From: Centroscyllium fabricii
Taxonomy: Eukaryota
Length of the DNA stretch: 64,000 nucleotides
Assembly: GCA_051313645.2 (NCBI GenBank)
Contig: JBNRSN020000010.1
Coordinates: 76,570,001-76,634,000 of the forward strand
Reading direction: 5' to 3'
This document shows, piece by piece, positions 1 through 64,000 of the stretch. The translations under genes were made by a program, and so were the position numbers. Below the pieces are notes generated by a model. The model searched no databases. It had not been told where the DNA came from and saw only the letters and a program-made list of their open reading frames with translations. Numbering within the stretch: position 1 is the stretch's first letter; every line of letters begins with the position of its first letter.

Positions 1-578
1 AGTTCTAAAGCCAGCTAATAGAGTAATGGAGAGACTCATAGGCCTACAGATATTCCCCTTGTTAACACTGGACTGTGTGAGAGTTCAGCACAGTAAACTT
101 CTCCTTTACAAATGTTTGTTCTTTCAGGAGAACTTTTGAAAGGAGGGAACAAGTAACTCCTAGGATGTGTTTACCATCTTTTCACCTGTAAGGTTCTGAG
201 TTCAAACCTGTTCCAATACACATACTGACCAAGCCAGAGTCACAACTCTTTAAAAGGGTAAAAATGCTTTCCAGTTTCAATGATAGTTACAATAGGATTC
301 AGACCTTTTAAAAGTCTTATCGATGCTTGAAACTTCTAAAACTTAAGTCAGAAAGATAGTGAAAGAAAGGTGAATATTGGATTCCCATTTCTTAACTGTC
401 ACTTTGATGTAAAGACATTATTAGTAAATGAAGGTATATTGATTGTGGCTTAGGGGTCAGGATTAACCAGAATGGTCACTGCTCTGTTGAAGCAGTGGGT
501 ATTCTGCCTTGCAGCTATGGCCTTTTTGGAGGTCAGGTGCCCTGTGCCCGTTTGCACAGAGGAATTAGACAGAACATG

Positions 579-870
579 NNNNNNNNNNNNNNNNNNNNNN
601 NNNNNNNNNNNNNNNNNNNNNNNNNNNNNNNNNNNNNNNNNNNNNNNNNNNNNNNNNNNNNNNNNNNNNNNNNNNNNNNNNNNNNNNNNNNNNNNNNNNN
701 NNNNNNNNNNNNNNNNNNNNNNNNNNNNNNNNNNNNNNNNNNNNNNNNNNNNNNNNNNNNNNNNNNNNNNNNNNNNNNNNNNNNNNNNNNNNNNNNNNNN
801 NNNNNNNNNNNNNNNNNNNNNNNNNNNNNNNNNNNNNNNNNNNNNNNNNNNNNNNNNNNNNNNNNNNNNN
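579..870. other. N run (292 nt), gap or masked sequence
   Basis: Seen directly. Confidence 0.99.
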
Positions 871-3800
871 GCTGGAGAAGATGCTGGGAGGTTATTTTCC
901 CCCTGTCCTGCAGGGCTGTGTTTTAGTGTAAAAAACCTTGGCAGAAGCATCCACCAGAGCACTCCTTCCACACGCAAGTCAAAAGTTTCACTTTGTTTGG
1001 CTCCTACTCAGCCTTGACATTTCCCAGTTTATTGACGAACGATTACGTTCCCCTATGACTGAAGTAATGTGAGAATTTTCCCATCTGGCTGTGCTAATAC
1101 AAACAAGTATACAACTAAAACCACTGTAGAATTCAATGCAAGTTCTCTTCATTGTCCTTCCATTTTTTAATACATTATTTTAAAGCTTTTTTTTGCTCCA
1201 CTCTTTGTGAAGGCCAAACTGTTCTTGTACTACAGTAATCCCTTCCTTAAGCAGTATTGTTTTTCACATCAAAAAGACTAATTGAATTATCTCATTAATT
1301 TAATTTGTTAAGCAAATGTATTTCACTATCGCAGGATGTGCTCTTGCAGGGAGGGTCCTAAGACTTTCCTTCTGAATGGGTCATTGCTGCATTCTAGCAT
1401 TCATGCATTCATTAGCTTTGTCGGAAGAAAGGAACATTGGTTGTTTTTTTTCAAACAACCAAGCAGCATGGAGCAACTTTTCCATCAACCGCAGGGGTCT
1501 TTCTACATATGTTCTCAACTCTGAGCCATTGTCACCTCCTCTGAACAACTCTGAGGGACAAAAACAACAAAAGCCGGCCACAACAATTCCCAGCAGTTAG
1601 TTTAATGCAGCAAAGGGGGGAAAAAGTAAAGTATAGTTTCCACTCGTTATTGGTTGTTTTCATTTTTATAGATTGTTTTGTTACTGTGAAGAAACCTTTT
1701 AGTGTTGCAGCTCATAATGGGGTGGGGGAGGGGTAGTGATATATGGAAGGTGTTTTTTTTTAACATGTAGATATTTTACTATTAGGGTTTCCGAATTCTA
1801 AACATTGAAATGTATGAGACTTGAGTTTTGCCCTAATATGTGAATAGAGTGAGCCATGTAGCAATGCATAACACACATGCCAGATGCAGGACACTTGGAG
1901 ATGCTGGAATTTTACACTTGCATTCCCTTGTAGTTGTGCTATGCCAATGAAATCAGAATTAAACATCATCGAAGCGGGTGCATTCTTTTTTGATATTGCC
2001 CAGCAACATTACCATTGAGTTAAACAACAAGTTCCTATTGATTTGACTTAGTTTTTAAAAAAATACTCAAAGCCAAGCAGTTAAGATATCTTGCTGAGCC
2101 TGACCCAAGACTGATTTTCATTGACTGAAAGGGAAGGATCCTTAAACTAGATATATTGAGAAGCCCTCAGACCACTCAATTAGCCCCTCGCTTCCTTTGC
2201 CTTTCCTCTCAAGGACTCTCCTGTATGCTCTGCAAAGAACATATTTGATCACAGAATGAAAACAGGAAGTGCTCAGGCACAAAGACCTCCCCCTATAAAT
2301 GCTCACATCAATTTTCAGAGAGATGTCCTTATCTTTGCTACAACAAACACATTGAGGTGGCTCTTATTTCAGTGTAGAGGCTTTCAGGCCTCCATTAGAA
2401 TGTGACAGGCTTTGATGGGGTAAAATTGTTATCTTTTCCAGATTAAAAAAAAATGTCCTCAAATGAAATACTACAATCAGATGCTTGAAATTAATCTTTT
2501 GTGCAAAGCTAAAAGTTTAAATTTAAGTTCAAGATACAATTGCTCATTTCATTTGCCAGCTATCCCAACCAGAATAAAACTGCAGGAATGGAGGTAAGTT
2601 AGAAGATCACTGGGATGCAAAATATGATTCTGAAAGAGAAAAATAATTGACAGTTTGTGAACTTTAATTATGACAAATTTTGGTCATTGGCACAATTCCA
2701 TTTCTGTCACCGTGGTAACACTATGGTGATGAAAATTATCATTAAGTTTGATGCAACACACATGGCCTTTGAGCTGTTAGGCTAACAGTTAACCATGTTA
2801 CACATGGCTACAGGCAATCTTATCCTAGGAGAGGATGTTTGCTTGACACAAAGACTAGTCCACCCATTATAGCAGGGACATAGGCTTTAGCACACCCTGT
2901 TAGTCAGGCTGCCCCTTTTCCAGCAATAGTTCAGCAGGGCCTCTTTTACAGTCTGCCTTGTTGCAGGAGAGTGGACTGCAGTTCCACTGGCAGAGCTGCT
3001 GTAGCCTGTATAGCTTGAACACATCTGCTTATTGTTTGCATTAATAATTGCCAAAGTTATGTTTTGCACTGTTATCAGGCTTTCAATGAAGGAAAATAAA
3101 ATATGAAAACAGAATTATTTACTAGATATTACCTTCTGGTCCAGATCGTAAAAAGTAGCAGTATTTTGAGTTATTCTTAACGTATGTTTTTTATACAGAT
3201 TCCAATGTTCTTCTAAGTTTTGAATTAAATTTATGGTCTCGGTTTAACCCATTCTGGTCCTTTGGACAGTTTTTTTTTGTCTATTGGGACTGGGGGGTCA
3301 CCTAGATTCAGAACTGATTGAGGCTCCTAGTCTCATTTGTCATGTGCTTGTTTGCTGTAGGGACTCGATGTCAGCACTTTGGTCACCCATAGCAACCTAG
3401 GGACAGTTCACTTGTCACAGACCGTGTCTATAGAAAACTAAATGTTCCAGAGCTCATCAGTCACAGAGCTATCAGATAATTATGGCGAAGGCCACCAAAG
3501 CCTCTGCTTTTATCAAACAAGGTTCTCTGCAGCCTTTTTTGTACAATGGAAAGGACAGAAGTCAACACTGTCTGCCATCTGTTGTCTTTGTCCTGTTTTC
3601 TCACATGAAGTAATGAAGCTATGAGATGGGGGTATTAACCCTTCCTGGATTGCAATAACTAACAATTTTTTTAAGCCAGATATAAAACAGAACTTTTTTT
3701 TTACAGCAAGTCTACAAATCTATTCTCAAAACTACAGTTTGAAATCTACCCGATCAGCCACTATTACATAAATGTATTACAGTTACATTTTATAAGGGTG

Positions 3801-4252
3801 AATAGGAGCAGCAATCGCATGGCATTTATACCCTCTCAGCTCTGAATCACAGAAAATGGTTTTTGTCAATTGTTTTGTGCTCTGTGAATGTTTAAGTGAT
3901 GGTACAATGCTGTTTCCAGCAAGTTGTCATGCCAGCACTACCAATTTTTTTACACAGCAGTGCTTGGAGGACGAGTTCACCCAAACAGTTGGCGCGTAAG
4001 AATGGTGCCAGCCATCCCCCACTCCACACAGCACCCACCCCACCCCCAGTCCCCAATATCTTTCTTTTAAACGAGCAGGTTAAGTTTGCCTGAAAAAAAA
4101 TCTCGCACAACTCTGAGCTTACATTGCCAAAAAGGCACTGTCATTTTTCCAATGACTGTAAATATCAAAAAGGATGTTGGTTTGCCACAGGGCTGATTTT
4201 TACATCCTGACATTATTTTAATTATGCTCTTCCCAAAGTGCCCTGTTGCATG

Positions 4253-4504
4253 GTCCAAAGATGTGCGGGTTAGGTTGATTGGCCATGATAAATTGACCCT
4301 TATTGTTAGGGGGATTGAATATGTGGGGTTACGGGGATTGGGTGGGATATGTGCTGGTGCAGGCTCGATAGGGATCGAGGGATATGGGGAGAAGGCAGGG
4401 ACAGGGTACTGGGTTTGGATGATCAGCCATGATCTCATTGAATGGCGGAACAGGCTCGAGGGGCCGAATGGCCTACTCCTGCTCCTATCTTCTATGTTTC
4501 TATG
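4253..4504 (+). mobile_element. 5'-truncated V-SINE/HE1-like SINE with a long CR1-type tail
   Basis: gtccaaagatgtgcgggttaggttgattggccatg matches the copies at 11174 and 45566. It ends in gaatggcctactcctgctcctatcttctatgtttctatg. Confidence 0.85.
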
Positions 4505-5739
4505 CATATGACACCAGTAGAAGGCACCTTTTGCTGCTTTAATTGACATAAAATATGTTTAGCTGAAACGCAAAAAATAAAATTGGCCCCTGTCTTACAT
4601 TTTCTCAGTATTACTTCTAAGTCTAATCCTAGTGTTCAGCTGTACGCCACAGTAAAAGTATAAATATGCATTTTTGGAGGGAAGGCTGGTCTATTGCAGA
4701 TTTAGCGACATATTTGAAATGGCTAAAGCTTTAGCCTGATTTCCAATGCACAGAATATACGATTCATTTGGACAGTGACTAGTAGAAAAGATTGGCAGAA
4801 GCTTGAATTATAATACTGCTGGAAATATTAGCATGTCTTGAGCACCTCTTTCTTATCTAATAGCAAGATGTTTTCATGCTTTACAGATCACCTTCTCTAT
4901 AAAGTGCCACCGTAGGTAAATCCCAAATCCAGCTTAGCTACACTTCAAAGGGCATAAATATTTTTGAACTAGCAGAAGTCAAACACAGTGCTTATTGATG
5001 ACTTTATCTGTAAAACACAAAGAGTACACTGGAAAAGAACTTCTGAGCAGAGAAAGCAATTGCTTTTTCTTCAGAGAGATTTTTGAAACTAAAGCATGTG
5101 GCCCCCTTTACCACTCTGGAGTGCTTACAAAGTGAAAAGAGTCATCTGTTTTTGTGTTGGTACAGTACTGTATTTCCCTCAAACAAACTCTAAAAATGTA
5201 GAGTGCAAATTTTTTTAAATCTCAGTTTTTCACTTGCTTAATATTTTAACCACCCATTTGAATTAATCATGGTTTCCTGTAGGTACCACATTAATCCCAG
5301 TTAAAAATGTTTTTTTTAAATATTTTCAGAAAAGCTTTGTAAATTTGAACTTAAATATAATTTTGTAAAACCTAAGTATTTTCACAAGAATGATTTTCAC
5401 TTATCACCCGAATGTGCTTTTTAAAAAAAAAAACAGTGTCATCTTCCTGCTAGCATCTGCAATTTAATATTCCTACATTGCAAGATCAAAATTTAATGGA
5501 TTAAAAAATGAACTCACCTGCCCTCACATAAATAGCCAGAAAATTACCTTACCATGAAAGCCTTCAATTTTTCAGCATTGAAAATCCAGATTGTTAAGTC
5601 TATACTCATTTCTTAGTCACATACTTGCTATCAAACTTGCTTATTTGCAATATAATGAACAGATAAAAGGGATGCGATCCAAAGGAGATTGTAAAATGTA
5701 CTTGTGTAGGTATGGCTTTATATGGTGTTTTATGTCAGT

Positions 5740-7950
5740 GTTCCACACGATCCAGGTTCTGTGGCAGCGCCAACCTTCGCAGAGCAGGATTGCGTACTTT
5801 TTTGCAGCGCTGCTGGAGGGCGTTGTTGACGAGCTGCTGCTTTCAATGTAGTTGCCATTAATCATAGGCTGCCATGTTGTGACGCAGGTTCTAAAAATGT
5901 ACCATTGAGATGTTGTTATGTGCTGGAGGCCTACAAACAGCACAGGTCTTTGATATTCGTCTCACACCAGGGTAAAGAAAATCCAGAGCAAAAGTGCAAA
6001 TAGACAAAGAGCTAAAAGGGTCGGCGGGGGGGGGGGAGGCGGTTGCTGCTGGGTGGGGGGGGGGGTGGTTGGAGGGGAGGAAAGTAGTAAAATCAAAAAC
6101 AGACACAGGGACTCTTTGCTTTACCAGTGCTGCTATAAATCTTTACCGTTTGACTTGAAAATTAAATGCTGCGCTGTTACATTAGAACATTTTTTGATTA
6201 GGGTGCACTTTACATCAGTTGTGGTAATGTCATTCAAAGCTATCTTAAAAAAAGTAGCCTTAGACTTTTGGCTGCTTTTGTTTTTAACGATAATGTAATT
6301 TTTGATGCCTAAGCATGTAATACGGTGCAACTGCTAAACCACTCCTTTGTATGTCCATAATTGTGAGCGGTTTTGCTTTACCAAAAAAATGGGAAGCAAG
6401 ACAACTACAGAGGTGGCTGCCTTATGAATATTCATTGGTGCCATCGCCCCTCCTTTCTTAGGGGCTCTTGAGATTTCCTGATGTCAAAAGCAAGCTTGCA
6501 CAGGCTGCTATGACACCATTCACAGCCACCTCAGCAACCCTTTGCCAGCGAAGAGGAAAAAAAGCCTGTAATTATCCACACTTTTCTGAATCCCCCCCTT
6601 AATGTTCATTATTTAAACCAGCAGCAATTACAAGTTCAAAGGGGTTTAGGAGGCTAGCAACCTGCATAATCACTGCCAAATTAAGCAGGACTCATTCGTC
6701 ACAGAACAGTACACTCTGAGCAGTGAATCATGCATGCAGTGACAGGCACTGATTTACATGAAGACAGAAAGCCATGGCCTGCCGAGGTAGGGTTGAGCAA
6801 TTCTCCATCCTCCAGTATCCTGGTGTGTACCCTATTCAGTTTGTTTTGGGGGGGTGGAGAGGGTGGAAATCGCAGATATTGCTTGCATGCAGGTAAATCC
6901 ATTAAGCAATTGTAGTTTATACTTTTAGCTCCTGGTTTGCTAGCTGTGTTAGCCGCACAGTAATCGAGTGACACGCCGAGCACTTCAGTCGATGGGCGCT
7001 AACTGAACGCTGTGTGTGTGCCCTTAGCTTAGCTTCCCGCAGCTACAGAGATACTGAGCAGTGTCTACAGAATTGCTTTTCAGGTGGTGATTGAGGATTC
7101 CAGGGGAGAATCTCTGTGATATCCTATTACAGCAACCAGTGACCAGGGTCACACAAAAGAACTCGGCACAGAGAAAAGAAAAAAGACAGCTCTGGGTTTT
7201 ATCGGGCCCAGGTGCTTCTTTTCTCTAGCATAAATTTGATGATTTACATCGACCAGCTTTTTCTAATGCCGTGGTGCTCTGCAGAAACCTTTCTGCCAGG
7301 CATTCCTTCATATGAATCTGCCCCTGCCCTTTAACACACATCATTGTATGATTTGTAAAAACAGTGTAGCCTTTTCTTTCTGTGCAGAAAGTAATTCTTC
7401 TACTTAGATTTTTTTTAAACAAGAAAGAAAAGCTCTTTTCTCCCTCCCTCCATCCCCAACCCAACTCCCCACCCCCCGACCCCCCCGACCCCCGCTCCCG
7501 CAATCAGTCAGGACGATGAAATGGTGCAGCCAACAGATGCTGTCAGTATCTCTCCTTGGTTGATTTACCAGGAGGCGCACTTCAGTGATGTGAGAAGGGA
7601 TTCCTTGCCCAAACAGTTTTACATCCCTCCTACAGACTACTGGTCAAGACTTGGCAAACCTACCCCTTAGGGAAGCCGCAAGTTCAAATGTCAATCGCGA
7701 CCTGAGTGTCAAATGCAGGTTTCCTACTACTACTGCCCCGTTGCAGCATGGTAGCTGTAGTGCCCCATTCTTAGCCTACCCCAAGATTTTATTTGATGTA
7801 CACCAGCCCCCTTAGCTCAGCTTTTGCTTTGGCACAAAATAAACTCTTACTGACCACAACAATTAACAGCATTCTCTTACACAAAGAAAATCTAAGTAGC
7901 TAAGTATTCCTTGCACCATCATTTCCGAAGACTTGTAAATCAGATTAGCA
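5740..7950. promoter_or_regulatory. Putative conserved intronic enhancer cluster (PBX-HOX, MEIS, TCF motifs)
   Basis: No recognisable TEs. TGATTTAC at 6750, 7240, 7561 and 7935 (reverse). TGACAG at 6740 and 7540 (reverse). TTCAAAGG near 6636. Confidence 0.55.
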
Positions 7951-9749
7951 GCGGATTTTGACTAAATATGCTTAGGAATCATTCTTAATGTTATGAAAGT
8001 ATGCATTTGAAAATATATTTTGCATACAAATTTAAAACCTTAAAATGAATGGTGCCGGTACCTATTGCTGTGAGTTTTCAATTCACTATACTTTTGATGG
8101 ATGTGCAGATTTGAATAACAAGCACCTTTATGTTAATTAGAGAGAGAGAAGACTATATGTAGCTTTCTGGGAGAACTAGACATGACTATTAATCACAGCC
8201 AGGTCAGGCGATGGCTCGGACCAAACTGAGTAGAAATAAAATTGCTGCAAATCCCATCTAGTGGCCTCACAATATTGCACTGTACAGTAACACTTCACAG
8301 TTATAAGTGTAGTAAATGCTGTTCAACACAGCAGGCAGATAGTAAAGGAAACAAGGATAACAGTTTGAGACGATTGAGTTTCCTTTATGCACACCTACTC
8401 TCTTATGTCAAAAAAAAGGGGTGGATTATTATCCTATGGGTCCATTACAACTGGTGCTGAGTTTGAAGGCATTAGTTAAGCTTGTGCCTGCTGGTCAAAG
8501 TCTGCAGTTGATAGCTTGATTACTTCATTAATTATTCCGATGTCAAGTAAAAACCAACAGCTGTCTTCCACTTTTAGTCAACTGCATTTCAGCATATGCT
8601 GTCTAAGCTATTTGGGCTACTTCTGTTGGCGGGTTTGTTCCATTCTTCCTACATGATTCTGAAAGTTGTTGAAAAGAATTGAGACACTTGTCAACAGGAA
8701 AGAACTTGAGGTTTATCAAATCTGTTTCAGACCTATTATATATCCAGCTCAAAGGCTAATGACCTGCTGGTGTGCTCAACAATTTAGCCAGCGTTACTAG
8801 AGTTGGTAATGATCACAATGGTTGAACATCAGTATTGTCATACTAATAACAAAGAAACATAAAAGACCAGCAGCCTTAGCTAGGATATGGTAGGACAGTT
8901 GCTCTTTTATTATCTTTTGTAATAAAAGATTATTTGATAAAAACCAAAGGGTCAGAGCTCTTGTGTGTTACCAATTTTTCTGTGCTGTAAGCTGAGCTAG
9001 CTGATGAGTAGCCTCCAGGGAGGAGTCAGGATCACTTTAGACTTCCTGTTAGACCAGACTGGGAAAACAGCTAATGAAAGAAAAGCAGCAAATGCTGGTA
9101 GTTCAGGTAATAGGTAAGAACTCAAATATATGTTATGCATGTATGTTAAAAAATATTTTGATGCTGATTATCTGCTTTAATGCCTTGTATCTATTGTCAC
9201 TAGCATGATAGTGTGTGAACTGTTTTTTAATACTAAATTGCATGATAGAGAAATTAGTTCTATACAAAATTACATTTGTTTTAGCTACACTTAATCCCCA
9301 TTTACATTTATAGATCCACAGAGACTGCAGTAAGTTTGTTTCATCCAGATCGAAACTAAATACAATCCCCCAAGGGTTTAGCAAAGAATTGCCCTAAGTC
9401 AGTTCATGGTAGTAAGGATGGTGTTAAGTAGCTTGTCCAGTATATGTGCTGACTTTTCACTTCCAACTGAAATCAGCATTAGATGTAGATGTGTGATATG
9501 GGTCTTCTACTTCACAGCTACAGAGAGTCAGGAATGAGGTGGGAGATTTTGCTTTAGCGACAATGAGTGCTTGGATCAGTCTAGGCTTTCAAATCTTGGA
9601 ATCCCCAAATAGGAATTTAATCTTCTGAAATTTAAGTCTTGAACTAGCCTTCCATACCCTAGGACTTTGTGCATCCCCTTCACGAGTCTTCTAAGGATCA
9701 GATATACACAGCACAAGAATACAGACTTGCATTCCACAGTACCACATAT

Positions 9750-10573
9750 GGGGGTTATTTTCATGTCCCCGTGAGGCGGGGTTTTGGGGGGCCCGGCTGG
9801 CAAAGTAGTGGAACCGGCCCCGCCCTTCCCCCCCCCCTGCTGGATCCCCACCGCTTTCTCATTTTCCCCCGCCCTGAAACCTTCCCGCCGCCGACCGGCG
9901 GGGATGGGTTGTCACCTCGTTAAGGGCCCTTAATTGGCATCTTTAATGCCATTTTAAGGGCCCTCAGCCATTTTCCCCTGTTTTCCACCCTAACCCCGCC
10001 ACCTCAAACCCCACTGGATGAAACCCAGCGGGAGCACAGCGCTGGTTATAACTTTTGGACTATAACCTGGTGTGTGACTTCTTGAATTTATTACTTTCTC
10101 CTTTAAGGTGTGAAGGACATCCTGCCAAATGCTTGGCATGCCTCCAGCACCTTAGAGGAGATAGTAACTCCGTTCTGGCTTCAGCATCAGCTGTGAACAG
10201 AAACTGAGCAATCTCAGTTCTGACCATGTCCTCACAGCCGCTGCCGAGCTGTGAGGGATTCTGAGCCCACCTGCCCACCTGTCAGTCACCAGCACTTGGC
10301 CTTTCCCATTGGCTCCACTCCACTGTGATGTCACAGTGGAGTGTTGCCATGGGAACTGACAACAACCAGTGCTGGAACTGTCAGTCAAAGTGCTCGCAGC
10401 TCCGCTGCAGTCCGACTCGATTGACCTAATTACCTCCCGCTCCCACCGACGGGGATTTAACAACCTCATTAAACTAAAATTGCGTGACCTTCCCAGCTGT
10501 TTGGGCGGGCTGGACCGGAGGCCGCCCAGACCAATCCCTGCCAGGTTCCCGCCCTTCCGCCAAAGTCCCCCCC
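9750..10573 (+). mobile_element. Non-autonomous PIF/Harbinger-like element, family A copy 1
   Basis: Imperfect TIRs GGGGGTTATTTTC / CAAAGTCCCCCCC and 3-bp flanks TAT/AAT. It is collinear with, and highly similar to, 23864-24705. Confidence 0.75.
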
Positions 10574-11173
10574 AATAACACCCGCTTACCCTCCATTGGC
10601 ACATTAGCAGTCAGGTCACTACCTACCCCAAGAACAAATACTGCCCTCCCATTGGATCAATTGGTATCAGACATAAAAGCTAGGCTTTGTAAAAAGACAT
10701 ACCAGTAGTGATGGGGTCCATTTCCCTTTGCCTTTTCCCCAAAGCTGTTATAATAAAATGGCAGGAAAGTAATAGTGGAGCACTGTTGTGAGCATAGGAA
10801 TTCAGGATTGAATCTTACAATTCCTGCTAGTGCCTGGGATTGTTATTTATAGAAACATATAGAAGATAGGAGCAGGAGTAGGCCATTCGGGCCCTCAAGC
10901 CTGCCCCGCCACTCAATGAGATCATGGCTGATCATCCAAATTCAGTACCCTGTTCCTGCCTCCTCTCCATATCCCTTGATACATTTAGCCTTAATAAATA
11001 TGTCTAACTCCTTCTTAAATATATTTAATGACTTGGCTTCTACTGCCTTCTGTGGTAGAGAATTCCACAGGTTCACCACTCTCCGGTTGAAGAAATTCCT
11101 CCTCATCTCTGTCCTAAATGGCTTACCCCTTATCCTTAGACTGTGACCCCTGGTTCTGGACTCCCCGACCATC

Positions 11174-11511
11174 TTGAGGGCGGCTCGGTGGCACAGTGGT
11201 TAGCACTGCTGTCTCACAGCACTGGAGACCCGGGTTCAAATCCAGCCTCGGGTACTATCTGTGTGGAGTTTGCACATTCTCCCCGTGTCTGCGTGGGTTT
11301 CCTCCGGGTGCTCCGGTTTCCTCCCACAGTCCAAAGATGTGCGGGTTAGGTTGATTGGCCATGATAAATTGACCCTTAGTGTGTTAGGGGGATTGAATAT
11401 ATGGGGTTACGGGGATAGGGTGGGATATGTGTTGATGCAGGCTCGAGAGGGATCGAGGGATATAGGGCCCCGGCCTGCTAGTCTAGAACGCCCGATCCCA
11501 AGTCGACCTCG

Positions 11512-11544
<33 letters not shown>

Positions 11545-11806
11545 GGATGGGAGACCATCGGGGAAGACCAGGTGCAATAGCAGGCAGTGACCACAGAGGA
11601 GGCGCTAACGCACAGTCAAAAAGCAGACCGTTAACCGGTCTGTTAAAAACTCCATCCACCACTTCGAAAGAAGATACAACAAGAAGAAGGAGGGATATAG
11701 GGAGAGGGCAGGGGCGGGGTACTGGGTTTGGATGATCAGCCATGATCTCATTGAATGGCGGAGCAGGGCCGAATGGCCTACTCCTGCTCCTAGTTTCTAT
11801 GTTTCT
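11174..11806 (+). mobile_element. V-SINE/HE1-like tRNA-derived SINE inserted in CR1
   Basis: A box TGGCACAGTGG, B box GGTTCAAATCC, V-domain tgtgtggagtttgcacattctccccgtgtctgcgtgggtttcctccgggtgctccggtttcctcccac, and a CR1 tail. The host CR1 resumes at atcaggagcatcc. Confidence 0.9.
11467..11689 (+). mobile_element. 5S rRNA-derived SINE (SINE3-type) with 12-bp TSD
   Basis: The 5S internal control region reads CTCGGAAGCTAAGCAGAGTCAGGCCTGGTCAGTACTTGGATGGGAGACC. It is followed by a ~105-nt unique tail ending CAACAAGAAGAAG. TSD GAGGGATATAGG at 11455-11466 and 11690-11701. Confidence 0.9.
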
Positions 11807-14279
11807 ATCAGGAGCATCCTTCTTGCGTCTAGTCCTTTTAGAATTTTATAAGTTTCAATGAGATCCCCTCTCGTTCTTCTAAACTCCGGCTAGTATAAGC
11901 CCAATCGACCCAATCTCTCCTCATATGTCATTCCTGCCATCCCAGGTATCAGCCTGGTGAATCTTCGCTGCACTCCCTCCATGGCAAGAACATCCTTCCT
12001 CAGATAAGGCAACCAAAACTGCACACAATATTCAAGATGTGGTCTCACCAAGGCCCTGTACAACTGAAGCAAGACATCCTTGTTCCTGTACTCAAACCCT
12101 CTCGCTCCGAAGGCCAACATACCATTTGCCTTCTTAACCGCCTGCTGCACCTGCATGCTTACCTTCAGCGACTGATGCACAAGGACACCCAGGTCTCGTT
12201 GCACTTCCCCTTCTCCCAATCTATTGCCATTCAGATAATAATCTGCCTTCCTGCTTTTGACACCAAAGTGGATAACCTCGCATTTATCCACATTATATTG
12301 CATCTGTCATGCTTCTGCCCAATCACCCAACCTGTCCAAATCATACTGGAGTTTCTCAGCATCCTCCTCACAGCACACACACAGATGCTTTGTGTCATCT
12401 GCAAACTTGGAGATATTACATCTAGTTCCCTCGTTCAGATCATTAATATATATTGTGTATAGCTGGGATCCAAGGACTGATCCCTGCGGTACCCCACTAG
12501 TCACTGCCTGCCACTCAGAAAAAGACCCGTTTATTCCAACTCTTTGCTTTCGGTCTGCCAACCAGTTCTCTAACCAAGTCAATACCTTGCCCCAATCCCA
12601 TGTGCCTTAATTTTACATGCTGACCTCTTATGCAGGACCTTATTGAACACATTTTGAAAGTCCAAATACTCCACACCCACTGGTTCTCCCTTATCTATTT
12701 TACCAGTTACATCCTCAAAAAATTCCAGTAGATTAGTCAAGCACGATTTACCCTTTGTAAATCTATGTTGACTTTGTCCAATTACTTTGATGTTGTTTTC
12801 TGACTTTAACGTTGACAAGCTTTATGGTTCATTACCAGAGAGAAGTGCCACAGCTCTGTATGATATCGAACCAGTACAATCTAACAAGTATTTAAAACAG
12901 TTGCTGAAATAATTTGCCACTTGTATTCCTGAAGCCGATAGTGAGCATAGCACAGCCCTGACTCCTGCTCATACTCACCAACAGTTCTCTCCATGGACGT
13001 CTTTATATTGCACCCAGAACTTCTCTCACCTGTGTCTGTCTCATAATATTGCTACATTTCTGGCCTCTCTCCACCCTCTCTCTCTCATCCCAGTTCTTCT
13101 CTTTCTCATCTGCTGTTGGTTTTTGCCTTGGCTCCTTTCTCACTTAGCTGTGCCTCTCTCCTTCTGTGTCCCTATCTGGTTCCAGCTACTCTTCAACCAA
13201 TAAACACACCAAGGCAGCACCATTCCCAGCGATTGGGTAAACTTCATTTTTTACTGCCTTAGCACTTCTGAAATTGCAGGATTTTTCGGCTGTACATTCC
13301 AAGATTGTGGGCTTGTTGCAAAGGACAGGGTTCTGGAATAAGGGATTGCAAACTCTACTGCCAATAAATAATTTGTTCCTTTGTACATGCATGCTGGATT
13401 TCACTTATTTCAAAGGGACAGAAATACTTAAAAATTGGAATTGTCCATATTTGGCTAAACTTACATTTTTCTAGCTCAATTTAGATTCATCGCTGATCGC
13501 CACCCTCTACGATTTAAATGTGGTCACTTGCTGCAATTTCATTGCACATTCTCAGCAAACTGATCCATGTTGATTTGTTTGCAAACATTTATGCAAATAG
13601 TGGGTTTTGTTACAGTTTGTCAGTCCAGTGGTATAAATATTACTGCACTTACCTCATGATCTAGAGATTCCAATAGACTCCCAAAATCAAATAACATAGA
13701 ATGTACGGCACTGAAACAGGCCATTCAGCCTAACTGGTCCATGCTGGCGTTTATGCTCCACACGTTACATTGTTGTCATAGCTATCAACAACTTGAATTT
13801 ATATAGCATCTTTAATGTAGAAAAATGACCCAAAATGCATCACAGAGGTGTAAAAATTTGTTTATATGCTTTGGTACCCCTTCCACCCCCCATGAATTAA
13901 TCACTTGCATTTCATATATTTCTTCAGTCAGAAGGATGGACTTCTTCATAAAATGCTGGTTTACTATCATGTAAAAGGGATAACCTTATAATGGGCAAAG
14001 ACCAGGAGTGCAGGTTTCCGTGAAGCTGAATGCTCCAACTACGCCCCAGGCCAAGATCTGATATAAAAAAAAATCCAAACTATGCAAGTTGCAGTCAAAT
14101 GCTGAGACGTAATCCTACGATCATCTGGTTTGGAAAGCAGGCCTACTTTTTATTAGTTTCCATCATTCGTCAAGCAGCTGACTAGGTGGAACATTATTTG
14201 TGACCAGTAGGTGGTTTTTGAAGGAACATTTTGTCTTCTTTCAATAAATAAAAGTTGTAAACATGCCTTATTGGGAGAT

Positions 14280-14840
14280 ATTCTGTTGATAAGAATCTTT
14301 TCACCCACGATGCCTTCATAATGATGTTGCGATCCTTTATGTTGACAGTCCATTGTTCTGTTGTATGATTGTGCTCTTTATTTGATGAGCTGTAAGCAGA
14401 GGTTTCTGATGAAACAAATGCCGTGTAACCGCTGACTTGAGATAATTCATGTGGAAACCACCCCTCTATTTGTGGTTACTGCAAGCTTTTCTATGAAATT
14501 AAGATAAGTGGATTCCTTGTGTGCATGACTTGTAAACAAAAATAATGAACCCTCTTTCTAGGAAAGCGTTTGATCTACAGTCAGTATGAAAACAAGTCAA
14601 GCTATAGCACAGGAGTAAAATGGCCATCTCGAGATAAAGTTTGCTGTGTCAGTGTTTATCCTGTTTTACTGTCCGTGCAGCAGACATGCTGAAATCACAG
14701 CTCCTGCATTCACAGCCAGGATACTGGTGTTTGCTGTGTTCTGCTGGCATGTAATAACTCGATCTGCTTCGTGCAGATAAAATATATTAAAAGTATGGAA
14801 GAGTGAAGTTTGTGCCCCAGGGAGAAGGAGAGATAATGCA
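14280..14840. promoter_or_regulatory. Putative GATA/RUNX enhancer
   Basis: AGATAA at 14440, 14502, 14632, 14775 and 14831. TGATAA at 14287. TGTGGTT at 14471. Confidence 0.4.
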
Positions 14841-17834
14841 TTGAAATTGTTCAGAGGTAGTTAGATGCCTAATGGTCTAATATGTGATCTATGTGAGGTC
14901 CGGTGTCTGACTCTCATAAATTCTGGCTACACTGATCCAGTAATTTAGGGTACAGGATGGAACTGTCATCTCTAGTCATCAGTGCTTGGGATCTATGATG
15001 CTGATTCTTTTTGTTGAGTGTGTTTTATCAGTTTTGTTTAAAGCGAGGAGCAGTAGGTGGTTTAAACTGTTTTTTTTTGTTTGCTTCTGTTAAGAATCTT
15101 CACTGTAGCTACTTTTTTCCTTATTGGTGAAAACAGAGGTGGGTTTTAACATAGGTTTTTTGGGGAGCCACATAGTGTCCCAGTTAAACTGCACCAAGTG
15201 GTGCAGCATTTTAACCGTGATTGTAATAGACGGTTACGGTTACACCCTCCATTTGTACTGTCGTTGCCCTGGTGAATTTGCTACTTACGCTGAATTGGCA
15301 GTTTCTGCAAAATTGGCTGAGTGCCACCACATATTTGGTATTGGTGTGGTGCAAAAGATTGCACCACATGAACATCAAATGTGCAGTATAACTGGGGCAT
15401 GAGGTATGTGGTTGTAATCAATTATGCACACAGTATTATAATCCCCGTCTATGTTTATGTCTGAAAGTATATTAAGTGCGCTAAAATAAACCATTTTGTC
15501 ATGTACAACAAAATACATTTCAAGTACAGTCAGTTGCTAAAATTGTAAATGAAAAACTTCAGCGTTCAGTAACCCTCCAATCACAGAAAATTCCAACATT
15601 TATTCCATGCGCATACTTTTCAAATCCTTACAGTAAAACGTTTCAATTATTTTGTGGAATAAAGAATTTCTTGGTGTAAGCCCCTAGTTAGAAACTCTTT
15701 TTGCCTGTGTGAGCTAAGGTTTGTTTGATTTATCTGATTTGCCTCTGTTGAGATTCTCTGGTTTACAATGTGTGCACAAGCCATTCATTTGGTGTTGATG
15801 TTTATTCAGAGGACTTGCTGATTGAGTGTACTATGCGATTTCTACAAATTTATGACAGGGTAGCATAGGTAATTTATAGAACGTTACCTAGATTCAGTGA
15901 AAATTTCACTTGCGTTAAAGCTATATGTTAGGGCAATAACTGGACATTTGGATCTTCCCACATTATACATGTATGAACACACGAGGAAATGACTAAACTT
16001 CACCTTAACCTCACACAGCAGTACTGATAAGATTTTGGTATGAGGCCTCAGACGTATCATTTCAAAATATGGCAGGCTACAGGCTCAACTTGGAAGGCAA
16101 ATTGATAACAAACGTTGCTCTAGAACCTTGCACTAACTCAGTGAACATGAATTAATGGTGTAGCAAACAGGCGTCTGGCTGGAAGCCAAGCGGGAGCAGG
16201 AGAGAAGCCAGCTATTGTTGAGGGGGCAGCACTGTATTCTATGGGGGAGCCCTGTTCACAATAGAACTACATAGCTACTGGGTTTTGAGCGTGGCCTTTG
16301 AAGTGTATGAAATGATAACTGTTTTATTTCTCTAGACACAATCATGAAGGCCATTTACTGGAGCTTCCATAATTGTTGTTCTGTAGCCTGTAAGCACTGT
16401 TGAGGCAGCAAGCAAGTGAAGCTATTTGCTGCAATTTGAATGCCTGTGCTTTGCTCGCTCTCCATGTTTAGTAGTGCAAGCCTGTGAGGCCAAGTGAGTC
16501 ATGCAGCATTCCTGCCTGTTTTGGCTGTTGTCAGGAAGTAGTAACACTTAGATCCACATACGGTGCAGCATAAATTGACTACGCCAGTTGAGAGTTAAAA
16601 TAATTAATCTTGTGCAGAAAAAAATCTGTGTGGCATGCAGTAGAAAGTATCCAGTGTTAAATCATTTGAAGTTATTATTGACAACAATACTAAGAGGCAG
16701 AGTTTTGAGTTTGTAACAGGGAAGATGAAAATGAATATCTAGTTAAAATGTACACATTGTGTAGCTACCATTTCACACCTCTGAGAGCTTCATCAGTGAA
16801 GAGTGGTTTCAGGACAGCCAAACCTATGACCTGTGTCCTTAATTCACCACAGTCTGGTTCCACAGTGATGAAGTGATCCATCATCATTGTTACTATATTC
16901 TAGCATGTATTCCACTGGGAAACCTCAATTGCTACAGGATGGCTATGCCAGAAAATGAATAAGTTAGTGATTTCAAATGGCCATATACATAGCATAACTG
17001 CATTACCTGAGGATGTGTTGCTTTCCCTACAATAGTTAGTTTTGGTTTTATACTGACAACTTATTGTCATCTGTACTGGAATAGTTGGCTTCAATACAGA
17101 TAGAGCCAATATTGACGGATCATATAGAAAAAGAAAACACATATTTAGATGACATATAGTAAATAATATGTTTGGGGCTACAGTCCTGAACCACTAGAGA
17201 TATATTGAGAAATTATTCTGCATTTTGGCCATTCAAAATTATCATTTAAGCCTTTTGATTTCACCCACTACTCTTCCTGATGAAACATCCTTCTTGTTTA
17301 TCTAAACCATTAATAATCTTCATTACTGAGTAGAAAATATAGGACAATTACATTGTTTGGATGAATTCTGGTGTTAGGAAGCGTATTTATCACTGTGGCA
17401 TAGTGCAGCACCTGACAGCGGACGATTGATGACCAAGAACAGTCCAAGTGGCTAAGGCAGCCTTATACAATGCAAATTACCAACTGTGAATTTAGATTCA
17501 TCCTATTCATTTCTTTTGCCTCTGCTGAAAACTATTAGTGGTTTAGTAGTAGCAAGGGGTCATTACTAATATGGACAGGGTAAGATGAGGAAAGCCTCCT
17601 GCAATTACATGGCTTTCAAAAGGGCTAGAGGCCGATCCAAAAAAGTGTCAACACCCAGCAATCAAAATAATTTATTTCATTTTTTTTAAATCCATATTAG
17701 GTGAGCATTACTTTCTTTGCAAAGATTTTTTTAATGAAACAGCATCCTTCTGTAGGTAGACTCATTTTAATCAGTGCCAGCTTTTGTTTTGTGGCTCTTA
17801 ACATCTCTTGACCGATATTTTTTTTTTTGGGCAG

Positions 17835-17911
17835 CATCCATACCCATCAGAAGAGCAGAAGAAACAGTTAGCCCAAGATACGGGACTCACAATCCTACAA
17901 GTGAACAACTG
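17835..17911 (+). CDS. MEIS1/MEIS2: MEIS homeodomain coding exon (equivalent to mammalian exon 8), [25 protein letters not shown](W); paralog MEIS1 vs MEIS2 unresolved
   Basis: A poly-T tract and GCAG acceptor end at 17834. The 77-nt exon runs CATCCATAC...AACAACTG and is followed by the donor GTGAGT at 17912. The translation is the MEIS TALE homeodomain loop (PYP) plus helices 2-3. Confidence 0.97.
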
Positions 17912-18636
17912 GTGAGTGACTTATCTCGGCCTTTTTTCTCTGGCGACGCTCTTTGATTTGCAACTAACCCCATCTTTTTGAGACGCAAAACTATTTAGCC
18001 CACAAACATGCAACTTTGGCTCTGGTGTGCTGGATACTAGGCATTGCATTGTCCCATTTTCAAATGCAGTAGTATTTAAAATATATTGATTTTCCTTTTT
18101 GATCATTTTTTTAAAAATAGATTTTTTTTCTCCATTTTACATGTGTGATATGACGGATTACCGCCACTGCAGTCATACTAGTTGTCCCTTTGTAGATGGC
18201 TTAACACATAACTTTGAATGGTAGGGGTGGGGGGATGTGGGGGAGGTTGGATTAAATAAAATGATCACAGTACCAAAGAAATGATACAGGAATTACTTAT
18301 CAAAATACTGGCCCGGGCTTTATCTGCAGCTTAATTTTGTTCAGTACATTCTCGGGTGATGTTCAGATTAATTGAACTGACAGTTTCCTTTCAAAATTCA
18401 GGGAAGGTATTTGCACGGATTTCAGGTCTTATACAAACTTAATTACATGGAACCCCATTTTATCATTATAATTCCATGTAGCAGAGGTTGTATTTACAAA
18501 TGAGAAGACTTTCCTTTTATTCGCAGCTTTCCTTAATATATTTATCAAAGCAGGTTCATTTACAAAGTGCTCTATCTGTGGGATACAGGCAGGCAGACAT
18601 TAACGAAGCTTTTAGGTTTATCGGACTCCGTGCCTG

Positions 18637-18870
18637 NNNNNNNNNNNNNNNNNNNNNNNNNNNNNNNNNNNNNNNNNNNNNNNNNNNNNNNNNNNNNNNN
18701 NNNNNNNNNNNNNNNNNNNNNNNNNNNNNNNNNNNNNNNNNNNNNNNNNNNNNNNNNNNNNNNNNNNNNNNNNNNNNNNNNNNNNNNNNNNNNNNNNNNN
18801 NNNNNNNNNNNNNNNNNNNNNNNNNNNNNNNNNNNNNNNNNNNNNNNNNNNNNNNNNNNNNNNNNNNNNN
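18637..18870. other. N run (234 nt), gap or masked sequence
   Basis: Seen directly. Confidence 0.99.
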
Positions 18871-19259
18871 AAAGCTTAGCCAGGGCCCTTTCATGCTCGT
18901 GCTATGTAGAAGGCAATGTGCCTAGCTACAGAGCAGAAAATTGAGTTGCTTAGATTCTGTCAGGGTGACTTATGCAGAAATAAACTGCTGTACTGAAGAT
19001 CAAAAAAATTACCGAATTGTTTTATATTTTTAAAAAATCATCTTCCTTAAAATTCAATTACCCCTGTATTATGTTTATGTTTGAATTGGCTGTATGAATG
19101 CAATGAGTTCAAGAGCAGTTAAAGCTGTTGGTTCAATTAAGTATTTTAATTTTACCAGTTTATATTATGCCAGATCTGATACATCTTGTACCAAGTTAAT
19201 AATTTAGTATATCCTAAAGAACTGACAATGTTAAAAGCTCAGCTACTCAAACATTAAAG

Positions 19260-19770
19260 GCTTCACGGTTATCAGCTGACATTGTCATTTTTGGAAAAAA
19301 AAATAGATATACAACAGTTTGTACAGGTTGGCAAGCTAAAGGTCAAAGGTGATGCAAGGGTCCACATTTGTAAACACTGGACAGGTGGCTTCAAGTACTA
19401 TATCATATTCTGATTAGACGCCACAAAAGTACACTTTTAAAAATGGAAAGGGCTACTAAATAGCTATAAAATACATTCAAATTAAATTCGTGCTTACCAA
19501 GCTAAAGAGTGTTTTGCAGAAGTGTTGTAATCAATTTGAACAGCTCCCTTATTTGATATCAGCAAATTAATGGTCAGTGACAGTGGACTGAAGCAGTCGT
19601 TTCTAGTTTCCAGCAGCCACATGAAAGGAGATGCTGAATCATTCCTTTGTCTCAGCAGCACAATCACGGCGTGGAGAAGCCACAAGGAAGCTCTGTTTTG
19701 ATATTAGCAAGTGGTGCATCATTCTCAGACGGCTGAAACACTGGGTTTGTGATCCCTTGGAGTTTACCTA
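19260..19770. promoter_or_regulatory. Putative conserved non-coding element downstream of the homeodomain exon
   Basis: TGACATTGTCA palindrome near 19277, DR1 AGGTCA-A-AGGTGA at 19340-19352, and AATTAATGG plus TGACAG at about 19565-19583. No recognisable TEs. Confidence 0.45.
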
Positions 19771-22529
19771 ATATTCAGTTGTTAGAGGCAAAAGAAAAGG
19801 ATAGTGAGCAATGTTTAGACTGTGCTGGATAAAGTGAAGTGAGAAATATTGTCAAGGCTTCTGTGCAAAAATAAAGAGAGAGGTGAAAAGATTTTACTTT
19901 ACATATAGTCAGGTGCATTTTTACCTTTTGTTTCAGTTCTAAATTTAGAAAGATTTACTTAATTCTCTAGGGTGTGCTCACTTAGGGGAATTTTAGTACT
20001 ATCTGGGATTTAAAATCACATGATACCTGAAGACTGAGGTTTTGCTCCGTAGTGTCAAATTACTGTTTCTTTTTGAGTTTATCTGATTGTTGTGAAAACA
20101 TCTTTGGATTCAATTGTGACTCATGGGAAAATATTGCGGTGGTTACATCCAGGCTTTTGGCAAGAACCAGTGTTTAATGGCATATGGTGTGAAATTTATC
20201 TTATCCTTATATATGATGAATGATGACAGACACCAAATTTTGCATGCATGTACAGATTCAGTTTATCTTTCTGGGTTATGCAGTGGTTAGTCCATAGTCT
20301 AAACTGCGAACCATGCAATTGAATAAAAAAAGCTGGTAATTTAATTCGTCTTTGTTAATGTTAACAGAAGTGATAATGCTCTAAATTGGGCTGTGCAGCA
20401 TGGCTGCATATGGTACAAAGAGATGGGTCTTTCCTGCATATGCGTAATATGGTTGATAGTTTATTTTATGAGCTTACCTGTCACCAGTACATGCCTTTTA
20501 ATTACGTAATATTTGATTTATTTTTAAACTCGGCACAAGATGACAGTGAAGGAACTTAGATATTTATAATAAACCTTCACTTTAAGATTTAATATGGTAA
20601 TTAATCAACAGTTTTCTTTTGATATATAATATATTAAGGGCCTGATATTGGTTATTAGAAATCTCTTAATATCATAAATGTAAAAAGTGTCATTTTATCC
20701 CCACAACATACAGGGGGTAAAAATTAATAACCACATTTTTCTAGATCTCTTTCATTCTATCCCGACAATAGAATCTTCCCACTTTTTCACTAGAATTACA
20801 TTATCAATTATATAAAAATGAACAATGATTGTTACTACCCAATCATTGTTAAAATATGGCTACCACTTCAATATTAATAGATGGTTACCAAAAGGATATA
20901 TCAAATAATTAGCATCGAAAGACGGTAATAAGTAGCTTATTAAAATCCATGGAAGGAATTTCTGACCTTAGCGCTCGGAAGAATACATATCACATGACAG
21001 AGAAGTCATCTTGCAATATAAGCACCCTCCTTGTGCTCCCTGTTGGATCACCTGCCTATGACATTTAATAAGCTATATGTATGATTTATTGTGTGCCCTT
21101 TTGACAAGATCTGAAAACTGAAATGTTATAGTCCTTGCTGGCATCCAGTACTGCTTTCATTATACACTCATCTAATGGAAGTGTTACATTTAGTCAAATG
21201 GATTATATGTAGAGCTGTGCAGGTCTTGCACATTCCCTGTAGTCATTGTTCAGAGCATAATAAAATTATGCTATCAATTTGCTATGAGAGTTCAGTGACT
21301 TATACCCCAGTGTGTTTATACTGCAATCTGCTACATCTCCAACTTGTGGTGATGCAAACAGCACATGGATTCCATTTACTGACTTCTTAACAGTAACTAA
21401 AGAATTAGCCAAAGTAGGAAGGCAATATACAGAGAGACATGTTCCGAAAGGTTATAATAACTGTCTTAACTCTACACTAGCGGCTTATGTGACCTAAAGG
21501 CACTTGGTGAAATTGAAACATTGTGCAGATGAAATGATCGGCCTCATTTTAATAATGCTAATTGACAGCTAATTAGGGGATTGTGTTGTTGTTAGGTCAT
21601 TGTACTGAGTCTGAGGGTTAACCCAGTCCTTTTTACTATGACACTGTAGCAGCAAATAACTACCACTTCTGTGATAAATACCACTTCTGATATTACAGAA
21701 ATCATTCCTTTGAGAAATGTAATCTTAACAATAAACTACAAAAAAGTCCAGAAATAGCTGCCAATTACTGTTATAATTTCCATCTGAATTGACATAATTA
21801 AAGTGCAATTTTTCAGAACCAGAAGCACTTGACCATAGCCAGTCCAGATGAGTAGTATGTTCCTCTGCATCCCTCATTGACCATCGCTGGTTCCAAAATC
21901 TTTGCTGCATCCCGCCAACTGACAACTCATGCCCCATCTTGTATTCTGTGATTTGATCCCATGTTCAAGCTCCTTTACCAATACTTTGGCTTTCCATCCG
22001 TAAAACTCAAATCCTGCTTGCACATGCATATGTTGTACATAAGCACAAGAATCAGAGGTTTAAGTACCACCTTATGTTGCATAAAAATTATTTTTGAACA
22101 GCACACTCTGATTTGCATGCTGTTGAACCATCTCCATCAATATGACTTTGTCCTTGCATTTACATAGCACTTGTGCCCCTCAGTTCAGCCCCCACCCCAC
22201 CACCCCCGCCCATTCAAAGGGCTCTTTCAAATTAGGAAAGCAGATGGTGTTGACACCGAACTTCTTCATGTCTGTTCTAATGATAACACATCATTCAAGT
22301 AGGGAAAGATAGAAAATATCAGGGGGGTTTTCTCCCCTCTAGAGATGATAAAAGTCTCTATTGTGCTGCAGTGCATCCCTTTCAGAACCAACAAAACTTG
22401 CTGAACAAAAAACAAGAGAGTTCGAAGTGATAGGAGCCCTCCGACTAAAACTAGTACATTTCTGGTTACAACAACTTGCAATTCTATAGCACCTTAATAT
22501 TGAAAAATGTTCCACAGAGGCATAAGACA

Positions 22530-22950
22530 AAGAAGAACTTGCATTTCATGACCTCAGGACATCCTATAGCATTTCACAGTCAATTAATTACTTTTGAAGA
22601 GTTTTGATTTAGGGAAATGTGGCAGTCAATTTGGACGAAACAGCAATGAGATAAATGACCAGATAATCTATTTTAGTGACATTGGTTGAGGGCTAAATGA
22701 TGGTCAGTTAATCAGGAGAACTACCCTTCTTTTCTTTGAATAGTGGCATGGCACCTTTTATGTTCACCTTAGAGGAGCTTGGTTTAACATCTCATCTGAA
22801 AGGCAGCACCTCTGACAGTGCAGCACTCCCTCAGTACTGCACTGGGAATGTCAGCCTGGATCATGGGCTCAAATCTCTGGAGTGGGAGTTTGAACCCGCA
22901 ACCTACTGACTCAGAGATGAGAGTGCTACCCACTGAGCCACAGCTGACAC
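22530..22950 (-). mobile_element. DeuSINE (SacSINE1-like) tRNA-derived SINE
   Basis: Reverse tRNA head ttgaacccgcaacctactgactcagagatgagagtgctacccactgagccac. Deu-like domain gacagtgcagcactccctcagtactgcactgg. L2-type tail aagaacttgcattt. Confidence 0.8.
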
Positions 22951-22954
22951 CAAT

Positions 22955-23350
22955 CCTTACTCCCCACAAATTGCAGCTCATTCGGAACGCCTCAGCTCCT
23001 ACCTTTATCTGCACAAAATTCCACATTCCCATTGCCCATCTGTACCAAGCTTCATTGGCTGCCCCTGCTCAAGTTAACTGAATGCAAGATCCTTATCCTT
23101 GCTTTTAAACAACTCCGTGGAATCATCCCAGCCCACCTCAGCTATCCCCTCCAATACCTATTTACACCTTGTTCCCCATTCTCTCAATTCTACCATTGGT
23201 AGCCACTGTTTCAACCACCATATCTATACTGTTTGGAATTCCCTTCCCATATCACTCCGCCTTGCCATCTCCCTTCCTGCTTTTAAGAACCTCCTAAAAC
23301 CCTTCTCTTCAACCATGTACCTGAGGAGCACTATTACAAATGCAAGGTAC
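22955..23350 (+). mobile_element. Old degraded L2 LINE 3' fragment
   Basis: Resembles the reverse complement of the L2 copies at 34510 and 46965 (HKLQLIRN..., WNSLP...). Confidence 0.6.
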
Positions 23351-23863
23351 TGCTATAAGAAAGGCAAAAAGCCTGTTTCGTGAAACAAAAAAAAACCAAA
23401 GTACTTACAGTGTGCTTTACGTTACAGCAATAAAAATGTTGACTGCTTATAATTAGCAGGAATTACCCACCTGTTACATAGCCATTTTGTTATTTCACTG
23501 TTGTCCAACAACAGTAAATCAGGAGGAGGTTGTGGCCTCCAGAAATGGTAACCAAGTAGTTTTCGAAATGGGCACTCGTTATGAAAAACAGGTGGCAGCA
23601 AAACAGCTTTGTAGGTTTGTGTGCATCTTGTATTAATAAAATCTTCAAATAGCCTGAGCAAAAAGGCAAACTGATATTTAAAGGAGCTGAGTCATCTCAT
23701 GGAAGGAGTGGAGGTGATATGATGCTGGGGAGCAACCTCTTCCATTACCTTAACAATAGTGTTTGTATGACATTCTCTATGGGGCTACGGTCATACTGCT
23801 TTTATATGAACTTGCTCTTTAAAAATAATTGTCAGAACATCTTTTCTGTAAACCGCACAGCAC

Positions 23864-24705
23864 GGGGGGAATTTTCATGTCCCCGTGAGTCGGGGTTTTG
23901 GGCTGCCCGGCCGGCAAAATAGCGGAACCGGCGGGTCCCGCCCCACCCCCCCGCCGGATCCCCGCTGCTTTCTCATTTTCGCCCGCCCAGATTCCCCGCC
24001 CCGAAACCTTCCTGCCACCGACCGGCGGGGATGGGTTGTCACCTCGTTAAGGGCCCTTAATTGGCATCTTTAATGCGATTTTAAGGGCCCTCAGCCATTT
24101 TGCAATGTTTTCTGCCCTAACCCCACCACCTTAAACCCCGCTGGGTGAAACCCAGCAGGAGCACAGCGCTGGTTATTACTTTTGGACTATAACCTCGTGT
24201 TGTGTGACTTCTTGAATTTATTACTTTCTCCTTTAAGGTGTGAAGGACATGCTGGCAAATGCTTGGCTTGCCTCCAGCATCTTAGAGGAGTAAGTACCTC
24301 TGTTCTGGCTTCAGCATCAGCTGTGAACAGAAACTGAGCAATCTCAGTTCTGATCATGTCCTCACAGCTGGTGCGAGCTGTGAGGGATTCGGAGCCCGCC
24401 TGCCCACCTGTCAGTCACCAGCACTTGGCCTTTCCCATTGGCTCCACTCCACTGTGATGTCACAGTGGAGTGTTTCCATGGGAACTAACAACAACCAGTG
24501 CTGGAACTGTCAATCAAAGTGCTCGCAGCTCCGCTGCAGCCCGACTCGATTGACCTAATTACCTCCCGCTCCCGCCGACGGGGATTTAACAACCTCATTA
24601 AACTAAAATTGCGTGGCCTTCCCAGCTGTTTGGGTGGGCGGGACCGGAAGCCGCCCAGACCAATCCCCGCCAGGTTCCTGCCCTTCCGGCAAAGTCCCCC
24701 CCCCC
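23864..24705 (+). mobile_element. Non-autonomous PIF/Harbinger-like element, family A copy 2
   Basis: TIRs GGGGGGAATTTTC / CAAAGTCCCCC(n) with a 3-bp TSD CAC on both sides. Confidence 0.78.
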
Positions 24706-25690
24706 CACGTTTCTATTTATTGTAGACATATTTGATGCAACCGCACTATTTTCTGTCGAGCAGTAGTATTGTCAATGTGGTAACATCAATGTCACAAATC
24801 AATGTCTGTAAACAAAAATTGATGGCTTGCAAACCTGAAATATCTCATGACATGGGCCCCTTTAATACTTGTGAGCAAGATATCGTGATATTAAAAAAAA
24901 AGTGAACCTGGAAAGATTATACAGTTGCTTAGAGACAGGTCAAAATTATGGGCTAATATTGCAATAATATTATATCTGAACAGAGAATTGTATATTAAAG
25001 CTAGATTTTTTTCCCTTGTTTGAGGTACCAAGTTTTTTTCTTATTAATATCTGCAGCGGCAGTTGTGTGATGTAGCACACTCAGAGTCAATGTGGCACAG
25101 GTTGTGCGCATAAATCAACTTTAATTTTAAGGTGGGTGGCAGCAAGGAAATGGTATTGAATATAGACAGAGAAAAATAGACTAAAACAGAGTGAAGGATG
25201 CAGTGTACACAAATAAGCAGCTTAATGCATCTTGGCACACAGTGTAAGCCTTGTAGGAGCTCGAAGAGCCTCAGGCAATCTGTGAGTTGAATAGCAATTT
25301 TATTACTTTGTCATTAAACCAATTTCACAGCAGTATTGTTTGTTAATGAGCAGCAGCAAACGAGTGAAGATGTCACACAGTGGAATAGCAGTGAGATTTG
25401 TGACCAAGGACTGCATCACTCAGATGAAAAGGCCATCGAAGGCTATAAAAAGGAACAATTTAGGGGGGGAAAAGCAGTCAGTCTGATATTTCTGAGCTAA
25501 CAGCTGTAGGAATAATGTCAGTATAAAACTCGCTAAACCAGATACGAAGAACGGTGTAGCAGGTTGTGCTTTTAAACTGTTAAGCGAGGGGAAAGAGCAT
25601 CTATTTAAATTCACCTACGTTATGCATTACGTTTTGTAAAATAAAATATTCTTTTGTTTAATGACATCTGCATTACCAGAAGTCTTTGTA

Positions 25691-26043
25691 CAGGAAACTC
25701 TCTTAACCGACACCTAAATATCTGGAAATCTCTCTTAATCGGCAAAATTCAGGAGTAGGTTCAGGTAAGTTTTATTATGTATTAGTGGCCGTGTAACCGG
25801 GGTTCCTGGATCTATGGCCGTGTAACCGGGGTTCCTGCACCTGTGGCCGTGCAACAGGGACTCCTGGATCTGTGGCCATGTAACTGGGACTCCTGCACAA
25901 GTGCCGTGTAACCGGGGCTCCTGCACCTGTGGCCGTGTACGGGGCTCTCGTACCTTGGTAAGTATACCTCTCTGTAATCCGGACTTTTTGATCAACTGGC
26001 AACATGCCGGTTCCGTCGGTGCCGGATAAAAACAAGTTTCCTG
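25691..26043. mobile_element. Tc1/mariner (pogo/Tigger-like) MITE containing a 29-bp minisatellite
   Basis: TA|CAGGAAACTCTCTTAACCG ... CGGATAAAAACAAGTTTCCTG|TA. Confidence 0.75.
25787..25949 (+). repeat. 29-bp minisatellite, about 5.6 copies (GGCCGTGTAACCGGGGTTCCTGSAYCTRT)
   Basis: Tandem units read directly. Confidence 0.9.
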
Positions 26044-26050
26044 TATAATA

Positions 26051-26409
26051 GAGGTACACAATCCCTTATCCGAGACCCGTGGGACCGGATGGATCTCGGT
26101 TTTCGGGATTTCTCGGTTTTTCGATGGTGACCAGTGCGCATGCGCAGAGCGCGTGCGCATTTCTGTGTTTGCGGCCCAGTTCGCAGTCGGGGAACGGCAT
26201 ATCGACTGTTTATTTCCTCAGCACGGCATCAACAGCAACCTGTAACCTTGCCTCAAGATAAAAATATATTTTTTGTCACTGATAAATGCTGCAGCTGGTC
26301 ACTTCCTTCAATTTATTTAAGAAAAAAATAGTTCTTTTGGCGCAACTCGGGTTCTCGATTTTCGGAGCTTTTCGGTTTTCGGATGTGTGGTTAAGCGATT
26401 GTGTACCTG
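26051..26409 (+). mobile_element. Tc1/mariner-type MITE, family B copy 1
   Basis: TA|GAGGTACACAATCCCTTATC ... GATTGTGTACCTG|TA. The ends match the element at 44879-45539. Confidence 0.82.
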
Positions 26410-26544
26410 TACAACACATGAGTTTGGGAAATACATTATTGATTGGACAAATAACACTACTCTCACTAGCTGCTATCTTTTATTTGTGGAATACAGACTA
26501 TGGACGTTTTTACAGCAACTCCTTCCCATCCTGTGAGATTTATA

Positions 26545-27314
26545 GGGGGCTAAATTGGTTAGCGCAGAAAAAGTGGCGCTGACCTGGGCGATGCGCTATT
26601 TTTAGCGCAAGCTCATCGCTGGCGCTAAAAATGCCAATATTCGTCACATCGGCCATTCCGTTTGGGCGGGCCCTAAATCGGGCAGACCGCCTCGCTCTTC
26701 GTGCGAAGTGGCCGAATACCTGGGCGCCGTTGCTGCGCTGCGCGAGGGAGACCGCAGCGGCGGCCTGCGGAACGGCAGGCCGGCCTCCCCCATTAAAGGG
26801 GAGGTGCCTAGCGCGGCTGCAGCGAGAGCCCCGCAGGGCCGCTGAGGGACTGGGAGACGCCTAACAAGTCCAGCACTCGGGGGAAGTGGCGGGCTCAGAT
26901 GAGGGAAGCCTCACTCCACCGGGGAGCAGCGGGGGAAGCCGAGGGGGAAGGTGCTGGTGGTCGGCCAGCAATAAAAATGGCCGACTGCCGCACTTGCCTT
27001 TAAGCAGCGATCGGGCGCTGCTGTTTGTACAGAAAAAAGGTGGCGCGGGCAGAGCGCCGCAATAAAACGGCGGGCGCTGCCCAATTTCGGACGCGCAGTG
27101 CCTCCCAGACGCTGCGCGGCCTGATGACATCATTCAGGACATCCAGCTGGGCGCTAAATTCGTAAAATTCGTTGGGTCGCTAACAGTTAGCCCCCAGTTT
27201 AGCGCCCAGCTGAATTTAGCGTGGGGCACTATTTTTGGCGCTAATTCGGCGCTGGCCCATTAGCGCCCATTTTGGGAGTTAACGGGCCGGCGCTAGAGCG
27301 CAAATTTCGCGTCC
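26545..27314 (+). mobile_element. GC-rich PIF/Harbinger MITE, family C copy 1
   Basis: ATA|GGGGGCTAAATTGG ... CAAATTTCGCGTCC|ATA, with many TAGCGC/GCGCTA subterminal motifs. Confidence 0.82.
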
Positions 27315-27539
27315 ATAGTTTAAACTATTTAATTTGCTTCAGTGCAAAGAGGTTTTGGCTTAGTATCAATGAAAATTGCATCCTGTAATTCTGGTTTATC
27401 ACCAAATCACATCTACTCAGTGACGTGTGCCCACCTCTAGGAGGCAAGCTCACTCCACTTAGGCTCACACCTGCTGCAGTATAACTGCAATCTAAGATGA
27501 CACTTTATGCATAGTGTACTAAGTAGAATATGGTACTAA

Positions 27540-28295
27540 GGGGGCTAAATTGGCGGTCTAGCGCCAGCCCGTTAGCACCCAAACTGGGCGCTAATTGGGC
27601 GTTACACAATTAGCGCTCGCGCCCAGCGCGAAGTCCCGGCGAGCGCTAAGTTGGGGGCTAACTGGTAGCGCCCCAACGAATTTAGCCCCCAGCCGGCTGA
27701 TGTGAATGACGTCATAACATTGTGCAATGCCTGGGAGGCGCCCGCAACTGAAATTGGGCAGCACCTGCTGATTTATCGCTGGGCGCTGCCCGCGCCAGCC
27801 TTTTTGGGCCGTAACTGCAGTGGGGGAGCGCCGCTTAAAGGGGAGTGTGGTGGTCGGCCATTTCTATTGCTGGCCGACTGCCAGCACCCTTTCCCTCTGC
27901 CTCCCCCGCTGCTCCCCCGGCGGGGTCAGGCCTCCAGCAACTGAGCCCAGCACTTCCCTCCAGTGCCGGGCTCCTTCTGGCGATTCTGATCCCACGGCGG
28001 CCCCGCGGGGCTCCAGCTGCAGCCGCGCTAGGCCCCTCCCCTTTAATCGGGGAGGAAGGCCTGCAGTACCGCGGGCCGCCGCTATGTGCTCCTTGGCGCA
28101 GCGACGCGCCCACGCCCCGATATTCGGCCGCCTCACACCAAGAGCGAGGGGGCCCGCCTGCTTTAGCGCCCGCCCTCCCATTATGGGCGATGCAGGCGAA
28201 TTTCAGCCCTAACAGCGTCAGCGATGAGCTGGCGCTAAAAATAGCGCAGCGCCCAGGTCAGCGCCACAAAACGTGGGCTGACCAATTTAGCCCCC
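27540..28295 (-). mobile_element. GC-rich PIF/Harbinger MITE, family C copy 2 (inverted relative to copy 1)
   Basis: TAA|GGGGGCTAAATTGG ... CCAATTTAGCCCCC|TAA, a perfect 14-bp TIR with TAA TSD. Confidence 0.9.
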
Positions 28296-28584
28296 TAAAT
28301 GTATTCATCTCCGATTGTGACATAAACTTTGAATATATTTGTGTAAAAAAGCACGATAACGTTAATGTCCAATTTGCATTGGATAAAAGGAAAGAAAGAC
28401 GATTTCTATAGCGCCTTTCACGACCTCAGGATGTCCCAAAACGCTTTACTACCAATGAAGTACTTTTAAATTGTAGTCACTGTTGTGGGATAGTTGGGAA
28501 TTTATCTTCTGTGAAACTCTTCCTTTTAAAACAAAAGTGCTCAAGCACCCTCAAAATGATGATAGGTTGCATAAACTTGGCTTG

Positions 28585-28975
28585 AGTATAGAAGATTGAG
28601 GGTGATCTGATCGAGGTGTTTAAAATGTTAAAAGAATTTGATAGCGAGAAAATAATTCCTCTGATTGGGGTATCGAGAATAATAGGACATAAGGGTAGAA
28701 CTCGATCATTTAGGAGCATAATCAAGAAATGCCTTTTTGCAGTAGAAATCTGGATTTCTCTCCCCTCACTGCCCCCCACCCCCACAAGGCTGTGGATGCT
28801 GGGTCAATTGGAGCTTTAAAGACTGAGAACGATAGTTTTTTGTTAGGTAAGGGTATCAGGGGATATAAAGCTAAGTCGGGTTATTGGGGTTGAGGTACAG
28901 ATTGACCATAATCTAATTGAATAGCGGGGCAGGCTCGAGGGGCTGAATGGTCCGGCTCCTGTTCCTAATATTCCT
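28585..28975 (+). mobile_element. CR1 3' end fragment
   Basis: RRLRGDLIEVFK-like sequence and the tail ggctcgaggggctgaatggtccggctcctgttccta. Confidence 0.8.
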
Positions 28976-31900
28976 AATCCAAATCCACGGCAGAATTGAG
29001 ACAAAACTTTACTGCTGACATTGTGAGTTTAGAGTGTTGAAATAACATGATTTTCCAGTTTAATGTGCCCTTGTTACTGTACGGTTAAAATCTCTTCTGA
29101 GCCAATGCTCATCTTTACAGTCCTGGGAGTTCAGCAAGACTTTTTTATGCCTGGCAGGGCAGAAACCACTGGCTGACCTGTTCTAGTTGGCAACTTTTCA
29201 AGCATATCCTCCTCCCAGGGTACTATTGCATAGAATTGCCAGACAGATCAATTCACTTTTAGATTCCTACCATTATATATTTCACTGTTCTTATGATAAC
29301 ATAGCAAATGAATAAAATGTTGTATTTTGGAAGGAAAATTATCAGCGCTGCTGATGTTAGAAGGAAAAGGGAATGCAGAGTCTAAAAGGGATTTGAAATG
29401 CTTGCAGTTGTTTACCAGAGTACCTGCTGGTTTCACAAGTGAGAGCACATTTTGAAGAGGCTATCAGTAACAGTAAAACCAATGATAGTCAGCTTGTAGC
29501 GTACAGGCATTTAAGGTGGAACACCATGTTTGGTAAAAGGTGAAGATAAATTGAATTAAAGAGGATTCCACAGAAGGTCTGATGTTATCAAAGCTGATCG
29601 GCCACTCTGATAGAGGCTGTGGTTTGTGAATGTGTTAATTAAACTCTTCCAGTGGTTGAGTGCTGCCGATGGATTTCCAACAATCAGGTAGAAAAACTAA
29701 GTCTGTTTACAAAATCAGCTTAGTTGTAGCTTATGGATGCTTTCACTTTTGCTTAATGCTGCTAAGTTATTGCAATAAGATTTTTTTTTCGCTTATTCTC
29801 ACGAAAACTAAGCTGTGCACTACAGTTCTGATGGCTTTAAACTGGCATGTTTTGTAGATTGAGCGGAGTTTAGAAGAAAATCTGCAGATATTAATGCAGA
29901 GCAGACAGATAGTTAGTTAAGAGGCTGTCACCACAGGGACCAGGACTAATAGTCACCTGTCTTAAGTGGTTAGGTCTAGACATCAGTTTCTGATCCCATG
30001 TGTGTGAAACCTTGGTCTCTATTGGTCAGCCATTATCAGTCTGCAAAGGGGAAAGAAACAGCATAATATTCAAAATAAGAACTACTTCTCCAATGCAAGG
30101 AAAAAAGATATGAAAACCAATCAAATTATATTCTGATTTTGTTGTTCTCCTGATGATTAACTAAATTTTAGAATTTGTTTTTAAAAAGTACAAATCAGTG
30201 CTGTCATTGTACCCAAGTCCCTTCTTTAAAAAAAACTTCTGACATCACTAGATATTGAGAAATTTGGAACTTCAGTACTTCAAGGTTGTCCATTATCTTT
30301 TATCTTTTATCTTTTACTTGGATATAAAAGTTTTATCAAAGTAGGCCGACTTCTTCAGTTTCTCTGTAAATGCTGAAAGATAAGTCACTTGTTTGATAGT
30401 CTTAGCTACAGTGCTGATGAAGCGTGTAGAAAAATTCAGTGGTGAGATTGACAAGTCTGAAATAGCACCCCCTTTAGGATATTTCAGATATCAATTTAAC
30501 CCTATCTAGTGTGCACACATTATCCATGGATTTTTTTTTAAAGTTAATGTATTGACATAATTTGATGACACTGAGATGTGTGTGCGCACATTAATTATGT
30601 TGATATCTGGCGGTGTTGTGTAAATCCACTCTGTGACTTTGGCAAGTGGAGAAGAGGCTAATTTGAATAGTGCACATTAGTCACGAAGATGTTAGTGAGT
30701 CAGTGATGGCTCATTACATCACATTTATTCTTCTGCTCTGAAACCATGATGGTTGGGAAGATCACTTCAGACTAACAGCAAAGGAAGTTTTTTTATAAAT
30801 TGAGAAACCTAGGTTTTAGTGACAGAGGTTGGAGACTGGAGGTGAATGAATATCATTTTGGGAAAATTATGTTTGATATAAACTAACGCCATCTCCAAGG
30901 GGATTTCCTGTTTATAAGAAATCCCTCATCATTAGAACATATTTTATTTAAAAAACGTTTTCTGCAACTTTTTTTACGTGGAGGTGCTGCTGGTTCTTTC
31001 ATTCCAATAGGAATTAAAACAAGTAAGGGCTTGGAGAGGACTATCTTTCAGACAAACCTATTTGAGGCAAAACAGGAGTGAAAAGTAGAGAAAGTACTGT
31101 ATGTTACTAATGTTGTATGACTGAAAACTCGATTCAGTGGCCTTAGGGATGAACCTGACACACCAGCTCTACAACCAGTATCTTCTTTCATTTGCACTTT
31201 CTTGACAGTTAGGCTTTGTGGGTATTACCCTGGGATTTGGAAGAAGTCTGACTGGTCTGTTGTTTCAATCCAGTGCTCTACCAGCAGGTACAAATTTAAC
31301 TCTGATCCCATTCCCTTGTTGGGCGTTTGTGTTTCATTCTGCATACGGCTCCGAAAATACATTTTATAGTGCAAGTGTGAGCAGTGCTTGTATGAAGAAA
31401 TGAGGCATTAATTCTGATGTAACCCAATTTTAGTTCTATAGTTGCACCTTTTGATTTGGTTGCTAAAGATCATTACTTGCTAGCTGTGCAGATGTGTCCT
31501 TGTGTAGATGGTACTTACAGAGGCTGCGGCAAAATGAAATGGGATTTTATATGAAGTTTGAGTAGGAGCTGTTGGGAATGGGAATGATGTTGGGCATATT
31601 GATCAAACAATTATCACTTTACCCTTGTCTTGTATAGAATTGCCCTGCTGTTGTTCCTCAGCAAATAATAATTTTAAACTCTGCCAATACACAGTGCAGG
31701 CTGCTTGCTGCCTTCTGTAATGACAGAGCAACAACTCTCTGTGGAGTCAATCAGTCCCATAATTGAGATATTTTCCACTCTGCTCCTGATTCACTGCTCT
31801 TATTCTAAATGACACTTGCAGGAGTACTTGGAGGTCAGGCACTTCAGTTTATTGACCTGAACTGGTGGTTTCAAAGATTTGTAAGGTAGGCCATGCAGCT

Positions 31901-32599
31901 GAGTATAAAACGGAAACAAAGATATGATTTACTTCTGCAAAATACGAAATACTGTATTTAAAATAATCAACCAGTTCCTGCGTGCTGCTATTGTGCACAA
32001 TGTTGATTAAATTATGTATATCTCAAAATTATATTGAATTAAATATAAGAATTGAGATCCATCCCAATATATGTTGAGTTCAGGATTTATTGTGTTTAAG
32101 TCCATTAATATAATCTCTAATCCAATCAAGTAATCTAACACGACTGCATGAAAGTAGACTATTGATTATGTTTAGTGTTTATCATCATGGATGATTAATA
32201 GCAAAGCAGCTTAACCACATCAGAATTATCTGCAAAAAGAAATATCCATTGGGTCATCCAAAATTCTTTAAGGAAAATGTCTATGCTGCACTCTGCAAAC
32301 TACAAGCTGGCCTAACACTACACCTAAAGTGAAAGATGTGTATGGTGACATATGCTAATAGAGAAGAGGTGATTTTGCTTCAGCGATATACATGTCAAGA
32401 TAGCAAGCGTCAACGTTTTGAGGCTTGGGTTAATGGAGCTACCCCTAGAAATCTGGTTGCTCTATGAATCCCGAGAGATTTTTTTTGGTGACTGACAGAG
32501 AGAAATATAAAGTAACCTCTCTAATCCCCATTCTTTAGGTCTTATAGCCTTAATAAATAAAAAAAGGAAAAATGTTCTTCACTGCGGATAAGGCTTTAG

Positions 32600-33150
32600 A
32601 GGTCAGCAGAAAAATGAAGTACACTTCAGGCAAGATTTGCCATTGGGGAAGATGGAGCATTCTTTCTTGCTGTGGAAATGGGTAGTGTGTATGCAGGTTG
32701 GAGGAGATGGTTGCCACAATAAGGCTCCTTTCATACAGGTGTGTTTATGCCCCAGGCGTGTTGGCCACAGTCCATTCAATGTACAGAAGTTAAATTGAAC
32801 AATAACAACTGAATCTCGAAAGGTGAGCATCAGAAGAGATGCCTGAGAGCTGTCTCCGAGCCAACGAAAGCCTGTTGCAGTTGTCAGAGCTTGTTGATGT
32901 TGCAGTGAACAGAGCAGTTTCCACCAGATTTCGTGGTTCTGCCTTAGGAAAGAAAGTAAAATAGAACAGAAGAACAAAGTCCTGGTACATAAATCAGCAG
33001 CTGCTCTTTGCCAGATCAAAGGAGTGACATTCTCGCTCCTGGTCTGCTTGTCCACTTCAGGTAGTTGATGGACAGCTAACAGCTGTCCTACTGTTGATGA
33101 TAACTGGGCCATATTTTCTTTTATGAGATTAATAACAACATTTATCATGA
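32600..33150. promoter_or_regulatory. Putative conserved enhancer (PBX-HOX, TCF, SOX, E-box)
   Basis: ATAAATCA at 32989-32996, CAGCTG, AGATCAAAGG at 33013-33022, TGACAT at 33025, and AACAAT/AACAAAG motifs, all within a TE-poor block. Confidence 0.5.
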
Positions 33151-34509
33151 TTTAAATGGGGAAAAAAATAAAGGAAAGATGGAAGCATTAAATTATGTGA
33201 AGACCTTTACTCTAAGGCCAAAACTAGGAGGAACTAATTTTCTCCTCTCGCAAATTATTCCCAAACTATATCAAAACTTTGTCTGCTAATATCTGCTTCT
33301 TGCTTTATTAAGCCATCGTATAAATGATGTCACATCAAATTTACCTCTGGAATGAACAAAGATGTTCAGATGCTAAGAGTTAAATTATTTTATTTTTGTT
33401 CACTTGTCAACTGATTCCCACACTTTCCCAGTCAAGCCATCGTTTAATTTGTTGTATTCCCTACAACTGTAATTACTGTGCCTCACCCCTTGCCTATCTA
33501 TGGCAAGATTTAAAAAATATATACTTGCCCACGCAAAAGGTTATCTTTAAATGCAAATAAGCTAAAGCAGCACAGACTATTCTGCAACCATTCTTATCAA
33601 ACAATATTCTGTTTCAGCTGTAGGGTAAGAGTTGCTGGATCAAATTACAATTTGCTTTAAATGTTGTATTTGAAGTTTTGGAATACATTGTTTTATTTTG
33701 AAAATGTATAAATAATTAACATAAAAACCCTTGGCAACTATTTAATTAACTGTATTGCAATAGTGTTGTATATGATTTTATTTTCATTACATTGATGCTT
33801 GTAGTTTTTGGAGAACAAAATATTTATTAAAAATAAGTCTGATTAATGCATTAGAACTGTAATCATCTACCAGTTAAAACACAACTAATTAAAAAATATA
33901 AGTAACAACAAATTTAAAAAGATATAAAAATTAATTAACACATTTAATGTAAAAGATTAATGAAATAACACTTTTGAGAAATAAAGGAACTTTCATAAAG
34001 CAAGTGCATTTAGTTGATTAATTTAATTTATGAATATTACTTTAGGGAGGTTGATAATTACTTTATGAATGAATTGTTGTTAAATATGAAAACAACAGGA
34101 ATGGAACTTCCATGTAAATGAGTCACAGTTGATAAATTGTCCATTTTATAAAATTGAACAGTTTATTCACAGACTTTAATTCATATATAGCATTGTAGCT
34201 ATTGAATATAAATACTTTCTGTACAATTAATCCATGAAAATTCTAACATATAACGATTCAAATCTATCCAATGATTACAGCCTACAAATTCTGCGGTGGC
34301 ATCACGCCACTAGAAATGCAGCGGGGCAGAACTTCTGCCCACCCGCCAACTCAGCTGTCATCTTGATCCCACCCCAAATCCCAGGGACAGGTTTATTTAA
34401 CTAATAGCACTAGGCACCCATTGTGTGGAGTGGTACCCTGCTGCTCCATGTGGGAGTCAGTTCGGCCTGAAAATTAAGGTTTTTGGGCAACACATTAGAG
34501 CCACCTAGC

Positions 34510-35320
34510 ACAACAACAACTTGTATTTATATAGCGTCTTTAATGTAGTAAAACGTCCCAAGGCGCTTCACAGGACTATTATAAGACAAAACAAAATTGC
34601 CACAAAGCTTGGTCAAAGAGGTAGGCTTTAAGGAGCATCTTGAAGGAGGAAAGAGCAGTATAGAGGCAGAGAGGTTTAGGCAGGGAATTCCAGAGCTTAG
34701 GGCCTAGGCAACAGAAGGCACGGCCACCAATGGTTGAGCGATAATAATCAAGGATTCTCAAGAGGGCAGAATTAGAGGAGCGCTGATATCTCGGGGGCGG
34801 GGGGGTGGTTGTGGGGCTGGAGGAAATTCAGAGATAGGGAGAGGCGAGCCCATGGAAGGATTTGAAATCAAGAATTTTGAAATCGAAGCGTTGCTTAACT
34901 AGCAGCCAATGTCGGTCAGCGAGCACAGGCGTGATGGATGAACGGGACTTGTTGCGAGTTAGGACACAGGCAGTCGAGTTTTGGATCACCTCAAGTTTAC
35001 GTAGGGTAAAATGTGGGAGACCAGCCAGGAGGGCATTGGAATAGTCAAGTCTAGAGATAACAAAGGCATGGATAAGGGTTTCAGCAGTGGCTGAGCTGAG
35101 GCAAGGGCGGAGACGGGTGATGATACGGATGTGGAAATAGGCGGTCTTGGTTATGCTGCAGATAAGTGGTCGGAAGCTCATTTCAGGGTCAAATATGACA
35201 CCAAGGTTGCGAACAGTGTGGTTCAGCCTCAGACAGATGTTGGGGAGAGGGATGGAGTCAGTGGCTAGGGAACAGAGTTTGTGGCGGGGACCGATAATAA
35301 TGGCTTCGGTCTTCCCAATA
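34510..35320 (-). mobile_element. L2 LINE 3' fragment
   Basis: Minus-strand ORF VRNLGVIFD...ETLIHAFVISRLDYSNALLAGLP, with a (TTG)n tail at 34510. Confidence 0.9.
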
Positions 35321-35654
35321 TATAATGCCGTTAGATTCTGCTGTGGGACCTTCATTAATTCCAGAACAAAACCTACACCAGCTCTCAGCAGATGTAGATT
35401 CCGTTGGGACAATCAGAGGCACATGGGGCAGGATTCCCAGGGTAGCCAGAGAAAGCCCCCAGACAGGCCCGCTAAAGTGCAGGCAGAAAAAGCACTACTC
35501 CCTGCCGCCCCAACCCCCAAACCACCACCAAGATTTGCTTTTCGCTGTAAAAGGGGTGGAAAGGCAGCTGATCTAGGTTCCAATCATTTTCCAATCCCTG
35601 ACAGAATTACATTGAAATTTGAAGCAACTTACTCATGATGGGCTGTGATCCAGA

Positions 35655-38600
35655 TTCACTCAGGTATCTCATGGTGGACTATGATCTAGGTTCACTCAGG
35701 TATCTCATGGTGGACTATGATCTAGGTTCACTCAGGTATCTCATGGTGCACGATGATCTTGGTTCACTCAGGTATCTCATGGTGGACTATGATCTAGGTT
35801 CACTCAGGTACCTCATGGTGGACTATGATCTAGGTTCACTCAGGTATCTCATGGTGGACTATGATCTAGGTTCACTCAGGTATCTCATGGTGCACTATGA
35901 TCTTGGTTCACTCAGGTATCTCATGGTGGACTATGATCTAGGTTCACTCAGGTATCTCATGGTGGACTATCATCTAGGTTCACTCAGGTACCTCATGGTG
36001 GACTATGACCTAGGTTCACTCAGGTACCTCATTGTGGACTATGATCTAAGTTCACTCAGGTACCTCATGGTGGAGTATGATCTAGGTTCACTCAGGTACC
36101 TCATGGTGCACTATGATCTAGGATCACTCAGGTACCTCATGGTGGAGTATGATCTAGGTTCACTCAGGTACCTCATGGTGCACTATGATCTAGGTTCACT
36201 CAGGTACCTCATGGTGCACTATGATCTAGGTTCACTCAGGTACCTCATGGTGGACTATGATCTAGGTTCACTCAGGTATCTCATGGTGGACTATGATGTG
36301 GTTCACTCAGGTACCTCATGGTGCACTATGATCTGGTTCACTCAGGTACCTCATGGTGGACTATCATCTAGGTTCACTCAGGTATCTCATGGTGGACTAT
36401 GATCTATGTTCACTCGGGTACCTCATGGTGGACTATCATCTAGGTTCACTCAGGTACCTCATGGTGGACTATGTTCTGGGTTCACTCAGGTACCTCATGG
36501 TGCACTATGATCTGGTTCACTCAGGTACCTCATGGTGGACTATGATCTAGGTTCACTCAGGTACCTCATGGTGGACTATGTTCTAGGTTCTCTCAGGTAC
36601 CTCATGGTGGACTATGATCTAGATTCACTCAGGTACCTCATGGTGGACTATGATGTGGTTCACTCAGGTACCTCATGGTGCACTATGATCTAGGTTCACT
36701 CAGGTACCTCATGGTGGACTATGATCTAGGTTCACTCAGGTACCTCATGGTGGACTATGTTCTAGGTTCTCTCAGGTACCTCATGGTGGACTATGATCTA
36801 GGTTCACTCAGGTACCTCATGGTGGACTATCATCTAGGTTCACTCAGGTACCTCATGGTGCACTATGATCTAGGTTCACTCAGGTACCCCATGGTGGACT
36901 ATGACCTAGGTTTACTCAGGTACCTCATGGTGGACTATGATCTAGGTTCACTCAGGAACTTCATGGTTATCTGTGATCTAGGTTCACTCAGGTACCTCAT
37001 GGTGCACTATGATCTAGGTTCACTCAGGTACCTCATGGTGGGCTATGATCTGGTTCACTCAGGTACCTCATGGTGCACTATGATCTAGGTTCACTCAGGT
37101 ACCTCATGGTGGACTATCATCTACGTTCACTCAGATACCTCATGGTGGACTATGATCTAGGTTCACTCAGGTACCTCATGGTGAACTATCATCTAGGTTC
37201 ATTCAGGTACCTCATGGTGGACTATGTTCTAGGTGCACTCAGGTACCTCATGGTGGACTATGATCTGGTTCACTCAGGTATCTCATGGTGGACTATGATC
37301 TAGGTTCACTCAGGTACCTCATGATGGACTATGATCTAGGTTCACTCAGGTACCTCATGGTGGACTATGATGTGGTTCACTCAGGTACCTCATGGTGCAC
37401 TGTGCTCTAGGTTCACTCAGGTACCTCATGGTGGACTATCATCTAGGTTCACTGAGGTATCTCATGGTGGACTATGATCTAGGTTCACTCGGGTACCTCA
37501 TGGTGGACTATCATCTAGGTTCACTCAGGTACCTCATGGTGGACTATGTTCTAGGTTCACTCAGGTACCTCATGGTGCACTATGATCTGGTTCACTCAGG
37601 TACCTCATGGTGCACTATGATCTAGGTTCACTCAGGTACCTCATGGTGGACTATGATCTAGGTTCACTCAGGTACCTCATGGTGGACTATGTTCTAGGTT
37701 CTCTCAGGTACCTCATGGTGGACTATGATCTAGGTTCACTCAGGTACCTCATGATGCACTATGATCTAGGTTCACTCAGGTACCTCATGATGGACTATGA
37801 TCTAGGTTCACTCAGGTACCTCATGGTGGACTATGATGTGGTTCACTCAGGTACCTCATGGTGCACTATGATCTAGGTTCACTCAGGTACCTCATGGTGG
37901 ACTATGATCTAGGTTCACTCAGGTATCTCATGGTGCACTATGATCTAGGTTCACTCAGGTACCTCATGGTGGACTATGTTCTAGGTTCACTCAGGTACCT
38001 CATGGTGGACTATCATCTAGGTTCACTCAGGTACCTCATGGTGCACTATGATCTAGGTTCACTCAGGTACTTCATGGTGGACTATGACCTAGGTTCACTC
38101 AGGTACCTCATTGTGGACTATGATCTAGGTTCACTCAGGTACCTCATGGTGGAGTATGATCTAGGTTCACTCAGGTACCTCATGGTGCACTATGATCTAG
38201 GATCACTCAGGTACCTCATGGTGCACTATGATCTAGGTTCACTCAGGTACCTCATGGTAGAGTATGATCTAGGTTCACTTAGGTACCTCATGGTGCACTA
38301 TGATCTAGGTTCACTCAGGTACCTCATGGTAGACCATAATCTAGGTTCACTCAGGTATCTCATGGTGGACTATGATCTAGGTTCACTCAGCTACCTCATG
38401 GTGGACTATGATCTAGGTTCACTCAGCTACCTCATGGTGGACTATGATCTAGGTTCACTCAGCTACCTCATGGTGGACTATGATCTGGTTCGCTCAGGTA
38501 CCTCATGGTGGACTATGATCTAGGTTCACTCAGCTACCTCATGGTGGACTATGATCTAGGTTCACTCAGCTACCTCATGGTGGACTATGATCTAGGTTCA

Positions 38601-41600
38601 CTCAGCTACCTCATGGTGCACTATGGTCTAGGTTCACTTGGGTACCTCATGGTGCACTATGATCTAGGTGCACTCAGGTATCTTATGGTGGACTATGATC
38701 TAGGTTCACTCAGGTACCTCATGGTGAACTATCATCTAGGTTCACTCAGGTACCTCATGGTGGACTATGTTCTAGGTGCACTCAGGTACCTCATGGTGGA
38801 CTATGATCTGGTTCACTCAGGTATCTCATGGTGGAATATGATCTAGGTTCACTCAGGTACCTCATGATGGACTATGATCTAGGTTCACTCAGGTACCTCA
38901 TGGTGGACTATGATGTGGTTCACTCAGGTACCTCATGGTGCACTATGATCTAGGTTCACTCCGGTACCTCATGGTGGACTATCATCTAGGTTCACTCAGG
39001 TACCTCATGGTGGACTATGTTCTAGGTTCATAAGAACATAAGAAATAGGAGCAGGAGTAGGCCAATCAGCCCCTCGAGCCTGCTCCGCCATTCAATAAGA
39101 TCATGGCTGATCTGATCCTAACCTCAATTTTATTTTTACTCTCCACCCCGCCCAAACCAATGTAATCACTTTGGAGAGGTGAAAAACCACACATGGCCGC
39201 TCTCAACCTAGCCTCACGTCCACTTACCAGCCCGTTCACCATAACCCCTAATTCCCTTTAATTCCAGGAAACTGTCTATCTCAGTTTTAAATTTATTCAA
39301 CGTAGTAGCTTCTACAGCTCTCTGGGGCAGCAAATTCCACAGCCGCACCACCCTCTGAGTAAAGAAGTTCCCCCTCATCTCAGTTTTAAAATGGGAGCCC
39401 TTTATTTTAAGATTATGCCCCCTAGTCCTAGTCTCACTCACCATTGGGAACATCCTCACCGCATCCACCCGATCAAGCCCTCTCACAATCTTATATATTT
39501 CAATAAGATCGCCTCTCATTCTTCTGAACTCCAATGAGTAGAGGCCCAATCCACTCAGCCTCTCGTCATATGTTAGCCCCCTCATCCCCGGAACTAACCT
39601 AGTGAATCTTCTCTGCACTGCCTCGAGAGCAAGTATGTCCTTTCTTAAATAGGGACACCAGAACTGCACGCAGTATTCCAGGTGTGGTCTCACCAATACC
39701 CTGTACAACTGCAACAAGACCTCCCTGCTTTTAAACTCAATCCCCTTATCAATAAAAGCCAACATTCCGTTGGCCTTCCTTACCACCTGCTGCACCTGCA
39801 TATTAACTTTCTGTGTCCCCTGCACCAGGACCCCAGTTCACTCAGGTACCTCATGGTGCACTATGATCTGGTTCACTCAGGTACCTCATGGTGCACTATG
39901 ATCTAGGTTCACTCAGGTACCTCATGGTGGACTATGATCTAGGTTCACTCAGGTACCTCATGATGCACTATGATCTAGGTTCACTCAGGTACCTCATGAT
40001 GCACTATGATCTAGGTTCACTCAGGTACCTCATGATGGACTATGATCTAGGTTCACTCAGGTACCTCATGGTGGACTATGATGTGGTTCACTCAGGTACC
40101 TCATGATTCACTATGATCTAGGTTCACTCAGGTACCTCATGGTGGACTATCATCTAGGTTCACTTAGGTATCTCATGGTGCACTATGATCTAGGTTCACT
40201 CAGGTACCTCATGGTGGACTATGTTCTAGGTTCACTCAGGTGCCTCATGGTGGACTATGATCTGGTTCACTCAGGTACCTCATGGTGCACTATGATCTAG
40301 GTTCACTCAGGTACCTCATGGTGGACTATGATCTAGGTTCACTCAGGTACCTCATGGTGGACTATGTTCTAGGTTCTCTCAGGTACCTCATGGTGGACTA
40401 TGATCTAGGTTCACTCAGGTACCTCATGGTGGACTATCATCTAGGTTCACTCAGGTACCTCATGGTGCACTATGATCTAGGTTCACTCAGGTACCTCATG
40501 GTGGACTATGACCTAGGTTCACTCAGGTACCTCATTGTGGACTATGATCTAGGTTCACTCAGGTACCTCATGGTGGAGTATGATCTAGGTTCACTCAGGT
40601 ACCTCATGGTGCACTATGATCTAGGATCACTCAGGTACCTCATGGTGCACTATGATCTAGGTTCACTCAGGTACCTCATGGTGGAGTATGATCTAGGTTC
40701 ACTTAGGTACCTCATGGTGCACTATGATCTAGGTTCACTTAGGTACCTCATGGTGGACTATGATGTGGTTCACTCAGGTACCTCATGGTGCACTATGATC
40801 TAGGTTCACTCAGGTACCTCATGGTGGACTATCATCTAGGTTCACTCAGGTATCTCATGGTGGACTATGATCTATGTTCACTCGGGTACCTCATGGTGGA
40901 CTATCATCTAGGTTCACTCAGGTACCTCATGGTGGACTATGTTCTGGGTTCACTCAGGTACCTCATGGTGCACTATGATCTGGTTCTCTCAGGTACCTCA
41001 TGGTGCACTATGATCTAGGTTCACTCAGGTACCTCATGGTGGACTATGATCTACGTTCACTCAGGTACCTCATGGTGGACTATGTTCTAGGTTCTCTCAG
41101 GTACCTCATGGTGGGCTATGATCTAGGTTCACTCAGGTACCTCATGGTGGACTATGATGTGGTTCACTCAGGTACCTCATGGTGCACTATGATCTAGGTT
41201 CACTCAGGTACCTCATGGTGGACTATGATCTAGGTTCACTCAGGTACCTCATGGTGGACTATGTTCTAGGTTCTCTCAGGTACCTCATGGTGGACTATGA
41301 CCTAGGTTCACTCAGGTACGTCATGGTGGACTATCATCTAGGTTCACTCAGGTACCTCATGGTGGACTATGATCTAGGTTCACTCAGGTACCTCATGGTT
41401 ATCTGTGATCTAGGTTCACTCAGGTACCTCATGGTGCACTATGATCTAGGTTCACTCAGGTACCACATGGTGGACTATGATCTGGTTCACTCAGGTACCT
41501 CATGGTGCACTATGATCTAGGTTCACTCAGGTACCTCATGGTGGACTATCATCTACGTTCACTCAGGTACCTCATGGTGGACTATGATCTAGGTTCAGTC

Positions 41601-43020
41601 AGGGACCTCATGGTGCACTATGATATAGGTTCACTCAGCTACCTCAGGGTGGACTATGATCTAGGTTCACTCAGCTACCTCATGGTGCACTATGGTCTAG
41701 GTTCACTTGGGTACCTCATGGTGCACTATGATCTAGGTGCACTCAGGTATCTTATGGTGGACTATGATCTAGGTTCACTCAGGTACCTCATGGTGAACTA
41801 TCATCTAGGTTCACTCAGGTACCTCATGGTGGACTATGTTCTAGGTGCACTCAGGTACCACATGGTGGACTATGATCTAGGTTCACTCAGGTACCTCATG
41901 ATGCACTATGATCTAGGTTCACTCAGGTACCTCATGATGGACTATGATCTAGGTTCACTCAGGTACCTCATGGTGAACTATCATCTAGGTTCACTCAGGT
42001 ACCTCATGGTGGACTATGTTCTAGTTGCACTCAGGTACCTCATGGTGGACTATGATCTAGGTTCACTCAGGTACCTCATGATGCACTATGATCTAGGTTC
42101 ACTCAGGTACCTCATGGTGGACTATCATCTAGGTTGACTGAGGTATCTCATGGTGGACTATGATCTAGGTTCACTCGGGTACCTCATGGTGGACTATTAT
42201 CTAGGTTCACTCAGGTACCTCATGGTGGACTATGTTCTAGGTTCACTCAGGTACCTCATGGTTCACTATGATCTGGTTCACTAAGGTACCTCATGGTGCA
42301 CTATGATCTAGGTTCACTCAGGTACCTCATGGTGGACTATGATCTAGGTTCACTCAGGTACCTCATGGTGGACTATGTTCTAGGTTCTCAGGTACCTCAT
42401 GGTGGACTATGATCTAGGTTCACTCAGGTACCTCATGATGCACTATGATCTAGGTTCACTCAGGTACCTCATGGTGGACTATGATCTAGGTTCACTCGGG
42501 TACCTCATGGTGGACTATCATCTAGGTTCACTCAGGTACCTCATGGTGGACTATGTTCTAGGTTCACTCAGGTACCTCATGGTGCACTATGATCTGGTTC
42601 ACTCAGGTACCTCATGGTGCACTATGATCTAGGTTCACTCAGGTACCTCATGGTGGACTATGATCTAGGTTCACTCAGGTACCTCATGGTTATCTGTGAT
42701 CTGGGTTCACTCAGGTACCTCATGGTGCACTATGATCTAGGTTCACTCGGGTACCTCATGGTGCACTATGATCTAGGTTCATTCAGGTATCTCATTGTGG
42801 GCTATGATCTAGATTCACTCAGGTACCTCATGGTGGACTATGATCTAGATTCACTCAGGTATCTCATGGTGGACTATGATCTTGGTTCATTCAGGTATCT
42901 CATGGTGAACTATGATCTAGGTTCACTCGGGTATCTCATGGTGGACTATGATCTAGGTTCACTCAGGTATCTCATGGTGGAGCATGAGATTTGGATGTTG
43001 GGTTCACTCCGGTACCTCAT
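35655..43020 (+). repeat. 36-bp tandem satellite GGTTCACTCAGGTACCTCATGGTGGACTATGATCTA, about 180 units, interrupted by a CR1
   Basis: Head-to-tail units with no spacers. 35-bp variants (gatctggtt, gatgtggtt) shift the frame. It generates the (LGSLRYLMVDYD)n ORFs. Confidence 0.98.
39031..39835 (-). mobile_element. Young 5'-truncated CR1 inserted in the satellite
   Basis: Uninterrupted 203-aa ORF2 C-terminus (39214-39825), (TTCTTATG)n tail, and TSD GTTCA at 39026-39030 and 39836-39840. Confidence 0.95.
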
Positions 43021-44878
43021 CCAAGTGGCCATTCTTCAGGTATGAGCTTACCTAACATGAAGGGCAACATTGTCGAACCTAATCCTGCCCTCAACTGACA
43101 TCTTCATATGTACTTTCCAGCGGAGATTGCTGGATAACACTCAGAAGTGGAAACCTTGGCTAACTTTCTCCATCCCTAACTCAACGGTGCCAAGGCCAAT
43201 TGCAGCACGATGATTGCAGCGGCAGCTGAGGTTTCAATATGGCACCTTGCTGATTAAATACCTCAGTATCACCCTAAGCAATTAAATCACCCACTGACCC
43301 ACCAGGGAGGTCATTTTTTAGGGCAATATTGTTTTGCTATATATATATGATATATAGTAAGATTTATAACTTTTTTATATATATATATATGTTCAAACTG
43401 TGACAATCAAATGATGTTCAACATTCGTCTTTGTATAGTCACAGGTCTTATCACTAACATTAATGTTATTTGTACAATCACATCATTCCTATCCCATACC
43501 ACTCATTTTTCAATTACAATCAGAACATTGAATTCACATCTTTGAAATAGTAAAGTGATCTTTAATCAATCACCAATATCGCACTCGCATGCTAACCAGC
43601 TAACATCACTTGCTCAAACAAAACTTGTATTTCACAGGGGCTTTCTAATATCCTCAATGTAGGAACATTAGTGATTCATTAAAGCATTGAATGAATATAA
43701 TTTCCATTTTATTTACTGTTTATATTTGTATGTGTGAATTCCTATACTGTAGGCTTAGTGGGTGGATTATTAAAACATGTCATAATGTAAAGGCAAGATA
43801 GCTATTCTATAGCACAACTTATTTGTGTTGATTTTTCCTTCTTTCTGATGAATTTTAAATGCTTTAAATATTTAGCTGGAAATTTTTTGGATAATTTTAA
43901 TTGATTTTCCAATGCGATCACAAAATATAAATTTATTTTAAAAAATCAGGTACCTGTTATTACAAAGTCTGGTTGTAAGTTTGCTGAACTACAGTAGATC
44001 CCTATTACCACGTGCAGGACAAACTTATTGCTCATATCCAGATTTGCACAAAACAGGACTGACTGTACCAGTACGAATCAGGAACAAGTTGGGACCTGAT
44101 CAAAATTTGCTACTCATCTTAATTTCTGGCTTGACATATACCATGGATAAAAGAAAGAACTTGCATTTATATAGGACATTTTCACCTCTCTATCGGAATG
44201 TCCCAAAGTGCTGCACACATAATGGATTACTTTGAAGTGCAGTCACTGTTGCCGAGTTGGAAATGTAGGAGAAATTATTGAGAACATTTAGGCCGTTGAT
44301 AGATTCTGATTCTTGCTCTACACATACTGTCCTCACAAAGTACACATAATGTCATGTGTAATATTGTTACATACTGCAGTCTCCCTCATGTTGCACCATG
44401 AATCTGTGGTGATCTTTTCAAACAACTTGCATTATGAAAATGATTACTGCAAGCAACTTCATGATAGATAATGGTCCTTGGCTGTAATTCTCTCAGCCTG
44501 GTGCCCCAAACTCCACCTTGGTGATTCAGTAAGATATTACTACATCACACCCTACTAAATGGAAACTTGGATACTGCCACTTTTAACACTGTGGTCACAC
44601 AGACATTACACTTATCAAGAGAGCTGAGTCATGATACCGTCACAGGAGTAGACAATCCACGAATCCTGGGGTCAGGTCTCTGCACCAAGAATGAGTATCG
44701 CAGAGTTTAGGTTTGGATGTTCCATGGACCTGCTGAGTACAAGTGTGATATGGTCCCCACTGCTTATATCGGGTGTGTTGGTGTTTACGTGGTTTTTTTA
44801 ATTCATTCTTGGGATGTAGGCTTCGTTGGCAAGACCGGCAGTTATTGCCCATTGCAAGTTGCCCTCCAGTACTTAATA

Positions 44879-45539
44879 CAGGTACACAATCCTTTATCCG
44901 AACACCTCGGGACCGGGCGGTCTTCGGTTTTCGGATAATTTCGGTTTTCGGGATGGTGCCCAGTGCGCATGCGCATTGCCGTGTTGGCAGCCGATTACGC
45001 CTCTGAAACGGTAGGAAATTGTGGGCTAAGAACAGAAAACGCTGGAGAAACTCAGCAGGCCAGGCAGCATCGGTGGAGAGAAGAGCAGAGTTGACGTTTC
45101 AGGTGGAAGACCTTTTTTCATTTTACCGGGGCTCGGGCGCAGCGCTGTGCGAGGGAGGCCGCAGCGGCGGTTCGTGGAACGGCAGGCCGTCCTCTCCCAT
45201 TAAAGGGAGGGGCCTAGCGCAGCTGCCGAGGGACCGGGAGCTGCAGAACAAGCCCAGTACTCGGGGGAAGTGCCGTGTTCAGCTGAGGGAGGGCTCACCC
45301 CGCCGGAGGAGTCGCAGAACGAGCCCGGTACTCTGGGGAGGTGCCGGGCTCAGCTGAGGGAGGGCTCACCCTGCAGTTTTTACATTTCCTATTGAGCAGT
45401 GCAAGGGATGGAATGGGAATGTAATACTTACTACACCAGTATGATTCAAATTAGCTTTCAAAACGGGTCAGGTTTGGCGCAACTTGGGTCATTTTGAAAT
45501 TTCGGTTTTTGGAGTTGCAGATAAAGGATTGTGTACCTG
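44879..45539 (+). mobile_element. Tc1/mariner-type MITE, family B copy 2, with a chimeric interior
   Basis: TA|CAGGTACACAATCCTTTATC ... GATAAAGGATTGTGTACCTG|TA, a perfect 20-bp TIR. Confidence 0.88.
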
Positions 45540-45565
45540 TATTGTGAACTACGTGATCATTTCTG

Positions 45566-45870
45566 TGAGTAACGGTGGCATAGTGGGTAGCATTGTTGCC
45601 TCACAGCGCTAGGGGCCCGGGTTCAAATCCGGCCTCGGGTGACTATCTATGTGGAGTTTGCACATTCTCCCCGTGTCTGCGTGGGTTTCCTCCGGGTGCT
45701 CTAGTTTCCTCCCACAGTCCAAAGATGTGCGAGTTAGGTTGATTGGCCATGATTGACCCTTCATGTTAGGGGGATTAAATATATGGGGGTTACGGGGATA
45801 GGGTGGGATATGTGGCAGGCTCGATGGGCCGAAATGGCCTCTATCTGCACTGTAGGGATTCTATGATTCT
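45566..45870 (+). mobile_element. Full-length V-SINE/HE1-like SINE with short tail
   Basis: tRNA head (GGTTCAAATCC), V-domain, and tail gggccgaaatggcctctatctgcactgtagggattctatgattct. Confidence 0.9.
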
Positions 45871-47604
45871 TTGAAACACCTGCATAGGGACAAAGCCTTT
45901 GGCACTTTACAGTAGTGCTCCAGTGACTGAGTACTAATCCAGAATTTGTGGGATAATGGAAAACTCCTGCATAAAATGTTTGTCTCTGTAGATGTTGCTA
46001 GCATAGTGTTAACCCATGTCAAAGAGACCACAACTACATAAGTTATAAAATAAGCACCACCAGCATTATTAAATCACTTTTTGCAGCTATCGTGAGCCAG
46101 TTTTCATTATTGACAAAACAAAATCATATTTCAAAACGACTTTAGCCAGAGGAATGGCTCCTGGGATTCCTGCTCTATGGGTGGACATTCCTCCTTAGTG
46201 ATTTGGCATAAAATGTTGGAGCAAATTAAATTGCAGTTTGTTTCAATGCTCATCTGGCATTCTGTGAAAACATGCTATTGGTGTTGTACTATTATTAGTA
46301 TCAGAACTGAATATATCCCGGCAACTAACAAGAGCACAAAACATTCTGACAGCATGGACCAAGAAACATGATACGGCCTTAAGAGTGGGAAGTCCGTCAG
46401 AACGTTGTAGTCCAAGAAAGGGGTATGCGGCAAGATGTCTGTTTACTGCAAGAGGTCTGCTTAACTGCAGAAAGTTGAGAGTCTTCCACCCCAGGAACGG
46501 TATTCAAAACAACATAGCCATGTCACACAATGGCTTGCCACTCCTCTGGCAGAGAAGACTGCAGCATCCACTCATTTCTTTACTCTAACCACGTTAGCTG
46601 AGGAGAAAATGAATATGATCTCAACTGCTTCATTCTGACTGCTTCATTGCATGGTTCTGAGACCATCTCTACCTCGTCCTTTTCGGCTGGACTTGATAAG
46701 AGAATTTACTTTACGAAAACAGTGTTTTGGAATGCTGCATATACTACTCCTTGTCTACTGATCTCATCACTGAGAGAAATAAAGTAAAACGCTCAAAATG
46801 GATTATTGCAGACTATTAGATTGCATTTAACAGCTATCTCTGGATTTCATTCTTCCTTAGAAAGGGACTCAGTAGCTTACTTCCTTTAGTATCCTGATTT
46901 ACAAAAGGAGGCAAACTTCTAGTTGAAGCTTATTAAAGTCTTCTTTTGCTTAATCTAACGTACAAAAAACCTTGCATATTTATATCGTGCCTTTAATGTA
47001 GTAAAATGTTCCAAGGTGCTTCACGGGAACATTATCAAACAAAATTTGACACCGAGCCACATAAAGAGATATTAGAACTGGTGACCAAAGCTCGGTCAAA
47101 GAGGTAGGTTTTAAGGAGTGTCTTCTAGGAGGAGAGAGAGGTAGAGAGGCAGAGAGTTTTAGGGAGGGATTTCCAGAGCTCAGGGCCCAGGCAGCTGAAG
47201 GCACGGTCGCCAATGGTGGAGCGACTAAAATTGAGGATGCAAAAGAGGCCAGAATTGGAGGAGCACAGAGATCTTGAAGGCTTGTAGGGTTGGAGGAGAT
47301 GACAGAGATAGGAGGGGCGAGGCCATGGAGGGTTTTGAAAACAAGGATGAGAATTTTAAAATTGAGGTGTTGCCATACTGGGCGCCAATGTAGGTCAGCG
47401 AGCATGGGGTATGGGTGAACGGGACTTGGTGCGAGTTAGGCTATGGGCAACAGAGTTTTGGATGAGCTCAAGTTTATGTTGGGTGGAAGATAGAAGGCTG
47501 GCCAGGAGAGCATTGGAATAGTCAAGTCGATAGGTAACAAAGGCACAGATGAGGGTTTCGGCAGCAGATGAGCTGAGGTAGGGACCACCACCATGGGTGA
47601 TGGG

Positions 47605-50434
47605 TAGGGTTGTAAAGGGCTGGAAAGTTTCCGGTAAATTTCCGGAAATTTTCCATGGGAAGTTTAGCTTGGGAATTTTGGTAATTTTGCCCAAAACAGC
47701 ACATACTAGCATAATATTGTTTTTTTTGTATTTCTTTCTTTTTTTCCCACAGGTCCTCTCTTAAAATTACTAACAGAGATGGAATCTTAATTATTAAGGA
47801 ATTTCTTAATCAATATATGTTTATCTTCTTACTTGTCTTGTTTTAATAATTACAAGTTTTGTGTGTGACTGTGAACAAATGTGTCCTGAGTGAGTGGATG
47901 AGTGATTAGCTCCCTCTATTTGTAATGTTTGCATATTCAATTGTGATTGGCCTGCAGGCATCTGTAAGACTGCTATAGTTTTTTCAAGATCCAGGTTAGG
48001 GGTCCTGAGGGAAGTCATTTTGTTTTCTGCTGATGTTGTGATGATGCAGTAAGTAAATCAGACTTTATACCAAATAAACCAGTTACTTGTTGAACTCTGT
48101 TGTCCTTCAATTTAAAATATACAAAATAATACATTATTGGGGATGTAGCGTCGTGTGTGTACTGGTCATGCTTCCATCACATGGAGCATCAGCAAAAATG
48201 TACTCACCCTGTTGCAATCGTGCTGATCGACCGCAGTTCGACACAGAGATGAATGCCCTTTATTTCTCTGCATAGAACAATGCCACGTTTACCGTCGGAT
48301 GTGTGGATGTATTTTACCCCAGGCATTAAAGATGGAAAGACTGTGTACATATGCAAACAGTGTACAAAGCCATATGTAAAGAATGCCACAAAGATGCAGC
48401 AGCATTTATCCAAATGCAACAACTTCACTCAAAGCTCACAGCAGTCAGCCCAGAGTTCCTCTGCTTCCATTCAAGAAGATGATGGTTCTCATTCAGCGCC
48501 AGGCTCCTTATCATCAGCAACTCCTGGCCCACTTGGAAGGTTCTTTGATACAATGGATAACCATAGCCAGACGAATGCAGATGAGTGCCTTGCTCGAGCT
48601 GTATATGCAACAGGCTCACCCCTCATGCTCACAGCCAATGTGTACTGGAAGAGATTTTTCAATGTTATTTGCCCTGCAAACTGTCCTCCCACCAGACATG
48701 CTTTGTCTACTTATTTGCTGGAGGCTGAGTATAACAGAGTCCAAGGAACGCTCAAAGAAACAATAGCGATGGCAGACTGTGTTGCAGTTATCTCAGATGG
48801 GTGGTCAAATGTACGAGGGGAGGGCATCATAAACTACATCGTCTCCACTCCTCTCCCAGTGTTCTTCAAGAGCACAGACACGAAGGACAACAGACACACA
48901 GGCACATACATTGCTGATGAGCTGAAGGCAGTCATCAACGATCTTGGATCACAAAAGGTCTTTGCAGTAGTTACTGAAAATGCTGCGACTATGAAGGCTG
49001 CTTGGGCTCAAGTGGAGAAGGCCTACCCTCATATTATGTCTATTGGGTGCACAGCTCATGGGCTTAACCTGCTCCTCAAGGCCATCATGGGTTTGAGAAC
49101 CATGGAAGCACTGTACAAGAGAGCCAAGCAAGCTGTTAAGTATGTCAGAGGAAAACAGGTAGTTGCAGCAACCTACAACTCCAAGCAAATGACAAAAACA
49201 AGAACACCACACTGAAGCTTCCCAACAACACTAGATGGGGTGGCGTTGTCATAATGTACAACAGCCTTCTGGAGGGTAAGGAGTCGCTGCAAGAAATGTC
49301 AATATCCCAGTCTGGGGATATGGAAACCACCATCAAGAAAATACTGCTGGATGATGTGTTTTGGGAGAGAGTGGTTAGCAGCCTTAAACTACTCTCACCA
49401 GTAGCATCTGCAATTACTCAGATTGAAGGAGATGACGCTGTCTTGTCAGATGTTCTCAGGCTTTTTACTGATTTAAAAGAACAAATCAGCATTGATCTAC
49501 CCACATCCCTGCTGCTCAAAGCAGAGGAGAAGGCAATTGTTCAATTCATACAGACGCGTCAAGAATTTTGTGTCAAGTCGATTCATGCTGCAGCATACAT
49601 GCTGGACCCAAAGCATGTTGGGAGACCAATACTTTCTGGAGAACAGATCAACAGCGCTTAGTGTGATTTCTACCCTCTCACACAATCTTAATCTGGATGT
49701 GGGCAAAGTTCTGGGAAGTCTGGCAAAGTTCCCTACCAAGCAAGGTCTTTGGAATGGGGACAGGATATGGGAATCATGCAAGCATATCAGTGCACATACC
49801 TGGTGGAAGGGACTTTGTGCACCTGAGGCCCTGTCACCTATTGCATCGGTGATACTCCAAATCCCACCTTCATCAGCGGCCTCTGAACAAAACTGGTCAC
49901 TTTTTGGGAATACGCATACAAAGGTGCGCAACAGGCTGACTAACAAGAGAGTGGAGAAACTGGTGGCTATCCGGGCGAACCTACAACTTATTGAGCCAAA
50001 TACAGAGGTGTCCACCGCACAGCTAGACAGTGACACAGAGGAGGAAATGGGCACGTCAGAGCCAGAGTCAGAGAATCAGGAGGAGCAATGATGAGTAGAA
50101 GACTCAGAAGACTCATGAGTAGAAGACTCAAAGGGACAACATAAGGACAAATTACAGGCTAAATAAGCTGACACTCTTTTTATTTTATTTTAAATGGGTC
50201 CTTTTTGTGGGGGTTCAATAAAGTTCAAAATTATAACCTAAATAAAGTTTTGAAAGCCTGTTTTTATTTGTATGGAACAGTATGTCTATTTTGATGACAA
50301 AGATAATATAAGGGTCAGAGACAAAAACCATCAGTGTGCAAAAAAACTCAAAATTCCCATAAATTCCTATAAATTCCCGAAAATTCCCATGGAAAGTTTC
50401 CTCTTTTAAAAATTCCTGGAATTTTGCAACCCTA
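47605..50434 (+). mobile_element. Full-length hAT DNA transposon (2.83 kb)
   Basis: TIRs TAGGGTTGTAAA / TTTGCAACCCTA, 8-bp TSD GTGATGGG / GTGGTGGG, and subterminal GGAAATT/AATTCC repeats. Confidence 0.95.
48280..50091 (+). pseudogene. hAT transposase (BED zinc finger, DUF659-like, C-terminal dimerisation domain) with two frameshifts
   Basis: Motifs VWMYF...CKQC...QHLSKC, SDGWS, VVTENAA, CTAH, TRWG and SSAASEQNWS...RNRL. Frame breaks near 49195 and 49655. Confidence 0.92.
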
Positions 50435-53330
50435 GTGGTGGGGCGGTGTTACAGAGGTGAAAGGTCTTGGTGATGGAGCGGATATGTGGTCGGGAGCTCA
50501 TCTCGGTGTCAAATATGACACCAAGGTTGTGAATGGTCCCCTTGAACCTAAAGCTTAATTTAACATAAAATATGAGCCTCGATGTGGCAGCTGCCTGAAG
50601 GCAGATCTGGGGCAGGGTGGAACTTCCACCTGCTCCATGGATACACCCTCAACCTTTTCCAAATGAGCATACTTTGGGCAGGTACCTGTGTCATTTCTGG
50701 TGCAATAGGGGCAAGAGGGGAGCGATATGATTGCAGTACGTTGCCACAACTCTCATTTCAATGTTGTTGCTGCCGTAATGGCAGTCAGTCACTCTGTCAG
50801 CGAATGACACAAGGGAATCAGCCTTTGAAATCACAGCAGGCCGCACTTCCGCCAAGCTCAGGCCCTGGCACACTAGCACGCCGGCTTCATGTATTGGGAG
50901 AACAATGGCAGAAGTGGCAGATCTCCTGCAGATGACATTGTCCCATTAGTCCTGCCTATTTCTGTGACATCCACACAGAAATGGGCTGGACACAAAATGA
51001 GGCCATCCCCATTTGCCGCAGAATTTGGCAAGTTCAAAAAGAATGGTGTATGGGCTCAGTGTAACCAGGCCCTGCCCTGAATTACACTACAGGGGTGTAC
51101 TGCCCAGATAAACCACTTTGGCCCAGGAATTTCCACCATCATTATGTCTTTAATATCACATACAAGGATGTGAAGAAGTGTATTAATCATTCCACAGTCT
51201 TACCTCAGCAATCATGAGGAAAGAGTTCTTCATCCTACTTTTTAAATAACTACTGGATGGCAGGAAAAAAGACTATTCTATAAGGCTGTAGCGATTACAA
51301 GAGCTGATTTCAGTAGCATTAGAATGCAATCAGTCAGAGGTTGGATTAATATTTTGCATGATTATCTCCGGGAGTATAGGGAAATATTTCACAAAACGTT
51401 TGGCATTCAGGCAAATTCTACATGGTCGGTGGAGGGAACAGGCTTGCTGGATTGAATGGACTTTGCTCATCTCACACTTTATGCTCCTGGGCTCTGAAGG
51501 AAATAAAGGCATGTGGTCAAGCTGAATTTTGTCGACCGCAGACCCTAACTAGACAGGTCTTTTTTCATAAAATGGAAGTTACTTTGGTAATTGACCTATA
51601 CATGTGAGAAAATTAACAAGGAAGAAGATCATTCACTTTGTAAAGAAGTGCAAATGAAGTTATCTTCTAATTACCAAATAATCCCCAGACCGAGGTCTAC
51701 AGAGAATGGGTTATTACATTATTTATTACTGTGTATTATATTAACAAGTAGGATTCTGAATTTTATCTACAAAGTATTATTAATTTTCTGATTTTTGTTA
51801 ATGTAACTGTTCAGCAAATTGTTTCTTTTTTTTAACTAAACAGGAAAAATGGAATTCATATTTTGGATTTCTTCTCATAACCTTATGCTACCTAGGTCAA
51901 GATAACTAAAGAGAGACCACATGAGGGTGCTAGGGCATGGGAAAAGGAAGTTGTATGGTGTAGGACAAAAAAAATCTCTTAAAGGGATAGACAACCCTCA
52001 TGGTTTCTCCATTGGATTATCTGGCAGGTGTCGGGAAAGATTACACCAAACTATCAACTGGGACACAACCTATTCTCTTCATCATCTAATAAACCTCAAT
52101 CAGATCACCAGTAAGTCTACCCTTCTCTAAAGGGTAGAGTCCCAACTCTTTTAGTCTATGTTAATAACTCCTTAGTTTAGCAGCCTTTCCAAACTACAAG
52201 GGTACACTGGAAAATTGCAGTGGGATTTTCTGATAGCAAGTTAATAGAGCCATTGGATAATCTGGATGCAGCAAATCCAGGAAAATCAGGGGTCAGGAGC
52301 ACCCATCCCAAATGGAGTTGCCCACATTTCCATTCATTAATTTACAGGGATGGAAATTGGGAAGGCGCCCTTGCAGCTGGCCGCTCCTTCCTACTCAATA
52401 TTCCTGTGTCCAGGTGATCCAAAAGCCCCAGGTGCAGAAACAGGAAAATCTGGCCAGGAGCTGATACTTCTAGTAGCTTAACTGGTCATAAGTGTTCCCA
52501 TTATTATTTACATGCTAATTCAGTTGAACTGCATTCGTTATGATCTATTCAATGGAAGATTTAACAAAGGATATTGATTCTTTTTATTCAAACTGGAACA
52601 TTTATATTTCTGTATAGGGCGAAATCAAATCATGTTGCATCCTTGCCTGCCCAAGAAAGTCAAATTCTGCTTACCATACAAATACATTTTACTGTTTAAA
52701 ATATCAAAGTTCACCAGCATGCTCTTAGTAAGCCTTTCATTCTGTGACAGGACCTAATAGGCATAGTATTCAGCTTATAGGCTAGATTCCAGTTACCAGC
52801 TACAAGATTTCACAAACCGGTTAAACAACTAGTTTTGGAGGATAGTTTGCTTAAGTAGAAGTGACGATCTAATGTGGGCTTCATTCCAGATAAATAAGGT
52901 TTGGCATGAAGATTTCTCATGGCAAGAATGCTAAAAATAGGAGTAGGTTAGGTGTGGTATTGAATCAGTGAAGCAGAAAACAGGGTGGTATGAGTAAAGG
53001 GGAAATAAGTTCAATAAAACTTGAGCATAGATGTAGGAGAGTGTTAACCCTACATATGGAGGCACCACACAGAATTGTGTGTGTTTTTTAAAGGTAACTG
53101 CAGAGGAATCACTACTCATATTGTCAGGATCAATTAGTGAATGCATTAAACATAAGCATGTGCAAACTTTCAGGAATATATATTTGGAAGTTCGTGTTTC
53201 TGTTTTTGGCTCGCATTTTAAAGTGCCTATTTCTCATTTGTGAGATAGTAGAAACATTTTTTAAATCTCTGCATGTTAAATGAACCACTCTTCTTACTAA
53301 TGTAAACATTCTGATGAGTATCCAAAGATA

Positions 53331-53355
53331 TGACCTCTATGTGACCCCTTAACCT
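53331..53355 (-). promoter_or_regulatory. Consensus DR5 RARE with an adjacent DR2 half-site
   Basis: The minus strand reads AGGTTA-ag-GGGTCA-catag-AGGTCA. Confidence 0.55.
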
Positions 53356-54526
53356 TGCCTGTAATTATTTGTTTGAAGACAGTATGAAGTTCCCATGCTG
53401 AGAGGGACTATAATGGTTTGCAGCTCTGTGTGCAAGTGTGTACGAGGGGAGCAAGAGAGACTTTATAATAAGGAGACTACCAGATGTAAATAATAAAAAT
53501 GGTTGGGGGTAAAAAGAAAAACCTAGTAATTTAGTCCAGCCCATTACTTGGAGAACGCCAGGGAGAAGTGAATGGGGGAAGGGAAAGAGGAGGGTGCATT
53601 ACCCTGTGATGTGATACAGGAGCACATGCAGTCTCCTTCTCATCTCTGGAGTTTTTTTGTGTCATGTGCACACACCATTAGCGGCTCTTGGGAGGAGAGA
53701 AAACAGCCTTATCTGCCTGGTCTGATAATCTCAATTGGCCGTATTCTGATTGATAAAAGGGAGTGTAGCTACAGAGCTTTGAATCAACTCCCAAAGGGAC
53801 ACAACACATTAGCCTGCCAGTGAGTCTAGTAAGGAGAAGGTTACTATGCTCAAAATGAGCAAGCATGGACACCAAAAGATCTGAAGTGTAATTTACCCTA
53901 CACCTGTAAACCTTTGAGTTCTGATAGCACATCTTTTTTCCACTTGACATCTGAAAAAGTAACCCACAAATTTTAAATGTCACATTATAAAGTATCATTT
54001 TAAAAATGGAAGAGAACGACAGGACAGTTCTTTAGATGCAACAGTCCTATTGCATTTGACACCAGGCTTCAAATAGTTACATTTGGATGTGCTTTCCTTT
54101 TGCTGGTTTCAAATCAAAATGTTAAATATAAACAGTGCAAATTAATGTATTACAATGTTAGATCAGAGTGCAAATGCACACCTCCTAATTAAACTCAGTA
54201 TGCAGGAAAGGCGGGGTGGTAGCATTATATTGATAACAGGTTAGAGCAGCCTGGGCAGTTACCATTACTGCAGAGAGACGGTGTTAGCCGAGTAACATCA
54301 AAGGTAGCTCCGATAATGCTATCCTGTAACCTGTTAGACAAGCAATATCTGGTGCTACCGAGTGTTAGTGGGACAGATTTAATCCCCATTTCTCTCAGCC
54401 ATACTGCCAGAACTGACATCAGCAATGATCAAGGAGCAAGTGACACACCCTTCCCTCTTGAGCACAGTAGGCACATAGTTTGAGGTTACTTGCAAAGAGA
54501 AAAATTGGGAGGGGGTTCTGGGATAA

Positions 54527-57500
54527 TGTAGCGTAGCCACTCAAGAGAGACATCCAGTCTCTCTAGGACACAGAATCCACATTTCCCGAGTGGGCCCGCC
54601 CCCGTTTCCCCAATAGATAAGTTAGATCAACGGTTACGGTCCCTGACTGGTCCGGAGGGCTGTCACTCAAGAGCCCCATGATGCTTTGTGTTTTCGCGCC
54701 ATTTTCCAGCAGTTCTGTGTGGATGAAGTTGAATAAAGACTTGTTTGAATTTGCTCCGCTGTTTTCCTCCGTTTCTTAATATTTAAAGAGTGGGAAACTA
54801 CTGTTCCCCACAATTGGTGACCCCAAATGTCAGACATAGAAAACGCTGACCCGAACACGCCTGCCGTGGCCGACCAGAACGAACGGCCATCGACTACCAG
54901 TCTCCCTGCCTTTTAGGAACACCAAGCAGCCGCTTGGTTCATTCAAACGGAGGCACAATTTTGATTACGACGCATCACTCACGATGAGGACCGCTATCTC
55001 CTCGTTGTTGCAGCCCTGCCGAGCCACGTTGCCGTCGACCTGCTCCGGGACCCGCCGCCAGCCAACAGGTACGCTGCCGTTAAGAAGCGACTGTTTCAGG
55101 CCCACAACCTACCGGAGGCCGTGCGGGCCCGGCAACTTCTCGAACTCCTGGTTCTCGGTGATTCCACGCCCACACGCTTAATGAACCGTATGCTCGCCCT
55201 GCTTGGCGACCACAAGGACTGCCCTTTGTTCAGGGCACTCTTTATCAACCTGCTTCCGCAGCCGGTGCAATCCGCGTTAGCGAACATTAAAGGTGGGGAC
55301 TATGCCGATTTGGTCGCCGCTGCAGACCACGTCTGCCTGTGTACGCCCTCCACGTGCGCCACCACGAGGCCCCCAGCGCCCATGCCGCAACCAACGCCTC
55401 GACCGCAGCTGGAGTTTTGCTATTATCATGCACGCTTCGGCCCGAAGGCCCACCGCTGCCGACCACCTTGTTCCTTCGACGGCAAGGTGGCCCAACCCAA
55501 ACCCAATGCTCCGAGCCAGCCTTGCTGCCAAGGATCAGCTGCTGCTAACGCCATGGGCACAGCAGGTCAGTTGCTATATATTACAGACTCTCTGTCCGGG
55601 CAACAATTCCTCTGCGACACAGGGGCCCAGCTCAGCATCTTACCGGCTACGCGCTCCGATCGACGGTCCAGCCGCAGCAGCCCACTCCTCGTGGCAGTGA
55701 ATGGCGCAGCAATAGCCATGTTCGGTAAGAGGTGAGCGGAAATCCGACTGGATGACTAACGATTTGCCTGGGATTTTGTCACGGCCAATATAGCACATCC
55801 ATTGCTGGTCGCGGATTTCCTGTGTGCCCACGGCCTGCTCGTGGACGTCCGGGGCAGACATCTGATGGATGCATCTACTTTCGCATCGTTCCCCTGCCAA
55901 CGAAGTGATGGCCAACCCCTCGTAAGCTTCTGCTCTCCTCCTCCGGGCGATAAGTACGCGCACCTGCTGGCCGAGTTCCCAACCATCATGCAGCCGACCT
56001 TCTCCGATGGGTCAGCCAAACACGGCGTCCAACATCATATCGCCACTACTGGTCCACCGGTCTTCGCCCGAGCCAGACGCCTCGACCCTACAAAGATGGC
56101 GGTGGCCAAGCAGGAATTCTCGGCCATGGAGAAGTTAGGGAATCATTCGACCTTCCAACAGCCCGTGGTTGTCCCCACTCCACATTGTCCCCAAGCCAGG
56201 AGGCGGTTGGCGACCGTGTGGTGACTACCGGTGCCTTAACGATGCCACCACGCCGGACAGGTAACCAGTGCCACATATTCAAGACTTTTCGGCCCATTTG
56301 GTGGGCACTACCATTTTTTCGAAAGTCGACCTCATCCGGGGTTATCACCAGGTCCCGGTCCATCCGGATGACATCCAAAAGACAGCCGTTATTACACCAT
56401 TCGGACTTTTTGAATTCCTGCGCATGCCCTTTGGGTTAAAGAACGCGGCACAGGTTTTCCAACGGTTGATGGACTCTGTCCTTCGGGACTTGGACTTTTT
56501 GTTTGTATATCTTGATGATATTTTAGTTTCTAGTGCTAACGAATCTCAACATGTAATGCACCTGCGCTCACTTTTTCAGAGATTGGCCCATCATGGCCTG
56601 ATTGTTAACCCAGTTAAATGCCAATTCAGCCGCCCTGAAAATGATTTTGTAGGGCATCACATCTCCCCCGGCGGGAGCTATCCCTTTGCGCTCCAAGGTG
56701 CAGGCGGTCGCGGACTTTCCCCAACCTAACTCGGTTAAGTCACTCCAGGAATTCCTTGGAATGGTTCATTTTTACAACCGATTCATTCCCAAGGTGGCCT
56801 CCATCATGCGCCCCCTGTACGAAGCTACCAGGGGCAAGACCGGCAAGGATAGTCTTCAGTGGTCGGCCGATATGGTTGAGGCTTTTCGCCTCGCTAAGTC
56901 GGCTTTGGCTGAAGCCACCCTTTTGACCCACCCCATTCCGGAAGCTCCACTGTCGCTCACGACCGATGCCTCGGATCATGCCATTGGCGCCGTTCAGCAG
57001 CAGTGGGTGGATGGTGCCTGGCAGCCCCTCGCCTTTTTTTAGCCGCCAGCTGCGGAAAAGTGAGCTCTCGTATAGCACGTTCGATCGAGAACTGCTAGCT
57101 CTTTTTCTCGCAGTGCGGCATTTTCGTTTTCTTTTAGAGGGCCGTCCTTTTACGGCCTACATGGACCATAAACCCCTCATTTTTGCCCTGTCCAAAGTCA
57201 CAGAGCCTTGGTCAGGTCGCCAACAGCGCCACCTGAATTTCATTTCTGAGTTTACAACGGATATTCGCCACGTGTCCAGTAAAGATAATGTCGTTGCAGA
57301 CTGCCTGTCCCGTCCTTCTCTCAATGCAGTCCACGTTGGTGTTGATTATGCTGAAATGGCATGCACCCAGCGAGCGGACACTGAGCTGCAGGCTCTTCGT
57401 GCTGCGTCCACCAGCCTGACCCTAGCATACGTCCATTTTAACGACGCCGGCATGACCCTTTTGTGTGACGTGTCCGTCTCCACCCCAGGCCATTGGTGCC

Positions 57501-58350
57501 TACCTCTTGGCGCAGGCGCATTTTCGAGTTGGTCCATGGCCTCTCACACCCGGGAATGCGGGCTTCTCAGAAGCTTATGTCCGCCAAATTCGTTTGGCCA
57601 GGCCTGCATAAAGATGTGTGGAACTGGACCAACACCCGCCAGGACTGTCAGCATACCAAAGCTCCCTTGCAAATTTTTCCGATGCCCGAGCGGCGCTTTC
57701 ATCATGTCCATGTTGACCTGGTGGGCCCATTGCCCCCATCGCAGGGTTTCACCCATCTCCTTACTGTCGTAGACCGCACCACTAGGTGGCCAGAGGGCGT
57801 ACCTCTTTCTTCCACCACTGCAGCCGACGTCGCACGTGCCTTCATTTTTTCTTGGGTGGCCCGTTTTGGGGTACCGTCAGACATCACTTCCGACAGGGGC
57901 CTGCAGTTTACCTCTCAACACAAGTGCACCGCATAACTGCGTACCATCCGCAGGCTAATGGCATTTGCGAACGCTTCCACCGCGCCCTTAAGGCTTCACT
58001 CTAAACTAGCCTGGTTGACGCCAATTGTTTGGACAGGCAACCTTGGGTTTTGCTGGGATTGCGATCTGTGCCCAAGGACAACCTCGGCGTTTCATCCGCC
58101 AAACTCATTTTTGGACAGCCTTTGGGTGTTCCAGGAGAATTCTTTCCCTCCACCACTGACCCTTGCTCGGCCGGCGAGCAACTCGCCCAGCTTAACGACG
58201 CAGCGCACGTTTCCTCCCTGTACCCACCTCTCGGCATGGTGCCCGGTCGTCCCACATGCCTACTGAGCTCCGTCGGGCTAAATTTGTCTTTATGCGTCGT
58301 GATGCCCACAGAACCCCCTTGCAGGCGCCTTACACTGGCCCTTTCAGGGT
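54527..58350 (+). mobile_element. Ty3/Gypsy LTR retrotransposon, CsRn1 clade, degenerate and 3'-truncated
   Basis: 5' LTR TG...CA at about 54527-54812, with AATAAA at 54732. PBS TGGTGACCCC at 54815 (tRNA-Trp). Gag starts at 54827 and has CYYH-x9-C-x3-C. Pol motifs: PR LCDTGA, RT YLDD, RH TDAS, IN HVDLVGPLP/ITSDRG/ERFHR. Multiple stops and frameshifts. Confidence 0.95.
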
Positions 58351-58592
58351 GGGCAAGAACATAGGAAATGGAATATAATGTGGAGAAATGTGAAGTTATC
58401 CACTTTGGTAGAAAAAATAGAAAAGCAGAGTATTTTTTAAATGGTGAGAGATTGGGAAATGTTGTTGTTCAGAGGGGCCTAGGTGTCCTTGTACACAAAT
58501 CACTGAGGTTAACATGCGGGTACAGCAAGCAATTAGGAATGCAAATGGTATGTTGGCCTTTATTACAAGAGGATTTGAGGATAAGAGTAAAG

Positions 58593-58805
58593 GGGCTAGA
58601 AATTGGCTGTCCTGCGCCTGCCCGTTAGCGCCCAGAACTTTGGCTGCAGCGCACTAAGAACGAGGGCGGGCATGTGTTTTAGCGCCCGCCCTCCTTCTAT
58701 GGGCGCTAGAGGTAAATTTTGGAGCTAACGGCACCAGCGATCAGCTGGCGCTAAAAACAGCGCTGGTCCGAGCTTAGCGCTACAAAACGTGCCAATTTCT
58801 CCCCC
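58593..58805. mobile_element. Short Harbinger MITE (family C-related) inserted in CR1
   Basis: AAG|GGGCTAGAAATTGG ... CCAATTTCTCCCCC|ATG. Confidence 0.8.
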
Positions 58806-59103
58806 ATGACGTCTTACTGCAATTATATAGGGCCCTGGTGAGACACATCTGGAGTATTGTGCACAGTTTTGGTCTCCTTACCTAAGGAAGGATATACTTG
58901 CCATAGAAGGAGTGCAACGAAGGTTCACCGGACTGATTCCTGGGATGGGGGGATTGTCCTATGAGGAGAGATTGAGTAGACTAGCACTATATTCTCCAGA
59001 GTTTAGAAGATTGAGAGGTGATCTCATTGAAACATACAAAATTCTTACAGGGCTTGACAGGGTAAATGCAGGGAGGATGTTTCCCCTGGCTGGGGAGTCT
59101 AGA

Positions 59104-60339
59104 TACATAGAAGGTAGGAGCAGGAGTAGGCCATTTGGCCCCTCGAGCCGGTTCCACCATTTAATGAGATCATAGCTGATCATCCAAATTCAGTACCCTT
59201 TATCTGCTTTCTCCCCATATCCCTTGATCCCTTTAGTCTTAAGAAATATATATAACGCTTTCTTGAATATATTTAATGAATTGGCCTCAGCTGCCTTCTG
59301 TGGTAGAGAATTCCACAGGTTCACCACTCTCTGGGTGAAGAAATTCTTCCTCATTTCTGCCCTAAATGGCTTATCCCTTATCCTTAGACTATGACCCTGG
59401 TTCTGGACTCCCCTGCCATCGGGAACATCCTTCCTGCATCTAGTCTGTCTAGTCCTGTTAGAATTTTATAAGTTTCAATGAGATCCCCTTTCATTCTTCT
59501 AAACCCTAGTGAATATAAGCCTACAGGGTACTGGTGAGGCCACACCTGGAGTACTGCGTACAGTTTTGGTTTCCATATTTAAGAAAAGATATACTTGCTC
59601 TCGAGGCTGTTCAGAGAAGGTTCACTCGGTTGATTCCGGAGATGAGGGGGTTGACTTATGAGGAAAGGTTGAGTAGGTTGGGCCTCTACTCATTGGAATT
59701 CAGAAGAATGAGAGGCGATCTTATCGAAACATATAAGATTGTGAGGGGGCTTGATCGGGTGGATGCGATGAGGATGTTTCCATTTGATGGGTGAGACTAG
59801 AACTAGGGGACATAATCTTAGAATAAGGGGCTGCCCTTTCAAAACTGAGATTAGGAGAAACTTCTTCACTCAGAGGGTAGTAAATCTATGCAATTTGCTA
59901 CCTCAGAGAGCTGTTGAAGCTGCAACATGAATTAAATTTAAAACAGAGATAGACAGTTTCCTAGCTGATAAGGGAATAAGGGGTTACGGGAAACGGGCAG
60001 GGAAGTGGACGTGAGTCTAAGTTCGGATCAGCCATGATCCTATTGAATGGCGGAGCAGTCCCGAGGGGCCGTATGGCCTACTCCTGATCCTACGTGTTAT
60101 GTTCTTATGTTCTAATCGACCCAATCTCTCCTCATACATCATTCCTACCATCCCAGGTATCAGTCTGGTGAATCTTCGCTGCACTCTCTCCATGGCAAGA
60201 ACATCCTTCCTCAGATAAGGTGATCAAAACTGCACACACTATTCAAGATGTGGTCTCACCAAGGCTCTGTACAACTGCAGCAATATAACCTTGTTCCTGT
60301 ACTCGAATCCTCTCACTATGAAGGCCAACATGCCTTCTT
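59104..60339 (-). mobile_element. Middle CR1 (same subfamily as the 10850 copy), itself interrupted
   Basis: The reverse tail is at 59104. It breaks at aatataagccta (~59523) and resumes at ctaatcgacc (~60112). Confidence 0.88.
59523..60111 (+). mobile_element. Inner CR1 3' fragment (related to the 39031 copy)
   Basis: RPHLEYCVQFWFPYLRKDILALEAVQRRF, ending ttatgttcttatgtt. Confidence 0.9.
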
Positions 60340-62374
60340 AACTAGAACCAGGGGTCACAGTCTCAGAATAAGGGGTCGGCCATTTAGGACTGAGATGGAG
60401 AAACTTCTTCACTCAGAGGGTGGTGAATCTTTGGAATTCTCTACCCCAGAGGGCTGTGGAGGATCAGTCGTTGATTATATTCAAGACAGAGATCGATAGA
60501 TTTTTGAATATTAAGGGAATCAAGGGATATGGGATAGTGCAGGAAAGTGGAGATAAGGTAGAAGATCAGACATGATCTTATTGAATCGCGGAGCAGGCTC
60601 GAAGGGCCAAACGGCCTACTCCTCCTCTTATTATGTTCTTATGTATATATCCAATTCCCCTTTGAAAGTCACTATTAAATCTGCTTCCACCACCCTTTCA
60701 GGCAGTGCATTCCGGGTCATTCCAGATAAATGTCTTTTATGTAATGTTGTGACGTAGATTATTCCCCATTTTGTTAGGTCCACGTGGTCTTTTAAACCCC
60801 CTGCATCTGAGAGGATGTGTGTGTTACTTACTCCTGCATTACTATCATTGCTCCCTGTAGCCAGCCAGCTTTAGATGCTTCAACTGGACAAACAGGACGC
60901 TCCCTTCTGAATTCACTCCCCCAACAGGGAGACACTGCAGCTTCTGCTTAGTGTGGCTTAGTTCAGGAAGTGAGAATTGAACCCACAATTGATCTTTTAC
61001 ATGACACTAAACATTGGTGTCTGCCTGTATTTCCCCTTTTAGTTTGGTACTGTTTGCCACCTGAGCGACACTTCCTCCATTAGCCAAGAGCTCCGAACAC
61101 TGAAATTCAGAATTCTCCACTGAGGCCGTGAATGCTGCTCTGTGATTTGTCAATGGGAGACACAATATAGTGGGTGGGACTTGTCCTGCCAATTTTTCTT
61201 CCCACATGGGTGAAAATACCCTGCTTTTGCAAAGTACCCCATCTACTGGCCTGCTTGAGAACTGACAACCACTTAAATATCATTTAAACACAGGATTCAG
61301 ACTTGGGACCTCTGGTTAGAAGTCCAGTCATACTGCTAGAGTGACACAACTCCTATTGAAAAAAAGCATGACCTTCATCTAAGAGCTTTTATTTGAAAAT
61401 TGCAGTTTCAAAACTACCCACAAAACCTCCACTAAAAACTGCAGTGGGTGTGCATTATAACCGTTCTGTTTAATTGCACATGATCTTGATTCAGATTTGA
61501 CTTCAAAGTCTACTGATTGAAATCAAAAATATATCTGCAGACACGCATGTCACACGCATAACTTAATATCACTTTGTGCCTTGCTACAATTCATTATGGT
61601 GGCAAGTGTGAACGCGGGATAAATTGGATTCAGTTTGGATCTGGTAATCGTAACTGAACTGGCTCTTATTTGGAACAGGGTCACTTTGTGTATTCTGACT
61701 GCGGAACAGACGTTTGTTTACTGACAATTTGATTTAATGATATCTGCACTGCTTGTTATAAAGATGCCTCAACATTTCCCTGAAGATCATCTCTTTCTTC
61801 GGTTGCTTAGCTAGTTTTAATGCCTGAAGCAGCATTTCAACTGAAGCTTAGGCAAGACAAGTAATTGTGTTGGGTGACATTTTTTTTGACAACAAAGATA
61901 GAATGCAAATCTTTAGAGGATTCCCCTTCAATAATCTGTATACAGATAGAAAATAATTCATAATGCACTTGCTAAAACATTGGCAAAAATTATTACAATC
62001 CTGTTAGAAGGTAAATTCAGAAATAAGAATGCTTACTTTAGAATAATAAGCTATTTGACTATGGCTATTTCGCATCAGAAATCTGTTATGGGATAGTGGG
62101 GGGTTTTTTGGGCTCCTGGTTCACTCTCCTCTCTTTCTCCCCATCCCCCAATTTCACAGCCAGGAGACATTTGTGACATGCCATTCGCATGAGTTGTATT
62201 TCTTGCACTGAGTTGGATATAAAAGACAGTGGAGTAGTTTGGCTCCATTTCAAATGCAAACATTTGGCCTCCACATAGAGATTGCTAACATTTTAGATAG
62301 TAAGAAATATGAGGGGTTTTTCATGGCGGGGTGGGGGCCGGGGGCAGGGGGGGTGGTGCGCAGGGACTGGGCTG

Positions 62375-63070
62375 GGAGGCAGGGCAGATAAATTAAAGCC
62401 AGGCCTGTGATGATTAATTTCACATATCTTTTATGAAGCGATTTTATCTGGCTGTTTGGGAAGAACAGGAAAGTGGTAATTTTCTGGTAACAGGGAAGGA
62501 CCGTCAAGCTGTATCATAATTTGTCAAATCAAAAGTGAAATCCAAGGTTGCCACAATTTTTTTTTACAACTGCTGCACTTTGGTGGTGTTCTTCTGGAAG
62601 TACAATAATTGGAGAACTTTTTTTATGTAAGAAGTTTGCACTTAAGTTTTCCAGAAAAGTACTAATTTTAAAGACCTTAATGGACTGGTGCCCCCACCAC
62701 CATTTTTGATCCCTCTCCGTCCCTTTGATTCCCAAAATGACAAAAGATACAAGTGCCTGAGTGCAAACATATCTTTCATCTCAAAATAAGAAGTGTCTGT
62801 TTCGACCTGTAGAAAGAAGTCGTCTATTTTCAAATGTCTTTTAGTACCCACATTCCTGATGGGCATTTGCCTTTTTTTTCTGCCCTGGGTGTGGAAATCT
62901 TGGTTGAAAAGGTCACTGTTGCCAGTCGCTAACCTCTAAATGACCCCTTGACTTTACAGTCTAAAACTGCAGGAGCTGCGAATGAGCAGGAGCCTTTCTG
63001 TACCAGCACTTATTTGCTGCTGTGGTGATAAAACTTCAGACAGCCTAATTGATGGGCTTGCTGACATAAC
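62375..63070. promoter_or_regulatory. Putative conserved non-coding elements upstream of the second exon
   Basis: GATAAATTAAAG and TGATGATTAATT motifs, a DR5+DR2-like element at 62930-62954, and CTAATTGATGG near 63045. No recognisable TEs. Confidence 0.45.
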
Positions 63071-63403
63071 AATACCTTGTGAAAGCAGAGAGTGGCAAAG
63101 CCTGGTCTTCATTTATGGACAGCTGGAAGGGGAGTTGCACCCCCTCTGAGGAGAAAGCAACCTATTTGAGGCAATGAACTTTTACCATGTTTGTGCCTCT
63201 TGCACAGGCAGACATTCCATCTTAAACACTAAAATTTTAAATGGTTGACGTCAGAGGCCTTTAAATCAACAGATGACAAATGTGCTCATATGTACGGGTG
63301 TCTTTTCTGTGCCTTCAACGAATTAAAATGATGCAAAAGTATAAGTTCTAAAATCATGTTTTAACTAAGAAATTAAAATCTACCCTTTTCTCGTTTGTTT
63401 CAG

Positions 63404-63462
63404 GTTTATTAATGCCAGGAGAAGAATAGTACAACCCATGATCGACCAGTCAAATCGAGCAG
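63404..63462 (+). CDS. MEIS1/MEIS2: MEIS homeodomain coding exon (equivalent to mammalian exon 9), (W)FINARRRIVQPMIDQSNRA; GC donor
   Basis: The acceptor is cccttttctcgtttgtttcag and the exon is 59 nt. The TG|G join with the upstream exon restores W of WFINARRR. The donor is CAG|GCAAGT. SNRA rather than SNRT favours MEIS1/2 over MEIS3. Confidence 0.97.
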
Positions 63463-64000
63463 GCAAGTCTCAAGTAGTAACTTAATTTAACTTAATTTAA
63501 GCCCCGCAGGCACAAATCCACATCAAGTTATTCTTCAGGGGTTCCTTCACCTGGTAAATAAACCTGGCAGCCAGGCATTCTGGGAGAGCTTTTGTCCCAG
63601 AATTCCAATGCAGGGAGCAACCTCACTAATTGGTGTCAACTGAAATTCCCCACCCTCACTTTCCTGAAGCTGCTTTTATTTCTGTTAATAATGGTAATTG
63701 GGCAAATATTCTTGCACCACAAGTAGCTTGCTGAGTGGGTACTGCTGCTGACTCACTGGCCATCTTTTGCAGCCACTTGATGCTTTCCTTACTGCTCACA
63801 ACTCCTTGGTGAATGCGCTTACTTATTTCACCAATGCTGCTGTTTATCACCATTAATGATAGCTGCGGATTGCTTGAAAAGATTACTGCTAAAGTTCACC
63901 TAAATGCATTCGCTGTTTACCAGTTGGTTGGATGAAACATCAAGGAATATATTTTGCACCATTCAATAATTCTAACAAGAAAAGTAAGCATGAGTATGAA

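Follow-up and report, generated by a model that had tools for sequence, protein, structure and literature searches.

Tandem arrays derived from SINEs are an established phenomenon, documented by human minisatellites in their thousands and by numerous loci in squamates (PMC3389668, PMC10702118). For human TE-derived arrays, 7,276 cases are reported, 300 of them with flanking direct repeats of 5-20 bp, and those with no known mechanism mostly consist of two units (PMC3389668, PMC9659126). The first duplication is accounted for by known mechanisms in only about 6% of the cases in one of these surveys (PMC3389668). Sharks carry DeuSINE/SacSINE1 elements, which are tRNA-headed, 463 bp long and abundant in cartilaginous fishes (PMC5499810, PMC2746220, PMC4824008); within literature titles and abstract openings, no report of a SINE-derived satellite in sharks was found.

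Here we describe a 36-bp tandem array of 183 units that spans positions 35632-43020 on the plus strand of a 64-kb window, the window being the whole stretch of DNA analysed. The array is most likely a SINE-derived satellite and a new example of the type known from reptiles and from Alu. The account that we favour, with somewhat better than even confidence, is that it was seeded in situ near the tail of an old SINE-like element; its middle would then have expanded through unequal exchange before a LINE split it.

Size, units and internal order of the array

TRF called the 36-bp repeat at 35632-42981 with a score of 9548, and wrap-around alignment resolved the array into 182 whole units and one split unit. 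Both results bear out the 36-bp tandem array proposed in an earlier, sequence-only reading of this DNA, whose quoted left and right end sequences are also correct in the window. That reading had put the satellite at 7.4 kb and overlooked an 805-bp LINE fragment inside the array (39031-39835). Because both the 7.4-kb figure and the 205 copies counted by TRF include this insertion, the satellite sequence itself comes to about 6.6 kb and falls into two blocks:

35632-39030, plus strand: left-hand part of the array, made up of 94 whole units and the first 27 bases of the LINE-split unit (wrap-around alignment, unit count)
39836-43020, plus strand: right block of the array, the remainder of the split unit, 88 units and a terminal CTCAT (wrap-around alignment)

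Satellites of the sSat type are recognized by homogeneous tandem units numbering at least 4, and here there are 183. Units differ from the consensus by a mean of 4.5% and from one another by 8.0%, which corresponds to a mean pairwise identity of about 92%. The 182 whole units comprise 74 distinct sequences, and a 1-bp deletion is found at one same column in 21 units. Identical six-unit runs recur at spacings of 78 and 117 units, also across the LINE; in 200 shuffles of the unit order, the longest recurring identical run was four units. A fixed higher-order repeat was rejected, as no lag stood out (2.5-3.1 differences). No copy of the 36-bp unit was found elsewhere in the 64-kb window. The sole fold-back feature in the unit is an 8-bp palindrome, and a special hairpin was rejected (z = -0.77 and +1.24).

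The array's length and its pattern of blocks could in part be artefacts of assembly, with reads reused or collapsed so that the real length departs from the assembled one in either direction. The scaffold does contain two N gaps elsewhere, and the recurrence of identical six-unit runs could be read in the same way, yet we consider this very improbable given the diversity of unit sequences, a shared single-base deletion that is unlike random read error and a unit pattern that is correctly maintained across the LINE.

A LINE inserted into the array

The insertion that separates the two blocks consists of the following features:

39031-39835, minus strand: 5'-truncated LINE 3' end, 805 bp, within one unit, with a short simple-repeat tail and an open frame
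39026-39030 and 39836-39840, plus strand: GTTCA target duplication, 5 bp, its inner edge blurred by microhomology with the LINE

The fragment is 74.5% identical over 365-368 bp to positions 11828-12195 of the window, the continuation of which encodes RVT_1 (E = 9.3e-8); the fragment itself gave no Pfam or PDB match. Homology to the 3' end of an RT element, a simple-repeat tail and a short target duplication together identify it as a 5'-truncated LINE insertion, presumably of the CR1 clade. It has remained unduplicated since it inserted. The local order of unit variants runs on across it, indicating that the LINE entered an array of already large size and established pattern. Its frame is open for 207 codons (39217-39837), the chance of staying open being 0.32 at 5% divergence and 0.035 at 15%, and the open frame thus gives the age of the LINE only loosely.

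Setting within a MEIS intron

Two short exons place the array within a gene:

17835-17911, plus strand: exon of the MEIS homeodomain that precedes the host intron, 26/26 residues shared with MEIS1/MEIS2 chains of the PDB (E = 1e-13)
63404-63462, plus strand: next MEIS homeodomain exon, 19/19 residues shared with MEIS1/MEIS2 chains of the PDB (E = 8.2e-7)

The intron between them (17912-63403; 45,492 bp) has GT-AG ends, and its flanking exons join in frame and encode consecutive pieces of the MEIS homeodomain, by which MEIS1 and MEIS2 are indistinguishable. These exons were found by reading the sequence, a Pfam scan of 368 of the 480 frames of at least 48 residues having yielded no host gene, and they bear out the suggestion that the array lies in the intron of a developmental gene. 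Long Meis introns are believed to contain regulatory elements (PMC3140891), and the disease-linked enhancer block of human MEIS1 lies in intron 8 (PMC3975059). Since the intron that hosts the array is probably intron 9, we claim no link between the array and this block.

A coding role for the array was rejected, because its frames had no family match above the cut-off, and a protein search with an array frame returned nothing. With neither a protein family above the cut-off nor a special fold, no function is suggested; the array most likely has none, being tolerated by the long intron that harbours it, and this analysis provides no evidence for a function or for an effect on MEIS.

Edges and interior of the array

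The two edges of the array share a variant that is rare between them. A T at column 36 occurs in 13 of 18 edge units and in 12 of 164 interior units; it is carried by seven of the first eight units and five of the last eight, with at most two in any interior run of eight (the edge windows, like the junction window evaluated below, were picked after inspection of the data, and units are not independent). The outermost unit on the left extends this likeness between the ends:

35632-35667, plus strand: leftmost unit, 6/36 bases off the consensus, its closest relative being the unit at 42827

This relative sits 7.2 kb away at the opposite end of the array, and at least two of the six non-consensus bases are common to only 2 of the 181 other units, those at 42791 and 42827, both on the far right. 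Two results weigh against growth from the middle: on average, the left and right edges are no closer to each other (3.1 differences) than the left edge is to the interior (3.1) or interior units are among themselves (2.8), and rare variants were not enriched at the edges (0.20 and 0.25 per unit, against 0.23 in the interior). The sequence-only reading had the array fading gradually at both ends into related sequence; instead, one odd unit stands at each end, beyond which similarity ends abruptly.

The edge pattern is the one expected of a short array whose middle was later amplified. The local birth put forward in the sequence-only reading is favoured by these variants common to both ends and by the sole echo of the unit outside the array, which lies 51 bp from it. 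Edge variants common to both ends would also accompany a block copied from elsewhere.

Boundaries of the array

Three features mark the boundaries:

35632-35636, plus strand: CTCAT that opens the array and recurs at 43016-43020, giving a 5-bp terminal overlap and a candidate seeding microhomology
35569-35580, plus strand: 12-bp echo, an exact match to unit columns 14-25 that lies in the left flank on the same strand as the unit
42971-43015, plus strand: rightmost unit, 45 bp, whose non-consensus middle is made up of two inverted copies, first one of 42969-42976 (8 bp) and then one of 43018-43024 (7 bp)

CTCAT was correctly noted at both ends of the array. The direct-repeat model of TE-derived minisatellites expects a 5-10-bp direct repeat at both ends, and CTCAT at 35632 and 43016 is such a repeat. 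Slippage between two CTCAT motifs, proposed earlier as the seeding event, is compatible with the 5-bp terminal overlap.

The 12-bp echo is the only unit 12-mer outside the array (shuffle p = 0.001; 0/271 background windows), and a local direct repeat of 8 bp (35578 and 35589) comes next. Either it donated the core of the unit or the array later gave rise to it. Its sequence agrees with the unit consensus and not with the leftmost unit beside it, and may thus stem from copying into the flank at a time when the array already existed. Over the 50 bp immediately left of the array, there is no resemblance to the unit on the same strand (p = 1.0). The idea that the left flank comprises two decayed units was weak and was set aside (global p = 0.08), and the left flank matched none of the LINE ends in the 64-kb window.

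At the right boundary, the 8-bp inverted snippet copies the unit junction just upstream and the 7-bp snippet copies the boundary between array and flank. As one of the two copies a junction between units, it is younger than the first duplication. Two perfect stems of at least 7 bp, as found at this junction, arose in 16 of 3000 shuffles and in 20 of 808 background windows; the arrangement is thus suggestive and not strong evidence. Past this right-hand scar, unit-like bases (18/19) and CTCAT lead straight into the right flank. Short local copies joined at microhomologies are a legacy of template switching or of polymerase-theta-type repair. Given a last unit of 45 bp with short inverted copies of its neighbours, plain slippage is probably insufficient, and CTCAT slippage alone is probably an incomplete origin for the array.

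Three features of the locus fall outside CTCAT slippage: the 45-bp length of the last unit against the 36 bp of the amplified unit, the two short inverted copies of neighbouring sequence within that last unit, and the reappearance, within the left flank, of 12 bp from the centre of the unit.

The scars also invite a different explanation, in which the array originated at another site and was brought here in one piece, alone or together with its SINE-like flank, through segmental duplication or reinsertion of circular DNA, leaving the scars at its ends upon insertion. Templated-looking snippets at both boundaries would suit break repair during such an event. We nevertheless regard block arrival as unlikely, because the unit-like sequence and CTCAT extend past the right-hand scar into the flank, neither the unit nor either flank has a further copy within the 64-kb window, and no convincing target duplication surrounds the whole structure, the best common word being one 8-mer distant from the ends.

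The right flank as putative parent

The right end of the array leads into a 292-bp stretch that finishes near an A-box-like motif:

43021-43312, minus strand: putative old SINE body and head, one copy in the window, outer end approximate, presumed to be SINE-like in part from its A box
43289-43302, minus strand: A-box-like motif, with no B box after it

This 14-mer, about 270 bp right of the array, has a single mismatch to a Pol III A-box pattern and shares 13 of 14 bases with a further SINE-like head of the window (shuffle p = 0.008, the best result among the four heads compared). The reverse tRNA-like head ascribed to this flank comes down to this A-box-like motif: no B box was found at up to one mismatch on the minus strand of 43000-43400, ARAGORN called no tRNA in the head region, and the fold there is not unusual (z = -0.53). 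Rfam likewise reported no tRNA at the head, and it overlooked both of two control SINE heads as well.

The right flank seems akin to an interspersed repeat found in cartilaginous fishes, and the twelve or so bases that adjoin the array on the left presumably continue the same element. By type, SacSINE1 is an obvious parent candidate, and the long, tRNA-headed, SINE-like element at about 22460-22960 in the window is one that we take to be SacSINE1. The right flank did not align with this element (p = 0.18). A DeuSINE identity for the flank was dropped on these grounds, and the parent probably belongs to a family other than SacSINE1. Searches for a reference SINE gave no relevant match in full-text motif searches and nothing relevant in the supplements of PMC4824008, PMC5804259, PMC5065162 and PMC11481361. 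Plasmid blastn gave no match, and prokaryotic genomes, scanned by motif for contaminating copies of the element, yielded 0 loci, as expected. Protein searches with a chance reading frame of the flank returned only two repetitive proteins, with 19-24 residues matched across many stretches.

Were the right flank not a SINE and its A-box match due to chance, the array would have been born locally from anonymous intron DNA. This would agree with a flank that has no B box, tRNA call or second copy in the window, and with an A-box probability that is the best of four. However, the silence of Rfam extended to both control heads, B boxes can be lost from old copies through deletions, and the flank does seem akin to a cartilaginous-fish repeat. 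We judge such an origin distinctly improbable.

How far the parent element reached to the left is what separates the remaining readings. The SINE-like element may end at the left edge of the array or a few bases from it, in which case the unit would derive from the element on the right, the left flank would be unrelated, and the locus may be one of many. No tool linked the two flanks, whose only common word of at least 8 bp is one 9-mer, allowed by chance, and the 50 bp left of the array are unlike the unit. The 12-bp echo, on the other hand, connects the unit with the left flank, and the dozen bases left of the array may be a continuation of the same element. We regard this one-sided origin as doubtful if still credible, and it is the usual form among squamate sSats (PMC10702118).

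In the tentative two-sided alternative, which we hold as a possibility well short of even, one SINE copy spanning both flanks, as the sequence-only reading had proposed, was opened by a 183-unit satellite, and the 36-bp seed is a template-switched mosaic of neighbouring DNA. If this is true, the donor 12-mer, a longer ancestral unit and the fold-back scars would all still be legible, with the young LINE serving as an internal clock, and the locus would represent a SINE satellite of a cartilaginous fish in which each step from 1 to 183 units could be traced through orthologous alleles.

Proposed origin

Seeding in situ near the tail of an old SINE-like element, the account that we favour, can be laid out in four steps. 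First, an old tRNA-headed element would have occupied the site on the minus strand as putative parent. Second, a CTCAT-bounded stretch of about 36-45 bp may have been duplicated through microhomology-guided slippage or repair, with CTCAT as the putative guide. Local template switching probably edited the duplicated stretch, in an order that we infer; such switching would account for the left-flank echo of 12 bp as well as for the pair of inverted snippets within the last unit. Third, the 36-bp form would have been amplified in multi-unit blocks by unequal exchange or conversion, such that newer variants spread through the interior and older ones persisted at both ends, where the pattern itself is directly observed. 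Fourth, and likewise observed, a truncated LINE inserted into one unit of the already patterned array.

Should the array prove to be confined to a single locus, and should relatives keep unexpanded alleles, it would offer a clean case study of the first duplication step. Its value for such a study lies in the retention of both old ends, a candidate donor of the unit core and a datable LINE.

Comparison with known systems

Membership of the array in the SINE-derived class is likely, with a putative parent that lacks a B box. Squamate sSat1-3 consist of up to hundreds of tandem units formed from part of a SINE, with an extended terminal unit (PMC10702118), a make-up that this array of 183 units would share. 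Mean pairwise identity is about 92% in this array and up to 94% in the longest cobra sSat locus, and squamate sSats, like this array, show alternating sub-variants and, at a minority of rare loci, retention of both SINE ends (PMC10702118). Three properties set the systems apart: the unit is 36 bp here and about 70-290 nt in squamate sSats, the array is intronic in a developmental gene whereas squamate sSats tend to be subtelomeric, and the host is apparently a fish whereas sSat1-3 belong to squamate reptiles (PMC10702118).

The Alu- and TE-derived minisatellites of human, for which Haber-Louis and Jurka-Gentles direct-repeat models exist, likewise have a unit of minisatellite size, and they expand locally in or beside a TE (PMC3389668, PMC9659126), as this array probably did. 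The 5-bp end repeat of this array, CTCAT, parallels the 5-20-bp direct repeats that flank Alu minisatellites (PMC3389668). In its number of units, the array stands far above most human TE-derived arrays (PMC3389668, PMC9659126), and, unlike human TE-derived minisatellites, it combines an odd-length terminal unit, inverted snippets of neighbouring sequence and a nested LINE.

Other repeats in the window

The 36-bp satellite is not the only nested tandem array in the intron between the two MEIS homeodomain exons, which also holds a 29-bp minisatellite enclosed by a 363-bp MITE-like element. This second array suggests that the placement of a tandem array inside an element is ordinary in this intron.

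Other repeats, and the two assembly gaps, in the window

579-870, assembly gap (292 N)
9750-10573 and 23864-24702, 840-bp repeat, two copies in the same orientation, 91% identical
11473-11586, full-length 5S rRNA-like copy (58.7 bits)
18637-18870, assembly gap (234 N)
about 22460-22960 (minus strand), SINE-like element, long and tRNA-headed, with motifs resembling the A and B boxes
25686-26048, MITE-like element with 14-bp terminal inverted repeats
25785-25947, 29-bp minisatellite, 5.7 copies
26543-27319 and 27535-28297, GC-rich 780-bp repeat pair, inverted, 75% identical
47605-50434, DNA transposon of the hAT type, whose long frames encode DUF659 and the hAT dimerisation domain
about 54600-58350, fragment of an LTR retrotransposon, disrupted by frameshifts, that carries domains for reverse transcriptase, RNase H and integrase
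58300-60700, several LINE 3' fragments, densely nested and lying in either orientation

The hAT transposon, with 8-bp inverted ends and a target duplication matching at 7 of 8 positions, interrupts a LINE-like fragment, both halves of which are similar to 34524-35213. The domain order of the LTR-retrotransposon fragment is Gypsy-like, and the nested LINE 3' fragments are akin to the LINE that splits the 36-bp array. The 840-bp repeat is probably a young non-autonomous element; the inverted 780-bp repeats are separated by a spacer of about 215 bp. SINE and LINE fragments surround the 5S rRNA-like copy, itself probably a retrocopy. The long tRNA-headed element, which we take to be SacSINE1 (a DeuSINE), served only as a comparison sequence.

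Donor site of the second MEIS exon

The donor of the second MEIS exon seems to be GC rather than GT (63459-63470), which presumably points to MEIS1.

Follow-up and report, generated by a model that had tools for sequence, protein, structure and literature searches.

A decayed exon 10' behind a GC splice donor of Meis2 in the shark Centroscyllium fabricii

Results

The Meis2 locus

The window, i.e. the whole analysed stretch of 64,000 nucleotides from Centroscyllium fabricii (assembly GCA_051313645.2, contig JBNRSN020000010.1, positions 76,570,001 to 76,634,000 of the forward strand), contains exons 9 and 10 of a Meis gene and the long intron between them.

17835..17911, + strand: Meis2 exon 9 (77 nt; homeodomain, HPYP...QVNN), located by motif scan and Pfam (Homeobox_KN, E 6e-12), with AG/GT borders
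17912..63403, + strand: intron 9 (45,492 nt)
63404..63462, + strand: exon 10 (59 nt; encodes the last part of the homeodomain, and the linker)

The exon 9 peptide is identical to that of Meis2a from Pristiophorus japonicus (P0047). The length of intron 9 is nearer to that of human Meis2 (53,637 nt) than to that of human Meis1 (19,433 nt), as listed in Table 1 of PMC3140891. The motif scan detected no exon 11 motif within the 64-kb window, and exon 11 falls outside it. Inside intron 9, at about 58350-58470, a frame resembles the end of a LINE reverse transcriptase, presumably of the CR1 type. Two runs of N, which are assembly gaps or masked stretches, were also observed (579-870 and 18637-18870), the second of them 0.7 kb past exon 9.

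Exon 10' and its two donors

Exon 10 is directly followed by a segment that is homologous to an alternative extension of Meis exon 10, called exon 10'. Two donors border this segment.

63463..63553, + strand: relic of exon 10' (91 nt, against 81 nt or 27 codons where orthologues are intact), from homology to the Meis2a insert
63460..63468, + strand: proximal GC donor CAG/GCAAGT (the slash marks the junction), predicted default donor
63551..63559, + strand: distal GT donor CTG/GTAAAT (GT at 63554), predicted 3' end of exon 10', from the junctions of homologous models and from the metagenome locus L015

The peptide pieces that can be read from the relic share 25 of 26 residues with the insert of P. 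japonicus Meis2a (P0047), which is far beyond chance, and 23-24 of 26 residues with the inserts of four other shark or ray Meis2a proteins. The identity to Meis1 inserts was 15-17 of 26 residues. Based on these counts (23-25 versus 15-17), sequence comparison identifies the gene as Meis2, and the assignment to MEIS1 was rejected. An earlier note, made from the letters of this DNA, had recognized a MEIS gene here, which was borne out by both the Pfam match of the homeodomain and the homology of the insert. In intact orthologues, the insert is a basic and serine-rich segment of 27 residues between the homeodomain and the C-terminal region. No Pfam family matched the exon 10' extension, and 11 candidates, none of them significant, came from a search in which the query was the latter half of 10' with intron sequence.

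The genomic arrangement was compared by a pattern scan for the exon 10 donor. It matched 60 metagenome loci (55 with GT and 5 with GC), and no match appeared in the genome-contig or viral-contig sets scanned. An intact 10' of vertebrate type was present in 1 of the 60. This single vertebrate-type DNA locus (L015), which is from a teleost and represents a Meis1-like paralogue, shares the GC donor and the distal GTAAAT with the window and has an 81-nt 10' with an open frame. Its alignment with the window contains one 10-nt gap. Four metagenome loci (L007, L016, L017 and L028) have a GC donor after exon 10 without a recognizable 10' peptide, so a GC donor can outlast the extension.

The homeodomain exon ends at the GC donor exactly as the earlier note had placed it, with the last base of exon 10 at 63462. 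GC donors are generally weaker than GT donors. The proximal donor matches the consensus at the other 8 positions, and the distal donor matches at 7 of 9. The predicted duplex energies with the U1 5' end were -7.4 kcal/mol for the GC donor, -5.3 kcal/mol for the distal donor and -10.0 kcal/mol for the exon 9 donor. The complete consensus match outside the GC and the stronger U1 pairing than that of the distal site suggest that the GC donor is likely the default donor, giving the normal Meis2. In homologous models, the exon 10' junction coincides with the position of the distal donor and is spliced to exon 11. Once the duplication described below is discounted, the distal donor at 63554 lies 81 nt past the GC donor, and its phase would suit exon 11 at the level of sequence.

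Two lesions in the window copy

The reading frame of exon 10' is broken in the window by two changes.

63483..63485, + strand: codon 8 of exon 10', a premature TAA in place of the Val/Ile of orthologues; 68 nt separate it from the distal junction
63478..63500, + strand: perfect 10-bp tandem duplication that shifts the 10' frame (TRF period 10, 2.3 copies)

Reading through the GC donor gives SNRA-GKSQVVT and then the TAA, in agreement with the earlier note. The duplication at 63481-63500 was also described there, and its two units (63481-63490 and 63491-63500) are indeed identical, with which TRF agrees. When 10 nt are discounted, the exon frame runs on as FKPRRHKSTSSYSSGVPSPGK-stop (63496-63561), and the TAA of this stop (63559-63561) lies inside an AATAAA (63557-63562), again as previously described. 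With periods of 1, 2 and 5 and two-letter units excluded, this is the sole perfect tandem duplication with a 10-nt unit in the 64-kb window.

The TAA is a separate lesion, since it is found in either copy of the repeat where orthologues have Val/Ile. The duplication as the only lesion was rejected, because the TAA stays whichever copy is removed. One repeat unit and the next base (63491-63501) read CTTAA-T-TTAAG, in which the two arms are perfectly inverted about the central T. We speculate that the two-base change creating the stop might have come from template switching at this near-palindrome.

Exon 10' among homologous models

We classified by pattern match 110 proteins in which exons 9 and 10 are joined, all of them computational predictions collected with queries that favoured 10'-containing forms and in 90% clusters that hide members. 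Of these, 53 have 27 residues followed by a downstream exon (P0076 among them being a mis-call), 20 skip 10', 10 read through and 27 are of other types. None of the 110 ends in GK, within the same limits of prediction, query and clustering, and a GK-ending isoform backed by transcripts may exist beyond this set. The earlier note had taken the extension for a C-terminal tail ending in PGK. This was not supported, since annotated homologues carry an internal insert of 27 residues spliced to exon 11, and GK-stop occurs among the collected proteins only in frames from unspliced DNA; PGK as a conserved C-terminus was rejected. The note was right that the coding extension has decayed here, and the extension is homologous to that of other species.

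The proteins ending in GK were 11 of 161, none of them with exon 9 joined, and 10 of the 11 are open frames starting inside intron 9. Such frames were thus probably called straight from unspliced DNA, as gene callers do. A search for long proteins resembling a GK-ending frame gave 38 matches with none ending in GK, which is a weak result since clusters hide members. In 27 read-through frames, many of them near-related and not independent, the residues after the insert are GK-stop (10), GKY (6), GKW (1), GNK (1) and GNH/GNV (9). Here the letters of the donor are kept and the stop is not.

Nine named chondrichthyan species have Meis2a models that show exon 10'. In 7 of them it is undamaged and joined to exon 11; in the other 2 it is broken. 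In Mobula birostris (P0122, P0124 and P0046), 10' is frameshifted and exon 11 is joined out of frame at the position of the distal donor, and the last 10' residues track the shifted frame of the window (FFRGSFT versus FIRSSFT). In Narcine bancroftii (P0126), 10' is also frameshifted, and the model reads through both donors and ends with TW-stop in intron 10. The lesions of the two rays and of the window are different and lie at different positions, so on sequence grounds they are likely independent. Exon 10' is intact in the congener M. hypostoma (P0131) and also in Hypanus sabinus, so the M. birostris lesion is either recent or an assembly error.

Two other types of models were observed. Nine teleost Meis1/Meis1b models (P0092, P0185-P0191 and P0199) lack exons 11-12: they run past both donors of exon 10 and stop 5-36 residues inside intron 10. 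Several of them are labelled isoform X1 or are the only isoform. They could be retained introns, annotation artefacts or real truncated Meis1b. In bird and carp models (P0045, P0054, P0060, P0063, P0086-P0090 and P0095), the first nine 10' residues are joined to exon 11, which may be an annotation artefact or reflect an intermediate donor like that reported in Saccoglossus.

The AATAAA at the distal donor

The distal donor overlaps an AATAAA, and the intron sequence behind it has a distant Meis2-type match.

63557..63562, + strand: AATAAA, overlapping the distal donor at +4..+9; candidate poly(A) signal
63554..63626, + strand: first ~75 nt of intron 10, matched in two frames by the tail of the Meis2-type ORF P0031 (score 33; the highest score of 298 random stretches of the window was 29)

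The earlier note had proposed a poly(A) site as the main competitor of the GC donor. This proposal was not supported. The note had also overlooked the second donor, CCTG/GTAAAT at 63554, which overlaps the AATAAA. The window contains 42 copies of AATAAA (0.066 per 100 nt) and 22 copies of GTAAAT, and AAA follows only one of the latter. The T content at +20..+60 of the AATAAA at 63557 is 0.20, the third lowest among the 42 sites, and a TTTTGT is located downstream at 63590-63595. No upstream TGTA (the UGUA element) was found in 63463-63557. This element is common but not obligatory at poly(A) sites.

The GC donor and the 81-nt frame are present in L015, but the AATAAA is missing in this Meis1 paralogue, the single vertebrate-type DNA locus, in which neither AATAAA nor ATTAAA occurs in 200 nt. 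L015 reads GTAAATACA at the place of the hexamer (AATACA). AATACA is a recognized minor variant of the hexamer. In the read-through frames, the hexamer is absent from the GKY and GKW types, and the GK-stop and GNK frames of Meis2 type are compatible with AATAAA. The tail of P0031 places Asn-Lys exactly over the AATAAA of the window and has a second match at 63597-63626. This two-frame match suggests that intron 10 begins with a conserved stretch of ~75 nt, possibly with the hexamer in it, which is shared by a distant Meis2-type sequence and may be a non-coding element beside the distal donor. The AATAAA may be common to shark and amniote-type Meis2.

Whether this hexamer forms a composite terminal exon has to be weighed. 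If neither donor is used, cleavage near 63575-63590 directed by the AATAAA at 63557 would yield a homeodomain-bearing Meis2 without exons 11-12, ending in GKSQVVT. Because hexamer and distal U1 site overlap, U1 would compete with the cleavage factor there, and this possibility can coexist with the identity of the segment as exon 10'. The canonical hexamer lies 95 nt behind the GC donor, whose U1 pairing is suboptimal (-7.4 kcal/mol versus -10.0 kcal/mol for the exon 9 donor), and the GTAAAT followed by AAA is rare in the window. The same possibility is favoured by the P0031 match (Asn-Lys over the hexamer with ~75 nt of conserved intron behind) and by the ten models ending in intron 10 (nine teleost Meis1 and the Narcine Meis2a). 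Ten of the 27 read-through frames, from Meis1-type as well as Meis2-type sequences (the latter including P0003, P0038, P0151 and P0152), have GK-stop, which also favours it, as does the TTTTGT at 63590-63595. However, the distal donor's own sequence accounts for both GK-stop and the initial AAT of the hexamer, half of which is thus donor sequence. The hexamer is absent in L015 and in the GKY/GKW frames, including 8 of the 9 teleost read-through models, and the missing upstream TGTA, the U-poor downstream flank and the lack of any GK end among the 110 exon-joined proteins also argue against it. The teleost models end in GKY... (8) or GKC... (1), so their ends are independent of a TAA at the GK position; retention of the intron accounts for them just as well as polyadenylation. 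Among titles and abstract openings, no paper on polyadenylation in Meis intron 10 was found; most subscription papers fall outside this scope, and PMC3140891 is the only one of those covered that treats the region. U1 binding is reported to suppress intronic poly(A) sites (PMC4227790), and the two U1 sites here are located at, or shortly upstream of, the AATAAA at 63557. Taking these points together, the AATAAA probably does not serve as a regulated poly(A) site, and a composite terminal exon is unlikely.

Retention of intron 10 without local cleavage was also considered. Slow splicing at the GC donor would leave the intron in the RNA, which in the window gene would stop at 63483 and remain nuclear or be degraded. 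The general weakness of GC donors and the read-through models in teleosts and Narcine fit this explanation. The shortness of human intron 10 (1,155 nt in Meis1 and 1,366 nt in Meis2; PMC3140891) also speaks for it. However, retention accounts for the oddities of annotation but not for the conservation of 27 codons or for the spliced 10' models, and we regard it as very unlikely.

The last alternative holds that C. fabricii has an intact 10' and that an assembly error or a private allele accounts for the duplication and the stop. Samples X1 and X2, which belong to the same organism and to one study, were found to contain 1.00 of the 160 sampled words of 62500-64000. No run on record as RNA was listed as containing these words, which says nothing about expression. 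The duplicated allele has 27 specific 31-mers, and the chance that none of them fell among the sampled words is ~0.045. This word-level result favours the duplication as a real allele, although X1 or X2 is possibly the assembly's own source. Short tandem duplications are a known type of consensus error, and 10' is intact in 7 of the 9 chondrichthyan species modelled, but the sampled words and the occurrence of the stop as a separate change in both repeat copies make this the least probable explanation of all.

Discussion

Our results suggest that the stretch 63463-63553 is the known exon 10' of Meis2, lying between the GC donor at 63463 and a predicted donor at 63554, with its frame broken by a stop and a 10-base duplication. 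The GC donor likely serves for the normal protein, whereas a transcript spliced at the second donor would probably be prone to decay. We give this reading a probability of about 0.8.

Exon 10' is an ancient alternative 5'-splice extension of Meis exon 10, and the upstream donor is GC in 46% of the studied genes (Irimia et al. 2011, PMC3140891). In vertebrates, its inclusion is very low, it has been lost at least 6 times, and chicken Meis2 carries in-frame stops in it (PMC3140891). The feature, the GC donor and the recurrent decay are already published, and no effect on the main Meis2 protein is expected. The window copy resembles the published exon in its position directly behind exon 10, the GC upstream donor, the conserved peptide and the alternative downstream donor, and it resembles chicken Meis2, another vertebrate Meis2 whose 10' frame has decayed, there by in-frame stops. 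In contrast, a stop with a 10-bp duplication is a lesion not described in that study, and the words 'shark' and 'polyadenylation' do not occur in its main text. The two rays share with the window the start of the peptide, a frameshift inside 10' and a recognizable position of the distal donor, but their lesions are their own and lie elsewhere, and as database predictions they could include assembly errors.

The following working is proposed. In C. fabricii, the GC donor would be dominant and give the normal Meis2, as its U1 pairing and RT-PCR in other vertebrates suggest. In species with an intact 10', rare use of the distal donor would add 81 nt, i.e. the basic, serine-rich insert of 27 residues before the C-terminal region. 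In the window gene, the same choice would add 91 nt with an early stop. According to the 50-55 nt rule, a stop 68 nt before the distal junction would likely lead to nonsense-mediated decay. Rare inclusion would put the 10' frame under weak selection, which fits the repeated losses.

A further idea concerns the RNA rather than the 27-residue peptide. The distal end of 10', G/GTAAATAAA, might be a conserved overlap with a dual use, in which donor and poly(A) signal compete, yielding a Meis that has the homeodomain but not the activation region, and this RNA function would keep 10' and the ~75 nt behind it from sharks to amniotes while the frame decays. We consider this idea improbable. The locus resembles the composite terminal exons with intronic poly(A) sites under U1 control described in PMC4227790 in having a non-canonical donor followed by an intronic AATAAA and a C-terminally truncated predicted product. 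It differs in that the hexamer overlaps a second donor and in that the auxiliary elements are weak. Why 10' is conserved yet hardly ever included was left open by Irimia et al. (PMC3140891), and if the overlapping AATAAA is used to make a truncated Meis, it would offer a direct test of this question.

In conclusion, on the reading of the segment as a decayed exon 10', the Meis2 gene of C. fabricii would be one more independent loss of 10' in the published series, and the rays would add two candidate losses.
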